NCBI GenBank assembly: GCA_030679895.1
Contig: JAUXSN010000055.1
Location: 1-58,234 of the forward strand
From: Candidatus Moraniibacteriota bacterium
Lineage (GTDB): Bacteria; Patescibacteriota; Minisyncoccia; Moranbacterales; UBA11712
Length of the DNA: 58,234 nt
Direction of reading: 5' to 3'
The notes under the pieces are model-generated. The model saw only the letters and a program-made list of their open reading frames with translations, searched no databases and had not been told where the DNA came from. This document shows positions 1 to 58,234 of the stretch, piece by piece (positions within the stretch are counted from its first letter, which is position 1; each line of letters opens with the position of its first letter). The position numbers were made by a program, and so were the translations under genes.

Positions 1-2256
1 GTTGATCTCTCCCGTTGTTCCCGCTTCCAGGTTGATGGCGGTGGCGGCGGTGGAAACGGAGATGGTCGGAGCGGTGGAAGTGAAAGTGAGAGCAGTAGAA
101 GAGGTGGTGATGGTGTCGATTGAGGCGACGCCGGTCAGGGCCGCGGAATTGAAGTTCCAGTCGCCGTTCATGTTTCCGTCCGTGATGGTGTTAGTCCCCA
201 GATCAAGAGTGGTGAAATTTCCCGTTGTCGCCGTGAGCGCCGTGATTCCGGAAAGGTTGCCCGCGTTGAAATCCCAGCTACCGGTCATATTTCCGTCCGT
301 GATTGTATTCGTGCCGAGATCGAGCGTCGAAAGATAGACCGTTGTGAAAATCGGATTGTCGATCGTATCGAGCGTCAGGCTGATTCCCCCGCCAGCCGTA
401 CCCGATCCGCCGCCCTGCATATTCCCTTCCGTATTTACCGTAATGACCGTGCTGCCTTGAGCGATCGTATTTTCCGTCGAGCCGTATGTCGGCGAAACGG
501 TGAGCGTATTCAGTGTCCGCGAAGTCGCAATTCCGTCCGCGCCCGTGAAAATGGCGCCCTTGTTGGCTTTTATTTTCTGCCCCGCGTCTGTCGCGCTCGA
601 TTGCAATTTCCACGCTACATAATTGTCGTACGTTCCCGCCGGCTGATATGATCCAGCGACCTGGAAGGCAGTCGAGTGCTGTCCGTCGAGAAGGTCGGCG
701 TTGAGATTGGTGTTCAGGGTTCCGTTCGAAAGGGGAATATTTCCCGCTCCGTTGCCGATCGTTTGTCCGGCGACACTCATTGCGGTGCGAGCCAGTGGCA
801 TCGCTCCGATTCTCTTGCGCGGCACCATCTCCGCGTCTTCGCCGATCCGGAGGCCGATGTAATAATTCGAAGCGGCGAAATTGAAATTGGCGGGAATGGG
901 CGTTGTCGCGCCAAGATAAGTTTTAAGGAGACCATTTTCGACGACCACCTTTTGCGTTTCTTCCCAGACGCGCGTTCCCTTGTCCGCGTCCGAAGGATAC
1001 GGATCCTGCTCCGTCCGGTCGGCCGTATAAATTCCAAATCTCACCTCGTATTCGCCGTTCGCGATTTCTTTGTCCTCCCCATCCATGAGGTACGCCGAAA
1101 CTTCGATGTCACCGACATTTATTTGCGCCGTGCCGGTCGCCGTCGTCGCCGCCAGCACTTTACCCGCCGATGAGGCGAGCCGGCCGCCATTATCTCCTTG
1201 TTCCGTCTCTACGCCCGCGATCTCTCCTTTCCCATTTTCATCGCCCTTGAGGCTTAACCCCGTATTTTTTTCAAACTCTTTAATCTTTTCCCGCCGCAAA
1301 AAATTTTCGGCAATTTTTGAAAACCTGTCTTTTCCTATTTTCACTTTCGCGATTTGTTTCGCCGCGCCCGCGTCTATCCGCTCCGCGGCTTTCGAAACTC
1401 CATCGACCGCCGCATTGTATGTGAAATATATTTTTTTCTTCCCTTGATCTCCCAAATTTGCCAAATCCGCCTTTGTGATATTTCCAATCACCATCAAAAG
1501 AACCAGCACGATCATCGCCGCCGCCGGCTTCGCGTAATTAAGTTTCAAAAAATCCGACAGCTTCGCTTTTTTTAATTTCGCGAGCGTATTCGTGTCGCCC
1601 ATCTCTTTGAGCTCCCGAAACCAAGTTTTCACGTCTGCCAAAACCTTCGTTGTCCAAAAGCCAAGTTTCTGAAAATATAGCCGTAGCGGCCGCATAAATG
1701 CGGCCTGCGTTTTTTCGGGGCGCACATGCGCGCCCCCTACTTTTTCAACTTCCTCCGGCACGGCAAACTTTTTGTTGCCGCCCAAATCGCGCGAAAGTTT
1801 TTCTTTGAATGTATTTTTCTTCGCCTGTGATTTTTTCGTGAACTCGGCGAGCCACTCCTCCGTCGTGTGCCAAACTCCTTTTATTTTTTTTGCTTTCAGC
1901 TTTCCCTGCCGCGCCGAAAAGTTGATGTAGTTTTTTGAGTAGGTCGAATTTTTCGCTATTTCGGAGAGCAGAACAAAAACCAGATTTTTTTTCGCCTCTT
2001 TCTTTTTCGCGATCTCTGGCTTGTTCTTTGGAAGCTTAGCTTCCAGTGTGGAAGCTAAGCTTCCATTTCCCGGCTCAATTTCTCCGCCATACAACTCCGC
2101 CAGTCTCGCCCTCACATTCTTGATTGCCTTCTTTTCCGTCTCCAAAATTTTCGCAAACTTTTTTTCCGTCAAAAAAAGCCGAATGTTCCGAAAAGCATCC
2201 TCGGCTTTGCCGAAAAATATATCGCTGATTTTTTTTGTGTATTTTTCTTCCTTCAT
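1..2256 (-). CDS. Giant surface/fibre-like protein (continues past window start): N-terminal HTH-like domain, one TM segment, extracellular tail-fibre-like region
   Basis: Manual translation: ATG at 2256 preceded by GAGGT, open for 752 codons to base 1 (absent from the ORF track because there is no stop in the window). Contains LLSEIAKNSTYSKNYINFSARQGKLKAKKIKGVWHTTEEWL (HTH-like), AAAMIVLVLLMVIG (TM), NLNADLLDG and a duplicated TLDLGTNTITDGNM repeat. Confidence 0.85.
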   Translation of the reverse strand, partial: MKEEKYTKKISDIFFGKAEDAFRNIRLFLTEKKFAKILETEKKAIKNVRARLAELYGGEIEPGNGSLASTLEAKLPKNKPEIAKKKEAKKNLVFVLLSEIAKNSTYSKNYINFSARQGKLKAKKIKGVWHTTEEWLAEFTKKSQAKKNTFKEKLSRDLGGNKKFAVPEEVEKVGGAHVRPEKTQAAFMRPLRLYFQKLGFWTTKVLADVKTWFRELKEMGDTNTLAKLKKAKLSDFLKLNYAKPAAAMIVLVLLMVIGNITKADLANLGDQGKKKIYFTYNAAVDGVSKAAERIDAGAAKQIAKVKIGKDRFSKIAENFLRREKIKEFEKNTGLSLKGDENGKGEIAGVETEQGDNGGRLASSAGKVLAATTATGTAQINVGDIEVSAYLMDGEDKEIANGEYEVRFGIYTADRTEQDPYPSDADKGTRVWEETQKVVVENGLLKTYLGATTPIPANFNFAASNYYIGLRIGEDAEMVPRKRIGAMPLARTAMSVAGQTIGNGAGNIPLSNGTLNTNLNADLLDGQHSTAFQVAGSYQPAGTYDNYVAWKLQSSATDAGQKIKANKGAIFTGADGIATSRTLNTLTVSPTYGSTENTIAQGSTVITVNTEGNMQGGGSGTAGGGISLTLDTIDNPIFTTVYLSTLDLGTNTITDGNMTGSWDFNAGNLSGITALTATTGNFTTLDLGTNTITDGNMNGDWNFNSAALTGVASIDTITTSSTALTFTSTAPTISVSTAATAINLEAGTTGEIN
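2029..2065. repeat. 37-bp paired-hairpin palindrome, copy 1 (in frame in the giant gene)
   Basis: tggaagcttagcttcca-gtg-tggaagctaagcttcca; same arms at 20123-20159 and 44402-44438. Confidence 0.95.
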
Positions 2257-2398
2257 TACCTCGTTATATCCTTTTTATATCAGTTTTAACCGGGTTCTTT
2301 ACTTCAGGGGCTAAGTCCCCAATTGGTGACTTAGCTCTTCTTTATCTCGCACCCCTGTTATTTGCTTTGTTTATAAGATTAAGCGCCCTTCAAGATTA

Positions 2399-2426
2399 AT
2401 TATATTTTTTTGAAAAACCCGCGCAA
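2399..2426 (-). promoter_or_regulatory. Putative sigma70-type promoter for the giant gene
   Basis: Minus strand TTGCGC-16 nt-TATAAT about 140 nt upstream of the ATG at 2256. Confidence 0.45.
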
Positions 2427-2541
2427 GCCCGTTTTGAGAAAAGACGCGACTTTTTTTCAAATCTTTTTTTGATGATCTCCCCTGCCTGCAACGCTTCGCG
2501 TAGTGATGCGGGCGGGCCGATTTCCTAAATTTTTTAAATTT

Positions 2542-2631
2542 TCCGATTTGACCAACAAAAAAACCGATATTTCCTTTTCTGTTGGGATTATCCCGGAAAT
2601 ATCGGTTTTTTGTTTTTCGCCAAAAATCGGA
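2542..2631. other. Long intergenic hairpin (terminator or structured RNA candidate)
   Basis: aacaaaaaaaccgatatttcc (2554-2574) pairs with ggaaatatcggttttttgtt (2595-2614); outer tccgattt/aaatcgga pair. Confidence 0.6.
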
Positions 2632-2768
2632 TTTATCTTTTTTCTATTTTTCGTTCCTCTCCATTAAAGTGAGGTGCGATTTAAATATATTTTTTATTCG
2701 TCCGCGAAAACTTTTGTCAAGCCGCATATTTTTTTTGAACCTACTTTTTTAGTTATCCACAGGACGAC

Positions 2769-2859
2769 AAGCTCAAAATTCAAAACCAAAATTTAAAACT
2801 AACAATATTTGAACTAAAAAATTTTTAAACTTTGCGCTGTGGCTTTGCGCTTTGAGCTT
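2769..2859. repeat. Heptamer-based imperfect inverted repeat (REP/STRR-like)
   Basis: aagctcaaaattcaaaacc ... ggctttgcgctttgagctt, directly after the stop of 2858..3484. Confidence 0.7.
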
Positions 2860-3484
2860 ATTTCTTCCCCGCCCATCCGAACATATCTTTGAACGCGCCG
2901 CCGAGAAGATCGAGAATGGAAACATTGGGAGCGCCGGTATAGAACGCGAGCTTGTCCGACTTGATTTCGTTTCCCCATTTGTCGCGCGCGGTCACGGCAT
3001 ATGAATATGAAGTTGAAAAATTGAGGGGCGCGATCTCGACGCTGTGAAGAAATCCGTAGCCGTCCTCGGAAACCGTTTTCTCTTCCGCTTGTCCTTCCTT
3101 CGCATACGCGATTGAAGAAACGCACGGCTTGTTCGTTTTCCAGCTCAAAAGAAATTTCACCTGCTGGTCTGTTTTTGTCATGAGAAGTTCCGATTGCATA
3201 TTCAGAATTTCAGGAGCGACTGATTGTTCTCCCGACGGAACTGTGATCGCGTCCCCGCCGAACGTGATTTGCGGCGAGTGAAAATTCTGGCTGACGAAAG
3301 CTTGCGTAGCGAAATCGTTCTCCTCTTCGCCCAAAACTTTCCCGGCAGTTTTTTCGTTGGAAATAGTTGCAGCTGTTTCTTTTGTTCCGGTCTTTGTCGA
3401 ACGAAAAGATAAAATCATCATTGAAAAATATCCGATTGAAATAACCAATACCGCGAGTAAAATTATTTTTATTATTTTTTTCAT
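2858..3484 (-). CDS. Membrane-anchored hypothetical protein with a fibronectin type III-like beta domain
   Basis: N-terminal hydrophobic anchor (IILLAVLVISIGYFSMMIL); LSWKTNKP...HSVEIAPL...YSYAVTARDKWGN is an FN3-like pattern; start taken at MKKIIK. Confidence 0.7.
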   Translation of the reverse strand: MKKIIKIILLAVLVISIGYFSMMILSFRSTKTGTKETAATISNEKTAGKVLGEEENDFATQAFVSQNFHSPQITFGGDAITVPSGEQSVAPEILNMQSELLMTKTDQQVKFLLSWKTNKPCVSSIAYAKEGQAEEKTVSEDGYGFLHSVEIAPLNFSTSYSYAVTARDKWGNEIKSDKLAFYTGAPNVSILDLLGGAFKDMFGWAGKK

Positions 3485-3494
3485 ATTATTTGTT

Positions 3495-3644
3495 GAACTC
3501 AAAACTCAAACTGCAAAACGCAAAACCAAAGCGTAAAATTCAAAATTATCTTTTTTAAAATCAGTTTTGCGCTTTGCGTTTTCATTTGTTTGAAAATTGT
3601 GTCATTGGAAATTGAGAATTGATTGTAAATTGAAAATTGGAAAT
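3495..3644. repeat. Composite heptamer-repeat intergenic element
   Basis: caaaacgcaaaaccaaagcg...ttttgcgctttgcgtttt inverted pair, followed by aattgagaattg/aattgaaaattgg units like 30052-30180. Confidence 0.6.
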
Positions 3645-4850
3645 TTAGCGGGAGCGTAACGCTTCCAGCGGATCAAGCGCGCTCGCTCTTTTAGCCGGAC
3701 CGACGCCGGTCGCGAATCCGATAAAAATGGAAAACGCGATAATAAATCCCAAGAACCAAAACGGGTAGGCAAATAGATTCAGGCTTTTACCGCCAAAATA
3801 TTTCGCGGCGATATTGAAAATCAGATTGACAGTTTGTCCCGACGCGACGCCGAGGATTATTCCCGCGATCCCGCCGAAGAATCCCATCAGCGTTGATTCG
3901 ATGATAAACATAGAGAGAATATCCATTTTCGACGCGCCAATGGAACGCATAATTCCGATCTCGCGCGTCCGCTCAAGAAGCGCGACCGTCATCGTGTTAA
4001 ACATTCCGATTGATGAAACCGCGAGAGTGACAATGCCGAACAAACTAAGAACGATATTGACCACCCGGAACAGCTTGTTCACTTCGGCGACTGTTTCCGA
4101 AAGCGACGAAACAGAAAAGCCTTTTTGGGAAATCACGTCGCGCGCCGTGCTCATAACGTCGCCCGAATTGCATTTCACTTTCACCTTCGCGAATGGAATA
4201 TCCGCCGGAATGTTCAGCTCGTCTGCCACGGCATAGAATACCGTGTCCTCGCTTTCCGTGACGCCCGCAATCACATAGTCGCCCGCGTCGATATTCGCCC
4301 CGCCTGGCGAGGCTGGAAGCAGAGAAAAAGAAACTTTTTGCCCGACAAGATCCTTTGGATTCTTGCCGAATACTTTTCCAATGGCGGACGAGGCAAGAAT
4401 TTCTTTGGGATTTTTTTTGCTCGCCTCGCTGGAGCTTTGGCGAAGCGGGTCGAGCAATTTTCCGGCCGCGATTTTCAAGCCTTCGAGTTCAAGATAGCCG
4501 GGACTGGCGATCACCGCGCGCGCATCTGATCCCGTATCGCCGATTTTGAGCCTCGCGTTGAAATTATAGCTCGTTTCAACCCCATCCACCCCGTCAATTT
4601 TTTTTATCTCTTCAACTGCGGCCGCCGTGAGAAATTTTCCGTCCTGCTCATTCGGCGCGACATCAAGCGCCGTGAGCGCCCCCGACGATGTGATCGTCTG
4701 GAGGAGGGCGTTCTGAAGGCCGTATCCCAAAGAAACCAAAAACAAAATTGCTCCGAAACCGATCCCCATGCCCAAAACCGTAAGGGCTGTCCGCCCCCGC
4801 CGAGCCGTAAACATACGGGTAGAAAGTTTGAGTAAATCCTTAGTAGTCAT
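3645..4850 (-). CDS. ABC transporter permease, MacB/FtsX family
   Basis: RTALTVLGMGIG N-terminus, periplasmic domain, IGMFNTMTVALLERTREIGIMRSIGA, C-terminal PAKRASALDPLEALR. Confidence 0.92.
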   Translation of the reverse strand: MTTKDLLKLSTRMFTARRGRTALTVLGMGIGFGAILFLVSLGYGLQNALLQTITSSGALTALDVAPNEQDGKFLTAAAVEEIKKIDGVDGVETSYNFNARLKIGDTGSDARAVIASPGYLELEGLKIAAGKLLDPLRQSSSEASKKNPKEILASSAIGKVFGKNPKDLVGQKVSFSLLPASPGGANIDAGDYVIAGVTESEDTVFYAVADELNIPADIPFAKVKVKCNSGDVMSTARDVISQKGFSVSSLSETVAEVNKLFRVVNIVLSLFGIVTLAVSSIGMFNTMTVALLERTREIGIMRSIGASKMDILSMFIIESTLMGFFGGIAGIILGVASGQTVNLIFNIAAKYFGGKSLNLFAYPFWFLGFIIAFSIFIGFATGVGPAKRASALDPLEALRSR

Positions 4851-4852
4851 GA

Positions 4853-4892
4853 GAATCTCTACGAATTACTAATTTTGTACGAATATACGAAT
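4853..4892. repeat. Left terminal inverted repeat of the GxxExxY cassette
   Basis: gaatctctacgaattactaattttgtacgaatatacgaat is the near reverse complement of 5290-5330. Confidence 0.85.
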
Positions 4893-4898
4893 CAATGA

Positions 4899-5291
4899 TT
4901 ATCTTAGCTTTATGATTCTTTTGTATCTGATACCGCTTTTCGTGAAATGGATTAGCAAACCCAGTTTTAATTTTGTTGCTCTTAAATATGAATAAATTTG
5001 AGCAATATCTTTTTTGGAAAAATAATTTCTTTGTTTTATTTCAATGACCATTTTTCCGAAAACGAGAAAATCAAAATAATAAATTCATAAATCTTTATCC
5101 TTGTATCACAATTTCACCTGCAGCTGTTCTTTAAAATCTATCTTATTTTTCCTAAAGACTTCTGAAATTACTTTCTGATAAAATTTTTCTTTATGGCCAT
5201 ATCCAAACTCGTTGAAAACATAAAACACCAAACCAATTATTTCATAACATTCTTTCGCATAAATTAAATCTTTTCTTGTTTGCACATTCAT
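4899..5291 (-). pseudogene. GxxExxY protein gene with two in-frame TGA codons (5106-5108, 5085-5087)
   Basis: The same frame continues past both TGAs as YKDKDL*IYYFDFLVFGKMVIEIKQRN...YLRATKLKLGLLIHF...KRII to TAA at 4899; motif GHKEKFY; PD-(D/E)xK-like DF..EIK; 130 codons in total. Confidence 0.85.
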
Positions 5292-5330
5292 TCGTATATT
5301 CGTAATTGCTTCGTAATTCGTAGAGGATTC
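5290..5330. repeat. Right terminal inverted repeat of the GxxExxY cassette
   Basis: attcgtatattcgtaattgcttcgtaattcgtagaggattc. Confidence 0.85.
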
Positions 5331-6876
5331 ACATCGAATATCTCGCCAGCATTATAATTTCGAGTTCCCGCGCGATTTTTTTCGCCGTCCGGCGGTCAAG
5401 TCCGACTCCCCCCTTCACTATCGGCCGGTCGGCAAGATCAAGAAGCTCGTCCATCGACAGTTCGTTTTCAAGGCGCATTTTGATGTATTCGAGAAATTTA
5501 ATCTTTTCCATTTCACCGAGTTTCAAGTGAAAATTTTCATCCAGATATTGCATAGTATCTTCCGCTGATTTTTCAACATTCGCAAAGTCAATTTTTTTCA
5601 CCTGATCAAAAATTTGCGTGATTCCCTTCACTAATCGTTTGGCCTGATTATGATCCCACCCGGCTCCCCCCTTATTTTCCTCTTCTACAAGCCTTTTTTC
5701 AAAATCCTCAAGTGTGATCCCGCCCGCGATGAAGTCCTGAAAGATTTTCTTGGCGAGATCAAGCTGCACCTCGGGAATATGGAAAAAAATATGGGAGAAA
5801 ATCTGCTGGGCTTTGAATGGAACAAGGAGCGTCCCGACCTGATCGGGAGAAAAATTTCGAAAAGACCGCGTCAGAGCCAGAAGTTCCGGAGAAATATGTT
5901 CGCGCTTTCTTTCGGCGAGATCTTCTTTTTTCACCAGCTCGTATTCTTTGCCCAGATCCCAATCACCGCCCGCTTTTCCTTCCTTGAAAGAGCTCCAGGC
6001 TTTGCCAAGCTCTTCTTTTTTGACGAGTTCCCAGTCTTTATCCAGCTGTCCCTTCTTTTGAAGCTCCCAGGCTTTGCCCAGTATGCCCTCTTTGAATGAT
6101 TCCCATTCCTTCCCGATTTTTTGCTGTTCTTCGAGATATTCCTGATCGCCCTTGGCGCTAGGTGATTTTTTTTCGAGAACCTCGACGATCTTCGTGATCT
6201 TTCCGTCCTGCATATGGATTATCCGGTCGCCGTAAGCGAGATGTGACGGGTCATGGGTAACAAGAATGATGAGTTTCTTGTCAACTTCATTGAGCTCTTT
6301 CAAAATCGTGAGAACATTATAGGTGGCTTTGGAATCAAGGTTTCCCACCGGTTCGTCCGCGACGATGATCGCGGGACTGTTCATAAGCGAGCGGGCGATT
6401 GCCACTCTCTGCCTTTGCCCGCCGGAAAGATCCGCGGGAAATTTTTCGGCTTGCGCTTCGATCCCAAAACGTTTGAGAAAATTCATTCCGTCCTCTCTTC
6501 TTTTTGATGAACTGTCTCCGGAAAAAGCCCGCGGAAGACAGACATTGTCAATCACGGAAAGGGTGGAAACAAGATAAAATGACTGAAAAACCATCCCTAT
6601 TTTGTGGCGATGGAATTCCAGTTTTTCTTTTTCCGAAAAAGAAGTGAGATCGCGGCCGTCGATTTCTATTTTTCCGCCAGTCGGGCGAAGAAGTCCCGTG
6701 ATTATATTGAGGAGCGTCGATTTTCCGCAGCCGGAAGGACCGAAAAGAATGAGGTATTCGTGAGGATATATCTCAAGATCAATATTGTCCAAAATTCTGG
6801 CTTCATTGGCTTTTCCTTCATTGAAGACAGTGCTCAATTTTTCTATTTTTATCAGTGGCGCGGCTGTTGAGTTCAT
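5329..6876 (-). CDS. ABC transporter ATP-binding protein (LolD/MacB-like) with a long C-terminal extension
   Basis: Walker A GPSGCGKST, LSGGQRQR, Walker B IIVADEP, VTHD; about 280 extra C-terminal residues; start taken at MNSTAAP. Confidence 0.9.
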   Translation of the reverse strand: MNSTAAPLIKIEKLSTVFNEGKANEARILDNIDLEIYPHEYLILFGPSGCGKSTLLNIITGLLRPTGGKIEIDGRDLTSFSEKEKLEFHRHKIGMVFQSFYLVSTLSVIDNVCLPRAFSGDSSSKRREDGMNFLKRFGIEAQAEKFPADLSGGQRQRVAIARSLMNSPAIIVADEPVGNLDSKATYNVLTILKELNEVDKKLIILVTHDPSHLAYGDRIIHMQDGKITKIVEVLEKKSPSAKGDQEYLEEQQKIGKEWESFKEGILGKAWELQKKGQLDKDWELVKKEELGKAWSSFKEGKAGGDWDLGKEYELVKKEDLAERKREHISPELLALTRSFRNFSPDQVGTLLVPFKAQQIFSHIFFHIPEVQLDLAKKIFQDFIAGGITLEDFEKRLVEEENKGGAGWDHNQAKRLVKGITQIFDQVKKIDFANVEKSAEDTMQYLDENFHLKLGEMEKIKFLEYIKMRLENELSMDELLDLADRPIVKGGVGLDRRTAKKIARELEIIMLARYSM

Positions 6877-7011
6877 ATGAATATGGGAATTTTTTCTTTT
6901 TACAGTATAACATATATTGTTCCTATCCGCCTCATTGCGGCTATTTGACCCCTCGGACATAAATGGGCTAGAATAGAGCTAGTTATTGTTTGATTTTTAA
7001 AAATAAATATT

Positions 7012-7416
7012 ATGGATCAGCAACAATTAAACAGCCTGCCCGAAAAAACGGCCATTCTCATCGTCGAGGACGATGCTTTTATGGGCAGTCTTTTGGAGCG
7101 GAAATTCGAACAGGAATCTTTCCATATTTTCTTGGCCACAAACGCCGAAAAAGCCCGCGAAATTATCAAGTCCAATCGGATCGCGGTTATTCTTCTTGAT
7201 ATCGTGCTTCCGGGAATGGATGGCTTAGGCTTTCTCAAGGAACTGAAAGCGACTCCCAATTTGAAGGATATTCCGGTTATCATCACCTCCAATCTGGGAA
7301 AACCGGAAGAAATTGAAAGAGGCCTTGCGGAAGGCGCCAGCGGCTACATTATCAAAGCGCAAGTTTCTACGAGCGAAATCGTCCAGAAGGTCAGGGAAGT
7401 TCTCGAAAAAAAATAA
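7012..7416 (+). CDS. Single-domain response regulator (receiver only)
   Basis: ILIVEDD, LLDIVLPGMDG, PVIITS, YIIKA; no output domain. Confidence 0.92.
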   Translation: MDQQQLNSLPEKTAILIVEDDAFMGSLLERKFEQESFHIFLATNAEKAREIIKSNRIAVILLDIVLPGMDGLGFLKELKATPNLKDIPVIITSNLGKPEEIERGLAEGASGYIIKAQVSTSEIVQKVREVLEKK

Positions 7417-7420
7417 TAAG

Positions 7421-8473
7421 ATGGAGGAAATAAAAAATTTCGGAAAAGTGAAATCTTTTTGGTTTTTTCAGGCTATGGCTGTCATTGCCGCCGCGGGACT
7501 GGCTGTTTTCAACTTCATATATTTGCGGGCGGAAAATATTTCCGCTTTTTTTGTTTCGCTCGCGATAAATATTCTTCTTGTTTTCATTCTGGCCACAGGA
7601 GCCTGGAGGCTGGCCAGGCTTTTTTCTGATTTCAAAAAAGGCAGAGATTCTTTAGACACGGAAACTCAAAAGAAATCCTCTGAAATTCAGGAATTCGAAA
7701 AAATTACCCGCCAGCTGGTGCGGCGCGATCTGGAACTCGCCCGAGCCAACCAGCGCCTCGCGGAACTCGATGCCGCTAAATCTGATTTTATTTCTATCGC
7801 CGCCCATCAATTGCGGACTCCTCTTACGGGAATTAAATGGTCGTACACGGCTCTTCTCGACCCCAAAACCGGATCTCTCAACGAAGATCAAAAAAAACTC
7901 CTCAAAAACGGTTTTGCGGCAATCACGAACACTGTTAATCTGGTTAATGATCTCCTCAATGTCACCCACCTTGAGGAAGGAAAATATGAATTTACGTTTG
8001 AAAGGCAATCGCTTTTACCGATCGCCAAACAGGCCATTGCCGGATTGAAACTGGTGGCCGATGAGAAAAAAATTACCCTTTTTTCCAAAATGCCCGCTTC
8101 CGGTTTGCCGGATATCAATATGGACGGGGAAAAAATGGGTCTGGTGCTCGCGAATATTATCGACAACGCCATAAAATATACGCCTGTGGGCGGGAGAATT
8201 GATTTTTCAATCAGCCAGGAGCGGGGACTGATAAAGATAGTTGTTCAGGATTCCGGAATCGGCATTCCTAAGAGCCAAAAAGGTCGGCTCTTCACTAAGT
8301 TTTTCCGGGCTGATAACGCGGTTGGCGTCCAGACCGACGGCACCGGGCTTGGCCTTTATATGGTGAAAAAGATCATTGACCGGCATAATGGGAAAATCAC
8401 AGTCGACAGCGCCGAGGGAAAAGGATCAACTTTCATTATCACTATTCCGGAACAATCAGCGAAAAAAAGCTGA
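7421..8473 (+). CDS. Sensor histidine kinase, two closely spaced TMs
   Basis: H-box AAHQLRTPLT, N-box IIDNAIKYT, DSGIGIP, GTGLGL; start taken at MEEIK 7421. Confidence 0.93.
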   Translation: MEEIKNFGKVKSFWFFQAMAVIAAAGLAVFNFIYLRAENISAFFVSLAINILLVFILATGAWRLARLFSDFKKGRDSLDTETQKKSSEIQEFEKITRQLVRRDLELARANQRLAELDAAKSDFISIAAHQLRTPLTGIKWSYTALLDPKTGSLNEDQKKLLKNGFAAITNTVNLVNDLLNVTHLEEGKYEFTFERQSLLPIAKQAIAGLKLVADEKKITLFSKMPASGLPDINMDGEKMGLVLANIIDNAIKYTPVGGRIDFSISQERGLIKIVVQDSGIGIPKSQKGRLFTKFFRADNAVGVQTDGTGLGLYMVKKIIDRHNGKITVDSAEGKGSTFIITIPEQSAKKS

Positions 8474-8517
8474 ACTAAGTTTCCCCAAGATCCGGTCTTG
8501 GATAAGAAATATATTTC

Positions 8518-9504
8518 TTATCCGGCGGTAATTTTTAGCGAAATATCTTCGCTTGTTTTTTTAGCGTATCGGAGCATAAGTTTTTTCGCAAAATCAAGAA
8601 CGTCTTTGTTTCGTTTTCCCCGGACCAGCGCCGTCGGACCCGGAATATCTTTGGGCTCGACGAGAATATCCCCTTTTTCGGCGATTTTTTTGAGTTTCAG
8701 GTTTTCCTCGTGATTGCGGCCGAGAATAGTTTTTACCCAGCTAGAAGGTTCAGGCTCCGGGGATTCAGATTTTCTAACGGGGCGAACCCAAAAATGACGG
8801 CCCAGGCGAAGAAGCGCGATGTCGCTCGGTTTTATATTTTTGACCTTCGCCATAAGCTCGCGAAGTTTTTTCGAATATTCTTTGTCCGTCAGAATGCATC
8901 CGCCGGCCGGAGTCGGATAATATTTTATGCCGAATTTTTTCGCAAGCTCTATTTGATCTTTGCGTCCTCTGCCTGAAACACCAAGTAATTTTTCGCGGTC
9001 AACCAAACCCGTTTTTTCCATTTCCGTTTTCGGCAAAACTTTGGCCGATAGCGGCCGCAGAATTTTTTCCTCGAGCCCCGCTTCTCTTTCGATCAGTTTC
9101 AGCGCCCGTGCGTTTTGCGACATCGGCCGCTGGCCCAGCACTTCTCCGGTGGCAAGAAAATCATACTTATCTTTTTTCATTATGTATTTGGCGGCTTTCA
9201 GCATCAGGAGATGGCAGTCAATGCACGGATTCATTCCGACTCCATAGCCAAATTTTGGCTTTCTTATGATGCAAAAATGCTCGGGAGTTATATCCTCAAC
9301 ACGCAACCTGATCTTGTTTTCCCGCGCCGACTTTTTGGCTTCCTCAGAGGTGAAAAAATAACTCACGAATGTGAGCGCGGTCACGTCTATTCCCTGCCTT
9401 TCCAAAATCTTCACCGTGAGAATTGAATCCAGTCCTCCGGAAAACAACGCGAGAGCGCGAACGGCTCTCTTTATTGGTTTGTTTTTAATGCTATATGATT
9501 TCAT
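8518..9504 (-). CDS. tRNA thiouridine synthase-like PP-loop ATPase (ThiI/MnmA-related) with a C-terminal NFACT-R-like domain
   Basis: LFSGGLDS PP-loop, NPCIDCH, ATGEVLGQRPMSQ, PAGGCILT, ILGRNHEEN. Confidence 0.8.
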   Translation of the reverse strand: MKSYSIKNKPIKRAVRALALFSGGLDSILTVKILERQGIDVTALTFVSYFFTSEEAKKSARENKIRLRVEDITPEHFCIIRKPKFGYGVGMNPCIDCHLLMLKAAKYIMKKDKYDFLATGEVLGQRPMSQNARALKLIEREAGLEEKILRPLSAKVLPKTEMEKTGLVDREKLLGVSGRGRKDQIELAKKFGIKYYPTPAGGCILTDKEYSKKLRELMAKVKNIKPSDIALLRLGRHFWVRPVRKSESPEPEPSSWVKTILGRNHEENLKLKKIAEKGDILVEPKDIPGPTALVRGKRNKDVLDFAKKLMLRYAKKTSEDISLKITAG

Positions 9505-9516
9505 GATGAAAAATTT

Positions 9517-10023
9517 TCAGGGATTGATTTCGGGAGACACTTCCGGAGCAGAATGGCTGTCTGAAGTCAGATTGGTAGCTTCAATGATCTTTCCGGTAGA
9601 GGGCCGAAAGAGAATGGCTTTTTTGGCTTTTGGGTAAACCAGCAGTTTGTCCCCGTTTTGGGCATTCGCGAAAAAGTTCTGCCCTTTCAGTTTGGCTTGA
9701 TCCGTTACGGTCGCAAGGTTCGGCTGCTCCCCCACAGGAAGCTCCATAAACTTTCCGATACTCGCGGTCAGAGATTTGATTTCTTTTTCTATCGCCGCGT
9801 TGGGATCAGACTGATTATTTCCATATATGAACAGAGAATATACAACGACGGACGCAATAAAAAAAACAACCAGTCCGGCCAGAAAAAGATTTTTGACTGA
9901 ATATGAATATTTTCCAATCACCAGCCTTTTCCCCAGCCACTTCGCTATTTTGAGATTGGAGCTTTGCAAACGGCCGACTTTTTTAAGATTGGTATTTTTA
10001 AGATCCATTTTGTTTATTGTCAT
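9517..10023 (-). CDS. Single-pass membrane hypothetical protein
   Basis: TM FLAGLVVFFIASVVVYSLFIY; GEQPNLATVTD...NAQNGDKLLVY...AILFRP; exact start uncertain (10023 or 10008). Confidence 0.7.
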   Translation of the reverse strand: MTINKMDLKNTNLKKVGRLQSSNLKIAKWLGKRLVIGKYSYSVKNLFLAGLVVFFIASVVVYSLFIYGNNQSDPNAAIEKEIKSLTASIGKFMELPVGEQPNLATVTDQAKLKGQNFFANAQNGDKLLVYPKAKKAILFRPSTGKIIEATNLTSDSHSAPEVSPEINP

Positions 10024-10867
10024 TCCCGCCGCCGACCGGCGAACCTGTTCCGTCTAATTCGGAAGTTATCTCGCTTTTGAGACTTTCCCCTTTCTTTTTG
10101 AAAGTTTTGGGATTATCCACCGCCAGAGCGTGCCAGGAAAAAGGAATATCAGAATCGGCTTTGCGGTCCATCATTATTTCAAAGCCTTTTTTCGACACGT
10201 TGGTGACGATATATTTCACGTCCGAGATCAAGAGCAGGTCTTCCGCTACGGCTCTCACGGCGGGATTTTTATACTGTTGGAGAGATAAGGTGGCAGTGAT
10301 GACCGGCGGCGAATCATATTCCTGATCAAAATCCGCTCTCACGCTTTGGCTTCCTTTTTTTATTATGGCGAATCCGGCAGTGTCCTCATTGAAAGTCGGC
10401 GTTCCGGAAATATCCAGTCCTGCATCGAATTTGGGACGGTTCGCAAATTCAACGTCTTTCTTGAAAACAACCCGTTCAAAAAATTTCACCGCCAACTTGA
10501 AAGCGGTCGGATTCTCCGTGCCAATTTGCGGATCCGAACTTAGGCCTCCTTGCGATTCCAAAAGTTTCAGGGAATCAGAGCCAAGACCGGATGCCAACGG
10601 AACCGGCGAGCTTTGTTCGGAGGAAACCGAAACTTCAGGCGCTTGCTCCTCAATGTCCGGTTTTAGGCTGGCCAAACTTTGATTCGCGGATAAGCCTCCT
10701 CCATTCAAGGCTGATATTATTTCATCAACCGGCATTCCCGAAATCGTAGTCTCTCCCGCGCCGCCGGTGTCCATCGGCGGAAAATCCTGGGCGAAAACCA
10801 GCGGCACGCTCAAGGCAAAAGAAAAGAGTATTGCGGCGAAAAGAAGTTTTTTTATATTTTGTGTCAT
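9998..10867 (-). CDS. Secreted hypothetical protein
   Basis: Signal peptide LLFAAILFSFALSVPLVFAQ; low-complexity linker; C-terminal beta domain TAGFAIIKKG...PPVITAT...FSWHALAV. Confidence 0.7.
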   Translation of the reverse strand: MTQNIKKLLFAAILFSFALSVPLVFAQDFPPMDTGGAGETTISGMPVDEIISALNGGGLSANQSLASLKPDIEEQAPEVSVSSEQSSPVPLASGLGSDSLKLLESQGGLSSDPQIGTENPTAFKLAVKFFERVVFKKDVEFANRPKFDAGLDISGTPTFNEDTAGFAIIKKGSQSVRADFDQEYDSPPVITATLSLQQYKNPAVRAVAEDLLLISDVKYIVTNVSKKGFEIMMDRKADSDIPFSWHALAVDNPKTFKKKGESLKSEITSELDGTGSPVGGGNDNKQNGS

Positions 10868-10975
10868 ATTATATTGATTTCTATTTATTTTTGCAGACAT
10901 CCGACGTCTGCAAACGCGCGTTAGCCATAAAAAAAAGAAGGAAACAGAACATTATAATCCTTCATAATTTTTGTT

Positions 10976-11473
10976 TTAGACGTTTTTTGTTTTTTTCTCT
11001 CTCCCTATATTATAGCTCCTCTTGGAAAATCCGCCAAGAGCCATCAAACTGAAAAAATAAACAGCCAAAACAACAAGCATGCTTCCCGCTATGTCGGCCG
11101 CATGATGAACGCCGGCCAGAATCCTCGCGAGACCGACGAACAGCGCCATGAAAAACAAAAGCAGTCCTGCTTTTTTGTTGAGACGGAAAATGACGGCGGC
11201 AATCGCCGCCCCAAGCAGCGTGTGGTCGGACGGAAAGCCGTTATCCGGCGCGTGCGGTATGAGCGGCGTGAAGTTTCCCGTGACAAAGGGCCGGGGATCG
11301 AAATAAAATCGGGAGATGATTTTTGCGACTATGTACGAGAGCGGAAACAATATCAGCGCGAAAACAAGCGCTTCTTTTTGCTTTTGCCGCGGCTGTTTCA
11401 GAAAATACAAAACCGCGATCACCATTGAAACAAAAAGCAAGTATTTAGCGCTATATATGATTAAAATATTCAT
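10976..11473 (-). CDS. PAP2 phosphatase (undecaprenyl-diphosphatase BcrC-like)
   Basis: PRPF, FPSDH, ARILAGVHH motifs. Confidence 0.88.
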   Translation of the reverse strand: MNILIIYSAKYLLFVSMVIAVLYFLKQPRQKQKEALVFALILFPLSYIVAKIISRFYFDPRPFVTGNFTPLIPHAPDNGFPSDHTLLGAAIAAVIFRLNKKAGLLLFFMALFVGLARILAGVHHAADIAGSMLVVLAVYFFSLMALGGFSKRSYNIGREKKTKNV

Positions 11474-11489
11474 GGTATTTATCCTGGTA

Positions 11490-11512
11490 TTCCTAAAGTT
11501 CGACTTTAGGAA
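11490..11512. repeat. Perfect TCG-triloop hairpin at a gene boundary
   Basis: ttcctaaagt-tcg-actttaggaa. Confidence 0.75.
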
Positions 11513-11516
11513 AGAA

Positions 11517-12998
11517 TTATTTAAAGGCTAAATATGCCGTTAAAATTACCGCCGCTCCCATAAACACCACCGCCAGCCACCCGAAAAAATTCACCCAGCC
11601 CGGATTGGTTTCTTCTCCCATTATTTTCTTGTCGCTCCCGACAACCATAATGGCCACAAGGAGCGGCAAAGCGATAATACCGTTTATATAAGCGGAATAA
11701 TAAAGAGCCAAGATGGGATTTATGCCAAAAAAATTGAGCGCCAGCCCGACAAAGATGGAAAAGGCGATGATCGAATAGAATCCTTTGGCCCGCGAAAACT
11801 TGAGCTCGAGGCCTTCGTTCCACTTCATCACTTCGCACAATGCGTAAGCGCCCGAACCGGCCAGAATCGGAACGGCCAGAAGTCCCGTGCCGATGATTCC
11901 CAGAGCGAAAAGAAGATAGGCTCCGTTGCCCGCGAGCGGACGAAGAGCCAGCGCCGCCTCCTCGGCCGAACCGATATTGAAAATTCCGTTTTGGAAAAAA
12001 ACTTGGGCGGTAGTGATAATGATAAAGAAAAAAACCACATTAGCCAGAACCATTCCCGTTCCCACGTCCGTGCGCATATGCGCCATGCGTCCACGAATAA
12101 TCTTGTTTTTTTCCAGGGCGATATTTTTGCCCGCCGGCTTCTCCTCGCCGCGGCTTTGCGCTTTGGCTATTTTATTCTCTTCGACTTCCTCCGAAGTCTG
12201 CCAAAAGAAAAGGTAGGGCGTAATGGTCGTTCCGAAAACCGCGATCATCGCGAAAATATAGTTCTCGTCGAATTTTATCGTCGGTACGAACGTATTTTTG
12301 AAAACAGCCAGCCAGTCCGGATGGATGATAAAGCCGGTCACGATATAGGCAAAAACGGAAACAGTAAGCCATTTAAGCACCCGCGCGTAAGTATGGTATT
12401 TGAAAAAAATTTCGATGAGCACGATGAGCAAAGCAAAACCGATAGCCGCAATGTAAAAATTTATCCCGAGGAGCATCGTGAGTGACGCCGCCATTGCCCC
12501 GAGATCCGCTCCGATGTTGATGACATTGGCGACAATAAGAAGGAGGACTATTCCCCCCACCACTTTTTTTCGGTAATGTTTTTGAAGGACCCCGGCAAGC
12601 CCCCGGTTGGTGACAATTCCGATTCGCGCGCAAGCCTCCTGGACAGCGAGCATGATGGGGAGCAGCCAGGCCGCCATCCAAAGGATGGAAAGCCCGAACA
12701 TGGCGCCGACGGCCGAATAGGTTCCGATCCCGGAAGGATCGTCGTCCGAAGCGCCGGTGATGAGGCCCGGCCCGAGAGCTTTGAAATAAAGAGACAGTTT
12801 CTTTCTCGGATTTTTTACGAGATCTCTGATTTTCAGCACCTCCGCTTCCGTCACGCGGACCGTACCGTCCACCAGCCTGATCGTCTCCACTTCTCCCCAA
12901 ACAATCAATTTTTTCGCGAGCACCAAAGGAATTCCCGCCTCGCGGCGAAATTCGGAAATTGTGTGGAGTTTGTCCTGGCTGTGTAAAATTTCTGCCAT
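11517..12998 (-). CDS. NRAMP-family divalent metal transporter with an N-terminal HTH-like extension
   Basis: LGPGLITGASDDDPSG, GTTITPY, many TMs; first ~65 aa resemble a MerR/Xis-type winged HTH. Confidence 0.85.
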   Translation of the reverse strand: MAEILHSQDKLHTISEFRREAGIPLVLAKKLIVWGEVETIRLVDGTVRVTEAEVLKIRDLVKNPRKKLSLYFKALGPGLITGASDDDPSGIGTYSAVGAMFGLSILWMAAWLLPIMLAVQEACARIGIVTNRGLAGVLQKHYRKKVVGGIVLLLIVANVINIGADLGAMAASLTMLLGINFYIAAIGFALLIVLIEIFFKYHTYARVLKWLTVSVFAYIVTGFIIHPDWLAVFKNTFVPTIKFDENYIFAMIAVFGTTITPYLFFWQTSEEVEENKIAKAQSRGEEKPAGKNIALEKNKIIRGRMAHMRTDVGTGMVLANVVFFFIIITTAQVFFQNGIFNIGSAEEAALALRPLAGNGAYLLFALGIIGTGLLAVPILAGSGAYALCEVMKWNEGLELKFSRAKGFYSIIAFSIFVGLALNFFGINPILALYYSAYINGIIALPLLVAIMVVGSDKKIMGEETNPGWVNFFGWLAVVFMGAAVILTAYLAFK

Positions 12999-13012
12999 TA
13001 TTTTTTTTGTAT

Positions 13013-14842
13013 TTATTCGACTGTTACACTTTTCGCCAGATTTCTCGGTTTATCTACGTCCAGACCTTTTCCCGCCGCAAAATAATAAGCGAAAAGCTGA
13101 AGCGGCACGACGGAAAGAAGAGGCGTCAGCATCTCAAGCGTCTTGGGAATATAGATGACGTCATCAACCAGCTTTTCGATAGACTTGTCGCCGGCTGTCG
13201 CGACCGCTATCACTTTTCCTCCCCGGGCTTTGATTTCCTGAATTCCCGAAAGGGTTTTTTCGTAGACGCTGTCGCGGGTGGCAATCGCGACCGATGGAAA
13301 ATTTTCGTCGATGAGCGCGATCGGCCCGTGTTTCATCTCGCCGAAAGGATAACCTTCCGCGTGCACATAGGCTATTTCTTTTATCTTGAGCGCCCCCTCC
13401 ATAGCAATGGGATAATTATATTTTCTTCCGAGATATAGAAAGTCGGAAGAGCCGGAATATTTTTTGGCGATCTTTTTTATTTTTTGGGAATCTTTGAATA
13501 TTTTTTTCATAAGCTCCGGCACTTTGGCCAGTTCTTCCGCGATTCTTTTTCCCATCACAAACGACATATCCCTTTGCCGGCCTAAAAATAAAGTGAAAAG
13601 AGCCAAGATGGAAAGTTGCGACGTGAAAGCCTTGGTCGAAGCCACTCCGATTTCCGGACCGGCATGGTTATACACTCCCGCGTCTGTCTCGCGGGCAATG
13701 GTCGATCCGACCACATTCACTATGCCTAGCGTCATCGCTCCTTTATTTTTCGCTTCCCGGATCGCCGCCAATGTGTCAGCCGTCTCTCCCGATTGGGTAA
13801 TGGCCAAAACCGCCGTCTTCTGATTCAGGATTGGTTTCCGATAGCGGAATTCGGACGCGAATTCGACGTCCGTTCTGATCCCGGCGTATTCCTCAAACAT
13901 ATATTTCGCTACCAGCCCGGCGTAAAAAGAAGTCCCGCAGGAAACAATGACCAGGCGCTCCAGGTCCCGCAGACTGTCCGCCACATCGCGCAACCCTCCC
14001 AGTTTGGCCATTCCTTCCTTGACCACCAACCTTCCCCGCATGGCGTTTTCCACCGCTTCCGGCTGTTCCATTATTTCTTTCAGCATAAAATGGTCGTATC
14101 CTTTCTTTTCCGCCTCCTCAAGCGTCCAATCTATTTTTGAAATTTCTTTTTCAACTTTTTTTCTTTTGAGATTGGTCACTTGGAAACCACAGGGCGTCAC
14201 CTCGGCCATCTCTCCATCCTCGAGATAGATCACCTGGTTCGTGTATCTCACGATCGGCGCGATGTCGGAAGCGATGATATAGCCGTCATCAATGACGCCG
14301 AGCACCAGCGGGCTTCCGTTCCGGGCAACGAATATTTTTTCCGGCTCGTTCCGGTCGATTATCGCGAGGCCGTATGTTCCTTCGACGTGAGCCAGAGTCC
14401 TCCAGACCGCTTCCTTGATCGGAACCTGCTTTTTGTATTCTTCAATCAGGTGGGCCAGAACTTCCGTGTCCGTATCGGAAGAAAATTTATGCCCGATTTT
14501 TTCGAGGTCCGCCTTGAGCTCCTTATAGTTTTCAATGATCCCGTTATGGACGAGAAATATATTTTTTCCGCAATCGCAGTGGGGATGGGCGTTTTTTTCC
14601 GAGGGCTTGCCGTGGGTTGCCCAGCGGGTGTGGGCAATTCCAATTTTTCCGGGAATATCCCGTCCGTTTATCTTATTCTCTAGTTCCACGACTTTCCCCA
14701 CCGCTTTTTCCGTAATGATTTTTCCGCCCGAAAAAACAGATACTCCGGCGCTGTCATAACCCCGATATTCCAGGCGCTTCAGGCCGTCAATGAGAATTGG
14801 AAGAGCCTCTTTTTTGCCAATATAAGCTACAATTCCGCACAT
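13013..14842 (-). CDS. glmS: Glutamine-fructose-6-phosphate transaminase
   Basis: MCGIV N-terminus, LEYRGYDSAG, HTRWATHG, VASTKAFT, PRNLAKSVTVE C-terminus. Confidence 0.98.
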   Translation of the reverse strand: MCGIVAYIGKKEALPILIDGLKRLEYRGYDSAGVSVFSGGKIITEKAVGKVVELENKINGRDIPGKIGIAHTRWATHGKPSEKNAHPHCDCGKNIFLVHNGIIENYKELKADLEKIGHKFSSDTDTEVLAHLIEEYKKQVPIKEAVWRTLAHVEGTYGLAIIDRNEPEKIFVARNGSPLVLGVIDDGYIIASDIAPIVRYTNQVIYLEDGEMAEVTPCGFQVTNLKRKKVEKEISKIDWTLEEAEKKGYDHFMLKEIMEQPEAVENAMRGRLVVKEGMAKLGGLRDVADSLRDLERLVIVSCGTSFYAGLVAKYMFEEYAGIRTDVEFASEFRYRKPILNQKTAVLAITQSGETADTLAAIREAKNKGAMTLGIVNVVGSTIARETDAGVYNHAGPEIGVASTKAFTSQLSILALFTLFLGRQRDMSFVMGKRIAEELAKVPELMKKIFKDSQKIKKIAKKYSGSSDFLYLGRKYNYPIAMEGALKIKEIAYVHAEGYPFGEMKHGPIALIDENFPSVAIATRDSVYEKTLSGIQEIKARGGKVIAVATAGDKSIEKLVDDVIYIPKTLEMLTPLLSVVPLQLFAYYFAAGKGLDVDKPRNLAKSVTVE

Positions 14843-14876
14843 AAGTTTATGAATTATGAATTTAGAAAAACAATAA

Positions 14877-15518
14877 TTATTTTGCTATATCCCCGATTAT
14901 TTTTCCCGCTTCCGTCAGATTTTTCACCTCAAAATCAACATGCTTCGTTCTCTTGTCATTATAACGCCCTTCTTTCCGTTTGATTAAAAAAGTAGCGCAA
15001 TGAGGAAATTTTTTCTTGACGGATTCGATCTGATCGGCGCGGTCATCGATGAAAACAAAAGTTTCTTTTTCCACATTATCCGCCAGCCTTGCTATTTCCT
15101 CCGCCTTTAATTTATCCGTAACGATGACCTTGGAAAAATACTTCCTTATGCCGCAATTGCGAATTTTAATTTTTTGGAAATATGCGTCACCGTATGTGAT
15201 AAGGAAAAGATCCCTTTTTTTGAATTTTTTCAAAAAAGGCAATACGTCCGATGTTATGAATTTATCCGTGCCGCTTAAAAACTTATTGATATCCCGTTTC
15301 AATTTTTTTCCCTCTATTCCCAGTCTTTTTTCAAGGACTTTTATCTGCATTCTCGGGTCATACTTTGAGATGTTTTTCTTCACCACGGTCGGATAATCCT
15401 TATAGGATTTGTCGAAATCTTCTTTCGACACGCCGTGCTTTCGGAATACGCCAATGAACTTTTTTTTGAAAGCCTTGGTGTTAAAAATGGCATCGTCAAA
15501 ATCAATAAATATTTTCAT
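14877..15518 (-). CDS. HAD-superfamily hydrolase
   Basis: IFIDFDDAIFNT motif I, FIDDR motif IV. Confidence 0.8.
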   Translation of the reverse strand: MKIFIDFDDAIFNTKAFKKKFIGVFRKHGVSKEDFDKSYKDYPTVVKKNISKYDPRMQIKVLEKRLGIEGKKLKRDINKFLSGTDKFITSDVLPFLKKFKKRDLFLITYGDAYFQKIKIRNCGIRKYFSKVIVTDKLKAEEIARLADNVEKETFVFIDDRADQIESVKKKFPHCATFLIKRKEGRYNDKRTKHVDFEVKNLTEAGKIIGDIAK

Positions 15519-15527
15519 ATATTGGGA

Positions 15528-16526
15528 TTATTTGTCCTTTATTATTTTCATCAAAACTTTTGCTAATTTGTCCGAATCGTGGCGGATAAATGATCGTGTC
15601 GAAGCAATCGCGTCATTTTTTGAGTATATTGGAACCGTGTAATTCAACAGATTGGCTTTTACAATTTCATAACTTCTTTTTTTTCTGGAATTTTTTGAAA
15701 ATTCAACCAGCACTTCTCCTTTGCGGTTGTATTTATTCAAAAGTTTTCCGCTCGGCTTGCTTGTGCTATAGGTGACGCAGTTTATTCTTTCTCCTCCCAA
15801 AATCATATTCACCGCTTCCACATAATCATCGAGGCTGAATTTTTCCGTCTGGCCTTTTTTGTTCACCATATTGCAGTTGTAGATGACTTTCGCCCGGGAA
15901 TTCAGAACAGCCTCTGGTATGCCTCCAACCAATAAATTGGGGAGAACGCTTGAATAATGATTGCCGGGACCGATGATAACAACATCCGCTCTTTTGATTT
16001 TTTCAATGGCCTTGGGGTTAGCTTTTACTTTCGGGAAAATACAATATTTTTTCACTCCTATTTTTTCAATGGATAAATTATTCGTGATATTATGCTCACC
16101 CTTCAGCTTCTTCCCGTTTTTTAGCTCCATGCACAATTTCGCGTCGTCTTCAGTAACCGGAATGACTTCTCCGGTCACGCTCAAAATACGGCTGGCCTCT
16201 TCCACTCCTCTTGAGAAGCTGCCGTTTATTTTTTCAAGGGCCGACAGAAGAATGTTTCCGAAACTGTGCCCTTCCAGTCCACCATTTTCAAAGCGATAAT
16301 TCATAAGATTGCGCATCTCTTCGGACGATTCGCTTAAAGCTACCAGGCATTGCCGCACGTCTCCCGGAGGAAGCACGCCCAGTTCATCGCGAAGCCTCCC
16401 TGTTGATCCCCCATCGTCAGACATGGAAATAATCGCCGCGATGTTCACCGGATATTTTTTGAGACCCGAAAGCAAAACAAAGCTCCCTGTTCCTCCTCCG
16501 ATTGTCACAATGTTTTTTTTCTTCAT
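15528..16526 (-). CDS. yvcK: YvcK/GlmR (UPF0052/CofD-related) uridine-diphosphate-GlcNAc-binding protein
   Basis: IGGGTG, DDGGSTGRLRDELG.LPPGD.R, GHSFGN, IGPGN.YSS.LPNL, RHDSDKLA. Confidence 0.9.
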   Translation of the reverse strand: MKKKNIVTIGGGTGSFVLLSGLKKYPVNIAAIISMSDDGGSTGRLRDELGVLPPGDVRQCLVALSESSEEMRNLMNYRFENGGLEGHSFGNILLSALEKINGSFSRGVEEASRILSVTGEVIPVTEDDAKLCMELKNGKKLKGEHNITNNLSIEKIGVKKYCIFPKVKANPKAIEKIKRADVVIIGPGNHYSSVLPNLLVGGIPEAVLNSRAKVIYNCNMVNKKGQTEKFSLDDYVEAVNMILGGERINCVTYSTSKPSGKLLNKYNRKGEVLVEFSKNSRKKRSYEIVKANLLNYTVPIYSKNDAIASTRSFIRHDSDKLAKVLMKIIKDK

Positions 16527-16556
16527 AAATTTTTTTTCAATCTTATGCGGATACTG

Positions 16557-17519
16557 CTATTGATAATACAAATCTCCTTCTCCGTTGTCCCTGATCGTAT
16601 TTTTCGATTTTTTTACATATTTATCCACGAATACCTTGAATTTTTTCGGTCCGATTTTGTGCGTATAATTTGCGTAGCGAATGCCATAATCACTATTGCC
16701 CTTGAAGGTATTCCGCTTAATCTTTATTTTCCCTTTGCTGTTTACTGAATAAACCTGAACCGTTATCCCCTGCGCGTGATTGTTTTCGACATTATTTCCG
16801 CTTATGATGAAATTTGCGCCCGATAGGATCGATTCGATCCCCGATTCTGTATTTCCATGAATATGATTGCCGGAAACTTTCCCTTTCACCCCTTGATGCA
16901 GATCAACCCCCTCCCCCTTGTTCGAAAATATTTCATTGTCGGTTATGCTGATTTTTCTCCGGGAAATATAGAGGCCCTGCGACCCATTGTCCGAAACGCT
17001 CGAATTTTTGATCGTAAATTTGTATTTTTCCGCCGCAGTTGATTCCTTCACTTCAATCCCGTATTTTCCCGCTTTTTCAATATTGCAATTATCAATTGTC
17101 GCTTTTGATCTTTTATCGATGATGACGGCTGTCGCTTCGGAATTTTTGATTGTCATATTTTTTATCTGGCTTTTCGTTGAAGAAAAATTGATTGCATTAT
17201 TATATCCGTCCGCATCGATGATTGTCCCGCTCTTGCTCTCACCAACGAGTTTCACGTTTCGAGAAAGCGCAACCGACTCCGGATAAGTTCCTTCTTTCAC
17301 GAATATCGTTTTGTTTTTCAAATTGCCGCTTTCAATAAAATTCGTGGCTCCGGTGATGGTTTTCCAGGGATATTGTTCGCTACCGTCTTCCGTTTCCTGC
17401 GCCGAGCTTTTATCGACAAAAAAATCATAGGCAGCAGCCTGCGCGTTCGCGCCCAAAAACAAAAAAAACGCTAGGGGGGCCAACATCAGTATTTTGTTTC
17501 TTGTCTGCCGATTTTTCAT
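16557..17519 (-). CDS. Secreted right-handed beta-helix (pectin-lyase-like) protein
   Basis: Signal peptide; DGSEQYPWKTI and IFVKEGTYPE; repeated I..N.I..N...GI strands. Confidence 0.8.
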   Translation of the reverse strand: MKNRQTRNKILMLAPLAFFLFLGANAQAAAYDFFVDKSSAQETEDGSEQYPWKTITGATNFIESGNLKNKTIFVKEGTYPESVALSRNVKLVGESKSGTIIDADGYNNAINFSSTKSQIKNMTIKNSEATAVIIDKRSKATIDNCNIEKAGKYGIEVKESTAAEKYKFTIKNSSVSDNGSQGLYISRRKISITDNEIFSNKGEGVDLHQGVKGKVSGNHIHGNTESGIESILSGANFIISGNNVENNHAQGITVQVYSVNSKGKIKIKRNTFKGNSDYGIRYANYTHKIGPKKFKVFVDKYVKKSKNTIRDNGEGDLYYQ

Positions 17520-17555
17520 ATACTTATGCAGATTTTCATTTCCTAATCAACGAGA

Positions 17556-18239
17556 TTAGGAAACAAATTTTTTGATTTCCGTCTGCGCTTTTTCAAGATC
17601 TTCGGGAGATCCTACTGACATCCATTCAGTTGCAGTGATAACTTTTATTTTATGCTTGTCCGCCATCTTAGCCAGTGTCTGCGGAAGGCCAAACTCTTTC
17701 TCGGTAATTCTTACAAGGTCATAATTAAAAAAATCCCTGTTCAAAACCATAGCTCCGGTGTTAATAAGCTTGAACTCGAATGAATCCGGTTTTTCTATTA
17801 TGTCCACTAAATTCCCTTCTTTATTAGTTTTTATAACGCCATATTTTCTCGGATCTTCCACTTCCCAACCAAGAACCGCGAAATCCTCCGCGCATAATTT
17901 TTCGATGTCCGATTTCAGATAGAGATCGTCTCCATTTAAAACCAGAAAATCTCCTTTGATCAGATCCTTGACGCAAAAAACAGCGCCACCGGTTCCGTCC
18001 AATTCGTCGTGTCTTACGTAAATAATTTTCTTTCCCTTATAACTATCTTTGAAATGCTCTCGGATATGATCACCAAGATAGTTTATGACGAGAATTATTT
18101 CCTCAACTTGGTCTGGTACTGCGTCCAGAATATATTCAAGAAGTGGCCGACCATTCACGGGTAAAATTGGTTTCGGAATGTCATACGTCAGTGGCCTCAT
18201 GCGGGTTCCTTTGCCAGCGGCGAGTATAACTGCTTGCAT
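17556..18239 (-). CDS. Sugar-phosphate nucleotidyltransferase (GlmU N-terminal-like)
   Basis: AVILAAGKGTRMRPLT...PKPIL, FLVLNGDD, EKP; no acetyltransferase beta-helix. Confidence 0.85.
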   Translation of the reverse strand: MQAVILAAGKGTRMRPLTYDIPKPILPVNGRPLLEYILDAVPDQVEEIILVINYLGDHIREHFKDSYKGKKIIYVRHDELDGTGGAVFCVKDLIKGDFLVLNGDDLYLKSDIEKLCAEDFAVLGWEVEDPRKYGVIKTNKEGNLVDIIEKPDSFEFKLINTGAMVLNRDFFNYDLVRITEKEFGLPQTLAKMADKHKIKVITATEWMSVGSPEDLEKAQTEIKKFVS

Positions 18240-18286
18240 AATTTTCTAAATCACAAAATTAATTAGCTTATCTTTAACGAAAACAG

Positions 18287-18348
18287 AAAGGTTTGACCTT
18301 GAGGAATTCCCGGGCGTTTAGTCGGGGAAGGGAAAGGTCGAACCTTGG
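18287..18348. repeat. 62-bp three-hairpin element, intergenic copy
   Basis: 53/62 identical to the reverse complement of 44757-44818. Confidence 0.9.
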
Positions 18349-18376
18349 TAATAGTTCAGCCGATCTTTGGAAAAAT

Positions 18377-20872
18377 TTAGATTACGAAATTTATCAATCT
18401 GTCTCTTACAAAAATTATTTTCTTAATCGAACTGTCTCCAATATATTTTACTATTTTATCCTGCGCCAGCGCCAATTCTTTCGCGTCTTTTTCCTTGACA
18501 CCCGATGCGACCTCGATCTGATCCCGCACCTTGCCGTTTATTTGGATAACAAGCATTATTTGTTCGTCTTTTATCAGCTTTGGATCATATTCCGGCCATT
18601 TTTCAAAGAATATAGATTTGTCGTGGCCTAGTTTTTCCCAAATTTCTTCAGCGATGTGAGGAACAAAGGGAGATAATAATTTAATGAACAGTGAACAGTG
18701 AACAGTGAACAGTCTTTCTTGTTTTTCAAGTTCATTTAGAAAGATCATCAATGCAGATATAGCGGTATTAAATCGGAAACTCTCTATATCTTCTGTGACT
18801 TTTTTAATAGTTTTGTGTAATAAAATTTCTAAATTATTGTTCACTGATCGCTGTTCGCTGATCACTGACTTCAACTTCCAGACTTTGTCCAGGAAGCGTC
18901 GCATCCCCACCACGCCTTTCGTGTTCCAGGCGATATTTTGCATGAACGGACCCATGAACATTTCGTAGAGCCGAATCGAATCCGCGCCGTATTCGAAAAT
19001 CACTTCATCGGGATTGATGACGTTTCCCCAGCGCTTGGACATTTTTCTTCCGTCTTCTCCTTGGATGAGTCCAACGTGCACCAATTTCTTGAAGGGTTCT
19101 TTTGTGGAGACCACTCCGATGTCGTATAAAAATTTGTGCCAGAAGCGGGCGTAAAGAAGATGCCGCGTCGCGTGTTCCGCTCCGCCGACATAGAGATCAA
19201 CGGGCATCCATTTTTTTTCTTCTGTCTTACCCACCAATTCTTTTTCGTTCTTTGGATCGATATAGCGAAGATAATACCAGGAAGATCCCGCCCATTGCGG
19301 CATCGTATTCGTCTCGCGTTTTCCCGGTCCCCCGCACTGCGGACATTCCGCATTCACCCATTCTTTGATGTTTGCCAGCGGCCCCTCCCCTGTTCCGGTC
19401 GGTTCGTATTTTTCCACTTTCGGAAGTTCAACCGGCAGATCTTTTTCCGGAACGCCGACCGTTCCGCATTTTTCGCAGTGAATGATCGGGATCGGCTCGC
19501 CCCAATATCTCTGCCGTGAAAAAACCCAATCCCGCATTTTATAATTAACTTTCTTCCCGCCGATCTTTTTCTTCTCCAGCCACGCAGCCATTTTTTCACG
19601 AGCTTTTTCGGAAGTGAGATCGGAATATTTTCCGGAGTTTACTAATTTTCCGTCACATATAAAGCAATCTGATTCGACCCGCAACTCCGTTCTGGCGCCA
19701 GCCGCAATATCTTCCAAATTTCTTGGAATATTTAATAATTCTTCAGGGAGGATTACTTTCTTGATCGGCAACTTATACTTTTTCGCAAACTCAAAATCCC
19801 GTTCGTCATGCGCCGGAACCGCCATCACCGCGCCGGTGCCATAATGGCCAAGAACGTAATCAGCGACAAATAGCGGTAATTCTTCATTATTAAAAGGATT
19901 AGTTACTCTTATACCTTGAAGTTCAACTCCCGTTTTTTCTTTTTGCAGATCAGTCCGCTCCAGATCGGTTTTGTTTTGCGCCTTGATAACATATTTCTCA
20001 ACTTCTTTGTAGTTTTTAATTTGATCTTTCAGTTTTTCGATAATTGGATGCTCCGGACCAACAACGCAGTATGTGCAACCAAAAATAGTATCCAAGCGAG
20101 TCGTAAAAACTTCGAGCATATTTGGAAGCTTAGCTTCCATTGTGGAAGCTAAGCTTCCATTAGTCACAATTGAAAATTTCACGATTGCTCCTTCGCTTCT
20201 TCCGATCCAGTTTTTTTGCTGGTCAACAATGGATTTTTCCCAGTCCAACTCTTCCCTGTCCAGATCTTCAAGCAGCCGATCGGCATAATCCGTCATTTTG
20301 AGCACCCATTGGCGCATTTTTTTCTGGACAACCTGCGTGCCACAGCGTTCGCAAAGGCCGTTTTCGAGATCCTCTAGAGCCAGTCCCGTTTGGCAGGAGG
20401 GGCACCAGTTGATCGGCTCGTCGGATTCAAAAGCCAGGCCTTTCTCAAACATCTTGAGAAAGATCCACTGCGTCCATTTATAATATTCCGGATCAGTTGT
20501 ATTTATTTCCCGGTCCCAGTCGTACGTGAAACCAAACAGCCCAAGCTGTTTTTTGAAAGTTTTGATGTTTTCTTTGACTGCCGCCTCGGGATGAATTTTA
20601 TTTTGGATGGCATAGTTCTCGGCCGGAAGACCAAAAGCGTCCCAGCCCATCGGATGAAGGACTGAAAACCCATTGAGCATCTTGAAGCGCGAAACGACAT
20701 CGGTCGCAATATATCCTTTGGGATGCCCGACATGAAGACCTGCTCCCGAAGGATAAGGAAACATATCGAGAGCATAGAATTTCTTTGGCTTCGAATAGTC
20801 CTTATATATACCACTTTCCGCCCATTTCTTCTGCCATTTCCGCTCGATTAATTTTGGATTATATTTCTTCAT
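18377..20872 (-). CDS. leuS: Leucine--tRNA ligase
   Basis: MFPYPSGAGLHVGH, GWDAFGLPAEN, KMSKR, VFTT editing domain; start taken at MKKYNP. Confidence 0.98.
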   Translation of the reverse strand: MKKYNPKLIERKWQKKWAESGIYKDYSKPKKFYALDMFPYPSGAGLHVGHPKGYIATDVVSRFKMLNGFSVLHPMGWDAFGLPAENYAIQNKIHPEAAVKENIKTFKKQLGLFGFTYDWDREINTTDPEYYKWTQWIFLKMFEKGLAFESDEPINWCPSCQTGLALEDLENGLCERCGTQVVQKKMRQWVLKMTDYADRLLEDLDREELDWEKSIVDQQKNWIGRSEGAIVKFSIVTNGSLASTMEAKLPNMLEVFTTRLDTIFGCTYCVVGPEHPIIEKLKDQIKNYKEVEKYVIKAQNKTDLERTDLQKEKTGVELQGIRVTNPFNNEELPLFVADYVLGHYGTGAVMAVPAHDERDFEFAKKYKLPIKKVILPEELLNIPRNLEDIAAGARTELRVESDCFICDGKLVNSGKYSDLTSEKAREKMAAWLEKKKIGGKKVNYKMRDWVFSRQRYWGEPIPIIHCEKCGTVGVPEKDLPVELPKVEKYEPTGTGEGPLANIKEWVNAECPQCGGPGKRETNTMPQWAGSSWYYLRYIDPKNEKELVGKTEEKKWMPVDLYVGGAEHATRHLLYARFWHKFLYDIGVVSTKEPFKKLVHVGLIQGEDGRKMSKRWGNVINPDEVIFEYGADSIRLYEMFMGPFMQNIAWNTKGVVGMRRFLDKVWKLKSVISEQRSVNNNLEILLHKTIKKVTEDIESFRFNTAISALMIFLNELEKQERLFTVHCSLFIKLLSPFVPHIAEEIWEKLGHDKSIFFEKWPEYDPKLIKDEQIMLVIQINGKVRDQIEVASGVKEKDAKELALAQDKIVKYIGDSSIKKIIFVRDRLINFVI
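18685..18712. repeat. (TGAACAG)4 heptamer array inside leuS
   Basis: Read directly; encodes LFTVHCSLF. Confidence 0.9.
18842..18869. repeat. Degenerate CACTGAT heptamer array inside leuS
   Basis: cactgat cgctgtt cgctgat cactgac; encodes SVISEQRSV. Confidence 0.75.
20123..20159. repeat. 37-bp paired-hairpin palindrome, copy 2 (in frame in leuS)
   Basis: tggaagcttagcttcca-ttg-tggaagctaagcttcca. Confidence 0.95.
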
Positions 20873-20924
20873 AAAACACAATTAATACTTCTACAATCTA
20901 GCCTATTTTCAAGTTTTTATCAAG

Positions 20925-20952
20925 AAAAAAGCCCGGGCGTTGCCACCAGGGC
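20925..20952 (-). terminator. Probable intrinsic terminator after the gamma-CA gene
   Basis: Minus strand gccctgg...cccgggc followed by a T run. Confidence 0.6.
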
Positions 20953-20975
20953 TCTAAGTACGCTCCCCTGTTTTG

Positions 20976-21569
20976 CTAGGGAGTTTGTGCTTTAGGAATA
21001 TCCAACGCCAGATATTTCTGGCGGAGAAGATGGTTCTCTTGAACGACATGACTGTTGAAATTCCGCATGTCATGATCAGTGACCAAAGGAAGTTTATCGG
21101 CGGCTTTCTGGGATGTTATCCGTGCGCCGTGGGGCACATATCTGAAGCCGCCAATGGTTACATTCATAACCAGCGCCATATGGCCGATATAAACTTTTTC
21201 GCCAATGACTGCATTATGCAGAGTGGATCCGAACCCGACAAAGCTTCCGCGGCCAATCACGGTTGACCCATGAATTATTGACCCATGTGCCAGCGAAACA
21301 TCTTCTCCCACATAGACAGAGACCTCGATTTTCCCGACGGTTCTCCGCAATCCCGACAAGCCGTGAAGAATAACGCCGTCCTGAATATTGACGTTATTTC
21401 CGATAATGAATGGCCAGGCTTCGTCGGCGCGCAGGACAGCGCAGCAAAGAACCAAAACATTGCTGCCAATGCGAACATCTCCGATAACTTGAGCGGACTC
21501 GTCGATTTTGGAACCCGCTCCGACAGATGGATAAACCAATTCCCCGCCATAAATGAAAGATCTGATCAC
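20976..21569 (-). CDS. Gamma-class carbonic anhydrase (Cam/CcmM N-terminal-like)
   Basis: Hexapeptide repeats; VLRADE, NIQDGVILH, LAHGSIIHG provide three His ligands. Confidence 0.85.
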   Translation of the reverse strand: MIRSFIYGGELVYPSVGAGSKIDESAQVIGDVRIGSNVLVLCCAVLRADEAWPFIIGNNVNIQDGVILHGLSGLRRTVGKIEVSVYVGEDVSLAHGSIIHGSTVIGRGSFVGFGSTLHNAVIGEKVYIGHMALVMNVTIGGFRYVPHGARITSQKAADKLPLVTDHDMRNFNSHVVQENHLLRQKYLALDIPKAQTP

Positions 21570-21741
21570 GAATATCTCCTTTTTTTGACTTTATTTTCAC
21601 TAAAAAAAGCAGTACGTTGACTTGCTCCAGCAATCATTTTCGCATATTTAAAAGGATTTGTCAATGTTCAAAATTGACAATTCTTATAATACTTCGCTAG
21701 ACTATCCAATAACAAAACTCAACGAAGTTTAAGGGGGTTAA

Positions 21742-22191
21742 ATGATGCATCCAAAGCTCTTGGGCAAAATTCCTAGAATATTTTCTCTGAGGATTGAGGG
21801 CTCTAGGTGTCCATACGTAAACCTAGCCCAGAAAGACATTCTTTCAGCACTATTGAAAAAATGTGCGGAAGAAATTGTCAAAAAACCTACGGCGCGACCG
21901 CCCTGTACTAAAGTGTGCCAACCTGCTTATCCGGGATGGGAAGGTATTGCGGGAAATGTCCTTTTCCAGCCTGAAGGCTACATCACGGTGGCAACTTTCG
22001 CGGCCAAGGGGGAATTCTTATTTACCCTGGCACCGGATTCACTGATGGAGGAATGCTCCGGCGTTCAAAAGATCCTCTATGCGCTTGAATCAGCTTTTGG
22101 GTTAAGGTATTTTGAAGTAAACTTCGACCTGATCGCTGATGATCAGCTTCAAAAGGCTTTCTCCCAACTACAATCTGCCACCTATGCCTAA
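21742..22191 (+). CDS. Hypothetical protein
   Basis: 149-aa ORF with AAGGGGG upstream, TTGACA promoter-like sequence at 21674 and a downstream terminator; no recognisable motif. Confidence 0.55.
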   Translation: MMHPKLLGKIPRIFSLRIEGSRCPYVNLAQKDILSALLKKCAEEIVKKPTARPPCTKVCQPAYPGWEGIAGNVLFQPEGYITVATFAAKGEFLFTLAPDSLMEECSGVQKILYALESAFGLRYFEVNFDLIADDQLQKAFSQLQSATYA

Positions 22192-22236
22192 CAGCCGGTG
22201 GTATAGAGTTTGTCAAAAGTGCTTTTGGAATAATAG

Positions 22237-22267
22237 GGCGAGGTTGTCACACGTGACCTCGCCTTTT
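22237..22267 (+). terminator. Intrinsic terminator
   Basis: ggcgaggt / acctcgcc stem followed by tttt. Confidence 0.65.
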
Positions 22268-22479
22268 AAAATAGGATGGCTAAATTGATAGTTAGAGCCG
22301 GAGCAAGGCAATCGGCCTAGATTTTATCATCTATGCCCATAGCGATCCCATTCCTTTTTCTCATTTATTTGCCCCCAGACGACTTTTGATTTATATTCAA
22401 AATAAGCAACAGTTCTTAAGATTCTCAAAAAATAGAGGGTTGATCAAAAAACCCGCAACGAAGATAGGAGGAGCATTAG

Positions 22480-23430
22480 ATGGAAAACATTCCGTATCTG
22501 CTTCTTTGCGACTACGATCTGACCCTCTTCAATACCAAAGAGCGTTCCCCGCGCGGGATCGGACTTAAGGAGGGTTACGAACACGCAGTCCAGGAAACTT
22601 TTGGGCCGAAGGGACTGGATCACTACCAAAATGAGGGAGGACTCCAAAATCGCGCGCCCAGCGAAGTGGTAGCGTCACTGATGAAACAAGATATGAGTCT
22701 CATTGGCCATGCACGGGAAAAACACGCTGAACTTAGCTCGTCTTTGAAAAACCTGCCCGCGACACTTGCTGCTCAATGGAAGGAGACAGATCTTGTTTTC
22801 CTGCTTTCCGAGATGCTGGTGCACTTCAAGCTTCAGCTGTTTCTCGGCGAGATTGGGCCGGATTGGCCCCGACCATATCCGGGAGTCTGTGATTTTTTCC
22901 ACATTGTCGCAGACTTGAGGGAAAGGGAGAAACTGCCTGTTCAGACCGGAATACTAAGTTCGGGACATACCCACTTCATTGAGAAGACCCTTTCTCTCTG
23001 GGGAATCCCTAGTCCGCGGATAATGGTTACGGATGACGATATTCGGCCACTCGGATATCCCAAGGAACCCAAAGACAAGGTAAAGCCGGCACCGTTTTCG
23101 TTCAAATTTCTCCAGTTACGTTGGTTAAAACAGCTGAACGGACTTAGTCCTACTCATCCGTCTCATGTTCAAGTCAGTCTGCCGCGGATAATGTACTTCG
23201 GGGATGATTCGGAAAAGGACGGCGGCCTGGCAAGAAATGTCGGCGTGCCTTTCGGCTGGTTCCAGGGAAACGAAAAGGGCAAACTTGGCTTTTCGCCCAA
23301 TCAACAATTTCCCATAGGATCATTCACCTTTTCTGACTGGACCAAGCTTTGTGATTTTATCGGACAAGGCTCGGTCAAGAAATTGTTTTCTAGCGGCGCA
23401 CCGCTGGCAAAAATATTTTCCCTTTTCTAA
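22480..23430 (+). CDS. HAD-superfamily hydrolase
   Basis: LLCDYDLTLFNT motif I, YFGDD motif IV; SD AGGAGG upstream. Confidence 0.75.
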   Translation: MENIPYLLLCDYDLTLFNTKERSPRGIGLKEGYEHAVQETFGPKGLDHYQNEGGLQNRAPSEVVASLMKQDMSLIGHAREKHAELSSSLKNLPATLAAQWKETDLVFLLSEMLVHFKLQLFLGEIGPDWPRPYPGVCDFFHIVADLREREKLPVQTGILSSGHTHFIEKTLSLWGIPSPRIMVTDDDIRPLGYPKEPKDKVKPAPFSFKFLQLRWLKQLNGLSPTHPSHVQVSLPRIMYFGDDSEKDGGLARNVGVPFGWFQGNEKGKLGFSPNQQFPIGSFTFSDWTKLCDFIGQGSVKKLFSSGAPLAKIFSLF

Positions 23431-23467
23431 CAGGGAAAATCAAAATTATGCAAAGCATATTACGCAA

Positions 23468-23500
23468 AACCCCGGGTCATTCAGCCTGGGGTTCTTTCTT
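23468..23500. terminator. Hairpin between convergent genes (possibly bidirectional terminator)
   Basis: aaccccggg-tcattcag-cctggggtt with flanking A/T runs. Confidence 0.6.
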
Positions 23501-23529
23501 TCCCGATATCTCAAAAAAAGTTAAATAAA

Positions 23530-23976
23530 TCAATCTACTTTGATAAATTCGACATTTTCTCCCTCATCCACCAACTTCGCGTACGCAAGAATGATTTCTT
23601 TTCCCGGATAATATTTCAAAATTTTTTCTTTCGCTTTTTGGAGTTCGCTTTCGTGGAATTTTTGTTCCGCTTCCAAATCGCCTTTGAATTGAGAAGAACC
23701 TCCATAGGCTCCGCAATCGGCATGGTTCACGATGACGATTTTTTCGACGTGATGGAGGTCGCACGGCACACCGATGCATTTCATCGCCACGTCCACTTCA
23801 TTTTGGCATTCGTTGATGGCTTTGGCCGCGCCGGGCATTTTCGGAAAATCATAAGTTTTGATTCCAAGCTCTTCTTCCACAAATCTCATCGTCTCTTTCC
23901 AAAAACGGAAATCGATGCAGGCTAATACCACTGCTTCGCAACTGTGCTGATTCTTATACTTAAAAGGAATTTTCAT
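23530..23976 (-). CDS. Small beta-class carbonic anhydrase-like protein
   Basis: ACIDFR (CxDxR) and HADCGAY (HxxC) zinc ligands. Confidence 0.8.
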   Translation of the reverse strand: MKIPFKYKNQHSCEAVVLACIDFRFWKETMRFVEEELGIKTYDFPKMPGAAKAINECQNEVDVAMKCIGVPCDLHHVEKIVIVNHADCGAYGGSSQFKGDLEAEQKFHESELQKAKEKILKYYPGKEIILAYAKLVDEGENVEFIKVD

Positions 23977-24008
23977 GATATATAGTAGGTTTAAAACTTA
24001 GCTCAAAT

Positions 24009-24105
24009 CTCAAAATTCAAAGCGTAAAGCCACAGCGCAAAGCGTAAAATTTTTTAGTCTTTAGCTTTGAGTTGTGGTTTTGAGTTTTGCGCTTTGCGTT
24101 TTGCG
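24009..24105. repeat. 97-bp heptamer-derived inverted-repeat element, copy A (after atpC)
   Basis: About 5 mismatches versus 29586-29682. Confidence 0.9.
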
Positions 24106-24106
24106 T

Positions 24107-24547
24107 TTACTCAATCCTCATTCCCCTCCTCGTCAAATGCTTTCGCGCCACTTTTATTCTGGCTAAGTTCTTCTCGAAGATCGCCGCCACGGTCGCGTAT
24201 TGGACTTCATCAGTCTGAATCCTTTCTTCTTTCAATTTTTCGGCTCGATCTTTCGCCTCTTCAGCCCGTTTGATGTCAATTTCTTCCGCCCGCTCGGCCG
24301 TGTCAGCCAAAATCGTAATTTCGTTTTTGCGAACTTCAACCATCCCGCCTGAAACCGCCATCGCGATTTCTTCGCCATCTTTTTTCGCGACTAGCTCTCC
24401 TGGTGCCAAAACGGAAATGAGCGGAATATGGTTTGGAAGCACGGTAATCTCTCCTTCTTGGGTAGGAAGGGTGACTTGATCAATGCTATCCTCGTAGACT
24501 GTTTTTTCAGGAGTTACTATTTTAAATTTTATCTTTTTGCCATTCAC
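24107..24547 (-). CDS. atpC: ATP synthase epsilon subunit
   Basis: KFKIVTPE, GEITVLPNHIPLIS, ITILADTAE; GTG start inferred. Confidence 0.93.
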   Translation of the reverse strand: MNGKKIKFKIVTPEKTVYEDSIDQVTLPTQEGEITVLPNHIPLISVLAPGELVAKKDGEEIAMAVSGGMVEVRKNEITILADTAERAEEIDIKRAEEAKDRAEKLKEERIQTDEVQYATVAAIFEKNLARIKVARKHLTRRGMRIE

Positions 24548-24655
24548 TGCAGTAGTAAAGGAAAAAGTTAAAATGAAAACATAAAAACCACAAGGCAAAA
24601 TTCAAAACCGGTTTTTAATTTTCAAATGTCGTTTTTCCTTTTTATATTTTACTTT

Positions 24656-26035
<1,380 letters not shown>

Positions 26036-26056
26036 TTATTAAATATTATTCACTGA

Positions 26057-27019
26057 TCACTGATCAAGCGCCGCTCTCCCCGCGGAAATTTCCGCGATTT
26101 CCTGTGTAATGGAAGCCTGGCGGATCTGGTTGAATATGAGCGTCAGGTTGTCTACCATATCGTTGGCCGCGTCGGTCGCGTTTCGCATCGCCACCATCCG
26201 CGCTGATTCTTTCGAGGCATTCGATTCCAAAATTGCGTGGTATATTTGCATCTCAACAAGACGAGGCAAAATATTTTCCAGCACCGATCTCGCGTCCGGC
26301 TCAACTTTGTATTCCATCGGCGGTTCATTGAGTCCGTATTCTTTGGCCAAGACATCCATATCAGCCAGTTGTTTTTCAATTTCAATTTTCGAAACCGGAA
26401 GGAGCTGGCGGAGTTTGGGCTGCTGAACAACGGCGGAAACATAGTCTGTGTAGGCGATGACCACTTTGTCATATTTTTTTGCTTTGTATTCGTCCATTGA
26501 AAGCCTTGCCAGCGCGCGAACACTTTCTATGCCGGGGAGATATGTGAGCTCGTCAAAAGTGGCGACGATATTTTTGCTGATTTTCCGAATGAGACTCGCT
26601 CCCTTTTTCCCAACGGTCACGAAATCGATCTCAATTTTGTCATCCGGAACATTTGATTTGATTCTCTTTCCTCCAATCCGATTCACTTTGAGCTGTCCGG
26701 GATTTTTCACCTGCTCGACGACTTTTCGGATGAGCTGGGAATTGAATCCGCCGCAAAGTCCGCGGTTCGAGGTGACGACGATCATGAGAACTTTTTTCAC
26801 CTCCCGCGTCTCGAGAAGTTCGGTCGGATAGTTTTCAAAAGCGCGGGCCATGTTCGTCAGCACCGACCAGGCGCTGTGGGCATACGGCCGGATCGCAAGA
26901 ACGCTCGCCACCGCCCGGCGCATCTTCGAAGCCGCCACCATTTCCATGGCGCGAGTGATCTTCTTGGTATTGTTCACCGATTTTATTCGGCGTCTGATTT
27001 CGCGAGTTCCAGATGCCAC
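26057..27019 (-). CDS. atpG: ATP synthase gamma subunit
   Basis: REIRRRIKSV.NTKKITRAMEMVAASK, RGLCGGFN, RQASITQEIAEI; GTG start at 27019 (the ORF-track extension is repeat-derived). Confidence 0.96.
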   Translation of the reverse strand: MASGTREIRRRIKSVNNTKKITRAMEMVAASKMRRAVASVLAIRPYAHSAWSVLTNMARAFENYPTELLETREVKKVLMIVVTSNRGLCGGFNSQLIRKVVEQVKNPGQLKVNRIGGKRIKSNVPDDKIEIDFVTVGKKGASLIRKISKNIVATFDELTYLPGIESVRALARLSMDEYKAKKYDKVVIAYTDYVSAVVQQPKLRQLLPVSKIEIEKQLADMDVLAKEYGLNEPPMEYKVEPDARSVLENILPRLVEMQIYHAILESNASKESARMVAMRNATDAANDMVDNLTLIFNQIRQASITQEIAEISAGRAALDQ

Positions 27020-27024
27020 TTTTT

Positions 27025-27130
27025 CAGTGAACAGTGAACAGTGAACAGTGATCAAAAAATAATCAATGTTCTCAAATTCACTGTAGTAAAAAATAAAATT
27101 ACTGATCACTGATCGTTGATCACTGATCGT
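27025..27130. repeat. CAGTGAA / CACTGAT heptamer inverted-repeat element in the atpA-atpG spacer
   Basis: (cagtgaa)3cagtgat at 27025-27052 faces actgatcactgatcgttgatcactgatc at about 27101-27128. Confidence 0.8.
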
Positions 27131-28664
27131 TGCCGTACACTTCTTTATACTCTTCGATCGCTTTCTTGAGCGCGCTTTCCACTTCTTCCGTCAACTCTTT
27201 CTTCTCTTTGATCATCGCCAAAACGTCGCTCTTCATTTCTTTTATATATTCATGAAATTCTTTTTCCCATTTCTGGACATTTTCCACCGGCACATCGTCG
27301 AGATATCCGCTGGTCAAGGCGTATAAGATCGCCACCTGCTGCGCAACCGGCATCGGAACATATTGATCCTGCTTCAAAACCTCGACTGTCCGCTGGCCGC
27401 GCTCGATCTGTTTTCGTGTCGCTTCGTCAAGATCCGATCCAAATTGCGCAAAAGCCTCAAGTTCCCTGAACTGCGCAAGATCCAGCCGCAATTTCCCGGC
27501 CACCTTCTTCATTGCCTTGATCTGCGCGGCTGATCCTACCCGGGAGACGGAAAGACCGACGTTCAAGGCCGGTCGGATACCTTTATAGAACAGATCGGAT
27601 TCAAGATAGATCTGTCCGTCCGTGATGGAAATGACATTAGTCGGAATATATGCCGATACGTCGCCCGCTTGGGTTTCAATAATGGGAAGCGCGGTGATCG
27701 ATCCCCCGCCGAAATCTTTGGAAAGTTTTGCGCTGCGCTCCAAAAGCCTTGAATGGAGATAGAAAATATCTCCCGGATAAGCTTCCCGTCCCGGAGGACG
27801 CTTGAGAAGAAGCGACACTTGCCGGTACGCCCAGGCGTGTTTTGAAAGATCGTCATAAATAACGAGCACGTCCTTCCCTTGATCCATAAAATATTCTCCG
27901 ATGGCGCAACCCGCGTACGGCGCGATGAACGAAAGCGCGGCCGGATCAGATGCCCCAGCCACAACAACGATGGTATGGCTCATTGCTTCCCGCTTTTCAA
28001 GTTCGGCCACTATGCGCGCCACTTTTGATTCCTTTTGCCCGATAGCGACATAAATGCAAATGACATCTTCCGTTTTTTGGTTGATGATGGCGTCAATCGC
28101 CAGCGCCGTTTTCCCCGTTTGGCGGTCGCCGATGATGAGTTCTCGCTGTCCCCGTCCGATCGGAATCACTGAATCAATAGCCTTTATTCCGGTCTGGAGC
28201 GGCTGTTTCACCGACTCGCGCTCGATTACCCCCGCCGCGATTTTTTCGACCGGGTAAAACTTATCCGTTCTTATGTCTCCTTTTCCATCGACAGCCTGCC
28301 CAAGCGGATTCACCACTCGACCGATCATCGCTTCCCCTACGGGTACCGACAAAATTTTTCCGGTTGATTTCACCGTATCGCCTTCTTTTATTTTTTCATA
28401 TTCGCCCAAAATCATCACTCCGACTTGGTCTTCCTCTAAGTTTAAGGCAACACCAAAAACGGATTCGTTATTTTTTGTGTCAGTATTCGTTTTATTCGTG
28501 TTTACAAACTCCAGCATTTCACTCGCCATTGCGTCCGAAAGTCCGGAAACGCGCGCGATCCCGTCACCCACCTCGATCACGCGACCGACTTTCTCGGTCT
28601 TTGTTTCGGCTTTGAAATCTTCTATCTGTTTTTTTAGGGTCTCTACAATAAAATCTTTTGACAT
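27120..28664 (-). CDS. atpA: ATP synthase alpha subunit
   Basis: [18 protein letters not shown]-like [34 protein letters not shown]. Confidence 0.98.
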
Positions 28665-28680
28665 AATTTATAATTTGAAA

Positions 28681-29082
28681 TTATTTAACCAATATTTTTT
28701 TTAATTCCGATAATCTTCCGGAAATGCTTGAGTCCATAACTTCATCTCCGACTTTTAATATTATTCCTCCTTTAAGCCCCTCGTCAACCATAATCACGAG
28801 CTCCGCCTCTTCTGCTTTATATTTTTTCTTAATGAATCCTTTTATCTCTTTCGTCATTTCTTCACTCAAATTTTTTGCGCCTGTCACTTCGGCTCTGACA
28901 ATGCTGTGCCGCTTGTTGTAAATCTCGGAAAATTGCTCGATTATTTTCCCCGTCAACTTTAGCTTTCTATTTCTATATATGTACCGCGCAAAATCAGTAG
29001 CCGCTTTTTCAGTTTCGGCTTTGGGTTTGCCATCGGTGAGGTCATAGAGAGTTTGGGCGTATTGTTTAGCGGTAATTTTCAT
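28681..29082 (-). CDS. atpH: ATP synthase delta subunit (short form)
   Basis: AKQYAQ.L, GGIILKVGDEVMDSS..GRL; position in operon. Confidence 0.88.
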   Translation of the reverse strand: MKITAKQYAQTLYDLTDGKPKAETEKAATDFARYIYRNRKLKLTGKIIEQFSEIYNKRHSIVRAEVTGAKNLSEEMTKEIKGFIKKKYKAEEAELVIMVDEGLKGGIILKVGDEVMDSSISGRLSELKKILVK

Positions 29083-29567
29083 ATCAAGCTTTTCCCAATT
29101 ATTTCCTTATCCTTTTTCTCATCAATTTTCTCGTTTATTATCTTCTCCGCCGCCGCCACAACCAAGCTTCCGATTTCCGATTTTACTTCGGTTATCATCT
29201 TATTTTTTTCCAGCTCGATCTGATCTTTGGCGTTGGCGATGATTTTCTCTGCCTGCGTTTTGGCCTCGGCCGCAATTTCGGATTTGCTTTTTTCGGCTTG
29301 CACATAGGATTTTTCGACGATATCCTTGGCTTCAATGCGCGCTTTTCGGAGAATCTCCTTTTGCATATCGGCGCTTTCAGCCAGTTTTTTATGCGCTTCA
29401 TCGGCATCCTTAAGGCCCTTTTCAATCTTTTTCTGGCGTTTATCAAGCATCGCAAGAACCGGACCATAAGCGAATTTATACAGGACAAAAAGAAGAACCA
29501 AAAAATTGACAATCTGGGCAATGAGTAATTTCCAGTCTATTCCTAGTTTTGATAATAATTCGGACAT
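29079..29567 (-). CDS. atpF: ATP synthase b subunit
   Basis: LIAQIVNFLVLLFVLYKF, coiled coil. Confidence 0.93.
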   Translation of the reverse strand: MSELLSKLGIDWKLLIAQIVNFLVLLFVLYKFAYGPVLAMLDKRQKKIEKGLKDADEAHKKLAESADMQKEILRKARIEAKDIVEKSYVQAEKSKSEIAAEAKTQAEKIIANAKDQIELEKNKMITEVKSEIGSLVVAAAEKIINEKIDEKKDKEIIGKSLI

Positions 29568-29585
29568 AGTATTTTTAGTTCAAAG

Positions 29586-29682
29586 CTCAAAATTCAAAGC
29601 GCAAAGCCACAGTGTAAAGCGTAAAGTTTTTTAGTTTTTAGCTTTGAGTTGTGGTTTTGAGTTTTGCGCTTTGCGTTTTGCG
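29586..29682. repeat. 97-bp heptamer-derived inverted-repeat element, copy B (after atpE)
   Basis: Near identical to 24009-24105. Confidence 0.9.
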
Positions 29683-29689
29683 CTTGAAA

Positions 29690-30180
<491 letters not shown>

Positions 30181-30182
30181 CG

Positions 30183-30935
30183 CTAGTGCGCCGCTTCTGT
30201 CGCCGCCATCTTGAAAAAAACCAGTGTCAGCATTGCAAATACGAGAGCTTGGATAAACCCGACAAACAGTTCGAGAAACAAAAACGGCAGAGGAACAAAA
30301 TACGGAACCAGAAATAGCATAACAGTGAGCAGTACCTCTCCCGCGAAAATATTCCCGAAGAGCCGGAAGGAAAACGAAATGAGTTTGGCGAATTCCGAAA
30401 TGAGCTCGAGAAGCCCAACAAAAGTTCCGACGAGATATGGCTTATGCAACGGGCTCACGAAAAACTTTCCCGCGTATTTCCTGAATCCGATCATTGCGAT
30501 CCCGAGGACTTGGGCGCTTATCACGCTTACCAACGCCAGGGCCAGCGTCAAGTTGAGGTCGGCCGCGCCGCTACGGATAAAGGGAACAAGGACTTGTTTT
30601 CCTTCCTCCATTTTGTTGAGACCGATCGTCCCGAGTCCCGGAACCACTTCCACCCAATTGGTGAGGATCACAAAAATAAAAATAGTGGCCACGATCGGAA
30701 AAAATTTTTTCGATTGCTTCCGATCCTGTGTCACGCTGTCCGCCAAATTTAAAAGGGCTTCCAGCACCGATTCGACAATATTTTGAAAGCCCTTAGGCAC
30801 TAAACTAATCCTATTTTTCAGTATATATGACGCGACGATGATAATCAAGCTGATGCAAAAAGTCACCACGAGCGTGTTCGTAACAGGAAAGGATCCGATG
30901 TGAAACAATGATTCAGCGGCAATTGAAATATCCAT
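30183..30935 (-). CDS. atpB: ATP synthase a subunit
   Basis: ADLNLTLALA, SFSFRLFGNIFAGE, ELFVGFIQALVF. Confidence 0.96.
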   Translation of the reverse strand: MDISIAAESLFHIGSFPVTNTLVVTFCISLIIIVASYILKNRISLVPKGFQNIVESVLEALLNLADSVTQDRKQSKKFFPIVATIFIFVILTNWVEVVPGLGTIGLNKMEEGKQVLVPFIRSGAADLNLTLALALVSVISAQVLGIAMIGFRKYAGKFFVSPLHKPYLVGTFVGLLELISEFAKLISFSFRLFGNIFAGEVLLTVMLFLVPYFVPLPFLFLELFVGFIQALVFAMLTLVFFKMAATEAAH

Positions 30936-30946
30936 AATAAAAAATT

Positions 30947-31180
30947 CTACTCTTTCTCAATTATTTCCTTGGTTTTTTTATACACCAGCCAGCTCGTCAC
31001 TCCTATCGAGAGCAAGATTCCAGCAAGGAGCAAAAAGGGAGAAGTTCCCAGTTTTTTGTCCAAAAACCGGCCGGCAAGAGCGAACAAAACTAGCGGCACC
31101 GCAATCGTGTAGCCGAGTTCCCAAGCCAAACCTAATGCTGACCAGGAGCCGTCTGGCTTTTGATTTTTTTCTTTATTCAC
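30947..31180 (-). CDS. AtpZ/AtpI family protein
   Basis: LAWELGYTIAVP...GRFLDKKLGTSP; first gene of the atp operon. Confidence 0.85.
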   Translation of the reverse strand: MNKEKNQKPDGSWSALGLAWELGYTIAVPLVLFALAGRFLDKKLGTSPFLLLAGILLSIGVTSWLVYKKTKEIIEKE

Positions 31181-31247
31181 CCTGTTAGAAATTTTTGATT
31201 ATCGTTCGCCCCGCTAGAACCAAATCGAGCGCTTCTAACAGAGTGAA
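31176..31247. repeat. Inverted repeat CTGTTAGAA / TTCTAACAG in the tatD-atpI spacer
   Basis: ttcaccctgttagaa (31176-31190) vs ttctaacagagtgaa (31233-31247), 1 mismatch. Confidence 0.75.
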
Positions 31248-31279
31248 CATCTATATTTTTACTTAAGCCAAGAAAAATG

Positions 31280-32071
31280 TCAATCCAATCCAAAAAACTC
31301 ATTCGCATTTTCATCCGTTGTTTTTTCCACCTTTTCAATGCTTATTTCCTTTATTTCGGCGATTTTTTCGGCAATATACCGGACATAGGAAGGCTCATTT
31401 CTCTTCCCCCGCGCCTGTTGCGGCGCCAAAAATGGGGAATCCGAGTCAAGCATGGTCCGCTCAAGAGGAATCATCTTCACCGCCTCCGCTAATTTTTCCG
31501 CCCGTTCGATTGGTTTTGGATAAGTGATATTTCCGGAAAAAGAAAAGCAAACATTCGGCAGTTCCAAAAACTTTTCAGTATCCTTTTTTTCTCCGCTGTA
31601 GCAGTGAAGAACAAACCTGATATTTTTTTCGCTTTGTATCATTTCAAAAAGATCGTTCCACGCTTCCCGGCAATGCATAACCACCGGCAATCCTGCCTCA
31701 TCTGCGATCTTAAGCTGCTTTTTAAATAATGTTTTCTGCTGCTTAATTTGTTCCGGATCTTTGTAATTAAAATAATCAAGGCCTATCTCTCCTATCGCCT
31801 TGACCTTTTTATGCGTCGCTAATTTTTTTAATTCTTCAATATCATCATTTGTCGGCAGCGATAATTTTTCACCCGCACGATGCGGGTGAAAACCAACCGC
31901 CGCAAAAATTTTTTCGTGATTCTCGGCCAGCTCAATGCTTTTTTCGCTTGTCTCAAGATCCACCCCGATATTCACGATGGCCTTTCCTCCATTTTCAAAA
32001 AACCGCGCTATCACCTCTTCGCGGTCTTTGTCGAATTCCGGAAAATCAAGATGAGCGTGGGTGTCGATCAT
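31280..32071 (-). CDS. tatD: TatD family DNase
   Basis: IDTHAHL, GEIGLDY, MHCR, LHCYSG, DSDSPFLAP...RGKRNEP. Confidence 0.95.
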   Translation of the reverse strand: MIDTHAHLDFPEFDKDREEVIARFFENGGKAIVNIGVDLETSEKSIELAENHEKIFAAVGFHPHRAGEKLSLPTNDDIEELKKLATHKKVKAIGEIGLDYFNYKDPEQIKQQKTLFKKQLKIADEAGLPVVMHCREAWNDLFEMIQSEKNIRFVLHCYSGEKKDTEKFLELPNVCFSFSGNITYPKPIERAEKLAEAVKMIPLERTMLDSDSPFLAPQQARGKRNEPSYVRYIAEKIAEIKEISIEKVEKTTDENANEFFGLD

Positions 32072-32118
32072 AAAAAGTGAAAAGTGAAAAGTGAAAAATT
32101 ACAATGTAAAATTAAAAT

Positions 32119-33570
32119 TTATTTTACGCGTGGAAATAAGCCGTCTGTTTTTTTCATTTCAAAAGCTTCTTTTATTTTTTTCGAAGTATCAGGCATGATT
32201 GGCTTTAAACAATATGCAACAAATAAAATATCCTCCAACAACCTCCTCATAACTTTTTCAAACTCCGGCTGATTTACTTTTGCTAATTCCCAAGGCTTCT
32301 TTTCTTCGATGTATAAATTGCTTTTTCTGACAAAATTATCCCACAAATATCTCAAACCCATATCAAATTTAAGATCGACTACCCATTCGTTAAAATTCTC
32401 ATCTTTTTTGTATAAATGATTACCCGTGTTTACCAACTTTTTTTCTATATCTAATTCTGGCAAAACAGCTAATTTTTCGGACATCTTTAAGACTCGCGAC
32501 AAGAGGTTCCCCAGCCCGTTTGCCAGATCCGCGTTGTATTTTTCAACCATCCGTTCCATAGTCATATCAACATCTTCGCCAAAAGTGCCCGCACTCATAA
32601 GAAGATACCTTGTTCCGTCTATGCCGAATTTTTCAAGCATCTCATCAATTGAAATCGCGTTTCCCAGAGTTTTGCTCATTTTCCTTCCACCGGAACGGAT
32701 ATGGCCATGGGCGAAAAGCAATTTCGGCAACGGAATATCAAGATGCATGAGCATAATCGGCCAGATTGTCGCGTGCACCCGCAAAATATCTTTTCCGATT
32801 AGATGGACATCTGCCGGCCACTGCGGAGGTAATTTTTCCGCGTTTCCTTCCCACCCCAACCCGGTGAGATAATTCAAAAACGCATCCGCCCAGACATAGG
32901 TTGTGTGTTCTTTGTCAAACGGCAAAGTTATGCCCCAGGAAACGTTTTTTCGGGAAATAGAAACATCCCGAAGCTCCTGACCTTCCAGAAAAGATAGGAT
33001 TTCTTTTTTGTATTTAACCGGCGCTATTTTAAACTCATCGCTCTCTATTTTTTCAATAAGTCTTTTTTGAACATCCCCCGACATTTTGAGAAGGTAGCAT
33101 TCTTCTTTCACTTTCTCAACGACAATATCGTGGTCGGGACATCTTCCGTCAACCAGATCCTTTTCGTTCTTAAACTGCTCGCAGGCCACGCAATAATAGC
33201 CCTCGTATTCCCCTTTGTATATCGCGCCCTTGTCAAAAAGTGTCTGCAACGCTTTCTGAACGGCAGCCTTATGCTTTTCATCCGTCGTTCGAATAAAATT
33301 ATCATATTTTATGTTCAATTTCTCCCAATAATTCTTGAACTCCTCTGATATTTCATCAGCAAAAATTTGCGGATCCTTTTTCGCATCCTCCGCTTTTTTT
33401 TGGATATTGAGCCCGTGCTCATCCGTCCCCGTCAGAAAAAAAACGTCTTCGCTCTGCGATTTATGAAACCGCGCCAACACATCAGCGGCAATCGTCGTAT
33501 ACGCATGCCCGATATGCGGCTTCGCGTTGACGTAATAGATGGGAGTGGTGATGAAAAACTTTTTTTTCAT
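32119..33570 (-). CDS. metG: Methionine--tRNA ligase (short form, no C-terminal tRNA-binding domain)
   Basis: TTPIYYVNAKPHIGH, GTDEHG, KMSKT, LFPR end; start taken at MKKKFF. Confidence 0.96.
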   Translation of the reverse strand: MKKKFFITTPIYYVNAKPHIGHAYTTIAADVLARFHKSQSEDVFFLTGTDEHGLNIQKKAEDAKKDPQIFADEISEEFKNYWEKLNIKYDNFIRTTDEKHKAAVQKALQTLFDKGAIYKGEYEGYYCVACEQFKNEKDLVDGRCPDHDIVVEKVKEECYLLKMSGDVQKRLIEKIESDEFKIAPVKYKKEILSFLEGQELRDVSISRKNVSWGITLPFDKEHTTYVWADAFLNYLTGLGWEGNAEKLPPQWPADVHLIGKDILRVHATIWPIMLMHLDIPLPKLLFAHGHIRSGGRKMSKTLGNAISIDEMLEKFGIDGTRYLLMSAGTFGEDVDMTMERMVEKYNADLANGLGNLLSRVLKMSEKLAVLPELDIEKKLVNTGNHLYKKDENFNEWVVDLKFDMGLRYLWDNFVRKSNLYIEEKKPWELAKVNQPEFEKVMRRLLEDILFVAYCLKPIMPDTSKKIKEAFEMKKTDGLFPRVK

Positions 33571-33601
33571 AAACATGAAAGTTAATGCATACTGATTAGA
33601 C

Positions 33602-33895
33602 TTAGAATTGAGATGCTGAATCACGACTTACTAAAGAATTTATAGATACGTAAAAAAATATCACTAAAATTGAAATAATTAACATTACAATAGAGATAAT
33701 TATAAGTTTTTTTCTTTTTATTTTTGTAAAGAAAAATAGAATTAAATAGCCAATCAAGGTTAGAGCTGATCCGGAAAGCAGAAATAAAAAAAACCATAGT
33801 ATTGCATCTTTCATTGTTTGTTCGCTTTCTGGCTGAACACTGGCCAATGTAGACAGCGGCACTAAAAAAACTGCTAAACTAATTATTTTTTTCAT
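33602..33895 (-). CDS. Small AT-rich membrane protein
   Basis: 97 aa, signal-like N-terminus plus two hydrophobic segments. Confidence 0.55.
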   Translation of the reverse strand: MKKIISLAVFLVPLSTLASVQPESEQTMKDAILWFFLFLLSGSALTLIGYLILFFFTKIKRKKLIIISIVMLIISILVIFFYVSINSLVSRDSASQF

Positions 33896-33913
33896 TTTTA
33901 TGTTTTATAAAAA

Positions 33914-34597
33914 TTAATGCACGATTATCACAAATTCTCCTTTTATTCTTCCCTCTTTTCCTTCAAAATGTTTCCTGATCTCTCCAATCTCCCCTCGCTG
34001 AATTTCTTCGAACATTTTCGTCAGTTCCCGCCCTACTATCAGTTTAGCATCTGGCTTGAATTTTGAAAGAAGCTCCAAGTTTTTCAAAACCCGGTGCGGG
34101 GACTCAAAATAGATGACCGGATATTTGCTTTCCGCCACTCCGCGGAAAAAAGTTTCCCGTCCTTTCTTGTGCGGCGGAAAACCAAGAAAACAAAATTTAC
34201 TCATATTGATCCCCGCCACGCTCGCCAACGCCGTCAACGCCGACGCGCCCGGAATCGGAACAATTTCAACATTTTTAAGGTTTAGCCTTAAAAATACAAT
34301 CAGCTCGTTTCCGGGATCTGATATCCCCGGCGTTCCGGCGTCGGAAACCAGCGCCAGATTTTTTCCATTCTCGAGATGCTCGACAATTTTCTCCACTCTT
34401 GAGAGCTTGCTGTGATGGTGATATGATAAAAGGGGTTTTTGAATTTCGTAGCGGTCGAGAAGCTTTTTCGTCACCCGCGTGTCCTCGCATAAAATCAAAT
34501 CGACTTCTTTGAGAACACGCAAAGCGCGCAAAGTGATATCTTCAAGGTTTCCGATGGGGGTGGCAACGATGTAAAATTTTCCTATATTATTAACCAT
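33914..34597 (-). CDS. rsmI: 16S rRNA C1402 2'-O-methyltransferase
   Basis: YIVATPIGNLEDITLRAL, SDAGTPGISDPG, FESPHR, RELTKMFEE, KGEFV. Confidence 0.96.
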   Translation of the reverse strand: MVNNIGKFYIVATPIGNLEDITLRALRVLKEVDLILCEDTRVTKKLLDRYEIQKPLLSYHHHSKLSRVEKIVEHLENGKNLALVSDAGTPGISDPGNELIVFLRLNLKNVEIVPIPGASALTALASVAGINMSKFCFLGFPPHKKGRETFFRGVAESKYPVIYFESPHRVLKNLELLSKFKPDAKLIVGRELTKMFEEIQRGEIGEIRKHFEGKEGRIKGEFVIIVH

Positions 34598-34617
34598 CTT
34601 AAGATTCCTAGAAACTT

Positions 34618-35079
34618 ATGATTTTAACCACCCACATTCTCTCCGGTGCAGTTCTTGGCGCGAATATCCAAAATCCATACGCTGTCGCAGGACTCTCAAT
34701 CGCGCTTCATTTCCTGCTCGATCTTTTCCCTCATGGCGACTATCTGAACAAAAAATCAGGCCTCCGGGAATTTTGGAAAGTGGCGATCGACCTTGCCATC
34801 GGCTTTTCCCTCATCGCCGCCATATTATTTTGTCGAGGTTTCACCTCAACCGGAGGCCTGCAAAATATAGCTATTGGGATATTTTTTTCTTTACTTCCCG
34901 ACGGAACAACATTTTTGCATATCTGGATGAAAATGAAATTTCTGAAGCCCGTGAAAGATTTCCACGAAAGCCTTCACCGCCATGAAAATGGATCGCCCGA
35001 GCGCCAGTTCCGCCTCAAAAATAACCTCTGGGATATCTTGTTTTCCCTCATCTTTTTCATCCTGATTGCCCTTCGCTAA
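34618..35079 (+). CDS. Membrane protein, possibly a metal-dependent hydrolase
   Basis: THILSGA, HFLLDLFPH, LLPD, HESLH; several TMs. Confidence 0.65.
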   Translation: MILTTHILSGAVLGANIQNPYAVAGLSIALHFLLDLFPHGDYLNKKSGLREFWKVAIDLAIGFSLIAAILFCRGFTSTGGLQNIAIGIFFSLLPDGTTFLHIWMKMKFLKPVKDFHESLHRHENGSPERQFRLKNNLWDILFSLIFFILIALR

Positions 35080-36094
35080 CTTCTTCCCTTTTTGTCAGAT
35101 CTTTCACCACTTCCCCAATCACTGTCGCAATCGGAACCGCGATAATAATTCCCATTACTCCCCCGAGCTTGGCGCCGATCATAAGCGCCAAAATGACAAT
35201 CACGGGATTAAGTCCCACCGCTTTTTTCATGACCAGCGGGGTAAGAACATATCCTTCAAGCTGTTGGACCAAAACGAAAAGCCCGAGAGCCAAAAGTCCG
35301 GTGAGGGGACCGTGCAAAAAACTGATAGCTACGGCAATGACAGCCGAAATGACCGGTCCGATATAGGGAACAATTTCCAAAATCCCCGCAATGAGCGCCA
35401 AAACCAGCGCGTACGGCGCGCCGATGAGAAGCAGCCCCACGTAATCAAGAATGAAAATAATAAACATCAGGAAAATTTGCCCCTGAAGCCACCTGCCCAT
35501 TTTGAATTGGATCCGGTCGACAAGCCCCGTCATGTATTCGCGGTGCTCCTCCGGCATAAGGGACGCAAAAAATTTCTTGATCCCCTTTTCCTGGACGGAC
35601 ATATAGAAAGCGATGGAAAGCACGACGACGAATGAAAAAATTCCGCCGATAAAGGAAACTGTTCCACTGAAAATGCTCGAGCCGGCCTGGGATATTTTCC
35701 CGGAAATATTTTCCGTGAAGTTGCTGACGTTCTGCTGAAGATTGTGCGATGCGGCATAATCGCGGATAATCCGAAAGTATCCGGAAAACTTTTCAACGAG
35801 GCTCGGGAAACTTTCTCCCAGCCCGCGGATTTCATTTGAAAGCGGCGGGACAAGGAGACCGATCGCCGATCCTAAAACGGAGAGAAAGAGAACATAAACC
35901 ACTAGCACAGTGAGCGCTCTCGGAACCTTCCTTTTCCGGAACCAGTCCACAATCGGATCAATGGCGCTTACGATTATGACGGCGATAAAAACCAGCGCCA
36001 AAATATCGCGGACGAGATAAAGAAACCAGAGAAGAAGCAGGATAAAGATAGCGCGAAGAATCGTACTGGACGAGATGTCGATGGATCTGTTCAT
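35057..36094 (-). CDS. AI-2E family transporter
   Basis: GRWLQGQ, EIVPYIGP, QQLEGYVLTPLVM, LNPVIVILA. Confidence 0.92.
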   Translation of the reverse strand: MNRSIDISSSTILRAIFILLLLWFLYLVRDILALVFIAVIIVSAIDPIVDWFRKRKVPRALTVLVVYVLFLSVLGSAIGLLVPPLSNEIRGLGESFPSLVEKFSGYFRIIRDYAASHNLQQNVSNFTENISGKISQAGSSIFSGTVSFIGGIFSFVVVLSIAFYMSVQEKGIKKFFASLMPEEHREYMTGLVDRIQFKMGRWLQGQIFLMFIIFILDYVGLLLIGAPYALVLALIAGILEIVPYIGPVISAVIAVAISFLHGPLTGLLALGLFVLVQQLEGYVLTPLVMKKAVGLNPVIVILALMIGAKLGGVMGIIIAVPIATVIGEVVKDLTKREEVSEGQSG

Positions 36095-36148
36095 AAATTT
36101 TGAATTTCGAATGTTTGAGACATTAAATCATTCGAATTTTATTCGAAA

Positions 36149-37423
36149 TTATAATCGCATAATTTTCTCCAAATACTTTTTGTCTTCCCCCGGTCCTATA
36201 ATCGCCAGATTCATTTTGTCTTCCCGAAATATGTCTTTTGCCACTCTTGCAATATCCCCTGCCGTCATCCTGTCAATCTGAAGCATAATTTCTTCCGGCC
36301 TCATTATTTTCTTTCTCATGAGCTCTTGACTTACTAAAAAAGAAGCGATTTCGTCAGTTGCTTCCAGTGACAAAGCCATTCGTCCTTTTAGGTTATCTTT
36401 GGCTTTCTTAAGCTCTTTATCGGACACTTTTTTCTCCCTGATTTTTCGAATTTCCTTCACCGCTGTTCGAATCGCTTTTTCAATCTTCTTTGGATTGATA
36501 TCGACTCCCATTTTCACCGCGAGATAACCCGAATCGCTATAATTTTCATAAGACGCGCTGACATAATAGGCCAGTCCCAAACGTTCGCGAATCGACAAAA
36601 ACAGCCGGCTGCTCATGCTCCCGCCCAAAATGTTCGCGAGAAGCGTCAAAGCGTAACGGTCAGGATGAAACATGCCATAGGCGCGGAATCCCAATATGAT
36701 ATGCGCTTGGTCCGTTTTCTTGTGTTTGATTTTTATCCGCGGAGCTGGCTGTTTTTCAATGACTTTCAATTTCCCGCCATTTTTTTCTTTTTTCATCTTC
36801 GCGAAAACTTTTCCAATTTTCTGAATGACTTCTTTCTCGTCGAATTTTCCGGCTACCGAGATTACTGTATTTCCCGCGGTATAAAAATTATTGAGATGAT
36901 TCAAAAAATCCCGGCGGCTGATCTTTTTTATATTTTCCTCCGTTCCGATTATCTCCCAGCCCGCCGGCTGGTCGCCGTATAAAAGGTCTTCAAACACATC
37001 GCCAATGATCGCGATCGGCGTGTCTTCGTACATTTTTATTTCCTGAATGACGACGCCCCGCTCGCGGTTGATTTCTTTTTCTTCTATTTTGGAATTGAGA
37101 TAAATGTCCGAAACGACATCGAGCGCCAGATCAAAGTGCCTGGCGTCGACTTTCGCGTAGTAAGCGGTCTGCTCTTTCCCGGTAAACGCGTTATATTCCC
37201 CTCCGACCGAATCGAGCGCGGAGGATATGTCCTTCGTCCGCGGCCGCTTTTTTGTCCCCTTGAAAAACATATGTTCCAAGAAATGCGAAATTCCATTCAC
37301 ATCTTTTGTTTCGTATTTCGACCCTACGCCCGCCATCACGATCACCGTCACGGTGCTCGTGTCTTTCATCGGCGCGGTAATGAGCCGCAACCCGTTTTTG
37401 AAAATAGTTTTTTTGAATTGCAT
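36149..37423 (-). CDS. M16 (pitrilysin-family) zinc peptidase
   Basis: GISHFLEHMFFKGT (HxxEH), NAFTG, SSRLF..IRE..GLAY; start taken at MQFKK. Confidence 0.92.
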   Translation of the reverse strand: MQFKKTIFKNGLRLITAPMKDTSTVTVIVMAGVGSKYETKDVNGISHFLEHMFFKGTKKRPRTKDISSALDSVGGEYNAFTGKEQTAYYAKVDARHFDLALDVVSDIYLNSKIEEKEINRERGVVIQEIKMYEDTPIAIIGDVFEDLLYGDQPAGWEIIGTEENIKKISRRDFLNHLNNFYTAGNTVISVAGKFDEKEVIQKIGKVFAKMKKEKNGGKLKVIEKQPAPRIKIKHKKTDQAHIILGFRAYGMFHPDRYALTLLANILGGSMSSRLFLSIRERLGLAYYVSASYENYSDSGYLAVKMGVDINPKKIEKAIRTAVKEIRKIREKKVSDKELKKAKDNLKGRMALSLEATDEIASFLVSQELMRKKIMRPEEIMLQIDRMTAGDIARVAKDIFREDKMNLAIIGPGEDKKYLEKIMRL

Positions 37424-37430
37424 GTATTTC

Positions 37431-37451
37431 ACCTAACATTCGATGTTAGGT
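37431..37451. repeat. Perfect TCG-triloop hairpin at a gene boundary
   Basis: acctaacat-tcg-atgttaggt. Confidence 0.75.
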
Positions 37452-37455
37452 CTCA

Positions 37456-38865
37456 TTATAATCTCTCTAAAACCTTCACCAAAAGTCTCACTCCCACTCC
37501 AGACGCGCCTTTAGCGAGAAGTTCGTCCGGATTCACCGTATCGCGCGGACCGATATCGAGATGCGCCCACTCGGGAAATTTTTCTGCAAATTCAGCAAGG
37601 AACATCGCCGCGTGAATAGCGTCACCGTATCTCGGATTCCCATTTGAGCGCAAATTGGAAACATCCCCAAAAATTCCTTTGATATCATTTTTATATTCTT
37701 CCCAAAGAGGCATTGGCCAGACAGGATCACCGCTTTCTTCTGCCAAATCAAAAATTTTATCAGCAAGCTTCTTTTCTTTGGAAAATAAGGCGGCAGCGCG
37801 CTCGCCCAATGCCACTCCAGCCGCTCCCGTCAAAGTGGCTATGTTCGTTACTAATCTTGGATCATATCTTTCCGCATAACCATGTGCGTCGGCAAGAATT
37901 ATTCTCCCTTCCGCGTCGGTGTTCGCCACTTCGATAGTTTTTCCGGAAATTGTTTTTAGAATATCGCCCGGCCGATAGCTTTGGCCCGAAGGCATATTTT
38001 CCACCGCCGGAATTAGGCCGACAATTTTTTTATTTACTCCCAGTTTCGCCGCCCCAATTATCGAATGAGCCACCGCCGCTCCGCCCGTCATATCGAGATG
38101 CATATCGCTCATATAATTCTCCGGCTTAACATTCAAACCGCCCGTGTCGAAAGTAATCCCCTTACCAATGAGTATAATTGGTTTTTCTTTACGCGACATT
38201 AAGTATTCGAGAATGATGAACTTTGGTTTTTCGATCGATCCGCGCGAAACTCCTAAAATACCGCCCATTCCCAGTTTTTTCATATCCACAACTTCGAGCA
38301 CTTTCATTTTTATCGGCGTTCCTATGATCGCTTGTTTGATTTCATTCACAAGAACTTGTGGCGTCATGTCCCCTCCGGGAGTATTCGCAAGATCGCGACA
38401 AGCGTTTACTTCCCGCCCAATGATCTGCCCCTTTTTGATTCCATTTTCAATTGCCTTTTGATCTTTTTTATCAGCGACAATCAAAATTTCTTCCACAAAA
38501 TTCCAGCCTTCTTTCGGCTTTGTTTTGTAGCGAATAAAATCATAATTCGCCATTTCAAAATTCACCGCTACAATTTCGGCGACTTCCCCCGCTTTATTGC
38601 TGACCGATTTGAAGTTTATGTCATTCCATTCGATTGCGATTTTTTTCACCTTGTGTTTTTTCGCTTCCTGCGCAATCTGCCGAGCAAGAAGAATAAACTT
38701 TCGGCGATTGATATCTTTATCTTCCGGTGATTTTATCACTAACGTTTCCTCGCTATCTTTCCCAATCACAAAACGGCTTTCGGGAATTTTCGGATCGAAA
38801 GCAACTTTTACAAAATCTTTTCCTGATTCTTTTTTTTCGGCGACCGTTATTTTCATCTTTTTCAT
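37456..38865 (-). CDS. pepA: Leucyl aminopeptidase (M17)
   Basis: GKGITFDTGG, DMTGGAA, NTDAEGR, ATLTGA; start uncertain. Confidence 0.92.
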   Translation of the reverse strand: MKKMKITVAEKKESGKDFVKVAFDPKIPESRFVIGKDSEETLVIKSPEDKDINRRKFILLARQIAQEAKKHKVKKIAIEWNDINFKSVSNKAGEVAEIVAVNFEMANYDFIRYKTKPKEGWNFVEEILIVADKKDQKAIENGIKKGQIIGREVNACRDLANTPGGDMTPQVLVNEIKQAIIGTPIKMKVLEVVDMKKLGMGGILGVSRGSIEKPKFIILEYLMSRKEKPIILIGKGITFDTGGLNVKPENYMSDMHLDMTGGAAVAHSIIGAAKLGVNKKIVGLIPAVENMPSGQSYRPGDILKTISGKTIEVANTDAEGRIILADAHGYAERYDPRLVTNIATLTGAAGVALGERAAALFSKEKKLADKIFDLAEESGDPVWPMPLWEEYKNDIKGIFGDVSNLRSNGNPRYGDAIHAAMFLAEFAEKFPEWAHLDIGPRDTVNPDELLAKGASGVGVRLLVKVLERL

Positions 38866-38891
38866 CGTCAATATTATCATGGACAATTTCT

Positions 38892-38939
38892 TACCCAAGA
38901 GCTTAGCTCTTGGGTATTTGCATAGAGGTTTAACCTCTA
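38892..38939. repeat. Two adjacent perfect mini-hairpins between glyQS and pepA
   Basis: tacccaagagct-t-agctcttgggta (38892-38916) and tagaggt-tta-acctcta (38923-38939). Confidence 0.8.
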
Positions 38940-38948
38940 CAATACTGA

Positions 38949-40337
38949 TTACTCCTCAAGCTTCCCCTTCAAATATCCCGCCAACTCTTCAATCTTCACT
39001 CTCTCCTGCTCCATCGAATCCCGGTCGCGGACGGTGACGGCGTTGTCGGCGAGGGTTTCGAAATCGACGGTCACGCAATACGGCGTTCCGATTTCGTCCT
39101 GCCGGCGGTAGCGGCGGCCGATGGATTGGGTTTCATCGTATTCACTCATAAAGTGCGGACGGATTATATCCCAAATTTCATTCGATTTTTTCGTGAGTTC
39201 TTCTTTTTTCGAAAGCGGCAGAATGGCGACCTTAATGGGCGCCAAATTTTTTGGGATCTTGAGAACAGCGCGTACTTCAGTTTTTCCTTCCGCGGTCGGC
39301 GCTTCTTCTTCTCTATATGCCGCGCAAATTACCGCGAAAAATGTCCGGTCAATTCCAAAAGTCGGCTCGATGCAATGGGGAATGAATTTTTTCCCACTCG
39401 CCGAATCAGTGTATGTCATATCCTTACCGCTCATTTTCTGGTGCGCCAAAAGATCAAAATCCGTGCGATAGGCAATCGCGTGAAGCTCTTTCACTCCGAA
39501 CGGAAATTTGTATTCAATATCAATCGTTCTTTTGGAATAATGCGCCCGTTCCCCATCCGGAATATCATGCCAGACCAAGTCACCCGCGGCAAGTCCAAGT
39601 TCCGCATGATATTTTTTCATTTCAACGAGCCACATTTCAAATATTTCTTCCCAGCCGGTAGGAGCGATAAAATATTCAAACTCCATTAAATTGAATTCGC
39701 GCAGACGAAAGATAAACTGCCCGGGCGTGATTTCATTTCGAAAACATTTTCCCATCTGCGCAATACCGAACGGAAGCTTTCGACGCGTCGCCTGCTGAAC
39801 CTGATGAAAATCAACAAACATGCCCTGGGCCGTTTCCGGACGAAGATACGCGATAGATGAATGATCTTCAGTCGGGCCGATATGGGTCTTGAACATCAGA
39901 TTGAATTGCTTGGGTTTTGTCAGCTCGTTTCCGTCCGGACTCTTGATTTCATTTTTTTCAATCTGTTCCCACATCTGGTCAAGACTCATCCCCTCCGGCT
40001 TAATATCATGGTCTTCCAGTAAATGGTCAACCCGATATCGCTTGTGTGTCACTTTGTCCTCAACCAGCGGATCATGAAAACCCGCCACGTGCCCCGAGGC
40101 TTCCCAGACCTTGGGATTCATGATGACTGTTGATTCAAGCCCCACCATATCCGGCCGGCGCTTGACGAAAAAATCCCACCAGTGATTTCTGATATTGTTT
40201 ATCAGTTCCGTACCGTATGGACCGTAGTCCCAGGAGTTAGCAAGTCCTCCATAAATTTCCGACCCGGGGAAAACAAATCCCCTCCGTTTGCAAAGAGACA
40301 CTATTTTTTCCATCAATTGCTCGTTTTTTTCAGCCAT
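38949..40337 (-). CDS. glyQS: Glycine--tRNA ligase, homodimeric alpha2 type
   Basis: LCKRRGFVFPGSEIYGG, LRPETAQG, FRNEITP, RAHYSK, QDEIGTP. Confidence 0.97.
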   Translation of the reverse strand: MAEKNEQLMEKIVSLCKRRGFVFPGSEIYGGLANSWDYGPYGTELINNIRNHWWDFFVKRRPDMVGLESTVIMNPKVWEASGHVAGFHDPLVEDKVTHKRYRVDHLLEDHDIKPEGMSLDQMWEQIEKNEIKSPDGNELTKPKQFNLMFKTHIGPTEDHSSIAYLRPETAQGMFVDFHQVQQATRRKLPFGIAQMGKCFRNEITPGQFIFRLREFNLMEFEYFIAPTGWEEIFEMWLVEMKKYHAELGLAAGDLVWHDIPDGERAHYSKRTIDIEYKFPFGVKELHAIAYRTDFDLLAHQKMSGKDMTYTDSASGKKFIPHCIEPTFGIDRTFFAVICAAYREEEAPTAEGKTEVRAVLKIPKNLAPIKVAILPLSKKEELTKKSNEIWDIIRPHFMSEYDETQSIGRRYRRQDEIGTPYCVTVDFETLADNAVTVRDRDSMEQERVKIEELAGYLKGKLEE

Positions 40338-40436
40338 ATTATTTAGAAATAATTTTTAAAAACCACCTTAACGTGGTTTCTTATTTATACTATATCAAAC
40401 TCGAATCGTCAATTTTTTGGCTTTAAAATGGGCAAA

Positions 40437-41183
40437 CTACTTCCGGCCGCTCCTTAATTCAAACAAATTATGGATAACCTCGCATTGATTCACCGCCGCT
40501 TTCAAAAAGTCCAGAATATCCTGATCTATTTTTTTATCTTCCAGAAAAACCAAAAAAGTTTTGTGGCCGTTTGATCCCGTGTTTGAGGAAGAGAGGACGC
40601 AATATCCTTTTTCGCTGCATGATTTTCGATCGGCCTCCATTTCGGTCAGATCGCGATTTCCTATTTTGAAGTCTTCCGTTTTTATCTTGGGAGACGTCTT
40701 GACCCAATATTCAGAAACCGTCTGGAAATTTCTGGTATTCATTATGCGAACCGCTATCCAGTCTTTCCTGCTGATCGCCATTGCCATCCGGAGAATTTCT
40801 TCGATGTACTCTTTCATTTCTTTCCTGTTTTCCGGAGCCTTGAGTCTTTGCAAAAAAGATTTGATGAGAGACATCTGCACATTGATTTTTCCAAGGTACG
40901 CGAAAGTTTCCAGAAGCTCCTTTTCTCTTTTTTGATATTCTGTCTCAAGTTTTTGAATATCCCTTTCCTGTATTTTTACCGTTCTTTCATAAAGTCTGAA
41001 TATCTTCCAGGCAAGAGAAACTTGAACGAAAAGCAACACTGCCTCGAAGAGTTCTTCCGTCAAAAAAGAAAAACCTCTTTGAATAAAAAGAGGGGTGAAA
41101 ATAATCGTAACAACCAGAATAAAAAATACCAAAAGAAAAATATTTCTAAGATTCTCGATTCTGGGACGGCTGATAATGGCCAT
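40437..41183 (-). CDS. Hypothetical membrane protein (2 TM + coiled coil)
   Basis: Two N-terminal hydrophobic segments, then a charged helical region. Confidence 0.65.
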   Translation of the reverse strand: MAIISRPRIENLRNIFLLVFFILVVTIIFTPLFIQRGFSFLTEELFEAVLLFVQVSLAWKIFRLYERTVKIQERDIQKLETEYQKREKELLETFAYLGKINVQMSLIKSFLQRLKAPENRKEMKEYIEEILRMAMAISRKDWIAVRIMNTRNFQTVSEYWVKTSPKIKTEDFKIGNRDLTEMEADRKSCSEKGYCVLSSSNTGSNGHKTFLVFLEDKKIDQDILDFLKAAVNQCEVIHNLFELRSGRK

Positions 41184-41226
41184 ACGCAATCAATTTTTCT
41201 GATTATCTTTTCTAAATATACCGGCC

Positions 41227-41928
41227 TTACTTCAGTTGAAAACTGTCTATTATCTTATCAACCAAGTCGCACTTGTTTTCCATTACGGATGGACAGTTGC
41301 TAATTTTATCATACGCATAAACCGATTCGTTTTTTTCAGCTATTTTTGTTCCCGCCGCTTCGCAAAAAAGAGAATTTTCATTCTGGCATCCTTTTTCCAG
41401 TTTTTTCCATTCATCAGTCGAAAATTTCTTTATCGTGAGAACCACCTTCATCATTTCGTCAAAATTGCGCGATTTCATTTTCCCGCTATCCGGAAGATAA
41501 ATTTGCAGATATTGATCCGAAATACCATCGTCAATCGGGCTTTTTATGTATCCCGTCTTATAGGACCATTCGCCTAATTGCGCGGGTACAGTCAATTCAA
41601 AGTCAAGATTCTGATCGTCTATCTTCTGATTGGCAGGCTTTACCAGTTTCTTGGTGCTTTTCACTGCCGATACGGCAAAGGATTCATCGCCTCCCCGCGC
41701 TGCTTGAGCATTGATAAGCGACATTAAAAGTATGAGAAGAGACATCTCAAGAGCTGCCGTAAGGAGGATCAAGGAAACACTGAACCTAAAATTTTTTCTT
41801 TCTTTGGCGGATCCTTTTGTTCCTTGGGGCTTGGCTCGGAAACCGGAAAATGTTTTTCCTTTCCCTGCTGGCCGAACCGTTTCGCTTTTTGAAAGCGAAT
41901 TTTTTATTTTTTTTGTCCTCCTGGCCAT
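41227..41928 (-). CDS. Hypothetical single-pass membrane protein
   Basis: Basic N-terminus, TM VSLILLTAALEMSLLILLMSLI, Cys-containing outer domain. Confidence 0.65.
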   Translation of the reverse strand: MARRTKKIKNSLSKSETVRPAGKGKTFSGFRAKPQGTKGSAKERKNFRFSVSLILLTAALEMSLLILLMSLINAQAARGGDESFAVSAVKSTKKLVKPANQKIDDQNLDFELTVPAQLGEWSYKTGYIKSPIDDGISDQYLQIYLPDSGKMKSRNFDEMMKVVLTIKKFSTDEWKKLEKGCQNENSLFCEAAGTKIAEKNESVYAYDKISNCPSVMENKCDLVDKIIDSFQLK

Positions 41929-42014
41929 TTTTGTTTTTGAAAAATTAACATCTAGCTGAATTGCTTCGGCTGGCTACACTTTACCATATTGTCAAATTAC
42001 GGACAAGAGCATTT

Positions 42015-43298
42015 TCAGGACAGTTTCTTCATCAGCAGCGACTTTTGAGGGAATTTCCCCAGTAACCTAACAAAACAAACGTTCTTGCTCCCTCCATGGG
42101 CAGACCCGACTGATTCGCCTTTTTCGTTTTTTATCTCCTCTACTCGCGAAATAAAAATGTTTTTCGGGGTAATAATTTCAACTTTTTCACCAGTCTTAAG
42201 CGCATTATGCGCTTTTATTTTTTGCCAGCTTTTTCTATTTTTCCCGATAATTTCCCCTACAAATTGATAACTATTTTCCCGATGGGAACAGTCAGAATTA
42301 TTCTCCCATTTATCCTTTCCGAATAAAAACCCGGTTGAGTATCCCCGATTTGTCAGTTTATTCAATTCATTTTTTTCCGCCTTGATAATCTTATTTAACT
42401 CTTTTTCTGATTTTTTGCTTCCAATCGCGTCAATTACTCGGCGATAGGCTTTTGTTGAAACAGCCGCGTAGAAAACACTTTTTGTCCTTCCTTCAATCTT
42501 AAACGCATTTATCCCGGCCTTGGCCAATTTATCCAGATGCTCGATCAAACAAAGATCTTTGGAATTTAGAAAGTATGTTCCGTGTGAATCTTCTTCCACG
42601 GTCATAATTTTTGAATCATCCGCATATAAAATGTCCGTCCCGCTCTGCGGGACACCAAAGTTTTGCGCTTTGCACTTTGCTCTTTGCACTTTATATTTCC
42701 ATCGGCACGGCTGAACGCAGTCCCCCAAATTGGCGCTCCGATACCGCATCCAGCTGGATAGCAAACATCGCCCGGAAAGACTCATGCACATCGCCCCGTG
42801 AACAAAATATTCGAGTTCTATTTTCGGACACGCTTTCCTGATTTTTTTGATTTCTTCAAGCGTAACTTCCCGCGCCAGAACTATTCTTGACACTCCCTGC
42901 AACCGCCAAAATTTTACCGCTTCCGAATTTGTGGTATTGGCCTGCGTGGAAAGATGGATCTTGATTTTTGGAGAATGCTTTTTAACCAGGCTTAATATTC
43001 CGGGATCGCTGACGATCACCGCGTCGGGCTTGATTTTTTTTATAAACGCGAGATGTTTTTTTATTTCAGCCAAATGCCGCTGATGCGCATAAATATTGAG
43101 CGTAAAGTATATTTTTTTGTCGAGCTTTCGCGCCGCGTCCACCGCTTTTTTTAGATTCTTTTCGCCAAAATCATTGAGTCTTGCCCGAAGAGAAAAATCC
43201 GGATGACCGATATAGACCGCATCCGCGCCGAAGTGATAGGCATATTCAATTTTCTCAAGACTCCCGCCGGGAGCGACAAGTTCGATTTTTTTGACCAT
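42015..43298 (-). CDS. U32 family protein (TrhP/YegQ-like tRNA hydroxylation)
   Basis: ELVAPGG, GADAVY, HGAMC.S.SGRC, C.QPCRW, SKDLC, KIEGR.KS. Confidence 0.9.
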   Translation of the reverse strand: MVKKIELVAPGGSLEKIEYAYHFGADAVYIGHPDFSLRARLNDFGEKNLKKAVDAARKLDKKIYFTLNIYAHQRHLAEIKKHLAFIKKIKPDAVIVSDPGILSLVKKHSPKIKIHLSTQANTTNSEAVKFWRLQGVSRIVLAREVTLEEIKKIRKACPKIELEYFVHGAMCMSLSGRCLLSSWMRYRSANLGDCVQPCRWKYKVQRAKCKAQNFGVPQSGTDILYADDSKIMTVEEDSHGTYFLNSKDLCLIEHLDKLAKAGINAFKIEGRTKSVFYAAVSTKAYRRVIDAIGSKKSEKELNKIIKAEKNELNKLTNRGYSTGFLFGKDKWENNSDCSHRENSYQFVGEIIGKNRKSWQKIKAHNALKTGEKVEIITPKNIFISRVEEIKNEKGESVGSAHGGSKNVCFVRLLGKFPQKSLLMKKLS

Positions 43299-43314
43299 TA
43301 CGCAGAAATGATAT

Positions 43315-44127
43315 CTATTTCTTCCCTTTTATCCTCTCATTGTTCTCCAGAACCGATTTGATGAATTTCGGATCATATCCCGCTTTTTCGCTCGCTTTCA
43401 CGATCGCGTTCACGTCTTTCGGCAGGCATTTTCCGGAAAATCCCCGCGCGTCCGGGAAAACAGCCGAGAACATTCTTCCCATCCGCTTGTCCGAAAGCCA
43501 AAGCTCCCGAAGTTCTTTATACTCGACGCCAAAGGCCCGGGCAATGTTATAGAATTCGTTGCAAAAAGTGACTTTCGTGGCGATAAAAGCGTTTTCCATA
43601 TATTTCACCGCTTCGGCCGTCGTCGAATCGGTGATATAAAATTTCGCGTCCGGCCCCATCACCCTCACGAAAAAATCCGCAATCCGGGAAGCCGTTTCTT
43701 TTTCTCCGCCGATAATCTGAAAACTGTGGCATTTCATGTCTTTAGGGTGGGCGTATTTCCAAAAAGGAATGAAGTAACCGCCTTCTCCCATATATTCCGG
43801 AGAAAAACAGATTTTCTTGCCGGTTTTTTTCATGAGATATTCGGTCGTTTTCGGCGGTATGGTGCTTTTGACCAAAATTAGCGGAGTCCCGAGCCAGCCC
43901 AAAGTCTTTTCGATGATATTCAAATCGCAGGCTCCGTCCTCTCCCGTTGGAGTGGGAACGCAAATCACTCCCAGATCGCATTTGTTTATTTCTTCTTTCG
44001 AAGCCGAACCGGAAACGTTGGGATCATAATAGATCGTTTCAAAATTGTCTTTGAAAAAATCATAGACCCCTTTTCCGACATAGCCGTATCCGATAACGGC
44101 CACTTTCTTTTTTTTATTATCAGCCAT
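43315..44127 (-). CDS. UDP-glucose/GDP-mannose dehydrogenase family protein, lacking the C-terminal domain
   Basis: VIGYGYVG, ICVPTP, KSTIPP, SPE, KYMEN.F.ATKVTF.NE, GFSGKCLPKD; ends at 270 aa. Confidence 0.85.
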   Translation of the reverse strand: MADNKKKKVAVIGYGYVGKGVYDFFKDNFETIYYDPNVSGSASKEEINKCDLGVICVPTPTGEDGACDLNIIEKTLGWLGTPLILVKSTIPPKTTEYLMKKTGKKICFSPEYMGEGGYFIPFWKYAHPKDMKCHSFQIIGGEKETASRIADFFVRVMGPDAKFYITDSTTAEAVKYMENAFIATKVTFCNEFYNIARAFGVEYKELRELWLSDKRMGRMFSAVFPDARGFSGKCLPKDVNAIVKASEKAGYDPKFIKSVLENNERIKGKK

Positions 44128-44176
44128 AAATTTTATACTAGAAATTATTATATTAACTCGTTAATAATCTACCAGC

Positions 44177-45421
<1,245 letters not shown>

Positions 45422-45437
45422 TTATGTGTTATGTATT

Positions 45438-47378
45438 CTACTGTGCCACCTGCCCTTGATTCCCCACGCTCATATCTTCCAGCAGGTTCGAATCTTTTCC
45501 TTCCAAAATCGCTTCCAGCTTTTGTTTCGTGAAAACATCTTCGGCCGAAAAAACAGATTTTCCCAGCAAGTTAACAAACTTTCCAACCTGGTTCTGGTTT
45601 GGAATTACCCCGATTTGAAAAACGAGTTCGCGCGGATCAGTGAGAATTCCAATGCCGGCTGGCATAGTTCCGATATTCCAGACCAATTCATTGGAACGCT
45701 CGTTATAGCTGACATCGGCATTCTCGGGAGAAAAAACGTTTTTCCACTTTACGCCCGGAGAAAGAGCCATCGTCACTTTTGCGTCGGTCAAATCATTTGA
45801 GACATTCATCAGCTTGAGATGCATTGTAAAGGTCGTTTCTTTCCCGATCTCAAGAGGAATCGGCCCGGAATTTTTGATTTCCGAGTCGTTATAATATCCC
45901 TGGGATGACAAACCCAGCTTGGAATTCAACTTAACATTGATCGCGTTGCTGAAAACCATTTTATTTGATCCTTCCGGCGTGGAAATATCGATACTATCCA
46001 GCTTGGCTACCGCGTTGAAAGCAAAGTTCTTATTCCCTGAATCCTTAACCGGAATAATACTTTTTACCGGAACATATAATGATATCTCTCCTCCTTCACC
46101 CGGATTCAGCGTCTTGAGTCCCGGGATATCCGCTGCTTTCCAGGTGATAGTGCCGTTTGAAGAATCAAGGCTTCCCTTGGTTTGAGACATATCAATTTTA
46201 GCATAATCAAGAATCGGACTCTTGAATTCCTCCACCAACACGACGTCTCTCAAGCCAATCGTGCTTGTATTCAGATATTTGATCTTGAAGCCCAGAAAAT
46301 CTCCCGCGTTCACATTGATATTGTTTTTCTTGTCGTTAATGGTAAATTCAATTTTGATGGGAGAAGTGACGATCTTGATATTGCTTTCGGATTCGTTATA
46401 GGCGATGAAGTTGCCGTCTATTCCAAATTCACCGATAGCTATTTTGAATTTTTTAGTTTCGTTGTCCCGGCCGTCCAGCGTTCCGTTGAATTTTATCTCT
46501 CCGTCTTGTCCCGCTCCTAATCCGCCGACATACCAGACATTATTATCCTTTGACGGTATCGGTTCTGATGAAATATATGAGAATTCACCGGGATAATCAA
46601 CTTTTATTTTCAGATCCTGTATTTCTTCCTGTCCGCTGTTGCGGAATTTAATTGAGTACGAAACCAGGTTTCCCGCGACAACACTCTGTGGTCCGCTTGT
46701 TTCCAGAAAGAGCGGACTGGAGGATATGAAGATGCCTGTCTTGCTTTCGGTCTTGAATTTCGAGCTGAAATTGGAAGAACTGTATTCTAAGGAAACATCT
46801 ACATAAACAAGAAGATCCTTGGGGCCGAAAAACTTGCCCTTGAGAACCACTTTTCCGCTATCGCGGCCGTTTACCGTCCCAACGTTATATTTTCTTGAGT
46901 TCGGACCTTCGGATTCAAAGCCCAAAGCTTCTTCCGGCTTGAAATTCTCCGGAAAGTTGATATGGAGCACCGCCTCCCGGAGAGACGCCCGATTGAGATT
47001 CTGATAATCGATATCAAAAGAAACCAAATCGCCGCTTTGGACTTTTTGCGGACCGGAAATAGAAAGCTTGACCTGGTCTTCCGAAAAGGAAGTTTTTCTG
47101 ATCACGATTGCGGCCCAAACCAATCCCGTTGCGACTATCAGGCCGACGGCCGACAGGAGGGCGATTTTTTTGATTTTCTTTCTTTTTTCTCTTTTCTTTT
47201 CTTCATCTTCCTTGATCCAAACCGCGTTTGCTTCGTTTTTTTTCGCTTCAAAAGACGCCGGAGCAAATGGATTTTCCTCGGCCTCGTGCGGGTCGACCGC
47301 GCCGTAGCTCAACGCCCGTTTCCTTCCCTGATTTTCCTCTCGGCGATAAATTTTTCTTTCAACATCCCGAAGAGACAT
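45438..47378 (-). CDS. Membrane-anchored protein with tandem Ig-like (DUF11-like) domains
   Basis: Charged N-terminus, TM IALLSAVGLIVATGLVWAAIVI, repeated G..V.Y.I.Y.N.G...L.D..I...P beta domains; start taken at MSLRD. Confidence 0.75.
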   Translation of the reverse strand: MSLRDVERKIYRREENQGRKRALSYGAVDPHEAEENPFAPASFEAKKNEANAVWIKEDEEKKREKRKKIKKIALLSAVGLIVATGLVWAAIVIRKTSFSEDQVKLSISGPQKVQSGDLVSFDIDYQNLNRASLREAVLHINFPENFKPEEALGFESEGPNSRKYNVGTVNGRDSGKVVLKGKFFGPKDLLVYVDVSLEYSSSNFSSKFKTESKTGIFISSSPLFLETSGPQSVVAGNLVSYSIKFRNSGQEEIQDLKIKVDYPGEFSYISSEPIPSKDNNVWYVGGLGAGQDGEIKFNGTLDGRDNETKKFKIAIGEFGIDGNFIAYNESESNIKIVTSPIKIEFTINDKKNNINVNAGDFLGFKIKYLNTSTIGLRDVVLVEEFKSPILDYAKIDMSQTKGSLDSSNGTITWKAADIPGLKTLNPGEGGEISLYVPVKSIIPVKDSGNKNFAFNAVAKLDSIDISTPEGSNKMVFSNAINVKLNSKLGLSSQGYYNDSEIKNSGPIPLEIGKETTFTMHLKLMNVSNDLTDAKVTMALSPGVKWKNVFSPENADVSYNERSNELVWNIGTMPAGIGILTDPRELVFQIGVIPNQNQVGKFVNLLGKSVFSAEDVFTKQKLEAILEGKDSNLLEDMSVGNQGQVAQ

Positions 47379-47420
47379 TAGCTTGATTTTACAACAATTC
47401 AGCGAAGACCGCAAACATTT

Positions 47421-48140
47421 TTACGTGAAATAGAATCTCAAGAAAATTTCTTTTATCTTCTCAAGCCCCCGCAGCTCTTCTCCAGCTACCCTTATTTTCA
47501 CGATTCTAATCAGCGGATTCGCCAAAAAAAGCCGCAGAAGCTTGATCTGGCTATCTGAAATATCGAAAAGCCCTTTTTTTTCCAGCGCGCATTGCGGACA
47601 AACGACCCCTCCTTTTTCAACGGCAAAGAAGTTTTTTTTCTCTTTTTTGAGGCTGGTCCCGCAATTCACGCATCTGGCCGCTTCCGGCCTTTGCCCCAGC
47701 CGGTCAAACAGCTTCCACCAAAAAGCGAGGATTATCAATTTTTCTTTTTCTCCCCCGTTTTTGTTTCTTTCTCCGTCCAGCACTTTCAAAAATTCGCTTA
47801 GCAAATCAAATGTTTTTTTATCCTTCTCGCCTTCGCTGAAAATTCTGGAAAAAAATTTGAAAACGCCGATGACCGCCTGCAATTTCCCCAAACTGCTTTT
47901 TATCCCATCGAAATTGGAAATCGTTATCGCGCTCGCGATCTGGCCCCGCCCCCGCGCTTTCGCTATGTACACTTCGGACAAGGTTCCCGGCTCCAGATGC
48001 CCGGCCAGTTTCGCCGCCGGCTTTCTCACTCCCCGCCCAATGGCCTTCACTAATCCTGATTCCAAAGTATACATTATATAGATGCGGTCGAATTCCCCGA
48101 CATCATAATGGGATAAAATTATCGCCGTGTATTTTTGCAT
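47421..48140 (-). CDS. recO: DNA repair protein RecO
   Basis: GEFDRIY.MYT...G.VKA..RGVRK, CxxC...GGVVCxxC zinc finger. Confidence 0.92.
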   Translation of the reverse strand: MQKYTAIILSHYDVGEFDRIYIMYTLESGLVKAIGRGVRKPAAKLAGHLEPGTLSEVYIAKARGRGQIASAITISNFDGIKSSLGKLQAVIGVFKFFSRIFSEGEKDKKTFDLLSEFLKVLDGERNKNGGEKEKLIILAFWWKLFDRLGQRPEAARCVNCGTSLKKEKKNFFAVEKGGVVCPQCALEKKGLFDISDSQIKLLRLFLANPLIRIVKIRVAGEELRGLEKIKEIFLRFYFT

Positions 48141-48238
48141 GATTCAAGCATAGCAAAAAATCCCCACAAAAGAAAAACGCCGCGGAGTGTAAACACACAC
48201 CTCGCGGCTTGAAAATTCTTGTCATGATTGACCCCCCG

Positions 48239-48535
48239 CTATTGTACTTCCTTGCATTTTTTGCATCGCCGCAGTGATAGAGGCGGAAAAGAAAGATTCC
48301 CTCCTCCGATTCCATCAAAGCGGAAACCATACCATGGATCGCGATCCAAAAGTATTTGCTCCAGCGTCAGTAATGGCTCGAATTCGGTACCCCCACAGCT
48401 CAAGCACTTAGCGGGCTCCATTAGCCATTTCCGGAATTTTTCGCTCGGCCCGGACTTTAAAAAGACGTAAAACCAAAGAGCAAACATCCCGAGAACAATA
48501 AAATATCCAACTACCTCTTTTAGCGTCAGTGTCAT
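48239..48535 (-). CDS. Small TM + zinc-ribbon hypothetical protein
   Basis: SD GAGGAGG; TM; CLSC ... CKKC. Confidence 0.65.
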   Translation of the reverse strand: MTLTLKEVVGYFIVLGMFALWFYVFLKSGPSEKFRKWLMEPAKCLSCGGTEFEPLLTLEQILLDRDPWYGFRFDGIGGGNLSFPPLSLRRCKKCKEVQ

Positions 48536-48559
48536 AGTTTTCCTCCTCGGCAGCGCCGG

Positions 48560-48790
48560 TCAAAGTTGTTCTTTTCTCATCATCCACCAGATCCCAATTG
48601 CCAGAAAAAAGACAGCAACTAGGAAGCTTAGGCAGAAAAATATAAATTGATCGCGAGTGGAAAGGCCGATGAAGTAGGAAATTGTCCATCCGCTAAACCA
48701 AATAATTACACAAAACACGCCCAGAAGCGCTTCACTCCTTGTGATCTTATGCTCCTTCTTTGTCTCGTCGCCTTCTAACGCTTGCTTCAT
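48560..48790 (-). CDS. Small two-TM hypothetical protein
   Basis: SD GAGGAGGTG; two hydrophobic helices. Confidence 0.6.
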   Translation of the reverse strand: MKQALEGDETKKEHKITRSEALLGVFCVIIWFSGWTISYFIGLSTRDQFIFFCLSFLVAVFFLAIGIWWMMRKEQL

Positions 48791-48860
48791 CAGCCATCAC
48801 CTCCTCCTCATCACCATTCCGAGATATCCTACCTGGATACACATTTCCCCTCCTTCACTT

Positions 48861-49151
48861 TCAGGCAATGCATTCAAAGCCGGTATGGTTTTTTGGTTTG
48901 TCTTCCGGAATCGAATGCACTGGTTTGCACCAGCACGGATAGCGCCGAAATAAAAAACGGTCAACCCGCCACATAATAAGGGCTATGATGATTATTCCCG
49001 CGACAACAACTTTCTCCTTGATTTCATGAGGCACACGATGAGAAACATCAACAAGCGCCCACAAAACCAGTGCTACGAGCAAAAATCCCTCGATCAAGTT
49101 GAGGCTCGTGGAACATACTAGGCAATGCGTCTTACTCTTCTTGTCGGTCAT
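48861..49151 (-). CDS. Small two-TM hypothetical protein with Cys motifs
   Basis: SD-like GAGGGAG; CLVC, two TMs, CWC. Confidence 0.6.
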   Translation of the reverse strand: MTDKKSKTHCLVCSTSLNLIEGFLLVALVLWALVDVSHRVPHEIKEKVVVAGIIIIALIMWRVDRFLFRRYPCWCKPVHSIPEDKPKNHTGFECIA

Positions 49152-49196
49152 GATGGCTCTCCCTCGCGATTTTAAGGAGCTATTCGCTCTTTATAT

Positions 49197-52133
49197 TTAA
49201 ACCCTTTTGAGCCACACTTTGATAGCTTCCGCTTCCAGATCCAAAAGTTCGGAAATATCGGCGTCGGTTTTTTCGTCTTCCGTTTCTATCGCTCCCGTCG
49301 CCAGAACTTCCCGAGCTATCAAATCGCCGAATTTTTCAAAAATAGCGGTTCCCCCTTTATAGTACACATTTATCCTGTCGTCAACCTGGAATCCGGCATG
49401 TTTGCGAAGCTCTTGGATTCTTCTCACAATTTCGCGCGCCTCCCCTTCCAGCCGCAAATCATCCGAAATCGCCGTGTCGAGGCCGATCATCCAGTTTCCT
49501 TCTTTCTCGGTATAAATGCCGGCTTTCATTTCAACCGATCCGTAAAACTTGATTTCTTTTACGTTTACTTCGTCCTTTATCAGGTTCGCTAAATCTTCGT
49601 CCACCGGCTGATTGATTTGCAGCTCGGAAAGCGGCTGGCGGACTTTGATTCCCGCTTTCGCTCTCGCCGCCAGTCCCAGTTTCACAAACCGGCGCGTGAT
49701 CTGCATTTGCTCGTTGAGTTCCTTATCAATCAACTTTTCATTTTCTGCGGGAAAATTCGCCAAGTGAACAGAATCTTCTCCCGAGAGATTCTTATAGACT
49801 TCCTCCGCGACAAACGGCGTGAAGGGCGCCATCAGTTTCGAAAGCTCCGTTAAAACGTAGTGCAAAGTTTCATATGCCTGTTTTTTGTCCTCGTCATTCT
49901 CGCTTTTCCAGAATCTCTTCCGGCTCCGGCGGATATACCAATTGGAAAGATTATCAATAAACACCGGAAACAACCTTGCTGCTTTATTTAACTCATAATT
50001 CTCCATGTGCTGATTGACGTTTTTGATCAAGCTGTTCAGCTCTGAAATGATCCACTTGTCGAGCAAGTTCCCAAGGTCCGACCTTGAGACGTTCCCAAGG
50101 TCCGACCTTGGTTCGAACTTATCTATATTCGCGTAAAGCACGAAAAATGAATACGTATTCCAAAGCATCCGGAACATTCCTTTGAAAATATCTTTTAGAT
50201 CTTCATCGTTGAAGTTCAAATTTTCTCCTCCCATGAGGGGAGACTGCATCAGATAAAATCTAAAAGCATCGGCGCCGTATCGGTCGATCAGGATATTCGG
50301 ATCAGTGAAATTTCCAAGCGACTTCGACATCTTCTTTCCGTCGCTTCCGGCGATCGTTCCAGTCGTGACCGCGTTCAAGAAGCTTGACTTTCCAAAGAGA
50401 CCGACGGAAAGCACGTGAAGCGTATAAAACCAGCCCCTTGTTTGAGCAATATATTCGGAAATAAACTGAGCGGGAAATCTGTTCTTGAATTCTTCTTTAT
50501 TTTCAAAAGGATAATGAAATTCAGCAAATGGCATCGACCCCGATTCAACCCAGCAATCAAAAACATCCGATATTCTTTTCATCACTCCGCCGCACTTTTC
50601 GCAGGGAAAAGTTATCTCGTCAATCATCGGCCGATGATAGTCTTCGAGTCTCTTTCCGGATAGCTTTTCCAGTTCTCCAAACGACCCGATTATTTTCGCG
50701 TTGTTACATTCCAAAGCTTTGCGCTTTGAGCTTTGCGCTTTGAGCTTATTCTCGCACTCCCAAATCGGCATAGGCGTTCCCCAAAAACGGGAGCGGGAAA
50801 CATTCCAATCGGGAGCCGTTTCAAGACCATTCTTAAATCTTCCTTCTTTGAGATGCGCCGGATGCCAGTTAATTTTTTCATTTTCGTCAAGCAATTTTTT
50901 CTTGAGATCGGAAATCTTGATAAACCACGCCGGTTGAACCATGTATATGAGTTTCGTGTGGCAACGATAGCAAAACGGATAAGAATGAGAGATATTTTCT
51001 TTTTTAAAAACAAGGCCCTGTTCGGCGATATGCTTTAATATTTTAAAATTCGCTTCCCAGACATTTTCACCAGCCCATTTTCCATCTTTGAATTTTCCTT
51101 CGTCGTCCACATTTTCAATGATGGGTAAATTTTTTTCTTTTCGCGTTCGAAAGTCATCTTCCCCGAAAGCCGGAGCTATGTGCACAATTCCCGTTCCTTC
51201 CTCCAGACTTACAAAATCACCGGAGACTACCCGATAACCGTTTTTAATTTTTTGAGGAAAAATCGGTTGATAGATAAGATTAACCAAATCTTTTCCTGTC
51301 ATTTCTTTTTCTATTTTATAATCTCCACTGATAATTTCTAGCCTTTCTTTGGCTAGAATATATTTTTCTCCGTCTTGTTTTACCAGTGCATAGATTGCAT
51401 TCGGATTGACGGCGATCGCGACATTCCCCGGCAATGTCCAGGGAGTAGTCGTCCATACTAAAAATTTTGCGGCTTTAAAATCCTCCTCATCTTCGATTTT
51501 CAATTTGAAATATACAGAAGCGTCTTGTACATCACGATAGCTCGAATCCATAGCAATTTCAAAATTGGAAAGCGGCGTCGCGCAACGCGGGCAATAAAGA
51601 GAAATTCGAGAATCTTTATATACCAGTTTTTTATTGTGCAACTCTTTGAATCCCCACCAGACTGATTCCATAAAATCGTTGTCCATCGTCTTGTAGGAAT
51701 TGTCAAAATCTACCCAGCGCCCGATTCGGCGAATGGTTTTCCGCCATTCGTCCGCGAATTGCAGAACTGTATTTCTAGCCTCATCGTTGAATTTAGCGAT
51801 ATTTTTTTCGATGTCTTTTTTTCCTTTGTAGTCGAATTTTTTTTCAATAATATTTTCAATCGGCAGGCCGTGCGTATCCCATCCCCAGCGGCGCGGCACA
51901 TTATATCCCTTCATCGTCCAGTACCGAGGAACTACATCTTTCGAGGTCGAGGCTAAAAGATGGCCGTGGTGAGGCAGGCCCGTCGCGAACGGCGGACCGT
52001 CATAAAAAGAATAGAGCTCCGCATCCTTGCGGTTCTCCAAAGATTTTTCGAATATTTTATTCTCTTCCCAGAATTTGAGGATATTTTCCTCCATTTCAGG
52101 AAGGGATTGTTTTGGATCGACAGGTTTCAACAT
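49197..52133 (-). CDS. ileS: Isoleucine--tRNA ligase, type 2 (archaeal/eukaryote-like)
   Basis: FYDGPPFATGLPHHGH, WTTTPWTLP, QTRGWFYTL, KMSKS, no C-terminal FPG-type zinc finger. Confidence 0.97.
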   Translation of the reverse strand: MLKPVDPKQSLPEMEENILKFWEENKIFEKSLENRKDAELYSFYDGPPFATGLPHHGHLLASTSKDVVPRYWTMKGYNVPRRWGWDTHGLPIENIIEKKFDYKGKKDIEKNIAKFNDEARNTVLQFADEWRKTIRRIGRWVDFDNSYKTMDNDFMESVWWGFKELHNKKLVYKDSRISLYCPRCATPLSNFEIAMDSSYRDVQDASVYFKLKIEDEEDFKAAKFLVWTTTPWTLPGNVAIAVNPNAIYALVKQDGEKYILAKERLEIISGDYKIEKEMTGKDLVNLIYQPIFPQKIKNGYRVVSGDFVSLEEGTGIVHIAPAFGEDDFRTRKEKNLPIIENVDDEGKFKDGKWAGENVWEANFKILKHIAEQGLVFKKENISHSYPFCYRCHTKLIYMVQPAWFIKISDLKKKLLDENEKINWHPAHLKEGRFKNGLETAPDWNVSRSRFWGTPMPIWECENKLKAQSSKRKALECNNAKIIGSFGELEKLSGKRLEDYHRPMIDEITFPCEKCGGVMKRISDVFDCWVESGSMPFAEFHYPFENKEEFKNRFPAQFISEYIAQTRGWFYTLHVLSVGLFGKSSFLNAVTTGTIAGSDGKKMSKSLGNFTDPNILIDRYGADAFRFYLMQSPLMGGENLNFNDEDLKDIFKGMFRMLWNTYSFFVLYANIDKFEPRSDLGNVSRSDLGNLLDKWIISELNSLIKNVNQHMENYELNKAARLFPVFIDNLSNWYIRRSRKRFWKSENDEDKKQAYETLHYVLTELSKLMAPFTPFVAEEVYKNLSGEDSVHLANFPAENEKLIDKELNEQMQITRRFVKLGLAARAKAGIKVRQPLSELQINQPVDEDLANLIKDEVNVKEIKFYGSVEMKAGIYTEKEGNWMIGLDTAISDDLRLEGEAREIVRRIQELRKHAGFQVDDRINVYYKGGTAIFEKFGDLIAREVLATGAIETEDEKTDADISELLDLEAEAIKVWLKRV
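50067..50110. repeat. 24-bp-period direct repeat of a CCG-triloop hairpin inside ileS
   Basis: gttcccaaggtccgaccttg twice; encodes RSDLGNVSRSDLGN. Confidence 0.9.
50717..50747. repeat. CTTTGCG/CTTTGAG heptamer array inside ileS
   Basis: Encodes KLKAQSSKRKA; 20-mer ctttgcgctttgagcttatt is identical to intergenic 2843-2862. Confidence 0.85.
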
Positions 52134-52230
52134 AACAAAAAATATTATCTAAACCCCTTTAGACATTTAACCTTTATTTTTGACAATCGTCAACTTCGTT
52201 GAGCATGTAAAGTTTAGGGAGTCTGTTCCC

Positions 52231-54609
52231 CTACCTCACCCTCACCTTCACTTTTCTTTTAGCCATGTTCCCGGCGCGGTCATAGGTGCGGATGATAAGC
52301 TTATGGCTGCCTTTTTTGAGGTTTTCCGGCAGGGTGAACTGGGCAATGGCGGATTGGGACTTTACTCCCCGGAAAGTCAGCCGGTAATGGTCGATTTGGT
52401 CGTTGTCTGTTGTGCTCCAGGTGATGGTATCTCCGGGGGAGGCATTGATTGTTTTGGGGAGGTTGGTGATCTTGGGATTCAATCTGTCGATGAGGATGGT
52501 ATAGGTGGGAGAAACCAGGAGGACTTGTTTGTCTTTGTTGAGGTATTTGAATTGATAGGTATGGGTTTGGTTCTTCCTGGGTTTAGTGCGGAATCGGTAG
52601 CGGTGGTTTTTGTTGATTTTGACGTTCTTGAGGAGTTTTCCGTCCTGGAAGATCTGGACAATGGTGGCCGTGGAGAGGTTTTCCACCTTGCCGGAGAAAA
52701 CCAGGTAGGGAGATCTGAGAGTGATCTGGTTGTCTGGATCGAGGTTGAGGGTGGTGTGGTTGCCGATCTTGATGACTGGAGTGTAGGTGGAATTGGAGAA
52801 GTTGAGGGTGAGACTGTGAAGAACAGGAGTCTGATTTTGGTCGGTGGTGGAAAGGGTGGCTCGGTATTGGATGTAACGGGCGTCTCTGGAAGCTATGGAG
52901 TCAGAGGCGTCTTTCCAGTCTTCCCAAGTATCGTCGGGTGTAGGAGTGTCCCCGACTCTGGTTTGGTAGGTGATGGAGGTATTGGCGGGTTTTGTGGCGT
53001 CTTCGGTGAGGGCTCCCCATTGACTGGTGTTTCCGGAGTCGAGGACGGGAGAGGTGAAGAGGCCGGATGTTCCATATAATCCTTCAGATTCACGGGCGTA
53101 CTTAATTTCAACGCTGTTGAGACTGGGGGTGATGGAAGTGTTGTTGGTGGAAAGGACCGCTTTGTACCGGAGGCTATAGGCGGAGTTTACGGGGAGATAG
53201 TGAGTTCCCTCTTCTGTTCCGAGGCTTTCGTAGGTTTTTCCTGAGTCGAGGGAGTAAAGAAGCTCCACTGAAGTTCCGCTTGGGGTGGTGGAGTCCCAGT
53301 TTATTGAGGAGTAGAATTCTTTTTGGTAGGCGTCGGAGAGATAGGTGGTGGGAAGTTTGTAGACGTCGTCGGCGGAATTCCAATCAGTATCTTTTCCGCC
53401 GATAATGAAGATGTCGCCGTTGACGATTTGGGCGGCAGTGCGATGAAGCGATAAGGGAAGGTCAGTTAATTTGTTCCAGGAGTCGGTTTCCGGATTATAG
53501 ATTAAAATATCGTCAACAGGATCCCAGTCATTATTTGTCCCCCCGATAACGAGCATTTTACCATCGATAATAGCTGAGGAAAGTCCAGACCTGGCTTCCG
53601 GCATGGAAGCTTTGGTTTCCCAGGTATCAGTAGCTATATCATATACTTCTAGAATATTAGTGAACGTATAATCATCTCCACCTCCCGCTACATATATTTT
53701 TCCTCCAATGGCTTGCGCCGTGACACCCTGGCCTCTGGGCGTCGGCATTGGCGTTTTAGTTTCCCAGGTATTGCTTGTCGGGTCATATACTTCAACAGTG
53801 TCAAATGATTCGCCCCAATCACCTGACTTTCCTTCCGATCCGCCAATTACGTATAATTTTCCATCAAAAACCGCAGAAGCTGGCCCTGTCCTTGCTGTGG
53901 GCATTGAGGCTTTGGTTTCCCAGGTATTACTTGAAGGATTATAGATCTCGAGAGTTGCCATGGAGTTCCAGTCTTTATCTCGTCCTCCAACGACATAGAG
54001 TTTTCCGTCAATGACAGCCGAAGCAGGAGTTACTCTTGGCTCTGAAAGCGAAGCTTTGTCTGTCCAGGTGTCATTTTCCGGATCATACATTTCCATAGTT
54101 GCCTGATCATCCCAATCCTTTGTGCCGCCTGCCACGTATATTTTTCCATCTATCACTCCGGAGGAGGAGGCAATTCGGGCTGTGCCCATTGAGGTTTTGG
54201 TTTGCCAAAAGGTACCTGCACGATCAATATTTTTACTTATATATAAACCTTGCTCATTAAAACCATTCCCTAAATTAATTACATTTATGCCTCCCCCATC
54301 AGTTACGACATATAGGAGATTATTTGCATGGTCGATAAAAGTATTGCGGATACGATTGCAATTCAAGCCTGGCGTAGAATTAGAGTCATAAAACTTGTGC
54401 AGAACATCATCTGATGGATCCTTATTACCCTTAGTATCTACCACAGACAAACCACTAGTTTGATAACCATCGTAGGTTCCGATGTAGAGAAGATTTCCAT
54501 CGACTAACACGTGGGTAACATTATTGAAAGTCAATGCGGGGCTAGAAGCAGTTGTGAAATTAGTAACTAATGCATCATCAGAGGTATCTTTGGTTCCCTT
54601 CGTGTCCAC
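52231..54609 (-). CDS. 3' part of a frameshifted surface protein: propeller repeats, Kelch propeller, FN3/Ig-like and basic C-terminal domains
   Basis: Six Kelch repeats (GKIYVAGG...E.YDP..DTW); frame continues from 54578..55735 across a TA tract. Confidence 0.85.
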   Translation of the reverse strand: MDTKGTKDTSDDALVTNFTTASSPALTFNNVTHVLVDGNLLYIGTYDGYQTSGLSVVDTKGNKDPSDDVLHKFYDSNSTPGLNCNRIRNTFIDHANNLLYVVTDGGGINVINLGNGFNEQGLYISKNIDRAGTFWQTKTSMGTARIASSSGVIDGKIYVAGGTKDWDDQATMEMYDPENDTWTDKASLSEPRVTPASAVIDGKLYVVGGRDKDWNSMATLEIYNPSSNTWETKASMPTARTGPASAVFDGKLYVIGGSEGKSGDWGESFDTVEVYDPTSNTWETKTPMPTPRGQGVTAQAIGGKIYVAGGGDDYTFTNILEVYDIATDTWETKASMPEARSGLSSAIIDGKMLVIGGTNNDWDPVDDILIYNPETDSWNKLTDLPLSLHRTAAQIVNGDIFIIGGKDTDWNSADDVYKLPTTYLSDAYQKEFYSSINWDSTTPSGTSVELLYSLDSGKTYESLGTEEGTHYLPVNSAYSLRYKAVLSTNNTSITPSLNSVEIKYARESEGLYGTSGLFTSPVLDSGNTSQWGALTEDATKPANTSITYQTRVGDTPTPDDTWEDWKDASDSIASRDARYIQYRATLSTTDQNQTPVLHSLTLNFSNSTYTPVIKIGNHTTLNLDPDNQITLRSPYLVFSGKVENLSTATIVQIFQDGKLLKNVKINKNHRYRFRTKPRKNQTHTYQFKYLNKDKQVLLVSPTYTILIDRLNPKITNLPKTINASPGDTITWSTTDNDQIDHYRLTFRGVKSQSAIAQFTLPENLKKGSHKLIIRTYDRAGNMAKRKVKVRVR

Positions 54610-55735
54610 TACTGATAGTCCAGAACTTGTACATATATATATATAGCAGATTATCTGATTGATTTAAATACACATAACCTACACTGTTTCCAATAATGGC
54701 TGGCGATGTAGATGTATTATAAGTCTTCACTACTAAGTCAGTATTTATGTCAAGAACTGAAAGACCGTTGTTCGTGCTGACATAAAGCAAGTCATTGGCT
54801 TCATCAAACAAAACTTGAGAGATGCTATTACCGGCAATAGCCGGAGTTGACGATGTTCTATAGGTTTTGATTAGAACATCATCTGCTGGATCAACTGTCC
54901 CCTTCGTGTCGATCACAGATAGTCCATTGCCCGTGGAAACATACAACCGATTCCGTTGGGTATCAAGATATGAAGAATTGATTTCGTTACTAGCAATGGC
55001 GGGAGTGGAAGTCGTAGAATATCTAATAACTAAAGTATCGTCCGATGGATCTTTTGTTCCTTGGGTATTGATAACTGATAGCCCTCCAGGACCAGTGCTT
55101 CCATATGTAATGGTGCTCACGTAAAGGAGATTATGATCCTTATCAAGGAAGGAGTGTAAAACTACATTACTGCCAATAGCCGGATTTGTATCCACCCTAT
55201 AATTCATGACTAGCGTGTCGTCATTGGGAAGAGGGGTGCCTTTCGTATCAAGCACTGACAATCCCCCCAAATCAGTTCCGTAATATACAGGCCAACCCCA
55301 AGTACTGACATAAATGAGATTATCTGAAAAATCTGCAAAAGCGTGCATTGCATATTGATGACCTATGGCTGGAACGGTGTCTGAACTATAATAATAGGTA
55401 TATCCTTTACCAAGTGTTAGCTCACTGTCTTCACTCTCTGAAATGTTAGTTCTGTTATAGCCTGAGTCTGGTTGAATATCTCCTCTCTCAAAATCCTCTT
55501 TCGTCGTCTCCGTATAGGTATTGAGGTTCTGTTTGAGTTTCACATCCCCCGGCGCTTGGTTGAGCTCGAGGGTGTTGTCGACGGCTCCAGCTTGGAAATC
55601 AGCTTGGGTGTCTTGGATAATCTGTCCACTAGCCGCATTCGCTTTCTTAGTCTGCAAGGGATAAGGAAAAACAATCGCTAGGGTCAAAAGCAGTGCTGAA
55701 AATATTTTTATTCTTTTTTTTCTTTGTCTTTTCAT
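54578..55735 (-). CDS. 5' part of the same surface protein: signal peptide plus LVIVD-like propeller repeats
   Basis: Signal peptide ending ANAA; repeats NLLYVST..GLSV.DT.GT.DP.DD; reading frame derails at LLYIYMY. Confidence 0.85.
   Translation of the reverse strand: MKRQRKKRIKIFSALLLTLAIVFPYPLQTKKANAASGQIIQDTQADFQAGAVDNTLELNQAPGDVKLKQNLNTYTETTKEDFERGDIQPDSGYNRTNISESEDSELTLGKGYTYYYSSDTVPAIGHQYAMHAFADFSDNLIYVSTWGWPVYYGTDLGGLSVLDTKGTPLPNDDTLVMNYRVDTNPAIGSNVVLHSFLDKDHNLLYVSTITYGSTGPGGLSVINTQGTKDPSDDTLVIRYSTTSTPAIASNEINSSYLDTQRNRLYVSTGNGLSVIDTKGTVDPADDVLIKTYRTSSTPAIAGNSISQVLFDEANDLLYVSTNNGLSVLDINTDLVVKTYNTSTSPAIIGNSVGYVYLNQSDNLLYIYMYKFWTISSGHEGNQRYL
54633..54645. repeat. (AT)n microsatellite at the frameshift
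   Basis: atatatatatata, 13 nt; 9 or 15 nt would restore the frame. Confidence 0.9.
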
Positions 55736-55761
55736 TTTTCATCTTTCTTTTAGCTGTTCCC

Positions 55762-58234
55762 CTACCTCACCCTAACCTTGGCTTTCCTTGTGGCTTTGTT
55801 TCCGGCTCGGTCATAGGCGCGGATGATAAGCTTATGGCTGCCTTTTTTGAGGTTTTCCGGCAGGGTGAACTGGGCAATGGCGGATTGGGACTTTACTCCC
55901 CGGAAAGTCAGTCGGTAATGGTCGATTTGGTCGTTTTCCCTCATTTGCCAGGTGATGGTGTCTCCGGCTTGGGCGTTGATTTTCTTGGCGGGCCCCAGGA
56001 ACTTGGGCTTCAGCTTGTCGACGAGAATATTGTATTCGGGGGAAGCGAGGATTTCTTCCAGGGTGTTCTTTTCCAGGTAGCGGAACTGGTAGGAGTGGGT
56101 TTGGTTTCTTTTGGGTTTGAGCTTGTAGCTCCATCTTAGGTTCTTTTTGAGCTTGACATTCTTTTTCAGTTTTCCGTCCTCATATATCTGGACAATGTCC
56201 CCTTTTTTGAGGTTGGGGATCTTTCCTCTGAAAGTGAGGGTTTGGTTTCGGAGGGAGACGGTTTCATTGGCGGAAAGGGAGTAGATCTTGTTTTTTCCTA
56301 TGCGTATAGTGGGTTTAAAGGTGGAGGCGGAATAATTGAGGGTCATTCCCTTTAAGACTGGGGTCTGGTTTTGGTCGGTGGTGGTGAAAGTAGCTTTGTA
56401 TTGGATGTATCTTGAGTCGGGAGAAGTTATGGGAGAAGCGGCGTCTTCCCAGCCGGACCAGACGGAATCCGGAGTCTCAGTGTCCCCGGTTCGGGTTTGG
56501 TAGGTAATGCCGGTTCCGGTTGGGATGGTTTCTTCGGTTTCGAGGGTTCCCCACTCGGCGATGTCTTCGGCATCCATGACGGAGGAGGTGTAGGTGCCGG
56601 AAGAGGATTCGAAGAGGTTTTCGGACGCCTGGGCGTATTTGAGCTCGACACTGTTGAGGCTTGGGGTGATGGAGGTGTCATTGGTCGTGAGGACTGCTTT
56701 GTACCTCAAGTTGTAAGCCGAGTTTATGGGGAGATAGTGGGTCCCCTCTTCGGTTCCGAGGCTTTCGTAGGTTTTGCCGGAATCGAGGGAATAGAACATC
56801 TCAACCGATGTTCCCGCGGGGGTAGTGGAATCCCAATTGAGCTGGGCGTAGGATTCTTTTTGAGAGAGATTGGAAGTATAATTCGAGCTGAGTAAAAAGT
56901 TAGTAGTAACACCTTCATTAGCATAATCGTTGGGTGCCCCTGTAATCACATAGAGATTATTATTCACAACTTGGGCTACTGGCCGATGCCGAATTGCTGG
57001 CAAGTTCGAAAAGTTACTCCATAAATTATCGACCGGGTTATAAAGGAAAATGCTGTCAGTCGAGTTCCAAGCAATATCCGTACCCCCAATGTACAAAAAA
57101 TTACCGTCGACGATCGCAGAGGTTCCGCCCGCTCTTTTGTCTGGCATAGAAGGACCAATAGTCCAGGAGTCGCTCTCCGCGTCATATATATATAGTTTTT
57201 CAGATAATACTCCGGAAACCTGGCCTCCGGCGACATATAGTTTGCTGCCGATGAATTGGGCAGTAGCTGAGTTTACCTTATCGGCGGGAATTGAAGCTTT
57301 GATTGTCCAAAAATCAGTGTCAGGATCATAGACTTCTAAACTTGTTTGGCCACTTCCCCATTCTTCAGAAGCTCCTCCAACTACATATAGTTTTCCGTCA
57401 TAAACTCCTCCAGCAGGACCAATCCTTACATTGGACATCGAGGACTTGGTCTCCCAGGTATTGGTATCCGGATTATAGACTTCAAGCGAATTTGTGGCAT
57501 TTCTTGAAATATCTTTACCTCCGACAACATACATTTTTCCATTAATAACTCCTGCCAATGGAGTATTTCGTTCAATTGACATGGGGGTTTTAGTCTCCCA
57601 CGAATCAGATTCTGTATTGTAAACATATAGTGTTTTTGTCAAAGTTGCACCTGTATCATATCCTCCAGTAATGTATATTTTTCCATTGATAGCGGCACTG
57701 GTGGCTCCCAACCTCGCACTAGGAAGCGCAACCTTGTTTTGCCATACATTTGTTTCTTCTCCATCGATGTTTCTTGTATAAATACCCTGATTGTTGTATG
57801 TATTAAGATTTACGACCGAAAGGCCGCCGCCATAAGTTGAGACATAGAGGAGGTTGTTCGTAGAATCGAGGAAGGAGTGGTAGACATAGTTGTTTCCGAT
57901 AGCCGGAGAAGTGGAAGTGGTATAGGTTTTAACAAGCGTGTCATCGGCGGGACTGACTGTCCCCTGGGTGTTCAGGACCGAAAGGCCGCCGTCATAAGTT
58001 GAGACATAGAGGAGGTTGTTCGTAGAATCGAGGAAGGAGTGGTAGACATTGTTATTTCCAATAGCCGGAGAAGTGGAAGTGGTATAGGTTTTAACAAGCG
58101 TGTCGTCGGCGGGATCGACTGTTCCCTGGGTGTTGATGACGGAGAGGCCGCCATAAGTTGAGACATAGAGGAGGTTGTGAGTGGAGTCGAGGAAGGAGTG
58201 GCGGACATAGTTATTTCCAATCGCGGGAGTTGTG
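55762..58234 (-). CDS. Paralogous propeller/Kelch surface protein (5' end lies beyond the window)
   Basis: The frame of ORF 55762..57711 stays open to 58233; same domain order and near-identical C-terminus as 52231..55735. Confidence 0.88.
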   Translation of the reverse strand, partial: TTPAIGNNYVRHSFLDSTHNLLYVSTYGGLSVINTQGTVDPADDTLVKTYTTSTSPAIGNNNVYHSFLDSTNNLLYVSTYDGGLSVLNTQGTVSPADDTLVKTYTTSTSPAIGNNYVYHSFLDSTNNLLYVSTYGGGLSVVNLNTYNNQGIYTRNIDGEETNVWQNKVALPSARLGATSAAINGKIYITGGYDTGATLTKTLYVYNTESDSWETKTPMSIERNTPLAGVINGKMYVVGGKDISRNATNSLEVYNPDTNTWETKSSMSNVRIGPAGGVYDGKLYVVGGASEEWGSGQTSLEVYDPDTDFWTIKASIPADKVNSATAQFIGSKLYVAGGQVSGVLSEKLYIYDAESDSWTIGPSMPDKRAGGTSAIVDGNFLYIGGTDIAWNSTDSIFLYNPVDNLWSNFSNLPAIRHRPVAQVVNNNLYVITGAPNDYANEGVTTNFLLSSNYTSNLSQKESYAQLNWDSTTPAGTSVEMFYSLDSGKTYESLGTEEGTHYLPINSAYNLRYKAVLTTNDTSITPSLNSVELKYAQASENLFESSSGTYTSSVMDAEDIAEWGTLETEETIPTGTGITYQTRTGDTETPDSVWSGWEDAASPITSPDSRYIQYKATFTTTDQNQTPVLKGMTLNYSASTFKPTIRIGKNKIYSLSANETVSLRNQTLTFRGKIPNLKKGDIVQIYEDGKLKKNVKLKKNLRWSYKLKPKRNQTHSYQFRYLEKNTLEEILASPEYNILVDKLKPKFLGPAKKINAQAGDTITWQMRENDQIDHYRLTFRGVKSQSAIAQFTLPENLKKGSHKLIIRAYDRAGNKATRKAKVRVR
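57831..58234. repeat. 159-162-bp coding tandem repeats (53-54 aa)
   Basis: Unit starts cataagttgagacatagaggaggttg at 57831, 57993 and 58152. Confidence 0.92.

Follow-up and report, generated by a model that had tools for sequence, protein, structure and literature searches.

Palindromic elements in the analyzed contig

The window, that is, the whole stretch of DNA analyzed here, comprises 58,234 nucleotides of a Candidatus Moraniibacteriota bacterium (contig JAUXSN010000055.1). Three of its minus-strand genes, which code for the 5' part of a giant protein (positions 1..2256), leucyl-tRNA synthetase (LeuRS; 18377..20881) and tRNA-guanine transglycosylase (Tgt; 44177..45406), harbor one and the same palindrome. 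This element, labeled type A, has the form TGGAAGCTTAGCTTCCA-NNN-TGGAAGCTAAGCTTCCA and is present in three exact copies (0.00 expected from 100 dinucleotide shuffles) at positions 2029..2065, 20123..20159 and 44402..44438, all of them read on the minus strand. The arms are identical, and the difference between copies is confined to the 3-nt center (GTG, TTG and CCG, respectively). On the plus strand all three have the flanks TT...TT. No fourth copy was found in the window even when 3 mismatches were allowed, while single type-A arms gave six matches there versus 0.08 expected.

The element consists of two REP-type units of 17 nt (T-GGAAGC-TTA-GCTTCC-A and its reverse complement) with a 3-nt spacer. 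Each arm is self-complementary on its own, forming 7 bp and a 3-nt loop, and each complete copy, as single-stranded DNA, is computed to fold into a single 17-bp hairpin (-19.7 kcal/mol, z = -8 to -10). An earlier note on this DNA had reported the three copies with their identical arms, variable center, common flanks and single reading phase, and had described each arm as a hairpin in itself; exact matching and folding bear out all of these observations. The length of the element is 36-37 bp, and its net insertion amounts to 36 nt, or 12 codons. A sibling element, type C (CGAGGTCTCACCTCG-AGCCGGCT-CGAGGTGAGACCTCG; -22.2 kcal/mol), is located in frame in a second loop of the same Tgt gene (45057..45100). 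Rfam contained no family either for the window or for a 110-nt intergenic repeat.

Sites occupied in the host proteins

Copy 1 lies within the K/E-rich N-terminal linker of the giant protein. The gene runs past the start of the window (open frame 1-2274; the public protein P0241 begins at residue 7 of this frame), and Pfam revealed no domain in the 758 residues seen. Homologues of 2305-4120 aa vary in linker length, and one of them (P0337) bears another family member there, GDSISIMEIESP.

The second host protein matches Thermus thermophilus LeuRS (1H3N, E=1.7e-210). In the alignment to 1H3N, the insert falls into the turn of a β-hairpin, directly before the editing-domain motif VFTTRLD. The orthologous site in L129 is empty, making that LeuRS exactly 12 codons shorter; the filled and the empty gene differ by 36 nt, with divergence too high for the junction to be located at single-nucleotide precision. 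At the same LeuRS codon, L101, L128 and L074 encode GGSTSI(M/R)EVEPP.

Tgt (PF01702) carries two different palindromic inserts. Copy 3 forms a loop between RHGSLFVW and FYKTINITN, at a site where most homologues have short loops. The type-C site corresponds to the short loop RRGDKSS in most homologues; the same type-C insert is found in P0002, P0004 and P0010, and its DNA was confirmed in L130. In other orthologues, these LeuRS and Tgt sites are taken by another member of the family. An insert in the Tgt of L131, ARNASRAKLALRSDAGG, was considered as a family member and rejected; its DNA is not palindromic, and therefore some inserts in this hot loop are of another kind. In the AF2 model of Tgt, the inserts are predicted to form low-confidence loops between well-modeled strands: confidence is low between strands 315-319 and 341-345 (copy 3), and pLDDT drops below 50 at residues 101-113 (type C).

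Because of the 12-codon gap in the L129 LeuRS and the short loops in most Tgt homologues, the elements are best regarded as insertions relative to orthologues. No alignable loop of equal length was found in relatives. Together with the occurrence of the same DNA in unrelated genes and with the structural mapping, this upholds the earlier proposal of a mobile mini-element that adds loops to proteins.

A perfect palindrome with two HindIII sites looks synthetic at first sight and might have been a palindromic linker or a chimeric junction produced during library preparation or assembly. However, the same gene continues in frame across both flanks, the orthologous Tgt site carries the element in independent assemblies (JGI, ENA and Logan), and more than 100 family members, compensatory variants included, are present in metagenome-assembled genomes (MAGs) of many studies. 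The independent assemblies and the GTDB family matches refute such an artefact, and we put its probability close to nil.

Predicted translation and reading phase

All three copies are part of long reading frames of the minus strand, share one phase and encode GSLASTxEAKLP. The translated junctions read GN-GSLASTLEAKLP-KN for copy 1 and TN-GSLASTMEAKLP-NM for copy 2; an example of a junction-spanning peptide is IVTNGSLASTMEAKLPNMLEVF. Since the DNA is palindromic, GSLASxxEAKLP is encoded by both strands, and the hairpin loop accounts for its two variable residues. Each of the remaining two phases contains TAG or TAA on either strand, so that only one phase of type A is stop-free. The 12 codons are all identical among the type-A copies, and third-codon-position identity to Tgt orthologues reaches 11/12 within the element versus 0.47-0.48 outside it.

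In the wider family described below, members that are open in all phases use the three phases at 24:13:3. Phase 0 yields the motif G-G/S-x-x-S..E-x-x-x-P, and other-phase copies encode unrelated peptides such as WRLDLHYGGRAS. Among the matches listed, 75 of 139 copies are inside open frames of at least 150 aa; the remaining ones, nearly half, appear to be intergenic. A protein search with an X-padded alignment of the peptide motif returned no match. The identical codons, the third-position identity and the intergenic and other-phase copies suggest that copying takes place at the level of DNA and not of the peptide.

These data also bear on the idea that GSLASxxEAKLP is a functional protein motif, spread by convergence or exon-like shuffling, with the palindrome being incidental. 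It is true that phase 0 is preferred (24 versus 13 and 3) even where all phases are open and that the hosts LeuRS, Tgt, GluRS and CysRS are all tRNA enzymes. However, codons are identical at all synonymous sites, copies in intergenic DNA or in other phases encode unrelated peptides, and the hosts include GDH, the giant protein and the transposase itself. Moreover, the insert is modeled as a low-confidence loop, and the residues that vary are those of the hairpin loop. The motif idea is contradicted by phase usage and third-position identity, and we consider it extremely unlikely. As for the earlier suggestion that selection keeps only in-frame copies, it holds insofar as only stop-free copies persist within genes, type A being stop-free in one phase. 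Being in frame is nevertheless not a property of insertion as such, as all three phases are used and a large part of the copies appears intergenic.

A family of double hairpins in Patescibacteria

The exact type-A doublet has no matches in GTDB genomes. The source lineage is absent from the representatives, and therefore only a degenerate family pattern is informative there. The family can be described as double hairpins, GGARRY-NNN-RYYTCC occurring twice in inverted orientation. This pattern was found in at least 117 stretches of GTDB genomes (about 1 expected), the matches listed coming almost all from Moranbacteria, Parcubacteria or Patescibacteria MAGs of many studies; viral contigs gave 0 matches. 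Arm complementarity is 15/15 in almost every one of the 141 raw matches listed, of which 134 were typed and fall into 47 arm types. Palindromy has been kept through compensatory changes across these 47 variants. The dominant arm type differs from genome to genome. The DNA of relatives was examined as 8-20-kb pieces of genomes, and in the pieces examined two MAGs had 21 and 16 family members. In independent metagenomes, the same DNA is found in unrelated genes (GluRS, CysRS, GDH, Tgt and the giant protein).

The foot of the hairpin is T-GGA...TCC-A, and the flanks bear no GTAG or CGTC tag. GTAG-tagged palindromes occur separately in L001 and L002. Flanks are often AA/A on both sides, with no consistent target-site duplication or target rule; flank logos display only T/A beside the core, which is partly forced by the search pattern. 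A CRISPR repeat was considered and rejected, as there are no regularly spaced arrays and usually one copy per 8-kb stretch among the matches listed. The arms are also readable as 17-bp terminal inverted repeats of a DDE-type MITE; no linkage to a DDE gene was seen apart from one near Tgt in L010.

Linkage to a Y1 HUH transposase gene

Among the matches listed, eight of the element-selected 8-kb GTDB stretches contain a Y1_Tnp gene (27-31 bits; Pfam threshold 23). The gene is hairpin-flanked in every case examined (L072, L061, L110, L122, L071 and L129, the last with type A), and the ORFs examined have a matching hairpin or doublet internally, at about residues 60-80. In L129, type-A arms are found inside the ORF, 2 nt past its stop codon and in nearby intergenic DNA. 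Further homologues also encode an internal copy, among them P0133 (the closest type-A RAYT, known as protein only), which contains NGSLASTMEAKLPN; P0138 is likewise a type-A-linked protein. A RAYT locus was fetched for seven genomes, and in four of these the arm type that dominates among the dispersed copies is also the RAYT-linked one; in two genomes, the doublets found are of another type than the hairpin linked to the RAYT gene. The type-A sequence expected beside a cognate Y1_Tnp gene is TGGAAGCTWAGCTTCCA, and GGAGGCTCGACCTCC exemplifies an arm non-cognate to type A. LeuRS, Tgt and the RAYT gene each have one exact codon at which different genomes carry different family members; simple random transposition is insufficient to account for this.

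The window, which is the whole contig, contains no Y1 gene; that this genome has a cognate enzyme is therefore assumed. The co-occurrence of an HUH/RAYT nuclease, a possibility raised in the earlier note, is thus seen in related genomes, where the gene is both flanked by hairpins and contains one.

PDB sequence searches with the RAYT-like protein or its profile gave nothing, so a fold search was needed. For the AF2 model of the type-A-linked Y1 protein (pLDDT 87), the top Foldseek match was 4ER8, a structure of E. coli RAYT in complex with a REP hairpin (E=6.9e-7, TM 0.71), followed by IS608 and ISDra2 TnpA. Y1 homologues number roughly 6000. The HUH motif (H-Y/F-H) and the tyrosine of SAYVN show little or no variation among 60 homologues, and some Y1 homologues are named 'REP element-mobilizing transposase RayT' by JGI. 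In NCBIfam, the only family match was REP_Tyr_transpos (NF047646, equivalog), at 15.7-30.7 bits, far under the cut-off of 80.

Alternatively, the doublets might derive, as minimal non-autonomous elements of a PATE/MITE-like kind (a left end joined to a right end), from a still-mobile insertion sequence of the IS200/IS605 type that is itself autonomous. The chemistry (Y1 HUH, ssDNA hairpin recognition) would be the same, and the evolutionary status would differ from that of a domesticated, vertically inherited RAYT/REPIN. Such an origin is favored by a Y1 cassette, i.e. the gene with two flanking hairpins, that fills an intergenic spacer in L009, the syntenic 3-nt spacer in L008 being empty. 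This difference hints at cassette mobility or loss and resembles the behavior of a mobile IS200-type unit more than that of a RAYT domesticated in single copy. The Pfam label ('Transposase IS200 like'), the strong fold matches to IS608 and ISDra2 TnpA and the score far below the NCBIfam RAYT cut-off point the same way. On the other hand, the top fold match is a RAYT and not TnpA of IS200, and the protein, at about 220 aa with a C-terminal extension, is longer than the matched IS200 TnpA chains (roughly 130-150 aa). Furthermore, the fetched DNA contains far more doublets than Y1 genes (139 versus 9, among the matches listed), and no TnpB partner gene was seen adjoining Y1 genes. Overall, we regard the insertion-sequence derivative as rather unlikely.

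The same linkage weighs against a nucleic-acid signal kept by the host, whether one bound by a nucleoid protein or by a protein for segregation or uptake, or one acting in translation or decay as a hairpin of the mRNA. Described REPs do have such host roles (PMC3733652). Here, the hairpin is very stable, the arms are perfectly conserved where the center and the synonymous sites of the gene are saturated, and the same sites are filled in genomes sharing about 75% protein identity. However, the site of a host factor would be conserved, whereas the 47 arm variants differ among related genomes. The copies are also insertions relative to orthologues, are tightly linked, physically and in sequence, to a transposase gene, and number just 3 per 58 kb without positional pattern. 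A host signal, which would be compatible with mobility, therefore seems very unlikely as the explanation.

Proposed origin of the element

The 37-bp palindrome is real, and it is most probably a miniature mobile DNA hairpin of the REP/REPIN type. Comparison with relatives establishes dispersed identical DNA copies that are insertions relative to orthologues, and a palindromy conserved by compensatory change; it also establishes hairpins that are physically linked and sequence-matched to a Y1 gene with a RAYT-like fold. That the Y1 enzyme moves the element, that it does so by a single-strand mechanism and that the genome of the window encodes such an enzyme is what we infer. The explanation we favor, and hold to be fairly probable, is a REPIN/RAYT-like system, presumably mobilized by the enzyme, in which doublets of 36 nt are retained as translated insertions in loops.

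In such a system the 36-37-nt element would be a REPIN-like doublet of two 17-nt REP-type units 3 nt apart. It would most likely be copied as ssDNA by a RAYT/IS200-type Y1 HUH tyrosine transposase that would have its gene at another place in the genome and would recognize the hairpin. Because the net insertion is 12 codons, downstream reading would never be shifted. Intragenic survival would require a stop-free phase (one in three for type A) and a tolerant surface loop, and a surviving copy would be translated as GSLASxxEAKLP.

A more specific reading can be put forward only tentatively. Patescibacteria may possess a distinct REPIN-RAYT partnership, in which a 'translatable' 12-codon module resides largely in essential genes and at a fixed site in the transposase ORF, co-varying with the flanking and dispersed copies. 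Occupancy of one codon by different members would in that case stem from replacement in place, either by precise excision followed by re-insertion or by homing into a hairpin already there, and not from independent hits or simple vertical decay. The internal copy could serve as a built-in coupling, or autoregulation, of enzyme specificity with its own gene.

Comparison with known systems and implications

The system resembles REP/REPIN-RAYT (E. coli TnpA-REP 4ER8, Pseudomonas REPINs) in its short inverted palindromic doublet forming a single hairpin, in its many dispersed copies of genome-specific sequence type and, in relatives, in a Y1 HUH gene that is flanked by the same repeats (a 'REPtron') and has a RAYT as its best structural match. 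Unlike REP/REPIN of Gammaproteobacteria, it has no GTAG/CGTC tag and its doublet is only 36-37 nt. REPs and REPINs are predominantly extragenic, whereas here about half of the copies (3/3 in the window) are intragenic and predicted to be translated. The Y1 ORF containing a matching copy, a protein far under the curated RAYT cut-off and the host phylum, Patescibacteria, are further differences. In a literature search we found no paper joining RAYT or REPIN with Patescibacteria.

Rickettsia palindromic elements (RPEs) of the RPE-1 type are about 100-150 bp long, and we know of no dedicated transposase linked to RPEs. The present 12-codon unit is about three times shorter, has a cognate Y1 gene in relatives and is hosted by Moranbacteria. 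Shared with RPEs and with the intragenic REPs of Opitutus terrae and Thauera (Di Nocera et al. 2013, PMC3733652) are in-frame palindromes in unrelated functional genes, tolerance in surface regions and multiple families per genome. The analogy with Rickettsia drawn in the earlier note is therefore apt as regards in-frame palindromes in unrelated ORFs, but in length and transposase REP/REPIN-RAYT fits better.

IS200/IS605 elements (IS608, ISDra2) have in common with our system a Y1 HUH transposase, subterminal hairpins on ssDNA and a cassette that may be present or absent, as in L009 and L008; their excision and insertion, seamless and with no duplication of the target, would keep reading frames intact. 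Here, in contrast, the flanking hairpins are perfect, near-identical palindromes and not dissimilar left and right ends, no tnpB was seen beside the gene, and non-coding doublets are far more numerous than the gene. PARCELs (palindromic amphipathic repeat coding elements) are longer, tandemly arrayed amphipathic repeats in surface proteins, with no transposase link to our knowledge. The likeness to them lies in coding-region palindromes that give similar peptides from both strands (PMC2996958).

The analysis extends REP/REPIN logic to the ultra-small, gene-dense genomes of Patescibacteria. So far as we are aware, REP/REPIN-RAYT has been studied almost only in Proteobacteria and as extragenic DNA. 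Where intergenic space is scarce, the elements would be retained in the form of translated 12-residue loops, in housekeeping enzymes and even in their own transposase. Some of the lineage-specific loops inserted in these proteins find an explanation in this way, which calls for caution from annotators and structure predictors, since such loops probably represent mobile DNA and not function. The insertions also provide a natural map of insertion-tolerant sites. Finally, the hairpin and its enzyme make a compact pair for the study of Y1 HUH specificity, for which the 47 arm variants with matching enzymes constitute a covariation set.

A double hairpin inserted in three genes

The type-A element, TGGAAGCTTAGCTTCCA-NNN-TGGAAGCTAAGCTTCCA, a doublet of two inverted hairpin units around a 3-nt centre, has exactly three exact matches in the window. 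All lie in minus-strand genes: in the N-terminal linker of a giant protein (2029-2065), in LeuRS (20123-20159; gene 18377-20881) and in Tgt (44402-44438; gene 44177-45406). No fourth copy was found in the window with up to three mismatches allowed, and none is expected in shuffled window sequence. The copies share one phase within long frames and encode N-GSLAST[L/M/V]EAKLP, which bears out the three in-frame copies of the earlier note at the same coordinates; TAG or TAA interrupts the remaining two phases of either strand. Both strands encode GSLASxxEAKLP, the DNA being palindromic. According to folding computation, each copy as ssDNA forms a single 17-bp hairpin (-19.7 kcal/mol, z -8 to -10), and each arm is, as the note had it, itself a hairpin (7 bp). 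The nearest Tgt homologues carry the names Candidatus Moranbacteria or Parcubacteria. Homologues of the giant protein reach 2305-4120 aa, and its first 758 aa are without a Pfam match. In the giant protein (window 1-2256; homologues P0242-P0244) the variable linker is followed by a conserved N-terminal segment, LSEIAKNSTYSKNYINFSARQGKLKAKKIGGVWHTTEEWLAEF.

Comparison with orthologues shows the element to be an insertion. LeuRS of the related contig L129 has an empty site, shorter by exactly 12 codons (window KFSIVTN[GSLASTMEAKLP]NMLEVF versus L129 KFKINKD-YNLEVF), and most of 120 aligned Tgt homologues have a short loop (KD-KKKNI) at the insert site. Aligned to T. thermophilus LeuRS, the LeuRS site is a beta-hairpin turn leading into VFTTRPDT. 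In an AlphaFold2 model of Tgt from the window (pLDDT 85.8), the insert falls, at low confidence, between two strands (315-319 and 341-345).

None of 185,579 GTDB species representatives has the exact doublet; it matches on seven metagenome contigs, six of which carry it in long ORFs in the same phase as in the window. The hosts are a Tgt orthologue, with a site identical to that of the window, GluRS, CysRS, glutamate dehydrogenase and, on two contigs, a giant-protein orthologue at a site other than the window's. What is conserved in type-A inserts is the DNA, not the peptide. The window Tgt shares 75-76% protein identity with two type-A-bearing orthologues, and third-codon-position identity is 11/12 within the element versus 0.47-0.48 outside; type-A differences among Tgt orthologues are confined to the central (loop) codons.

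A family of double hairpins in Patescibacteria

Variants with the architecture of type A occupy the same loop in Tgt homologues of the related genome stretches L009 (GGAGGTTCGACCTCC) and L011 (GGAGGTTTGACCTCC), with compensatory change in both stems. A degenerate family pattern, TGGARRYNNNRYYTCCANNNNGGARRYNNNRYYTCC (about one chance match expected in 596 Gb), matched at least 117 stretches of GTDB genomes and none of the viral contigs searched. Among the matches listed, nearly all are from Moranbacteria, Parcubacteria or Patescibacteria MAGs; arm complementarity is 15/15 in nearly all, the pattern having demanded purine/pyrimidine classes only. These matches represent 47 arm types, and the dominant type is specific to the genome.

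Counting copies in open frames of at least 150 aa as intragenic and taking those in short frames as intergenic, we assigned 75 and 64, respectively, of the 139 non-redundant family copies among the matches listed. The intragenic copies are in phase 0 (GGA as codon), 1 and 2 in 54, 13 and 8 cases. The 40 intragenic copies with three open phases use all of them (24, 13 and 3), and insertion is therefore not phase-specific; the phase filter on intragenic copies is stops and peptide tolerance. Type A has one open phase only, used by every intragenic type-A copy seen. The proposed retention of in-frame copies alone is supported for intragenic type A, but insertion itself has no such preference.

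A sibling element at 45057-45100, CGAGGTCTCACCTCG-AGCCGGCT-CGAGGTGAGACCTCG, lies in frame inside the window Tgt and is a double-hairpin palindrome different from type A. Most Tgt homologues lack this insert, which P0002, P0004 and P0010 share; in the Tgt model it again falls in a low-confidence loop.

Across Tgt homologues P0002-P0120, the loops after RHGSLFVW and after FSLAG are hot spots with many unrelated short inserts. FLRSDLRKS corresponds to the hairpin TTCCTAAGATCGGATCTTAGGAA (DNA confirmed in contig L130), the DNA of ARNASRAKLALRSDAGG (contig L131) is not palindromic, and others include NLRLNLKKS, VHPVKS...FNR types and low-complexity QSEFPISNFQF types. In contig L001, the giant-protein ORF that also bears type A contains GTAG-tagged perfect palindromes at 254-281 and 1223-1251 (GTAGAGACGCGATTAATCGCGTCTCTAC, GTAGAGACGAGGCATTGCCTCGTCTCTAC; same in L002), so that a classical GTAG-REP family coexists and would also be translated. 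Intergenic doublets are often central in a conserved ~110-nt repeat, ATACCAAATCAAxTAAA...CAA-doublet-AACG...TAATTAAGTTxATTCxGTAT, present in several copies in several MAGs (stretches L022, e.g. 5509-5633, L027, L040, L016, L085, L035, L037, L063 and others) and without an Rfam match.

Other repeats in the window

Intergenic A/G-rich repeats of AAAGCGCAAAGCC-like units occur at 2761-2855, 3501-3545, 23998-24108, 29575-29685, 42655-42691 and 50711-50747. One pair of them, 111 nt each (23998-24108 and 29575-29685), is 93% identical, ~5.6 kb apart, and lies in a region apparently with ATP synthase genes (ORFs assigned by inspection and L129 synteny only). Two large minus-strand ORFs at 52180-58234 have extensive repeats, internal and common to both (periods ~141-162 nt; blocks recurring at ~3.53 kb), and probably encode repeat-domain surface proteins.

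Association with a Y1 transposase gene

In L009 one neighbour of Tgt is a gene (6576-7311), flanked by inverted hairpins, whose 222-aa product scores above the Pfam threshold for Y1_Tnp. Homologues (42-47% identity) are present on eight of the element-selected GTDB stretches, and all Y1 loci examined combine flanking hairpins or doublets with a matching hairpin or doublet inside the ORF, at about residue 60-80. The hairpin type varies among genomes and is consistent within each locus. Internal hairpins matching the flanks were seen in L009, L072, L061, L087, L122, L110, L041, L071 and L129; the agreement extends to non-GGA types (GACAAGAG..., TTTCCTAAAAC..., GGACATCGAATGTCC), and the L110 gene has a second internal copy (EAKPPIGGLAS). 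The window has a single perfect hairpin at 38892-38916 (TACCCAAGAGCTTAGCTCTTGGGTA), where two minus-strand genes meet; it resembles the L009 flanking hairpins (GACAAGAGCTCAACTCTTGTC) and has the centre AGCTTAGCT in common with type A.

A profile search collected 6006 Y1 homologues, some named 'REP element-mobilizing transposase RayT' by JGI and several containing the type-A peptide (e.g. P0133, with NGSLASTMEAKLPN). At the L129 locus, the ORF contains a slightly decayed type-A doublet. A type-A arm follows 2 nt past the stop codon, a related doublet precedes the start codon by 12 nt, and nearby intergenic DNA has further type-A arms. Of the seven genomes whose Y1 locus was retrieved, four have the Y1-linked arm type as their dominant dispersed type.

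In the AlphaFold2 model of the type-A-linked Y1 protein (pLDDT 87.2) the internal element is a disordered loop. The best fold match is 4ER8, the E. coli RAYT in complex with a REP hairpin, followed by IS608 and ISDra2 TnpA; sequence-only PDB searches gave no match, and the curated NCBIfam RAYT model matched weakly. The co-occurring HUH/RAYT gene suggested previously is thus found in relatives, flanked by hairpins and containing them, but is absent from the window, whose 58,234 bp make up the entire contig.

Two syntenic relatives differ between their M32 and M16 peptidase genes: L009 has the Y1 gene and flanking hairpins there (6580-7322, ~740 nt), L008 a 3-nt spacer (6457-6459). The difference reflects either insertion or loss of the cassette. 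Because of this presence and absence, an IS200-like, still mobile cassette, rather than a domesticated RAYT, is a live alternative.

Proposed mechanism and relation to known systems

RAYTs and IS200/IS605 TnpA are HUH tyrosine enzymes that bind ssDNA hairpins and cut at their foot; excision and insertion by them leave no target duplication. We infer that the doublet is mobilised in trans, as ssDNA, and that the window's genome encodes a cognate enzyme. Since the net insertion is 12 codons, the reading frame would always be kept; inserted copies, presumably translated, would then be lost unless stop-free and in a tolerant loop. Such a mechanism would account for in-frame copies, loop positions, genome-specific types and Y1 linkage. 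Alone, it does not account for different family members at the identical codon across genomes (LeuRS, Tgt and the Y1 gene), which may reflect repeated targeting, precise excision followed by re-insertion, or replacement of an existing hairpin. Dispersed DNA copies, the 12-codon empty site and Y1 linkage all support the idea of a mobile mini-element adding protein loops.

In-frame palindromic inserts have documented precedents in intragenic REPs and Rickettsia RPEs (PMC3733652). The analogy with the latter, drawn in the earlier note, holds to that extent, but REPIN/RAYT is the better one. REPIN-associated RAYTs are known mainly from Pseudomonas and Enterobacteria (PMC5581495), and a full-text literature search found no RAYT or REPIN combined with Patescibacteria. 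By anatomy and gene linkage, the present system is of the REP/REPIN-RAYT type, yet it departs from those described: the hairpins have no GTAG/CGTC tag, the element is just 36-37 nt, roughly half of its copies lie within genes, the transposase ORF holds an internal copy, the protein is very divergent and the hosts are Patescibacteria.

Follow-up and report, generated by a model that had tools for sequence, protein, structure and literature searches.

Positions 4851 to 5328 of the window (the whole stretch of DNA analyzed, 58,234 nt) are best explained as a decayed mobile hairpin cassette of the intervening sequence (IVS) type, lodged at an mRNA junction in an operon of a member of the Moraniibacteriota (CPR), and we regard this explanation as probably correct. 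It suggests that IVS-type elements, which are unexplained in 23S rRNA genes, also colonize ordinary operons. The window copy is a dead member, and the interest lies in the family behind it.

Boundaries, arms and cargo of the element

The element and the two genes that it separates have the following features.

4851-5328, minus strand: whole inserted element, 478 nt, making up the whole spacer from the ABC ATPase stop to the permease start
5285-5328, minus strand: 5' arm (in gene orientation), four heptamer units (TACGAAT 5322-5316, TACGAAG 5315-5309, TACGAAT 5304-5298, TACGAAT 5296-5290)
4851-4897, minus strand: 3' arm, four heptamer units (read on the plus strand: TACGAAT 4860-4866, TACTAAT 4867-4873, TACGAAT 4878-4884, TACGAAT 4886-4892)
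4899-5291, minus strand: GxxExxY (PD-(D/E)xK, PDDEXK_3) pseudogene of 130 codons, catalytic motifs still legible
5106-5108, minus strand: first in-frame TGA, at a position that is K or R in relatives
5085-5087, minus strand: second in-frame TGA, at the invariant Gly of the family (G69, alignment A2)
5329-6960, minus strand: ABC ATPase (PF00005, E-value: 3e-35)
5329-5331, minus strand: ABC ATPase stop TGA, overlapping the stem base; TAA in relatives that lack the element
3645-4850, minus strand: MacB/FtsX permease (PF02687, PF12704)
4848-4850, minus strand: permease start ATG, partly paired in the predicted RNA fold

A previous sequence-only reading of this DNA had described near-complementary arms built of acgaat/tacgaat units, which abut the ATPase stop and the permease start and supply the cargo ATG from the inner arm. 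All three points were borne out. The repeat finder gives an inverted repeat of 41 nt with 83% complementarity (4857-4897 / 5285-5325) that encloses 387 nt and is the second-longest in the 58-kb window among inverted repeats within 1.5 kb. If one bulge is allowed, arm pairing reaches 4852/5328 and includes the ATPase stop and the bases ahead of the permease ATG. Each arm holds its four heptamers as two units, a spacer and two units, and all six occurrences of TACGAAT in the window lie within the two arms. The element runs directly from the ATPase TGA (5329-5331) to the permease ATG (4850-4848), and on the 3' arm side the stem core stops 6 nt short of that ATG. The innermost heptamer of the 5' arm shares bases with the cargo ATG (5291-5289; acgaATG), and the cargo TAA is one base from the 3' arm. 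The element thus has the long terminal stem round the whole insert, the small sense ORF in the loop and the heptamers abutting its start that are characteristic of IVS-type elements; its site is between two protein genes and not in 23S helix 25 or helix 45. Flank complementarity was scored by local alignment of the 5' flank of an ORF with the reverse complement of its 3' flank, with control ORFs taken from the same loci. The window element scores 53, compared with 15.2 +/- 3.6 (99th percentile: 27) for 1080 control ORFs. An Rfam search of the entire window, arms included, matched no RNA family.

Similar hairpins had also been noted at 2769, 3495, 24009, 27025, 29586, 30052 and 36100. These exist and are heptamer-built, but they are not copies of the arms of the element: they use other units (CAAAGCG, CAGTGAA, TTGAAAA and TTCGAAT), and the window holds only one TACGAAT element.

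With its two stops masked, the cargo matches TIGR04256 (E-value: 2e-27, 95.6 bits, cut-off 35) and PF13366 (PDDEXK_3; E-value: 2e-26, 92.8 bits, cut-off 22). It retains the motifs GHKEKFY, FDFLV and IEIK, and residues E35, D74, E84 and K86 are invariant across alignment A2. The identification of the cargo as GxxExxY, made in the sequence-only reading, therefore holds for the family but not for an intact gene, as two in-frame TGA codons had been overlooked; judged by its reading frame, the window copy is a pseudogene of the family and not a functional member. TGA terminates 8 of the 37 long ORFs of the window, the adjacent ATPase among them, and a recoded TGA (code 25 or 4) was rejected on this ground. 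Because this genome uses TGA as an ordinary stop and the codon occurs twice in frame, the cargo is classified as a pseudogene, and because relatives have K or R and the invariant Gly at the two positions, both TGAs are plain nonsense mutations. The cargo is free of frameshifts, and its dN to relatives does not exceed dN among relatives. As judged from its codons, it is a recent pseudogene.

The AlphaFold model of the closest intact homologue (pLDDT 88.7) has a minimal PD-(D/E)xK fold. Among solved structures, the model comes nearest to Cas4 SSO0001, lambda-exonuclease-like enzymes, archaeal Hjc resolvases and tRNA-splicing endonucleases. A sequence search for solved structures returned no close relative and only chance-level matches to Csn2. 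A phage or defence origin of the cargo was rejected, as PADLOC, PHROG and viral-contig searches were all without a match. Terminal inverted repeats and insertion polymorphism among relatives are found here as in MITEs, but the sole gene encodes a 130-aa PD-(D/E)xK nuclease and no recognized transposase (DDE, HUH, serine or tyrosine). Likewise, the gene between the repeats encodes PDDEXK_3 and not the Y1 HUH (RAYT) transposase of REPIN-RAYT systems. We know of no transposase type that consists of a 130-aa single-domain nuclease.

Insertion at operon junctions and the GxxExxY cassette family

Comparison of the ATPase-permease junction across relatives for empty and loaded states had been proposed with the sequence-only reading, and 77 orthologous junctions were surveyed. 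In the two relatives with permease identities of 88% and 81% (L001 and L002), the junction is ATPase-TAA-T-ATG-permease, a 1-nt spacer without arms or ORF; a third, L025, has a 15-nt spacer without a hairpin. Because the closest relatives have a 1-nt spacer and no arms, the arms and the ORF are one insertion. Spacers are at most 20 nt long at 45 of the 77 junctions, 21-60 nt at 14 and 61-250 nt at 17, and about 12 of this last group are strong empty hairpins built of other, unrelated heptamers. The remaining junction (L051) has a 445-nt spacer with a four-helix-bundle ORF in arms of TAGCTTC units. The survey thus reveals three states at this junction: compact, empty-hairpin and loaded. A homologous GxxExxY cassette is found in L004 (permease identity 50%), where a near-identical 3' arm abuts the permease ATG. 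A close empty allele was sought in metagenomes with a 22-mer taken from the end of the ATPase gene, with 0 matches. No target-site duplication or target motif is discernible in four close copies or in the wider set, and the available empty alleles are too diverged. The one signal is an over-representation of TAG as the host stop abutting elements (31/56 vs 65/207).

The three closest cargos (P0001-3; 82, 78 and 76% amino acid identity) have near-identical arms and unrelated flanks: one lies after a pilB-like gene, one before a prgI-like gene and one between BNR and frr. In a four-way alignment with the window copy, homology extends from about CTCTACGAAT to about CGTAGAGAATCTCA, and the flanks are unrelated. 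Among four close copies, synonymous sites are saturated and dN is 0.10-0.14, and the arms are identical at 64-68 of 75 nt, a constraint equal to that at non-synonymous sites. Low dN together with arm identity indicates that protein and arm sequence are both strongly constrained. In relatives, the gene is intact and evolves under purifying selection.

GxxExxY relatives were sought in two scans, which yielded 18 and 80 loci (43-68% amino acid identity). About 90 homologues have the same layout, nearly all of them from Patescibacteria (CPR)-type MAGs and one from a Planctomycetota MAG; these and the following family counts are of MAG loci, which are phylogenetically non-independent, with ORF ends set by simple rules. 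Several MAG labels, such as "Bdellovibrionales", "Gammaproteobacteria" and "Woesearchaeota", are probably wrong. At every locus with intact flanks, the host stop is followed by 0-4 nt, (G/T)CTACGAAWTACGAA, 3-5 nt, TACGAATRTACGAA and the cargo from ATG to stop; beyond the cargo stop come the mirror arm, 0-10 nt and the host start. A same-strand host ORF ends upstream of the cargo ATG in 57 of 69 cases (median distance 37 nt) and begins downstream of the cargo stop in 65 of 69 (median 39 nt). The number of unit cores per arm has a mode of 4, and the innermost core lies at -1 to +3 nt from the cargo ATG in 38 of 67 elements.

The sequence-only reading had also raised the question of whether GxxExxY and four-helix-bundle genes are generally flanked by inverted repeats, and for GxxExxY genes the scans answer it in the affirmative. 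The inverted-repeat score is at or above the control 99th percentile for 15 of the 15 scorable loci among the first 18 homologues (14 of these homologues have flank-complementarity scores from 25 to 71) and for 64 of 78 in the second set, where the failures are mostly broken ORFs or contig ends. The highest-scoring "controls" proved to be cassettes as well, with four-helix-bundle ORFs, to whose family the "23S rRNA IVS protein" belongs, in other heptamer arms, and such ORFs were found within other arm families in L051, L085, L098 and L135. In L109 (Bacteroidota), TACGAAT-type arms surround a four-helix-bundle ORF, and for this reason the nuclease may not be the enzyme on which the arms depend.

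The unit variants TACTAAT, TACAAAT, TACAGAT and TACGGAT shift together in both arms and track cargo clades. Of the 192 variable unit positions, 137 are complementary (88.5 expected), with 39 double changes, in a count uncorrected for phylogeny. Several MAGs have 2-3 loaded copies, and the Planctomycetota copy has a GC content of 35% between flanks of 52-58%. No transposase was seen adjacent to any element. At the level of sequence comparison, these data show that the arms and the nuclease gene insert as one unit at cistron junctions, co-oriented with the host operon and reliant on its transcription. The suggestion in the sequence-only reading that this is a mobile cassette of operon junctions is accordingly upheld, in that neither arms nor ORF are present in the nearest relatives and the same arms and ORF recur at many unrelated stop/start junctions.

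Cargo-less hairpins, rRNA sites and known systems

An exact-pattern scan for the arms found at least 119 stretches. The matches listed are mostly from CPR genomes, with some from Bacteroidota, Planctomycetota and Omnitrophota; those from Nostoc are plain tandem heptamers. Among the matches listed are about 29 cargo-less hairpins with the same arms and loops of 3-50 nt, while the loaded elements listed have loops of 375-411 nt. Solo arms occur too. The empty hairpins predicted in the sequence-only reading therefore do occur with the same arms, in other genomes and in several copies per genome. Several genomes have multiple near-identical cargo-less hairpins exactly between stop and start codons, and near-identical copies within one genome, as in MITEs, number six in a Nomurabacteria MAG (MFVF01) and three in L117. 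Cargo-less TACGAAT hairpins were not found at rpsG|fusA in the sampled loci.

The three L117 hairpins all lie in one rRNA operon. One is in helix 25 of the 23S rRNA, in its terminal loop (model position 583/584), another in the helix 45 loop (model position 1218/1219) and the third in the 23S-5S spacer. The classical IVS sites are in these two helices, 25 and 45. The other suggestion made from the sequence, an mRNA-level intervening sequence, gains support by analogy from these same-arm hairpins in the loops of helices 25 and 45 and from the similar architecture of the Coxiella IVS. The mobile-cassette and intervening-sequence readings are one thing.

To our knowledge, 23S rRNA IVSs have been known for more than 30 years with their origin and spread unexplained and their ORFs without an assigned function. 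In the literature, we found nothing on GxxExxY-bearing hairpin elements or on IVS-type elements outside rRNA or in mRNA junctions. The Coxiella 23S IVS is 428-444 nt long with a 28-bp stem of terminal inverted repeats and a decaying ORF; it has tandem GACAGAT heptamers directly ahead of the ORF ATG and no usable SD, and it is excised by RNase III (PMC4990558). A survey of CPR rRNA insertions describes short IVS-like inserts at the helix 25 and helix 45 sites and IVS-protein ORFs, with nothing outside rRNA and no GxxExxY (PMC11270868).

The ORF-bearing 23S IVSs (Coxiella, Leptospira, Brucella and Xanthomonas; S23p/four-helix-bundle) resemble the cassette in several respects. Both have a terminal-repeat stem round about 430-480 nt, a sense ORF of about 125 aa that fills the loop and tandem heptamers directly ahead of its start. 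Both lack their own promoter or a good SD, their ORFs are often decaying and their distribution is sporadic. However, 23S IVSs lie in rRNA and encode a four-helix-bundle protein, whereas the cassette lies between two protein-coding cistrons and has a GxxExxY PD-(D/E)xK nuclease as its cargo. RNase III excision belongs to the 23S IVSs, and for the cassette we infer it by analogy.

Partial likenesses to other systems can also be drawn. The Correia elements of Neisseria and the enterobacterial ERIC/IRU sequences are short repeats with terminal inverted repeats that lie beside genes, are co-transcribed, form hairpins and occur in multiple copies without a transposase of their own; Correia hairpins are reportedly RNase III substrates. 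The cargo-less hairpins resemble these co-transcribed MITEs in being bounded by terminal inverted repeats and multi-copy, without their own transposase. Correia and ERIC/IRU elements have no ORF, long unique terminal inverted repeats and a TA target duplication, in contrast to the ORF, heptamer arrays and lack of a discernible duplication in the cassette. In REPIN-RAYT systems, as in the cassette, a gene is flanked by inverted copies of a hairpin repeat that is also dispersed gene-less in intergenic regions. RAYT is a Y1 HUH transposase that is usually single-copy and vertically inherited, whereas the cassette gene, which encodes a PD-(D/E)xK nuclease, has several copies per genome and changes sites. 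Eukaryotic foldback transposons have long inverted arms of short tandem subrepeats, with a loop that sometimes contains an ORF. They share subrepeat arms with the cassette but differ in being eukaryotic and far larger, with an unrelated or unexplained mechanism.

Proposed mechanism, alternatives and implications

The element entered a 1-nt stop/start junction (TAA-T-ATG) as a whole, and the cargo then gained its two nonsense codons. The steps that we propose for the RNA are as follows. In the operon transcript, the arms would form a stem of about 45 bp interrupted by an internal loop, which would bring the ATPase stop beside the permease start. This stem would be a substrate for RNase III, as in 23S rRNA IVSs, and the cut would excise the insert from the RNA, with two independent cistrons as the outcome. 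Insertion would be nearly neutral and of low cost because RNA continuity is not needed between cistrons, as it is not between rRNA domains. A cleavable insert would also explain survival only at rRNA helix tips, rRNA spacers and cistron junctions. As the cargo ATG would be buried in the stem, cargo translation would be confined to the time before the 3' arm is transcribed.

In both the MFE and the centroid structure of the predicted RNA fold, the arms pair and the entire cargo is enclosed; the predicted dG is -108, compared with -86 for shuffles (z = -4.2). The stem mismatches comprise 14 G.U and 14 A.C, and this equality gives no specific support for selection at the level of the sense RNA over selection on the DNA. 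The sense strand of the element has no promoter-like or terminator-like site, and the counts equal those of shuffles. An SD supplied by the right arm end was considered and rejected, as SD-like motifs are generally rare in this lineage (2 of 37 window ORFs and 2 of 62 downstream host genes). By analogy with 23S IVSs, it is reasonably probable that the arms pair in the transcript and that RNase III excises the insert at low cost.

At the DNA level, the GxxExxY nuclease may recognize the arrays of heptamers, or the hairpin that its own arms form, and so promote spread. Either the whole hairpin unit would move, or cargo-less hairpins would be cut and repair would copy the ORF in, with the arms as homology. 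The cargo-less hairpins would then be non-autonomous partners of the nuclease element. That the nuclease acts on its own arms or hairpin and drives spread in this manner is a serious possibility, if a somewhat doubtful one. It is weakened by the lack of a discernible target-site duplication, by the equal numbers of G.U and A.C mismatches and by the four-helix-bundle ORF in the similar arms of the Bacteroidota element.

The arms could instead be MITE-like and moved by an unrelated host or IS enzyme, or by slippage or recombination at hairpins, with GxxExxY as cargo in another role, such as a selfish addiction or defence nuclease. Such an account would accommodate the four-helix-bundle ORF in the TACGAAT-type arms of L109, the similar ORFs in other arm families (L051, L085, L098 and L135), the numerous cargo-less hairpins and a minimal nuclease fold that matches no known transposase. 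We nevertheless consider it unlikely. Arm variants follow cargo clades over different insertion sites, arm sequence is conserved as strongly as the protein and the ORF fits the loop exactly. In addition, the cargo has no PADLOC, PHROG or viral-contig match, and no element has a transposase beside it.

The distribution of insertion sites bears on another alternative, in which a free-standing homing endonuclease gene spreads between homologous junctions only, by way of flanking homology, and the arms serve as an RNA insulator or processing signal. Free-standing homing endonuclease genes (of the phage T4 seg/mob type) have no terminal inverted repeats and one homologous site. Like the cassette, they are small nuclease genes between conserved genes, with presence/absence polymorphism and decay after fixation; the polymorphism and the decayed copies seen here are what a homing cycle predicts. 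There are also hot spots between highly conserved genes, among them rpsG|fusA (15 of 69), the junction of the hydrogenase small and large subunits (5-6 of 69) and pheS|pheT (4 of 69), and same-site cargos are slightly more alike than others (57% vs 51%). However, homing endonuclease genes keep to one homologous site, whereas the same cassette lineage occurs at unrelated sites. The nearest cargo relative is at another junction in 46 of 67 elements, cargos of 76-82% identity with the same arms occupy unrelated junctions, rpsG|fusA has been colonized by several cargo clades and cargo-less copies are dispersed within genomes, all of which makes pure homing very improbable. That the arms are an ordinary intergenic regulatory hairpin of the operon (an attenuator or RNA stabilizer) which captured a small ORF in its loop is scarcely credible, despite the many heptamer-built intergenic hairpins in this genome and its relatives, as none of the three closest relatives has a hairpin at the junction, the same arms accompany the ORF to unrelated loci with homology ending at the arm ends, and TACGAAT occurs nowhere else in the window.

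To return to the IVS-type mobile cassette, one arm type occurs in three contexts: round a nuclease gene at dozens of different operon junctions, in multi-copy hairpins that lack cargo, and within the classical rRNA IVS sites. The model offered here, in which a nuclease would act on heptamer arms and RNase III would remove the insert from RNA, has loaded and empty forms side by side. It could explain some of the odd heptamer-built intergenic hairpins in CPR genomes, and the widespread GxxExxY family (PF13366/TIGR04256) gains a candidate role. For annotation, small ORFs flanked by inverted repeats within the operons of CPR MAGs are to be regarded as insertions and not as operon members. More tentatively, GxxExxY nucleases, and perhaps the four-helix-bundle "23S IVS proteins" as well, may be the mobility genes of an unrecognized class of hairpin elements that spans several phyla and inserts wherever a cut in the transcript is harmless (rRNA helix tips, rRNA spacers and operon stop/start junctions). 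Classical 23S IVSs and many of the CPR heptamer hairpins would be members or relics of this class. If true, its existence would settle the origin of IVSs, a question that has been open since 1990.

Further hairpin families with probable loaded and empty forms

In addition to the main element, in which arms of TACGAAT units surround a GxxExxY pseudogene between ABC ATPase and permease genes, the window contains hairpins and repeats built from other units.

Hairpins and related repeats of other units in the window
23998-24105: heptamer-built CAAAGCG/CAAAACT-unit hairpin, 108 nt
29575-29682: second 108-nt copy of this hairpin
2817-2855, 3563-3582 and 50716-50750: units related to those of the CAAAGCG/CAAAACT hairpin
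27020-27135: hairpin in which (CAGTGAA)n is paired against (TGATCAC/TGATCGT)n
30045-30185: hairpin arms of AATTTCT/TTTTCAA units, atp spacer

The CAAAGCG/CAAAACT hairpins, whose units differ from those of the main element, are a second multi-copy hairpin family of the source genome. The two full copies are 93.5% identical over 108 nt, and the spacer holding one of them adjoins an atpE-like (ATP synthase c-subunit) gene. A CAGTGAA repeat run, as found in the 27020-27135 hairpin, occurs again at 18685-18713.

Arms of the AATTTCT/TTTTCAA type, present in the window's atp spacer, enclose a four-helix-bundle ORF (the family of the "23S rRNA IVS protein") in one locus (L098, 1481-1813). In another (L067, 3870-4000) they sit at the ABC junction as an empty hairpin. 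This suggests that arm families besides that of the main element also have both loaded forms (arms enclosing an ORF) and empty forms. At the same ATPase/permease junction in another Moraniibacteriota genome (L051, 3544-3972), arms of TAGCTTC units hold a four-helix-bundle (23S IVS protein-like) ORF. A single Moraniibacteriota contig (L085) carries three cassettes within 3 kb (2501-2887, 3263-3634 and 4871-5221), one with a GxxExxY ORF and the other two with four-helix-bundle ORFs; each has a separate heptamer arm family.

Nested arms, rRNA insertions and tandem arrays

Upstream of loaded cassettes, 5' arms are found tandemly duplicated, and one hairpin is nested within another (L090 1424-1499, L091 955-1024, L086 1625-1727 and L132 1246-1357). 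Nested or abortive insertions may mean that hairpin loops or arms serve as targets. The contigs L090 and L091, like L093 and L094, are identical or near-identical pairs deposited under different MAGs: in each pair one MAG is labelled 'Woesearchaeota', and the other belongs to Patescibacteria (L090/L091) or Jorgensenbacteria (L093/L094). Both pairs indicate cross-binning, and therefore the archaeal ('Woesearchaeota') labels are not trustworthy.

The 23S rRNA gene of locus L117 (2078-6187, minus strand) contains two TACGAAT hairpins of ~95 nt each, both nested in a longer extra stem. Because this gene spans 4110 nt against a 2925-position model, there must be roughly 900 nt of further insertions beyond the two hairpins. 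At four Nostoc loci (L119, L141, L161 and L174), the matches to the arm pattern are tandem arrays made purely of (TACGAAT)n or (TACGAAC/TACGAAT)n and lacking a partner arm. These arrays look similar to the STRR heptamer repeats found in heterocystous cyanobacteria.

Neighbouring genes, stop codons and translation initiation

The ABC ATPase (window 5329-6960, minus strand) has a C-terminal extension of ~290 aa past the ATPase domain. This extension, which is kept in relatives, contains repeated G-K-x-W-E/D-L motifs (GKEWESF, GKAWELQ, DKDWELV, GKAWSSF and GGDWDLG). In another relative (L020), an 86-aa GIY-YIG nuclease ORF directly follows the permease stop (2933-3193) and has a weak flanking inverted repeat (score 27 for the 5' flank aligned to the reverse complement of the 3' flank).

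Among 69 related loci (L221-L300 and others), TAG is the host stop abutting the element in 31/56 cases, compared with 65/207 long ORFs of the same loci. This codon may be supplied or selected by the 5' end of the element. In the window, Shine-Dalgarno-like motifs are near absent upstream of genes (2/37 long ORFs) and many neighbouring genes lie just 1-5 nt apart. Given this scarcity and spacing, translation initiation in the source lineage probably proceeds via coupling or unstructured leaders.

Follow-up and report, generated by a model that had tools for sequence, protein, structure and literature searches.

The interrupted gene and the code of its host

The window, a stretch of 58,234 nucleotides from a Candidatus Moraniibacteriota genome, carries on its minus strand a short gene of the GxxExxY (PDDEXK_3) family which lies between two host genes. 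The upstream neighbour encodes an ABC transporter ATPase (5329..6960, minus strand) and the downstream neighbour an FtsX-type permease (3645..4850, minus strand). The GxxExxY gene itself (4899..5291) was delimited by its frame, HMM matches, an alignment and a structure model. It comprises 130 codons and a TAA stop, and it forms the cargo of an inserted cassette of 480 nt (4851..5330, minus strand), in which it is flanked by two inverted arms.

The frame runs on the minus strand from an ATG at 5291-5289 to the TAA at 4901-4899 with zero frameshifts. It is interrupted at codon 62 (5106..5108) and at codon 69 (5085..5087), where TCA triplets of the plus strand read as TGA. The initial annotation of this DNA had described two such codons, seven codons apart, in a GxxExxY gene with no frameshift and a full-length downstream half. 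All of these points proved correct: apart from the TGAs the frame is open to its TAA, and the read-through product of 130 residues matches two family profiles from end to end, with scores well over the cut-offs (TIGR04256, 96.4 bits versus a cut-off of 35; PF13366 PDDEXK_3, 93.9 bits versus 22). Together with this full-length match, the product shares with the family the GxxExxY motif (G32-E35-Y38), which is invariant in the alignment, and the PD-(D/E)XK core residues D74, E84 and K86. The latter are encoded and equally invariant, and all three lie 3′ of the first stop. The window copy differs from the family in being broken by the two stops. With no uninterrupted frame under the host code, it is a pseudogene member, and this dead copy is the only GxxExxY gene in the window's genome. 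An Rfam scan of positions 4700-5500 at E ≤ 1 returned zero matches.

Codon 69 corresponds to a glycine which is invariant in all 34-35 aligned relatives and belongs to the motif L-G-I-Y-x-F-D-F. The annotation had placed the second TGA, from family knowledge, on a glycine preceding a Y..DF motif, and the alignment confirms this. Codon 62 is not a glycine position: the three closest relatives have lysine there, and elsewhere in the alignment the residue is variable, mostly lysine. Cysteine, which would be expected at a site of selenocysteine recoding, occurs at neither position in any relative.

The AlphaFold model of the read-through product (pLDDT 89, pTM 0.81) adopts a PD-(D/E)XK-type fold with the order alpha-alpha-beta-beta-beta-alpha-beta-beta. 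In this model, the first core strand ends with residue 62, the second contains residue 69, and both residues precede D74, E84 and K86. The nearest solved folds in a fold search are Cas4 SSO0001 (4ic1), lambda-type exonucleases and Hjc-type resolvases, at a TM score of about 0.5; a profile search of the PDB by sequence gave no match, and the distant PD-(D/E)XK matches come from the fold search only. A survey of the superfamily from 2012 lists the function of the GxxExxY family as ‘Unknown’, with ‘multiple transfers’ (PMC3424549). In the literature we found no functional study of GxxExxY, PDDEXK_3 or PF13366 proteins, only that survey.

The host genome (1.03 Mb in 57 contigs, 44.6% GC, 97.7% complete) encodes release factor 2 (prfB, 467 bits, over the curated cut-off), and none of its 38 tRNAs has a UCA anticodon. 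Among 612 host frames of at least 250 codons, 307 end with TAA, 159 (26%) with TGA and 146 with TAG. TGA is a stop codon in this host; the annotation had stated that the host ends genes with TGA, and the release factor, the tRNA set and the stop counts all agree with it. The same three observations rule out a reassignment of UGA in the host. A reading of UGA as tryptophan (code 4) is also ruled out, as codon 69 is an invariant glycine and tryptophan is found at neither position in the aligned relatives. Since TGA is a stop here, translation halts after residue 61. In the wider phylum sample, an RF2 match over the curated cut-off was missing in 34 of 401 genomes, a figure to be read as a loose bound only, and G182, a genome of the same class with 100% completeness, gave a single release-factor match only.

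The cassette, its arms and its insertion site

The cassette occupies exactly the space between the ATPase stop codon and the permease ATG, which adjoins the cassette end directly. Each of its arms is an array of four TACGAAT-type heptamers, inverted relative to the other arm. On the 5′ side of the gene, the arm (5285..5325, minus strand) has the arrangement TACGAAT TACGAAg .. TACGAAT a TACGAAT and runs into the ATG. On the 3′ side, the arm (4857..4897, minus strand) follows the TAA and is 83% complementary to its counterpart over 41 nt. RNA folding pairs the arms in both the minimum free energy and the centroid structures (z = -4.2), and this pairing brings the upstream stop beside the downstream start.

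The site is empty in close relatives. In contigs of the groundwater metagenomes X2 and X3, whose flanks are 95-97% identical to the window, position 4850 is joined to position 5331 via 10 nt, AAATTTCTTT. Two genomes of the same genus (G001 and G002) have TAA-T-ATG at the site, with a spacer of 1 nt, and contain no GxxExxY gene. The present ATPase stop, TGA (5331-5329), consists of a host T and the first GA of the cassette; in the empty alleles and the same-genus genomes this stop is TAA. A search for a target-site duplication at both ends of the cassette found none; the insert stands in place of the empty allele's 10-nt spacer and does not split it. The empty site in relatives shows that the cassette is a recent insertion, polymorphic among close strains. 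As an observation apart, the ATPase of the upstream gene (5329-6960, minus strand) has a C-terminal extension of roughly 290 residues, which is unusual for a MacB/LolD-type ATPase and contains repeated tryptophan-containing units (KEWESFKEG, KAWELQKKG, KDWELVKKE, KAWSSFKEG, GDWDLGKEYELVKKE).

In composition the gene is foreign, with 26.5% GC versus 44.6% in the genome. At the loci of the three closest database relatives (L004-L006) the cassette GC is similarly 27-28%, and the same arms bracket the GxxExxY gene, although the neighbouring genes differ. Clusters of TACGAAT or ATTCGTA flank GxxExxY genes in many Patescibacteria and at several Bacteroidota loci. In the literature searched, we found no paper on flanking repeats of GxxExxY genes. 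The window unit resembles these TACGAAT-heptamer cassettes in its four-heptamer inverted arms, its stop-to-start placement and the existence of gene-less miniatures. It differs from them in that the cargo gene is dead and is the genome's only GxxExxY gene.

The arms are also found without a gene. In the groundwater metagenomes X2-X4, the arm sequences (window positions 4853-4898 and 5286-5325) reach a summed contig depth 30-50 times as high as the host genes that flank them, which indicates that the arm family is carried by many organisms in these communities. Many X2-X4 contigs join both arms via a loop of 22-29 nt, so gene-less hairpins are abundant there. The window's genome itself holds one complete gene-less hairpin, two solo arms and one partial arm. 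The complete hairpin (G000:C15:54785-54895) has the same four-heptamer arms with a loop of 36 nt and adjoins an ATG directly; its loop, TATTTTTCGCGTATTTGCAAGAATTT, was found again in an X2 contig which joins both arms. The solo and partial arms of the same family are located at G000:C26:10457-10495, C48:24236-24282 and C35:36969-37050. Two of them are placed from a stop codon to the following ATG: the C26 arm follows a TGA-ended gene and precedes a dCTP-deaminase-like ORF, and the C48 arm separates the stop of dnaB from the gene after it. The partial C35 arm ends directly before an ATG.

A further point of comparison is provided by the intervening sequences of rRNA genes (23S_rRNA_IVP or S23p type); ORFs in rRNA insertions of CPR bacteria have been reported (PMC11270868). 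The likeness consists of a small ORF within a long stem of inverted flanks, placed in a transcribed region. The window cassette differs in that it lies in the spacer of an mRNA operon, carries a PD-(D/E)XK cargo and not a four-helix bundle, and has no Rfam match.

Natural alleles and the decay of the nuclease gene

Run X1, which holds the whole stretch, yielded an independent Logan contig (6810 nt, depth about 10) with zero differences from the window over 4577-5900; this agreement is between contig and contig, and contig assembly would hide a minority intact allele. Run X2, from a different groundwater study, contains a sister allele. A 556-nt contig of this run spans window positions 4759-5314 free of gaps and covers 92 nt of the permease 5′ end, the left arm and the whole gene. 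The inclusion of the 92 nt of FtsX sequence shows that the sister copy has the same left junction as the window; the contig ends inside the right arm, and the shared junction is demonstrated on the left only.

The sister gene and the window gene are separated by 14 differences. With these 14 differences applied, the sister allele has an open frame of 130 codons under code 11, in which codon 62 is CGA (R62) and codon 69 is GGA (G69). Each TGA of the window is therefore one substitution away from a sense codon of the sister, C>T at codon 62 and G>T at codon 69. The presence of an intact sister copy at the same site shows that the TGAs are ordinary nonsense mutations, with an alternative genetic code playing no part. 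A second X2 contig, more distant at about 82% identity, has AGA at codon 62 and GGT at codon 69. Of the database relatives, the three closest (82, 77 and 75% amino-acid identity) are all intact with 130 residues; at codon 62 they have AAA and at codon 69 GGT, GGA and GGA, respectively.

This comparison was widened to 146 distinct homologous copies drawn from species-representative genomes, metagenome contigs and the genomes of relatives. The window copy is alone among them in having TGA at codon 62 or 69. At codon 69, GGN is present in 134 of about 144-146 distinct copies, and codon 62 is a glycine codon in one of 146. The named relatives belong to Moranbacteria, other lineages of the Parcubacteria group and some Bacteroidota, all of which use code 11, and include no Gracilibacteria or Absconditabacteria. 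A sample of 400 genomes of the phylum gave no match of more than 50% identity outside the order, and an internal TGA in none of 36 matches. In a Nealsonbacteria contig (L094 / L165, MHMF01000005.1), the GxxExxY match spans residues 69-129 only, although the contig extends upstream by about 80 nt. This copy, too, may be truncated or decayed.

The 14 differences between window and sister were polarised with three outgroups. On the window branch, S43, K48, stop 69, M81 and K128 are derived, which amounts to five replacement changes and one silent change. Stop 62 is unpolarised, the sister having CGA and the three outgroups AAA; taken as derived, it brings the window branch to 6:1. The four replacements other than stops on this branch are non-consensus. 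On the sister branch, the count is four silent changes and a single replacement, a conservative one. A one-sided Fisher test of 6:1 versus 1:4, in which the codon-62 stop is counted, gives about 0.05. These substitution patterns are as expected if constraint was relaxed in the window lineage while the sister stayed under purifying selection. The lack of a frameshift or gross damage counts against decay unless it began very recently.

Members of the GxxExxY family often carry in-frame stops. In the other copies these comprise 12 TAA, three TAG and three TGA, a TGA share near the expected 19%: from the sister sequence, 15 of the 80 one-step nonsense paths (19%) lead to TGA. That both of two independent stops should be TGA is expected in about 3.5% of cases. 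The coincidence is mildly unusual and to that extent counts against two independent mutations, but it is unremarkable for a feature chosen after the fact.

The origin of the two stops and their meaning

The annotation had offered two alternatives for the TGAs, two independent nonsense mutations or acquisition from a donor which reads UGA as glycine. The former stands and the latter does not. It is very probable that the locus harbors a recently acquired, hairpin-framed GxxExxY cassette whose sole gene was killed by two independent single-base substitutions, CGA>TGA and GGA>TGA. Code-11 homologues with CGA and GGA at these sites had been named in advance as the mark of simple pseudogenisation, and this is what the sister allele and the relatives display.

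Glycine as the meaning of UGA (NCBI table 25) is documented in Gracilibacteria and Absconditabacteria (PMC8629427), and a cassette from such a donor would have carried glycine codons which became stops on arrival. The TGA on the invariant glycine of codon 69 is what this origin would predict, and it is the sole likeness to table-25 recoding: a conserved glycine underlies one TGA and not the other. Codon 62 is lysine or arginine in close relatives and glycine in a single copy of the 146, so the expectation that both TGAs stand at glycine positions fails. The modest chance of drawing TGA twice (about 3.5%) and the foreign composition of the gene also speak for such a donor, but the low GC belongs to the cassette family as a whole, as the 27-28% of the three closest loci illustrate. 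The host, for its part, has RF2 and lacks tRNA(UCA), and relatives and sister allele use ordinary sense codons. The nearest homologues, in which code-25 lineages or TGA or glycine at both sites had been sought, are instead code-11 copies with CGA/GGA, AGA/GGT, AAA/GGT and AAA/GGA. Every relative with a name belongs to the Patescibacteria or Bacteroidota and uses code 11, the phylum sample holds neither a match above 50% identity outside the order nor an internal TGA among its 36 matches, and codons 62 and 69 are free of TGA in all of the other 145 copies. Above all, the sister copy at the same junction is open under code 11 with CGA and GGA. We reject the code-25 donor, the most improbable of the explanations considered.

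Two other readings concern the reality and the use of the stops. The TGAs could be errors of sequencing or assembly, or belong to a minority allele of a gene that is really intact, and the X1 depth of only about 10x, with evidence at the level of contigs, leaves some room for this. However, the two assemblies show no difference over 4577-5900, an assembly at 10x is unlikely to contain two specific substitution errors seven codons from each other and in a non-homopolymer context, and the four further non-consensus replacements fit real decay; we consider such an artefact very unlikely. The stops could also be functional. Among bacterial stop codons UGA is the leakiest, and with the remainder of the frame intact, read-through of two leaky UGAs might throttle a potentially toxic nuclease. 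Yet the host possesses RF2 and lacks a suppressor tRNA, and the product made by reading through both stops in succession would be negligible in amount. The arrangement is found in no other copy among the 146, the sister allele is plainly open, and non-consensus replacements accumulate on the window branch. A regulatory use of the stops therefore appears slightly less probable still than an artefact.

The reading as a recent cassette with a mutated gene starts from what the comparisons demonstrate: the gene has two stops in a host that reads TGA as stop, the sister allele is intact, other strains have the site empty, and replacements are in excess on the window branch. The cassette inserted between the ATPase and permease genes. 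After settling, the nuclease would have escaped selection in the window lineage, or have been selected against, and would now be decaying. The predicted fragment of 61 residues would keep the two N-terminal helices and the GxxExxY motif and lose the whole catalytic core (D74, E84 and K86); judged from its sequence, the nuclease of the window copy is predicted to be null. The arms would still be able to pair in the operon transcript and to set the ATPase stop beside the permease start, and this pairing may be the reason why the insert is tolerated. We take the cassette to be a selfish element, with its mobility and the role of its nuclease inferred.

As a finding on the genetic code, the case is an ordinary one. 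The TGAs leave no trace of a transfer between codes, and claims of gene flow from code-25 lineages should not rest on them. Its remaining value is that of a dated example, with three alleles, for the family of hairpin-framed GxxExxY cassettes. Empty, intact and decayed alleles among strains with flanks about 95% identical support a recent insertion and a rapid decay of the nuclease. Several arms and hairpins without a gene are still present in this genome, whose sole GxxExxY gene is dead. Whether the 480-nt unit represents an undescribed class of mobile cassette, composed of a minimal PD-(D/E)XK GxxExxY nuclease and the inverted heptamer arrays that frame it, and present as three natural alleles in close groundwater strains, we hold to be evenly balanced. 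If it does, the locus would provide a population-level record of insertion followed by nuclease loss, and a natural test of whether the gene-less hairpins of this genome are stranded without their enzyme.

Follow-up and report, generated by a model that had tools for sequence, protein, structure and literature searches.

How does one short palindromic sequence come to stand both between genes and inside the reading frame of a housekeeping enzyme? This question is raised by contig JAUXSN010000055.1 of Candidatus Moraniibacteriota, of which we analyzed a stretch of 58,234 nt, referred to here as the window. The initial annotation had aligned positions 18287-18348 with the reverse complement of 44757-44818 at 53 of 62 positions without gaps, a match that we reproduced exactly, and had taken both sequences as one family occupying non-coding and coding sites. 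The latter also holds for the natural unit, which is 60 nt long: copy A (18288-18347, plus strand) is intergenic, and copy B (44758-44817, minus strand) lies in frame in the gene for the queuine tRNA-ribosyltransferase Tgt (44177-45406, minus strand; PF01702). A repeat search of the 58-kb window returned the same pair as the longest inverted repeat (69 nt, 83%). In our reading, the element is probably a REP doublet, i.e. a REPIN-type non-autonomous mobile hairpin, of a REP-RAYT system of Moranbacteria-like CPR bacteria.

Both copies were scored with a covariance model trained on 44 copies, copies A and B among them, and reached 81.1 bits (copy A, E 1.5e-19) and 82.1 bits (copy B, E 7.9e-20). 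The opposite strands obtained only 27-34 bits with the same model, which indicates that the element has a definite polarity. Across the 58 kb, this model recovered two full elements and two short forms, and the motif AAGGTYBRACCTT occurs 15 times in the window versus 0.94 expected occurrences. Copy A is the ordinary 'extragenic' version. It is placed 29 nt 3' of the stop codon of the LeuRS gene (18377-20881, minus strand), just downstream of it in the direction of transcription, and 48 nt from the start of a nucleotidyl-transferase (NTP-transferase) gene (17556-18239, minus strand), on the upstream side of the latter. Slight decay is visible in this copy, whose outer stem contains a T:G wobble and whose inner stem has one mismatch (folding energy as DNA -13.8 kcal/mol, z -3.65), and a simple terminator scan called no terminator there. 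Copy B, in which both stems are perfect (-21 kcal/mol, z -8.2), encodes residues 197-217 of Tgt (21 residues) and shares its host gene with two more palindromic inserts.

The element consists, in this order, of a 13-nt self-palindromic arm AAGGTTCGACCTT, a linker GAGGAATT, a variable and covarying inner hairpin, AAGGGAA, the inverted arm AAGGTCGAACCTT and a G. An alignment of 44 distinct 60-nt copies gave the arm as AAGGTTYGACCTT, followed by the linker GAGGAATT, the inner hairpin, the linker AAGGRAA, AGGTCGAACCTT and G, where AGGTCGAACCTT is the remainder of the inverted arm AAGGTCGAACCTT, whose first A doubles as the last A of the linker. The three hairpins described originally have to be revised in part: the minimum-energy fold is a single long hairpin made of a 13-bp outer and a 9-bp inner stem, whereas the self-complementarity of each arm, a 5-3-5 palindrome, stands and is kept across subfamilies. 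In the 44-copy alignment the outer helix is 99.7% paired, and the inner helix shows double (compensatory) changes in seven of its nine pairs, with 78 compensatory cells versus 21.7±3.4 in shuffles; none of 500 shuffles reached 78, and slid controls collapsed. The arms form 4.2 of 5 self-pairs versus 1.8 of 5 in controls, and this self-complementarity is retained in subfamilies with other arm sequences, for example AAAGCTTGGCTTT, AAGGTTTGGCCTT and AAAGTCCGGCTTT. Whole elements are often nested at the place of another element's inner hairpin, and short arm-spacer-arm forms also occur. Flanking palindromes were absent, save for one subfamily with an extra GAATTTTTC/GAAAAATTC outer stem. A T7:G53 wobble is conserved across subfamilies. 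We dropped the idea that it is a decisive sign of folding by the 'forward' strand only, because coding constraint explains the asymmetry equally well: a change of G53 to A gives TGA or a Ser to Leu exchange in the two most-used reverse frames.

With regard to a transposase, a heuristic tblastn search with Y1 transposase queries picked up the first RAYT ORF, 243 aa long, on a contig that bears the element, and we identified it by means of Pfam, NCBIfam and Foldseek. It belongs to Pfam Y1_Tnp (PF01797; 28.8 bits versus a cut-off of 23), and its best NCBIfam model is 'REP-associated tyrosine transposase' (REP_Tyr_transpos), at 27.8 bits and thus below the cut-off of 80. The 80 relatives that we fetched are almost all from Patescibacteria. 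The HUH motif (NxHxH) as well as the catalytic tyrosine (Y(V/I)N) are invariant. Searches of the PDB by sequence, using the single sequence or a profile, gave no match for the RAYT-like protein. The predicted fold (pLDDT 86) had 4er8_A as the top Foldseek match (E 2.2e-6), followed by IS608 and ISDra2 TnpA; 4er8_A is the E. coli REP-associated tyrosine transposase bound to a REP hairpin, a link that comes from the predicted fold only.

The surroundings of these genes connect them to the element. In 20 inspected RAYT loci, nearly all genes are flanked by a lineage-specific perfect palindrome (in the lineage of locus L241, AAGGTTGAACCTT), and in most of them this palindrome is also found in frame at a fixed internal place. 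Such an internal palindrome is present in 48 of 62 RAYT loci, 35 of which carry the same core just outside the gene as well. Using the internal peptide as a read-out of the REP of each RAYT, we retrieved the genes with FLRSNL at this place. One of them lies on a contig (L320) of the MAG CAZFIH01, which holds at least five full 60-nt elements: its Y1 gene (3001-3663) has CCTAAGGTTCGACCTTAGG upstream, CCTAAGGTCGAACCTTAGG inside in frame and two more copies downstream. The Y1 genes of L320 and of a second locus, L321, have CTAAGGTTCGACCTTAG on their flanks and contain CTAAGGTCGAACCTTAG in frame; these two loci and a third, L319, have AAGGTTCGACCTT/AAGGTCGAACCTT palindromes upstream of and inside the Y1 gene, in L320 and L319 also downstream. 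RAYT genes are present in several other element-bearing loci; the 58-kb window holds none. The 13-nt arms are the REP core of a RAYT-like Y1 transposase lineage, and this lineage probably moves the 60-nt doublets. The REP-like mobility proposed at the outset is thereby supported, as the arms match the core of palindromes flanking and inside RAYT-like Y1 genes of related genomes. The RAYT-flanking REPs themselves are singlets with a longer stem (CTAAGGT.../...ACCTTAG, reading CCTAAGG...CCTTAGG), and no 60-nt doublet with the GAGGAATT/AAGGGAA linker was seen directly flanking a RAYT gene. Both points speak against the REPIN-type reading, as does the lack of a RAYT gene in the window.

The family extends far beyond the two copies of the window, to which the initial annotation had considered that it might be confined. 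The 5' 21-mer of the element was found in 101 metagenome stretches, and the exact 21-mer in 45 stretches across about 11 species-representative Moranbacteria-like CPR MAGs, with up to about 15 per MAG; since this search pattern fixes the 5' 21 nt of most sampled copies, that part is subject to ascertainment bias. A further 59 model hits were obtained in 306 kb of 21-mer-bearing MAGs. Only Moranbacteria-like CPR were found among the element-bearing assemblies. A few element-bearing MAGs are labelled 'Bdellovibrionales' or 'Bathyarchaeia', and because the Tgt of DATGZC01, one of this group, shares 73% identity with that of the window, these labels look like binning or labelling errors.

The Tgt gene offers a closer look at a single insertion site. 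In an alignment with solved Tgt structures from the PDB, the window Tgt has three extra segments, located exactly at the three palindromic inserts. In the AlphaFold model (pLDDT 80, pTM 0.83), the pLDDT falls below 50 only at residues 33-37, 93-117, 199-207, 210-214 and 323-332, all of which except 33-37 lie in insert regions. Copy B is located between helix 170-197 and strand 220-225 of this AF2 model, and its peptide is predicted to form a disordered, low-confidence loop. Excising the 60 nt restores ...AAA A|GA AGG CCT..., which reads in frame as DKKIKRRPLLF. Our orthologue set comprised 120 listed matches, all of them at most 77% identical to the window Tgt, and the protein collection searched held no orthologue above this value. 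Among these 120, the length of the segment running from the RWAKRCKxYF helix to the strand with the 11-residue motif varies from 29 to 84 residues. The site is empty in some orthologues (e.g. P0057, P0067), while P0002 has the same element in the same orientation and P0017 and P0022 have it in the opposite one; a sister family (KSSAFSF...NSSKPSF) occupies the site in about 12 orthologues and a KFKIQN-type repeat in many. At the DNA level, the Tgt gene of locus L200 contains an inverted element whose junction is 1 nt away from that of the window, and the gene of L201 is empty. As orthologues are empty, carry the element in either orientation or hold unrelated repeat families, the peptide is not an ancestral Tgt loop, an option that the initial annotation had raised, and the site has been colonised repeatedly.

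Between orthologous sites of different species, identity is 64-86% in the flanks and about 100% in the arms, and arms plus linker are near invariant, while the inner hairpin is sometimes wholly different and swapped between the 57- and 60-nt classes; the orientation is the same at all orthologous pairs except one. The swaps suggest cassette-like replacement, gene conversion between copies or repeated site-specific insertion. Near-identical arms together with different inner hairpins fit gene conversion or cassette exchange as well as transposition, which counts against the REPIN-type reading. They agree with the strongest alternative, in which the element is a selfish palindrome like the Rickettsia palindromic elements (RPEs), has no dedicated transposase, was spread and homogenised by host recombination or gene conversion between arms, and resembles RAYT REPs through shared ancestry only. 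The nested and short forms, which resemble recombination products, and the nearly uniform orientation at orthologous sites point the same way, and CGTC-type REPs and RPEs have been reported without a dedicated transposase (PMC3733652). We nevertheless regard this alternative as unlikely. It is at odds with the exact 13-nt arm flanking and lying inside RAYT genes of element-bearing genomes, with the independent hit of the same Tgt loop in opposite orientation 1 nt away, and with copies at many unrelated sites without flanking homology.

RPEs were reportedly described by Ogata in 2000 and 2002 and by Claverie and Ogata in 2003. RPEs are 105-150 bp long and Rickettsia-specific (PMC2229807; summarised also in PMC10969869). 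Like the element studied here, they are palindromes in frame in conserved housekeeping genes of a small-genome bacterium and also intergenic, they are read through as an extra peptide at tolerant surface positions, and they lack a clear target-site duplication. They differ in sequence and have no known dedicated transposase; ORFs hold about half of the RPE-1 copies, and RPE-4 and RPE-6 are CGTC-type REPs. The present element, in contrast, is 57 or 60 nt long, modular, nested and linked to a RAYT lineage.

The initial annotation had mentioned MITE-like mobility alongside the REP-like one, and here the evidence is weaker. A classical MITE would be a deletion derivative of a DDE-type IS, cut and pasted in trans by way of its 13-bp terminal inverted repeats, and the perfect 13-nt terminal inverted repeats, the small size and the many copies would suit it. 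Bacterial MITEs with coding potential are known as well, such as the 107-bp form of Correia, ERIC, YPAL and the Coxiella QMITE (PMC2229807, PMC5896051), and they share with the element the small size, the terminal inverted repeats, the long stem-loops and the capacity for in-frame fusion to ORFs. A typical MITE, however, is bordered by a target-site duplication, often TA, and has a parent IS of the DDE type. A check for target-site duplications revealed none in 86 copies: the junctions of 72 lack any direct repeat, and the other copies do not exceed chance. Neither the loci nor the window contained a long element with the same ends, an autonomous DDE-type IS with these terminal repeats or a DDE transposase, and the ends are self-palindromic, REP-like hairpins. 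We therefore consider a MITE very improbable. Loci lacking a nearby 3' arm were also examined as candidates for an autonomous IS with the same ends, and turned out to be nested elements, unrelated hairpins or chance matches; they contained no distant partner arm or transposase, and Pfam gave no transposase in the window.

Measured from arm to arm, 28 copies span 56 nt and 51 copies span 59 nt, which with the conserved 3' G makes units of 57 or 60 nt. In a second census, based on model hits, 58 of 59 copies measured 57, 60 or 63 nt, and the three copies of the first census whose length is not a multiple of three all belong to the ORF-edge or non-coding class, outside confidently coding positions. 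Of the six frames of the consensus, only one contains a stop codon, a TGA, and the single coding copy that uses this frame has an A15>G change which removes it. Stop-free frames of at least 150 codons enclose 59 of 88 copies in the first census and 44 of 59 in the model-hit census (67%-75%). The hosts examined include a MiaB-like methylthiotransferase, a MurE-like ligase, TsaD, UvrA, LigA, MetRS and ArgRS, and further hosts are a CCA-adding (PolyA_pol-family) enzyme, an M24 peptidase and XseA. The use of frames is skewed, with QGSTF..SRSNL read 28 times, KVRPF..PQGQTL 21 times and the hydrophobic frame once, and the favoured frames give Gly/Ser/Pro/Arg-rich peptides. Also, the orientation opposite to the 'forward' strand prevails (50:9 and 33:11 in the two censuses), a bias that strand-specific single-strand transposition could produce, but so could selection acting on mRNA structure or on the peptide. 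Taken together, the family is fitted to a genome that is about 90% coding, by its 57 or 60 nt and its five stop-free consensus frames.

The non-random use of frames and orientations, together with a conservation of arms and linker far above that of the flanking coding DNA, is what might be expected of a functional module under selection for its RNA, as a regulatory mRNA hairpin, or for its product, as a peptide motif (GST...RSNL). Such a module is most improbable, as the element yields unrelated peptides from no fewer than five frames and orientations, is also found between genes, and lies in unrelated enzymes at unrelated positions with a predicted disordered peptide. Moreover, Rfam returned 0 matches at gathering thresholds for the whole window, and decayed copies exist, namely copy A and the one in the Tgt orthologue P0056. 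That the hairpin is a 'mini-intron' whose 60 nt are excised from the mRNA, leaving the protein unaffected, has barely any probability left despite a very stable hairpin within an essential-type gene, since excision needs no length divisible by three, no open frames and no avoidance of the hydrophobic frame, the lone coding copy in the stop frame has lost its TGA, and non-coding copies stand between genes and not between the halves of a split gene. The same features, i.e. the lengths, the open frames, the frame skew and the lack of split genes, argue that the insert is translated and not spliced out. The peptide is thus likely to be part of the mature protein, presumably with a nearly neutral effect.

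Other classes of repeats were also compared with the element and rejected. The copy number is far too low for DNA-uptake sequences, integron attC sites were dismissed for the lack of R/L boxes and the intragenic position of the copies, and CRISPR, retron and DGR elements gave no anatomical fit. A scan of viral contigs with a 17-mer produced 16 matches, all of them chance matches without a second arm.

Returning to the REP doublet, which we prefer, its relation to known REP-RAYT systems can now be specified. REPs are by name 'extragenic', and to our knowledge work on REPIN-RAYT systems has dealt almost exclusively with Proteobacteria, where the elements are intergenic. REP/REPIN sequences and RAYT transposases were reportedly treated in papers of Nunvar in 2010, Bertels and Rainey in 2011, Ton-Hoang in 2012 and Messing in 2012. 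In a REPIN, a short and diverse spacer separates two REPs of inverted orientation, and the unit is duplicated or mobilised by RAYTs (PMC8049555), and a REPtron is a RAYT gene flanked by its own REP (PMC3733652, PMC5581495); the REP-RAYT systems of E. coli and Pseudomonas are reviewed in the same three articles. The likeness to these systems concerns the many-copy short palindromes, the two inverted REPs with a variable spacer that form one long hairpin, the absence of target-site duplication and the Y1/HUH transposase gene flanked by its own REP. It extends to several REP families per genome, each with its own RAYT, and to singlets and clusters as products of decay or recombination.

The differences are no less clear. 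The host is a member of the CPR/Patescibacteria, which are absent from the phyla listed in the REP survey PMC3733652. Intragenic copies, lying in frame, account for two thirds to three quarters of the total, whereas REP/REPIN are, by their name and according to surveys, almost always extragenic; this predominance of intragenic copies counts against the REPIN-type reading. The element has 57 or 60 nt with five open frames, and the asymmetric linker in its spacer (GAGGAATT/AAGGGAA) is conserved. The RAYT-like protein, of about 220 aa, is too diverged for PDB sequence searches, its gene carries the cognate REP in frame at a fixed site, and there is more than one RAYT per genome. At one end, known REPs carry the tetranucleotide GTAG (or CGTC) as a tag (PMC3733652), which is cleaved in the case of the E. 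coli RAYT. No GTAG or CGTC tag is conserved here, a further point against the REPIN-type reading; the consensus ends are xAAGGTT...CCTTG, with A/T-rich flanks. Intragenic REPs are not without precedent: rare intragenic GTAG/CGTC REP dimers occur in Opitutus terrae, Thioalkalivibrio, Xanthomonas and others (Di Nocera 2013, PMC3733652), where they encode 20-30 aa within genes such as uvrA, uvrB and recB (PMC3733652). UvrA, LigA and XseA are also hosts of the element studied here. These dimers are, however, a small minority of extragenic families and have the GTAG/CGTC tag, while here the intragenic copies are the majority, and length and frames look fitted to coding. Our literature search found no paper linking RAYT/REPIN, MITEs or coding palindromes to CPR.

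From these observations the following mechanism may be proposed. A RAYT-like HUH/Y1 single-strand DNA transposase would copy and insert the element without target-site duplication, and the source transposase gene would itself be flanked by, and contain, the same REP. The length divisible by three and the five open frames would allow an insertion into a gene to keep the frame, so that the inserted element would be translated as a 19-20-residue loop rich in Gly, Ser, Pro and Arg. Copies would persist where this loop falls at a tolerant surface position, as may be the case between helix 170-197 and strand 220-225 of Tgt. Both parts of this proposal, RAYT-driven transposition and the survival of in-frame copies in tolerant loops, appear well supported by the anatomy of the element and by its association with RAYT genes.

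If so, the same kind of system that is known from intergenic regions would operate in CPR genomes, which are ultra-small and leave hardly any room between genes. It would explain, in concrete and testable terms, the origin of many odd insertions in CPR housekeeping proteins, three of which are carried by the window Tgt alone, and a natural experiment on the tolerance of proteins to random loop insertions. Recurrent, homoplastic inserts of 19-20 aa at one loop can also mislead alignments, annotation and phylogenomics of CPR, and the in-frame REP within the RAYT gene offers a new handle on the co-evolution of RAYT and REP. A broader proposal, possible though on balance doubtful, is that we are dealing with an undescribed CPR branch of REP-RAYT systems. 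Its coding-competent, nested selfish REP doublets would reside mainly in housekeeping genes and be a major ongoing source of CPR loops, and its RAYT would obligatorily carry the cognate REP in frame, in a structured helix-loop just before the HUH strand. Should this be true, the in-frame REP of the RAYT gene would point to self-recognition or autoregulation co-evolving with the REP.

Beside the full elements, shorter relatives were observed. A possible solo arm (KGSTLK) is present in the Tgt of the orthologue P0005. In the Tgt gene of the window, a 40-nt perfect palindrome at site 1 (45059-45098, minus strand; 28 bits, -22.2 kcal/mol) has arms GAGGTCTCACCTC/GAGGTGAGACCTC with the same 5-3-5 pattern and encodes a 14-residue peptide in frame. 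A short-form relative (50072-50110, minus strand; 31-32 bits) lies in frame in a gene identified by its domains as IleRS; it is composed of an arm AAGGTCGGACCTT, a spacer of 8-11 nt and a second arm, and encodes PRSDLGNVSRSDLG. Finally, a solo REP, ATTTTTAAGGTTTAGCCTTAAAAAT, at 34271-34295 (no strand assigned) inside a TP_methylase gene (33914-34597, minus strand) is identical in sequence to the REP flanking and inside the RAYT gene of locus L202.

RAYT-like Y1/HUH transposase genes of Patescibacteria carry their cognate REP palindrome, the short repeat associated with these genes, in frame and at a fixed site at approximately nt 160-205. This was seen in the loci L239 to L318 from other assemblies and, for example, in L320, with the internal REP located at 2199-2221 in L239, 2202-2218 in L241 and 3201-3219 in L320. 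Altogether, 62 RAYT loci were examined: an internal palindrome was found in 48 of them, 35 of which had the same palindrome core both inside and flanking the gene. The internal REP is confidently predicted to encode a helix-loop directly preceding the HUH strand. We found no description of an in-frame cognate REP inside RAYT genes in the REP/RAYT literature surveyed.

On the minus strand of locus L008, a RAYT remnant (~3140-3331) is cut off exactly at the internal REP and directly followed by a TatD gene, which itself contains a solo REP together with a nested copy of the 60-nt REP doublet. This arrangement suggests that RAYT genes are deleted through REPs.

Tgt of the window, an enzyme of 409 aa, harbours three palindromic insertions, the third being a perfect 40-nt palindrome (45059-45098) that encodes a 14-residue peptide. 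A second REP-doublet family in the window, TGGAAGCTTAGCTTCCA-nnn-TGGAAGCTAAGCTTCCA, comprises three copies, all of which lie in frame: in LeuRS (20123-20159), in Tgt (44402-44438) and in a minus-strand ORF (1-2274) that is open at the left end of the window (2029-2065). All three encode NGSLAST(M/V/L)EAKLP, and similar TGGAAG...CTTCCA doublets flank the RAYT genes of L243, L244, L252, L256, L260 and L267. The solo REP ATTTTTAAGGTTTAGCCTTAAAAAT (34271-34295) is in frame within a TP_methylase-family gene; an identical palindrome occurs both flanking and inside the RAYT gene of L202 (JASEHL01).

Small perfect hairpins were detected at gene boundaries (8500-8523, 11490-11512, 17539-17563 and 38892-38916). 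Boundary hairpins include TTCCTAAAGTTCGACTTTAGGAA, the core of which is a variant of the 13-nt palindromic arm of the 60-nt element, and TTTCCTAATCAACGAGATTAGGAAA, and they resemble the TTCCTAA...TTAGGAA REPs flanking the RAYT genes of L239 and L240. In total, the window contains 24 hairpins whose arms pair perfectly over 10 nt or more, compared to 2-8 in shuffled sequences.

Repeats of the AAAGCGCAAAGC type are found both in frame, in IleRS (50711-50747) and a U32 peptidase (42655-42691), where they read as KLKAQSSKRKALE and KVQRAKCKAQNFG, and between genes (2817-2855, 3501-3587, 23998-24108 and 29575-29685). Two 111-nt copies with 93% identity are positioned just outside both ends of the listed ATP-synthase genes, one downstream of the epsilon-subunit gene and one upstream of the b-subunit gene. 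In many orthologues, the Tgt loop is occupied by a related repeat of the KFKIQN type.

Tandem 7-mer (GTGAACA)n runs are located at 18680-18711, within the C-terminal part of LeuRS (LFTVHCSLFIK), and at 27023-27054 and 27098-27129, where they precede the ATP synthase gamma gene or fall into its annotated N-terminus; the GTG start assigned to this gene may be wrong. Large minus-strand ORFs composed of tandem units of ~141-162 nt lie in the region 52180-58234, which includes a diverged duplication of ~3.5 kb (52223-53325 versus 55754-56862) and a sign change of the GC skew.

Finally, the taxonomic labels of four MAGs deposited as 'Bdellovibrionales' or 'Bathyarchaeia archaeon' look wrong, because all four, CAZFIH01 (L002/L320), CAZHTL01 (L216), CAZJOI01 (L241) and DATGZC01 (L009), contain Moranbacteria-type RAYT genes, the 5' 21-mer of the 60-nt element is present in CAZFIH01, CAZHTL01 and DATGZC01, and Tgt of DATGZC01 is of the Moranbacteria type (73% identity to the window Tgt).

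Follow-up and report, generated by a model that had tools for sequence, protein, structure and literature searches.

A whole-unit frameshift at a TA tract in a putative secreted double-propeller gene of a Candidatus Moraniibacteriota bacterium

Translational phase variation at intragenic simple sequence repeats is known from the contingency loci of Haemophilus, Neisseria, Helicobacter and Campylobacter. A gene broken by a frameshift at a TA dinucleotide tract, carried by a 58,234-nt contig of a Candidatus Moraniibacteriota bacterium (JAUXSN010000055.1; this whole stretch is referred to here as the window), raises the question of whether a switch of this kind could operate in a CPR bacterium or whether the gene has simply been inactivated. 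The initial annotation of the window had proposed a contingency locus in a CPR organism. The taxonomic part of this proposal was sound, because the IleRS encoded next door was 76 % identical to that of a Candidatus Moraniibacteriota MAG. The frameshift itself is best read as a real slipped-strand event in a short coding TA run, most likely a gene inactivation that happened recently and once; an evolved switch is less likely. We place the confidence in this reading at about even.

The tract (Table 1) has the sequence ATATATATATATA and reads C-TATATATATATAT-G on the coding (minus) strand, where it lies inside the codons CTA TAT ATA TAT ATG (minus-strand reading ...AAT CTG CTA TAT ATA TAT ATG TAC...). 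It was the longest dinucleotide run of the window and the single match of its length there, and none of 100 dinucleotide-preserving shuffles yielded such a tract; this position far above chance favours selection of the repeat as a hypermutable switch. Its 2-nt unit is not divisible by three and lies inside an ORF, as in SSR contingency loci generally. The tandem pair formed by the frameshifted gene and its upstream paralogue holds the longest and the second-longest dinucleotide run of the window, and TA-maximal Tyr-Ile or Ile-Tyr codon pairs, which in the gene pair employ the rare CTA Leu codon, were about three times commoner there (7/19 versus 8/70, the counts being non-independent). This enrichment and codon use hint at a bias towards TA runs, which would also suit a switch. 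Against a switch, the tract is mid-gene, at codons 364–368 of the fused ORF (codon 366 of 1166, about one-third into the gene and not 5'-proximal), and no other long simple repeat was found in the 58 kb.

Table 1. Positions in the window of the TA tract, the two ORFs, the predicted protein modules and the paralogue
Feature	Coordinates	Strand	Basis or content
TA tract (AT)6A / (TA)6T, 13 nt, frameshift site	54633..54645	.	Sequence, frames, simulated lengths
Upstream ORF, 385 aa	54578..55735	-	Signal peptide, ~110-aa N-terminal region, blades 1–4 and half of blade 5
Downstream ORF, 792 codons from an incidental GTG, +1 frame	52231..54609	-	Frame open from the tract on
Putative signal peptide, MKRQRKKRIKIFSALLLTLAIVFPYPLQTKKANA/AS	55634..55735	-	Basic N-terminus, hydrophobic core, A-x-A site; sequence reading
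LVIVD-like beta-propeller, seven-bladed, residues ~113–490 of the fused protein	54262..55399	-	Alignment, model, PF08309 on homologues
Kelch-repeat beta-propeller, residues ~540–790 of the fused protein	53362..54114	-	PF24681 E=2.8e-80; Kelch_1 E=9e-73
C-terminal bacterial Ig-like domain Big_13	52240..52437	-	Below Pfam cut-off here, above it in the paralogue
Tandem paralogue, upstream, 5' end off-window	55762..58234	-	823 open codons, same architecture, 53% protein identity
TA run of 11 nt, in frame, in the paralogue Kelch domain (CTA TAT ATA TAT = LYIY)	57184..57194	.	Second-longest dinucleotide run of the window

Beyond the tract, the upstream ORF ran through 18 out-of-frame residues (MYKFWTISSGHEGNQRYL) to a TGA at 54578–54580, and the downstream ORF contained the rest of blade 5, blades 6–7, the Kelch propeller, two beta-sandwich modules and Ig-like domains. 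Simulated tracts of 9, 15 and 21 nt gave one ORF of 1166, 1168 and 1170 aa, respectively, each with a single terminal stop, and tracts of 7, 11, 13, 17 and 19 nt led to a stop after 374–387 aa. The earlier statements that loss of two units or gain of one would fuse the two ORFs, and that no other lesion was visible, were therefore both correct. Restoration of one intact ORF when a few units are added or lost is a property of contingency loci, and the clean 1168-aa ORF produced by a single additional unit is an argument for that reading. The in-frame state that fits the repeat register is the 9-nt allele (4.5 units), which encodes NLLYICTSSGLSVVDTKG, matches the other repeat units in a gap-free alignment and preserves the spacing of the family-invariant residues Y365 and G371; the observed 13 nt lies two steps from it and one step from the 15-nt ON allele. 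Because the loop after the LLYxxT strand ranges in length from 2 to 13 residues among the blades, the 2-residue insertion of the longer allele could be tolerated, which again would permit a switch. Anatomically, the lesion is a gain or loss of whole TA units within a simple repeat, the kind of change expected from slipped-strand mispairing.

The 1166 codons of the fused ORF contained no second lesion, which points either to a very recent event or to selection that has held the frame open; the latter would be compatible with a switch too, and the lack of further decay counts towards it. The gene is currently OFF, as had been claimed, since a full-length product is impossible by standard decoding. 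Recoding could in theory bypass the break, either through a ribosomal -2/+1 shift on (UA)n, with tRNA-Tyr and tRNA-Ile re-pairing two bases back, or through transcriptional slippage in which UA units are added or dropped. A dinucleotide run should allow perfect re-pairing after a 2-nt shift, and 792 codons are open downstream, but no Shine-Dalgarno-like stimulator was present upstream, the 133 nt downstream folded worse than shuffled sequences (z = +1.87), the 0-frame stop lies 54 nt off and not at the shift site, and the arrangement is missing in the homologues and the paralogue, which are single ORFs. Programmed ribosomal frameshifting, having neither stimulatory structure nor Shine-Dalgarno sequence nor conservation in relatives, was rejected as unlikely, and recoding in any form is regarded as very improbable.

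The fused product of ~1166 aa would comprise a signal peptide, a seven-bladed LVIVD-like propeller, a Kelch propeller, beta-sandwich modules and a Big_13 Ig domain. In the predicted structure, a helix at residues 2–22 lies in the putative signal peptide, and seven blades were modelled with pLDDT >90 across residues 110–490, matching the propellers BT4663, YncE and Lp49. The repeat units share the consensus TSPAIgxNxVxxxfLDxxxNLLYVSTxxGLSVxDTxGTxDPxDDxLV. PF08309 gave no match to the query itself at E<=0.01; several homologues had precomputed PF08309 matches, one of them faint. The Kelch assignment exceeded its gathering scores by a wide margin (PF24681, 269 bits against a cut-off of 50; PF01344, 240 bits against 20.1). 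The gene resembles LVIVD/Kelch propeller surface proteins in the PF08309 matches of its homologues, the seven-bladed model and the strong Kelch match, but typical relatives are ~860 aa long and have no Kelch domain; among the matches, only this gene and its paralogue combined two propellers with Big_13.

Within this architecture the tract falls inside strand 363–368 of blade 5, in the LLY-I-C codons of one repeat unit, which agrees with the earlier observation that the LLY(I) repeat consensus breaks there. According to the model the break is thus internal to a single beta-strand. Both ORFs are long and open, which would be expected if they were two genuine genes, one for a short secreted half-propeller protein and the other for a separate Kelch/Ig protein. 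The position of the break inside one strand of one blade contradicts this, as does the occurrence of the propeller and the downstream modules in one chain in the paralogue and the family. On inspection of its sequence, the downstream ORF had no signal peptide or Shine-Dalgarno sequence of its own, and no promoter match overlapped the tract on the coding strand; an internal promoter or separate downstream gene was rejected on these grounds. Because blade 5 continues across the junction, the two-gene reading is effectively refuted, and we consider it extremely improbable.

Only one groundwater run (X1) contained the gene. The Logan assembly of the same run independently showed the 13-nt allele, on a contig of 3498 nt that spans the site with zero differences at a depth of 9.6, equal to that of its neighbours. 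No alternative contigs were present at the site in X1, where contigs drop minor variants. The only 100 % protein match (P0001) carried the same out-of-frame tail; an exact-protein look-up of the 385-aa ORF returned no record, and a search of genome and metagenome contig collections for the exact flanks with a variable gap gave 0 matches. One allele of 13 nt was therefore common to the window, the Logan contig and P0001, contigs being blind to minor alleles, and the dominant genotype in the single groundwater sample with the organism is the OFF allele.

These data also bear on the possibility that the true tract keeps the reading frame and the gene is intact, the frameshift being a sequencing or assembly artefact. 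Consensus indel errors arise most often at simple repeats, the depth was only ~10x, and the frameshift was the sole defect found in the window. However, the occurrence of the identical tract in two assemblies makes an assembly error unlikely, a 13-nt tract fits well within a 31-mer and a short read, and the required error would be of 2 or 4 bases and not of 1. No other broken gene was found among the window genes checked, and their intactness argues for a clean assembly. An artefact is accordingly considered improbable.

The description of the neighbouring gene as an apparently intact paralogue held in part: it is open for all 823 codons to the window edge, and with its 5' end off-window its intactness is only partly checkable. 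The ORF at 49197..52133 was also considered as a relative but was rejected, being the IleRS gene, the true paralogue lying at 55762..58233. The propeller blades of the paralogue are coded CTC TAT GTC, without a TA run, and the other blades of the frameshifted gene are likewise coded without TA runs. A TA run of at least 12 nt occurred at none of seven homologue loci, which were sampled one by one, and at only one in 87 loci. Unlike the repeat expected of a contingency locus, the tract is therefore conserved in neither paralogue nor homologues. Runs of 8–9 nt at Tyr-Ile codons are ordinary in the family, as seen in homologues L082 and L085 and at 54238–54245 of the window, and the 11-nt run of the paralogue belongs with these examples. 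L082 was itself split by a frameshift, into 508 + 349 aa, away from any repeat.

The gene pair belongs to the strain-specific, accessory DNA, and the gene is dispensable in relatives. Seven further runs (X4-X10) contained related ileS neighbourhoods without the gene, similarity stopping at the ileS start (52133). Neither mutS nor mutL was present among the scanned window genes, searches of the window for Rfam families and tRNAs gave no matches, and a literature search on mismatch repair in CPR bacteria gave nothing usable for the Moraniibacteriota lineage.

The proposal of a contingency locus therefore stands in its anatomy, which includes a slippage-type lesion, an OFF state, a protein with a signal peptide, strain-specific DNA and a paralogue, and is hypothetical in its claim of switching, for which one allele only is available. 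It would require that the TA tract has been selected as a hypermutable switch, with ON states of 9 or 15 nt and OFF states of 11 or 13 nt, possibly changing at a low rate. Such a switch could hedge over host attachment or phage/host recognition, the sampled majority happening to be OFF. A secreted product, accessory DNA and tandem paralogues are the typical setting of phase-variable genes. The tract of 6.5 units is also just over the cut-off of at least six dinucleotide units that PhasomeIt applies in the prediction of phase-variable genes (PMC6321876). However, the authors warn of mutation rates that may be <1e-5 for tracts at the cut-off, some of which are too stable for true switching (PMC6321876), so that 6.5 units may mutate too slowly to be effective, and the register-fitting ON state of just 4.5 units is below any prediction cut-off. 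No length polymorphism was seen in the contigs of one run or the protein database, in which minor alleles are invisible, and our literature search found no paper tying CPR bacteria to phase-variable genes. We regard a contingency locus as a tentative, minority reading. Its fuller form is doubtful in the same degree: a working TA switch in a Moraniibacteriota bacterium would toggle the strain-specific, secreted protein with its two propellers, while the neighbouring paralogue stayed constitutively open. The double-propeller protein itself would plausibly serve to bind a host cell or substrate.

Between a fresh inactivating mutation and a reversible switch, the former is somewhat more likely. 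For the one-off inactivation we infer slippage as the cause, a 9-nt ancestor and a functionless truncated product. The native gene would have encoded one polypeptide of ~1166 aa, in which the blade 5 strand L-L-Y-I-C-T was coded CTA TAT ATA TGT, giving by chance a 9-nt TA run of the kind often made by Tyr-Ile codons in this family. The tract may then have grown by two TA units through replication slippage (9 to 13 nt), or an intermediate in-frame 15-nt allele may have lost one unit in this way, either change placing the ribosome in the -1 register relative to the remaining gene. Translation would stop at 385 aa with 4.5 of seven blades, and the other 792 codons, having no start signals or signal peptide, would be silent. 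This loss could be tolerable given the intact-looking paralogue directly upstream. The lengthened tract would now be more prone to slippage, and reversion by gain of one unit is possible in principle.

In this respect the gene resembles ordinary frameshift pseudogenes at short mono- or dinucleotide runs: a single whole-unit indel affects a short, incidental coding run, the gene is accessory and a paralogue is present, and the family member L082 is also frameshift-split. It differs from them in being otherwise pristine over 1166 codons and in that the mutation has stretched the tract into a range where reversion is likelier. With classical contingency loci it shares a non-triplet repeat in the ORF of a secreted or surface protein, where a change of units toggles between full-length and truncated products, but here the tract barely enters the accepted range and is the sole such tract in 58 kb, and the host is an uncultured CPR bacterium from which one tract length is known, from contigs. 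The hif fimbriae of Haemophilus influenzae are switched by the same TA unit, (TA)n between the -35 and -10 elements, where slippage tunes transcription; the hif tract is thus in a promoter, whereas the tract described here is coding. The closest CPR parallel is a hypervariable repeat gene of Gracilibacterium, which also encodes a large extracellular protein with slippage-type repeat variation within a population, observed directly in reads (Sieber et al., 2019, PMC6851277). Its in-frame 9-mer units encode PTD and change the length of the protein (PMC6851277), and not its ON/OFF state, whereas the tract in the present gene causes a frameshift.

If the frameshift is fresh, it represents ordinary decay of an accessory gene at a short repeat, with the caution that phase variation should not be deduced from a lone OFF allele when the repeat is marginal and the source is a metagenome contig. 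If the switch is true, it would be, as far as our literature search shows, the first repeat-driven ON/OFF phase variation in CPR bacteria. Ultra-small, probably episymbiotic groundwater bacteria would then share with host-associated pathogens the stochastic variation of surface proteins via simple repeats, and the secreted LVIVD/Kelch double-propeller protein would provide a handle on how their contact with partners or phages is varied.

The plus strand around the tract reads GTACATATATATATATAGCAG, the tract itself being ATATATATATATA (54633-54645), and the minus (coding) strand across it reads AAT CTG CTA TAT ATA TAT ATG TAC AAG TTC TGG. This 13-nt alternating run, whose position and length had been given correctly in the initial annotation, was the longest dinucleotide run among the 58,234 bases; it occurred once in the window and 0 of 100 dinucleotide-preserving shuffles produced one. 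The second-longest was an 11-nt TA run, and a scan of the 58,234 nt found no homopolymers of at least 9 A/T or at least 7 G/C. Tracts rebuilt at 9, 15 or 21 nt gave a single ORF (1166, 1168 or 1170 aa, respectively), whilst those of 7, 11, 13, 17 or 19 nt led to a stop after 374-387 aa. The loss of two units or gain of one thus fuses both ORFs of the broken gene (gene A), as had been proposed, and no other lesion is present, since the in-frame rebuilds carried the terminal stop alone.

Coordinates of gene A, its paralogue and the other features of the window
Feature	Position	Strand	Description
Upstream ORF of gene A	54578..55735	-	385 aa, ending NQSDNLLYIYMYKFWTISSGHEGNQRYL and a stop
Downstream ORF of gene A	52231..54609	-	792 codons, +1 frame, continuing VDTKGTKDTSDD
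Tandem paralogue	55762..58233	-	Directly upstream of gene A, same architecture, 53% identical
11-nt TA run	57184-57194		Inside the paralogue
3' ends of the paralogues	52223-52520, 55754-56051		83% identity over 298 nt, ~70% elsewhere
recO-ileS interval	48140-49205		~1 kb of small unannotated ORFs
Double palindrome, 43 nt	2026-2068, 20120-20162, 44399-44441		Three copies, 93-95% identical
TGAACAG arrays, LeuRS ORF	18685-18713, 18838-18868		Perfect (TGAACAG)x4 and inverted degenerate partner, ~125 nt apart
TGAACAG family, both atpG ends	26034-26066, 27023-27054, 27098-27132
111-nt element	23998-24108, 29575-29685		Two copies, 93% identical, near both ATP synthase operon ends
Related heptamer arrays	2817-2859, 3496-3545, 42662-42692, 50715-50747		Including arrays inside the U32 peptidase ORF and ileS
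Dehydrogenase-like ORF	43315-44127		270 aa only, UDP-glucose/GDP-mannose dehydrogenase-like, between tgt and the U32 peptidase gene

A signal peptide of typical form (MKRQRKKRIKIFSALLLTLAIVFPYPLQTKKANA/AS) is predicted at the start of the fused protein. Residues about 113-490 comprised seven copies of a ~53-aa unit (consensus TSPAIgxNxVxxxfLDxxxNLLYVSTxxGLSVxDTxGTxDPxDDxLV), and an AlphaFold2 model for which 22 homologues were used (pLDDT >90 over residues 110-490, pTM 0.75) folded this region into seven blades of four strands each. Foldseek matches were to generic seven-bladed propellers (the BT4663 sensor domain, YncE and leptospiral Lp49), and Pfam LVIVD (PF08309) matches were present on homologues. 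The first propeller is followed by a Kelch propeller (PF24681, E=2.8e-80; Kelch_1, E=9e-73) and, also 3' of it, by two beta-sandwich-like modules common to the family consensus; the C-terminal part consists of Ig-like domains, with Big_13 last. The frameshift site (residues 365-367) fell within strand 363-368 of blade 5 in the model, and the 385-aa product would therefore hold 4.5 of the seven blades. A reading as two independent genes is not tenable, because the break lies inside one strand and the sequence beyond it carries neither its own translation start signal nor one for export.

X1, a groundwater metagenome, was the single public run in which gene A was found. One 3498-nt contig of Logan's independent assembly of this run spanned the site with zero differences, and P0001, the protein derived from it, had the identical out-of-frame tail. 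Logan word depth was 9.6 at gene A, no different from that at the flanking ileS (9.2-10.2) and near that at the paralogue (11.3). The allele evidence consists of assembled contigs, which conceal minor variants. A sequencing or assembly artefact hiding an in-frame tract is improbable given the identical allele in the independent assembly, the required error of 2 or 4 bases and a 13-nt run that sits well within a read and a 31-mer. Recoding, by which the 13-nt template would still yield the full-length protein, would be permitted by the (UA)n run through tRNA re-pairing after a 2-nt shift, but is very hard to credit: no Shine-Dalgarno-like element lies upstream of the tract, the 0-frame stop is 54 nt distant, the next 133 nt form a poorer fold than shuffles do (z = +1.87; 198 of 200 shuffles fold at least as well) and the relatives are single ORFs.

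The window is densely packed with mostly minus-strand housekeeping genes (ABC transporter, GlmS, LeuRS, F-type ATP synthase operon, MetRS, peptidases, TGT, RecO and IleRS), and all genes checked were intact, gene A excepted. IleRS shared 76% identity with its counterpart from a Candidatus Moraniibacteriota MAG, the next matches being other CPR genomes, in support of the assignment to a CPR organism. The adjoining paralogue, described initially as apparently intact, was open for 823 codons as far as the window edge, beyond which its 5' end lies. Sequence comparisons show the pair to be accessory DNA. The relative with the 76%-identical IleRS had a glycosyltransferase where the pair would stand; in runs with closer relatives similarity broke off precisely at the start codon of ileS (52133), leaving gene A uncovered, and the closest protein relatives elsewhere were only 40-45% identical. 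The recO-ileS interval is a second strain-variable spot adjoining ileS; the related strains of other groundwater runs either skip it or have ~950 nt of different sequence in its place. The last ~40 residues of the two paralogues were nearly identical, and the likeness continued across the stop codon to the bases immediately after it (GTGAGGTAGGGGAACAG), which could reflect gene conversion or a 3' signal common to both.

Several other repeats were observed. Two of the three copies of the double palindrome, TGGAAGCTTAGCTTCCA-NNNN-TGGAAGCTAAGCTTCCA, lie in frame within housekeeping ORFs, those of LeuRS (where it encodes NGSLASTMEAKLPN) and tRNA-guanine transglycosylase (TGT); the TGT copy is in a 24-residue insert (residues 320-343) unaligned to the best-matching solved TGT. 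The palindrome resembles selfish DNA that has been inserted into protein genes, in the manner of the Rickettsia palindromic elements. The LeuRS heptamer arrays encode the variable loops ERLFTVHCSLF and KSVISEQRSVNN, and arrays of the TGAACAG family, their unit length of seven not being divisible by three, could be hot spots for frameshifts in essential genes. The 111-nt element is built from CAAAGCG/CAAAACG-type heptamers in palindromic order. The ileS array encodes KLKAQSSKRKA, and a different insert occupies this place in the 76%-identical IleRS. The dehydrogenase-like ORF has a partial N-terminal and a central domain, lacks the C-terminal domain and may be a truncated remnant.

Slipped-strand mispairing would be the mechanism whether gene A underwent a recent one-off inactivation, for and against which we are evenly balanced, or is a true contingency locus, which seems rather doubtful; the distinction between the two is solely one of rate and of whether selection acts on mutability. 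The tract is just long enough for the cut-off of at least 6 units for predicting phase-variable genes (PMC6321876), a length at which, the same authors warn, mutation may be too slow for genuine switching. Further points for a switch are that the gain of one unit is enough for a clean ORF with no other break, that 13 nt is one step from the 15-nt ON allele and two from 9 nt, that the class of the gene and its surroundings are those usual for phase-variable genes, and that the pair holds both of the window's longest dinucleotide runs. TA-maximal Tyr-Ile/Ile-Tyr codon pairs numbered 7 of 19 in the pair against 8 of 70 in housekeeping genes (the counts being non-independent), and the TA runs use the rare Leu codon CTA (3% of background Leu). 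Against a switch, the gap-free repeat register corresponds to the 9-nt allele (NLLYICTS-SGLSV against NRLYVSTG-NGLSV), which has 4.5 units only and preserves the family-invariant Tyr365/Gly371 spacing. TA runs of 8-9 nt are ordinary by-products of Y-I codons in the gene family (homologue loci L082 and L085, and 54238-54245), runs of at least 12 nt were present in 0 of 7 homologue loci and 1 of 87 fetched loci, and the other blades and those of the paralogue are encoded without TA runs. The tract also lies one third into the gene, and a break at a repeat-free site divides another family member (L082) into 508 + 349 aa; plain frameshifts therefore occur in the family. No in-frame allele of gene A was found in a collection of 5.8 billion proteins.

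L082 itself (4001-6548 of a 20.7-kb Logan contig) encodes a hydrophobic C-terminal helix and adjoins a sortase gene; either the family has a second broken member here or the contig is in error. L001 (338-2269), on a homologue-bearing marine sediment contig, is an inverted duplication of one coding sequence, head-to-head at ~1465, and probably a chimeric or palindromic assembly artefact.

The nearest published CPR parallel found was a hypervariable repeat gene of Gracilibacterium, which is in-frame there (PMC6851277). No paper pairing 'candidate phyla radiation' with 'phase-variable' was found in the literature searched, and papers mentioning Saccharibacteria and phase variation concern, by their titles and abstracts, other organisms or mechanisms. 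Of the initial proposal of a contingency locus currently OFF, slippage and the OFF state are supported; the tract is not assigned to the contingency loci, its repeat not being conserved and its length being borderline. The significance is modest unless read-level length polymorphism is demonstrated; the arrangement of gene A works in the same way as intragenic simple-repeat phase variation, and a fresh frameshift pseudogene describes it equally well.
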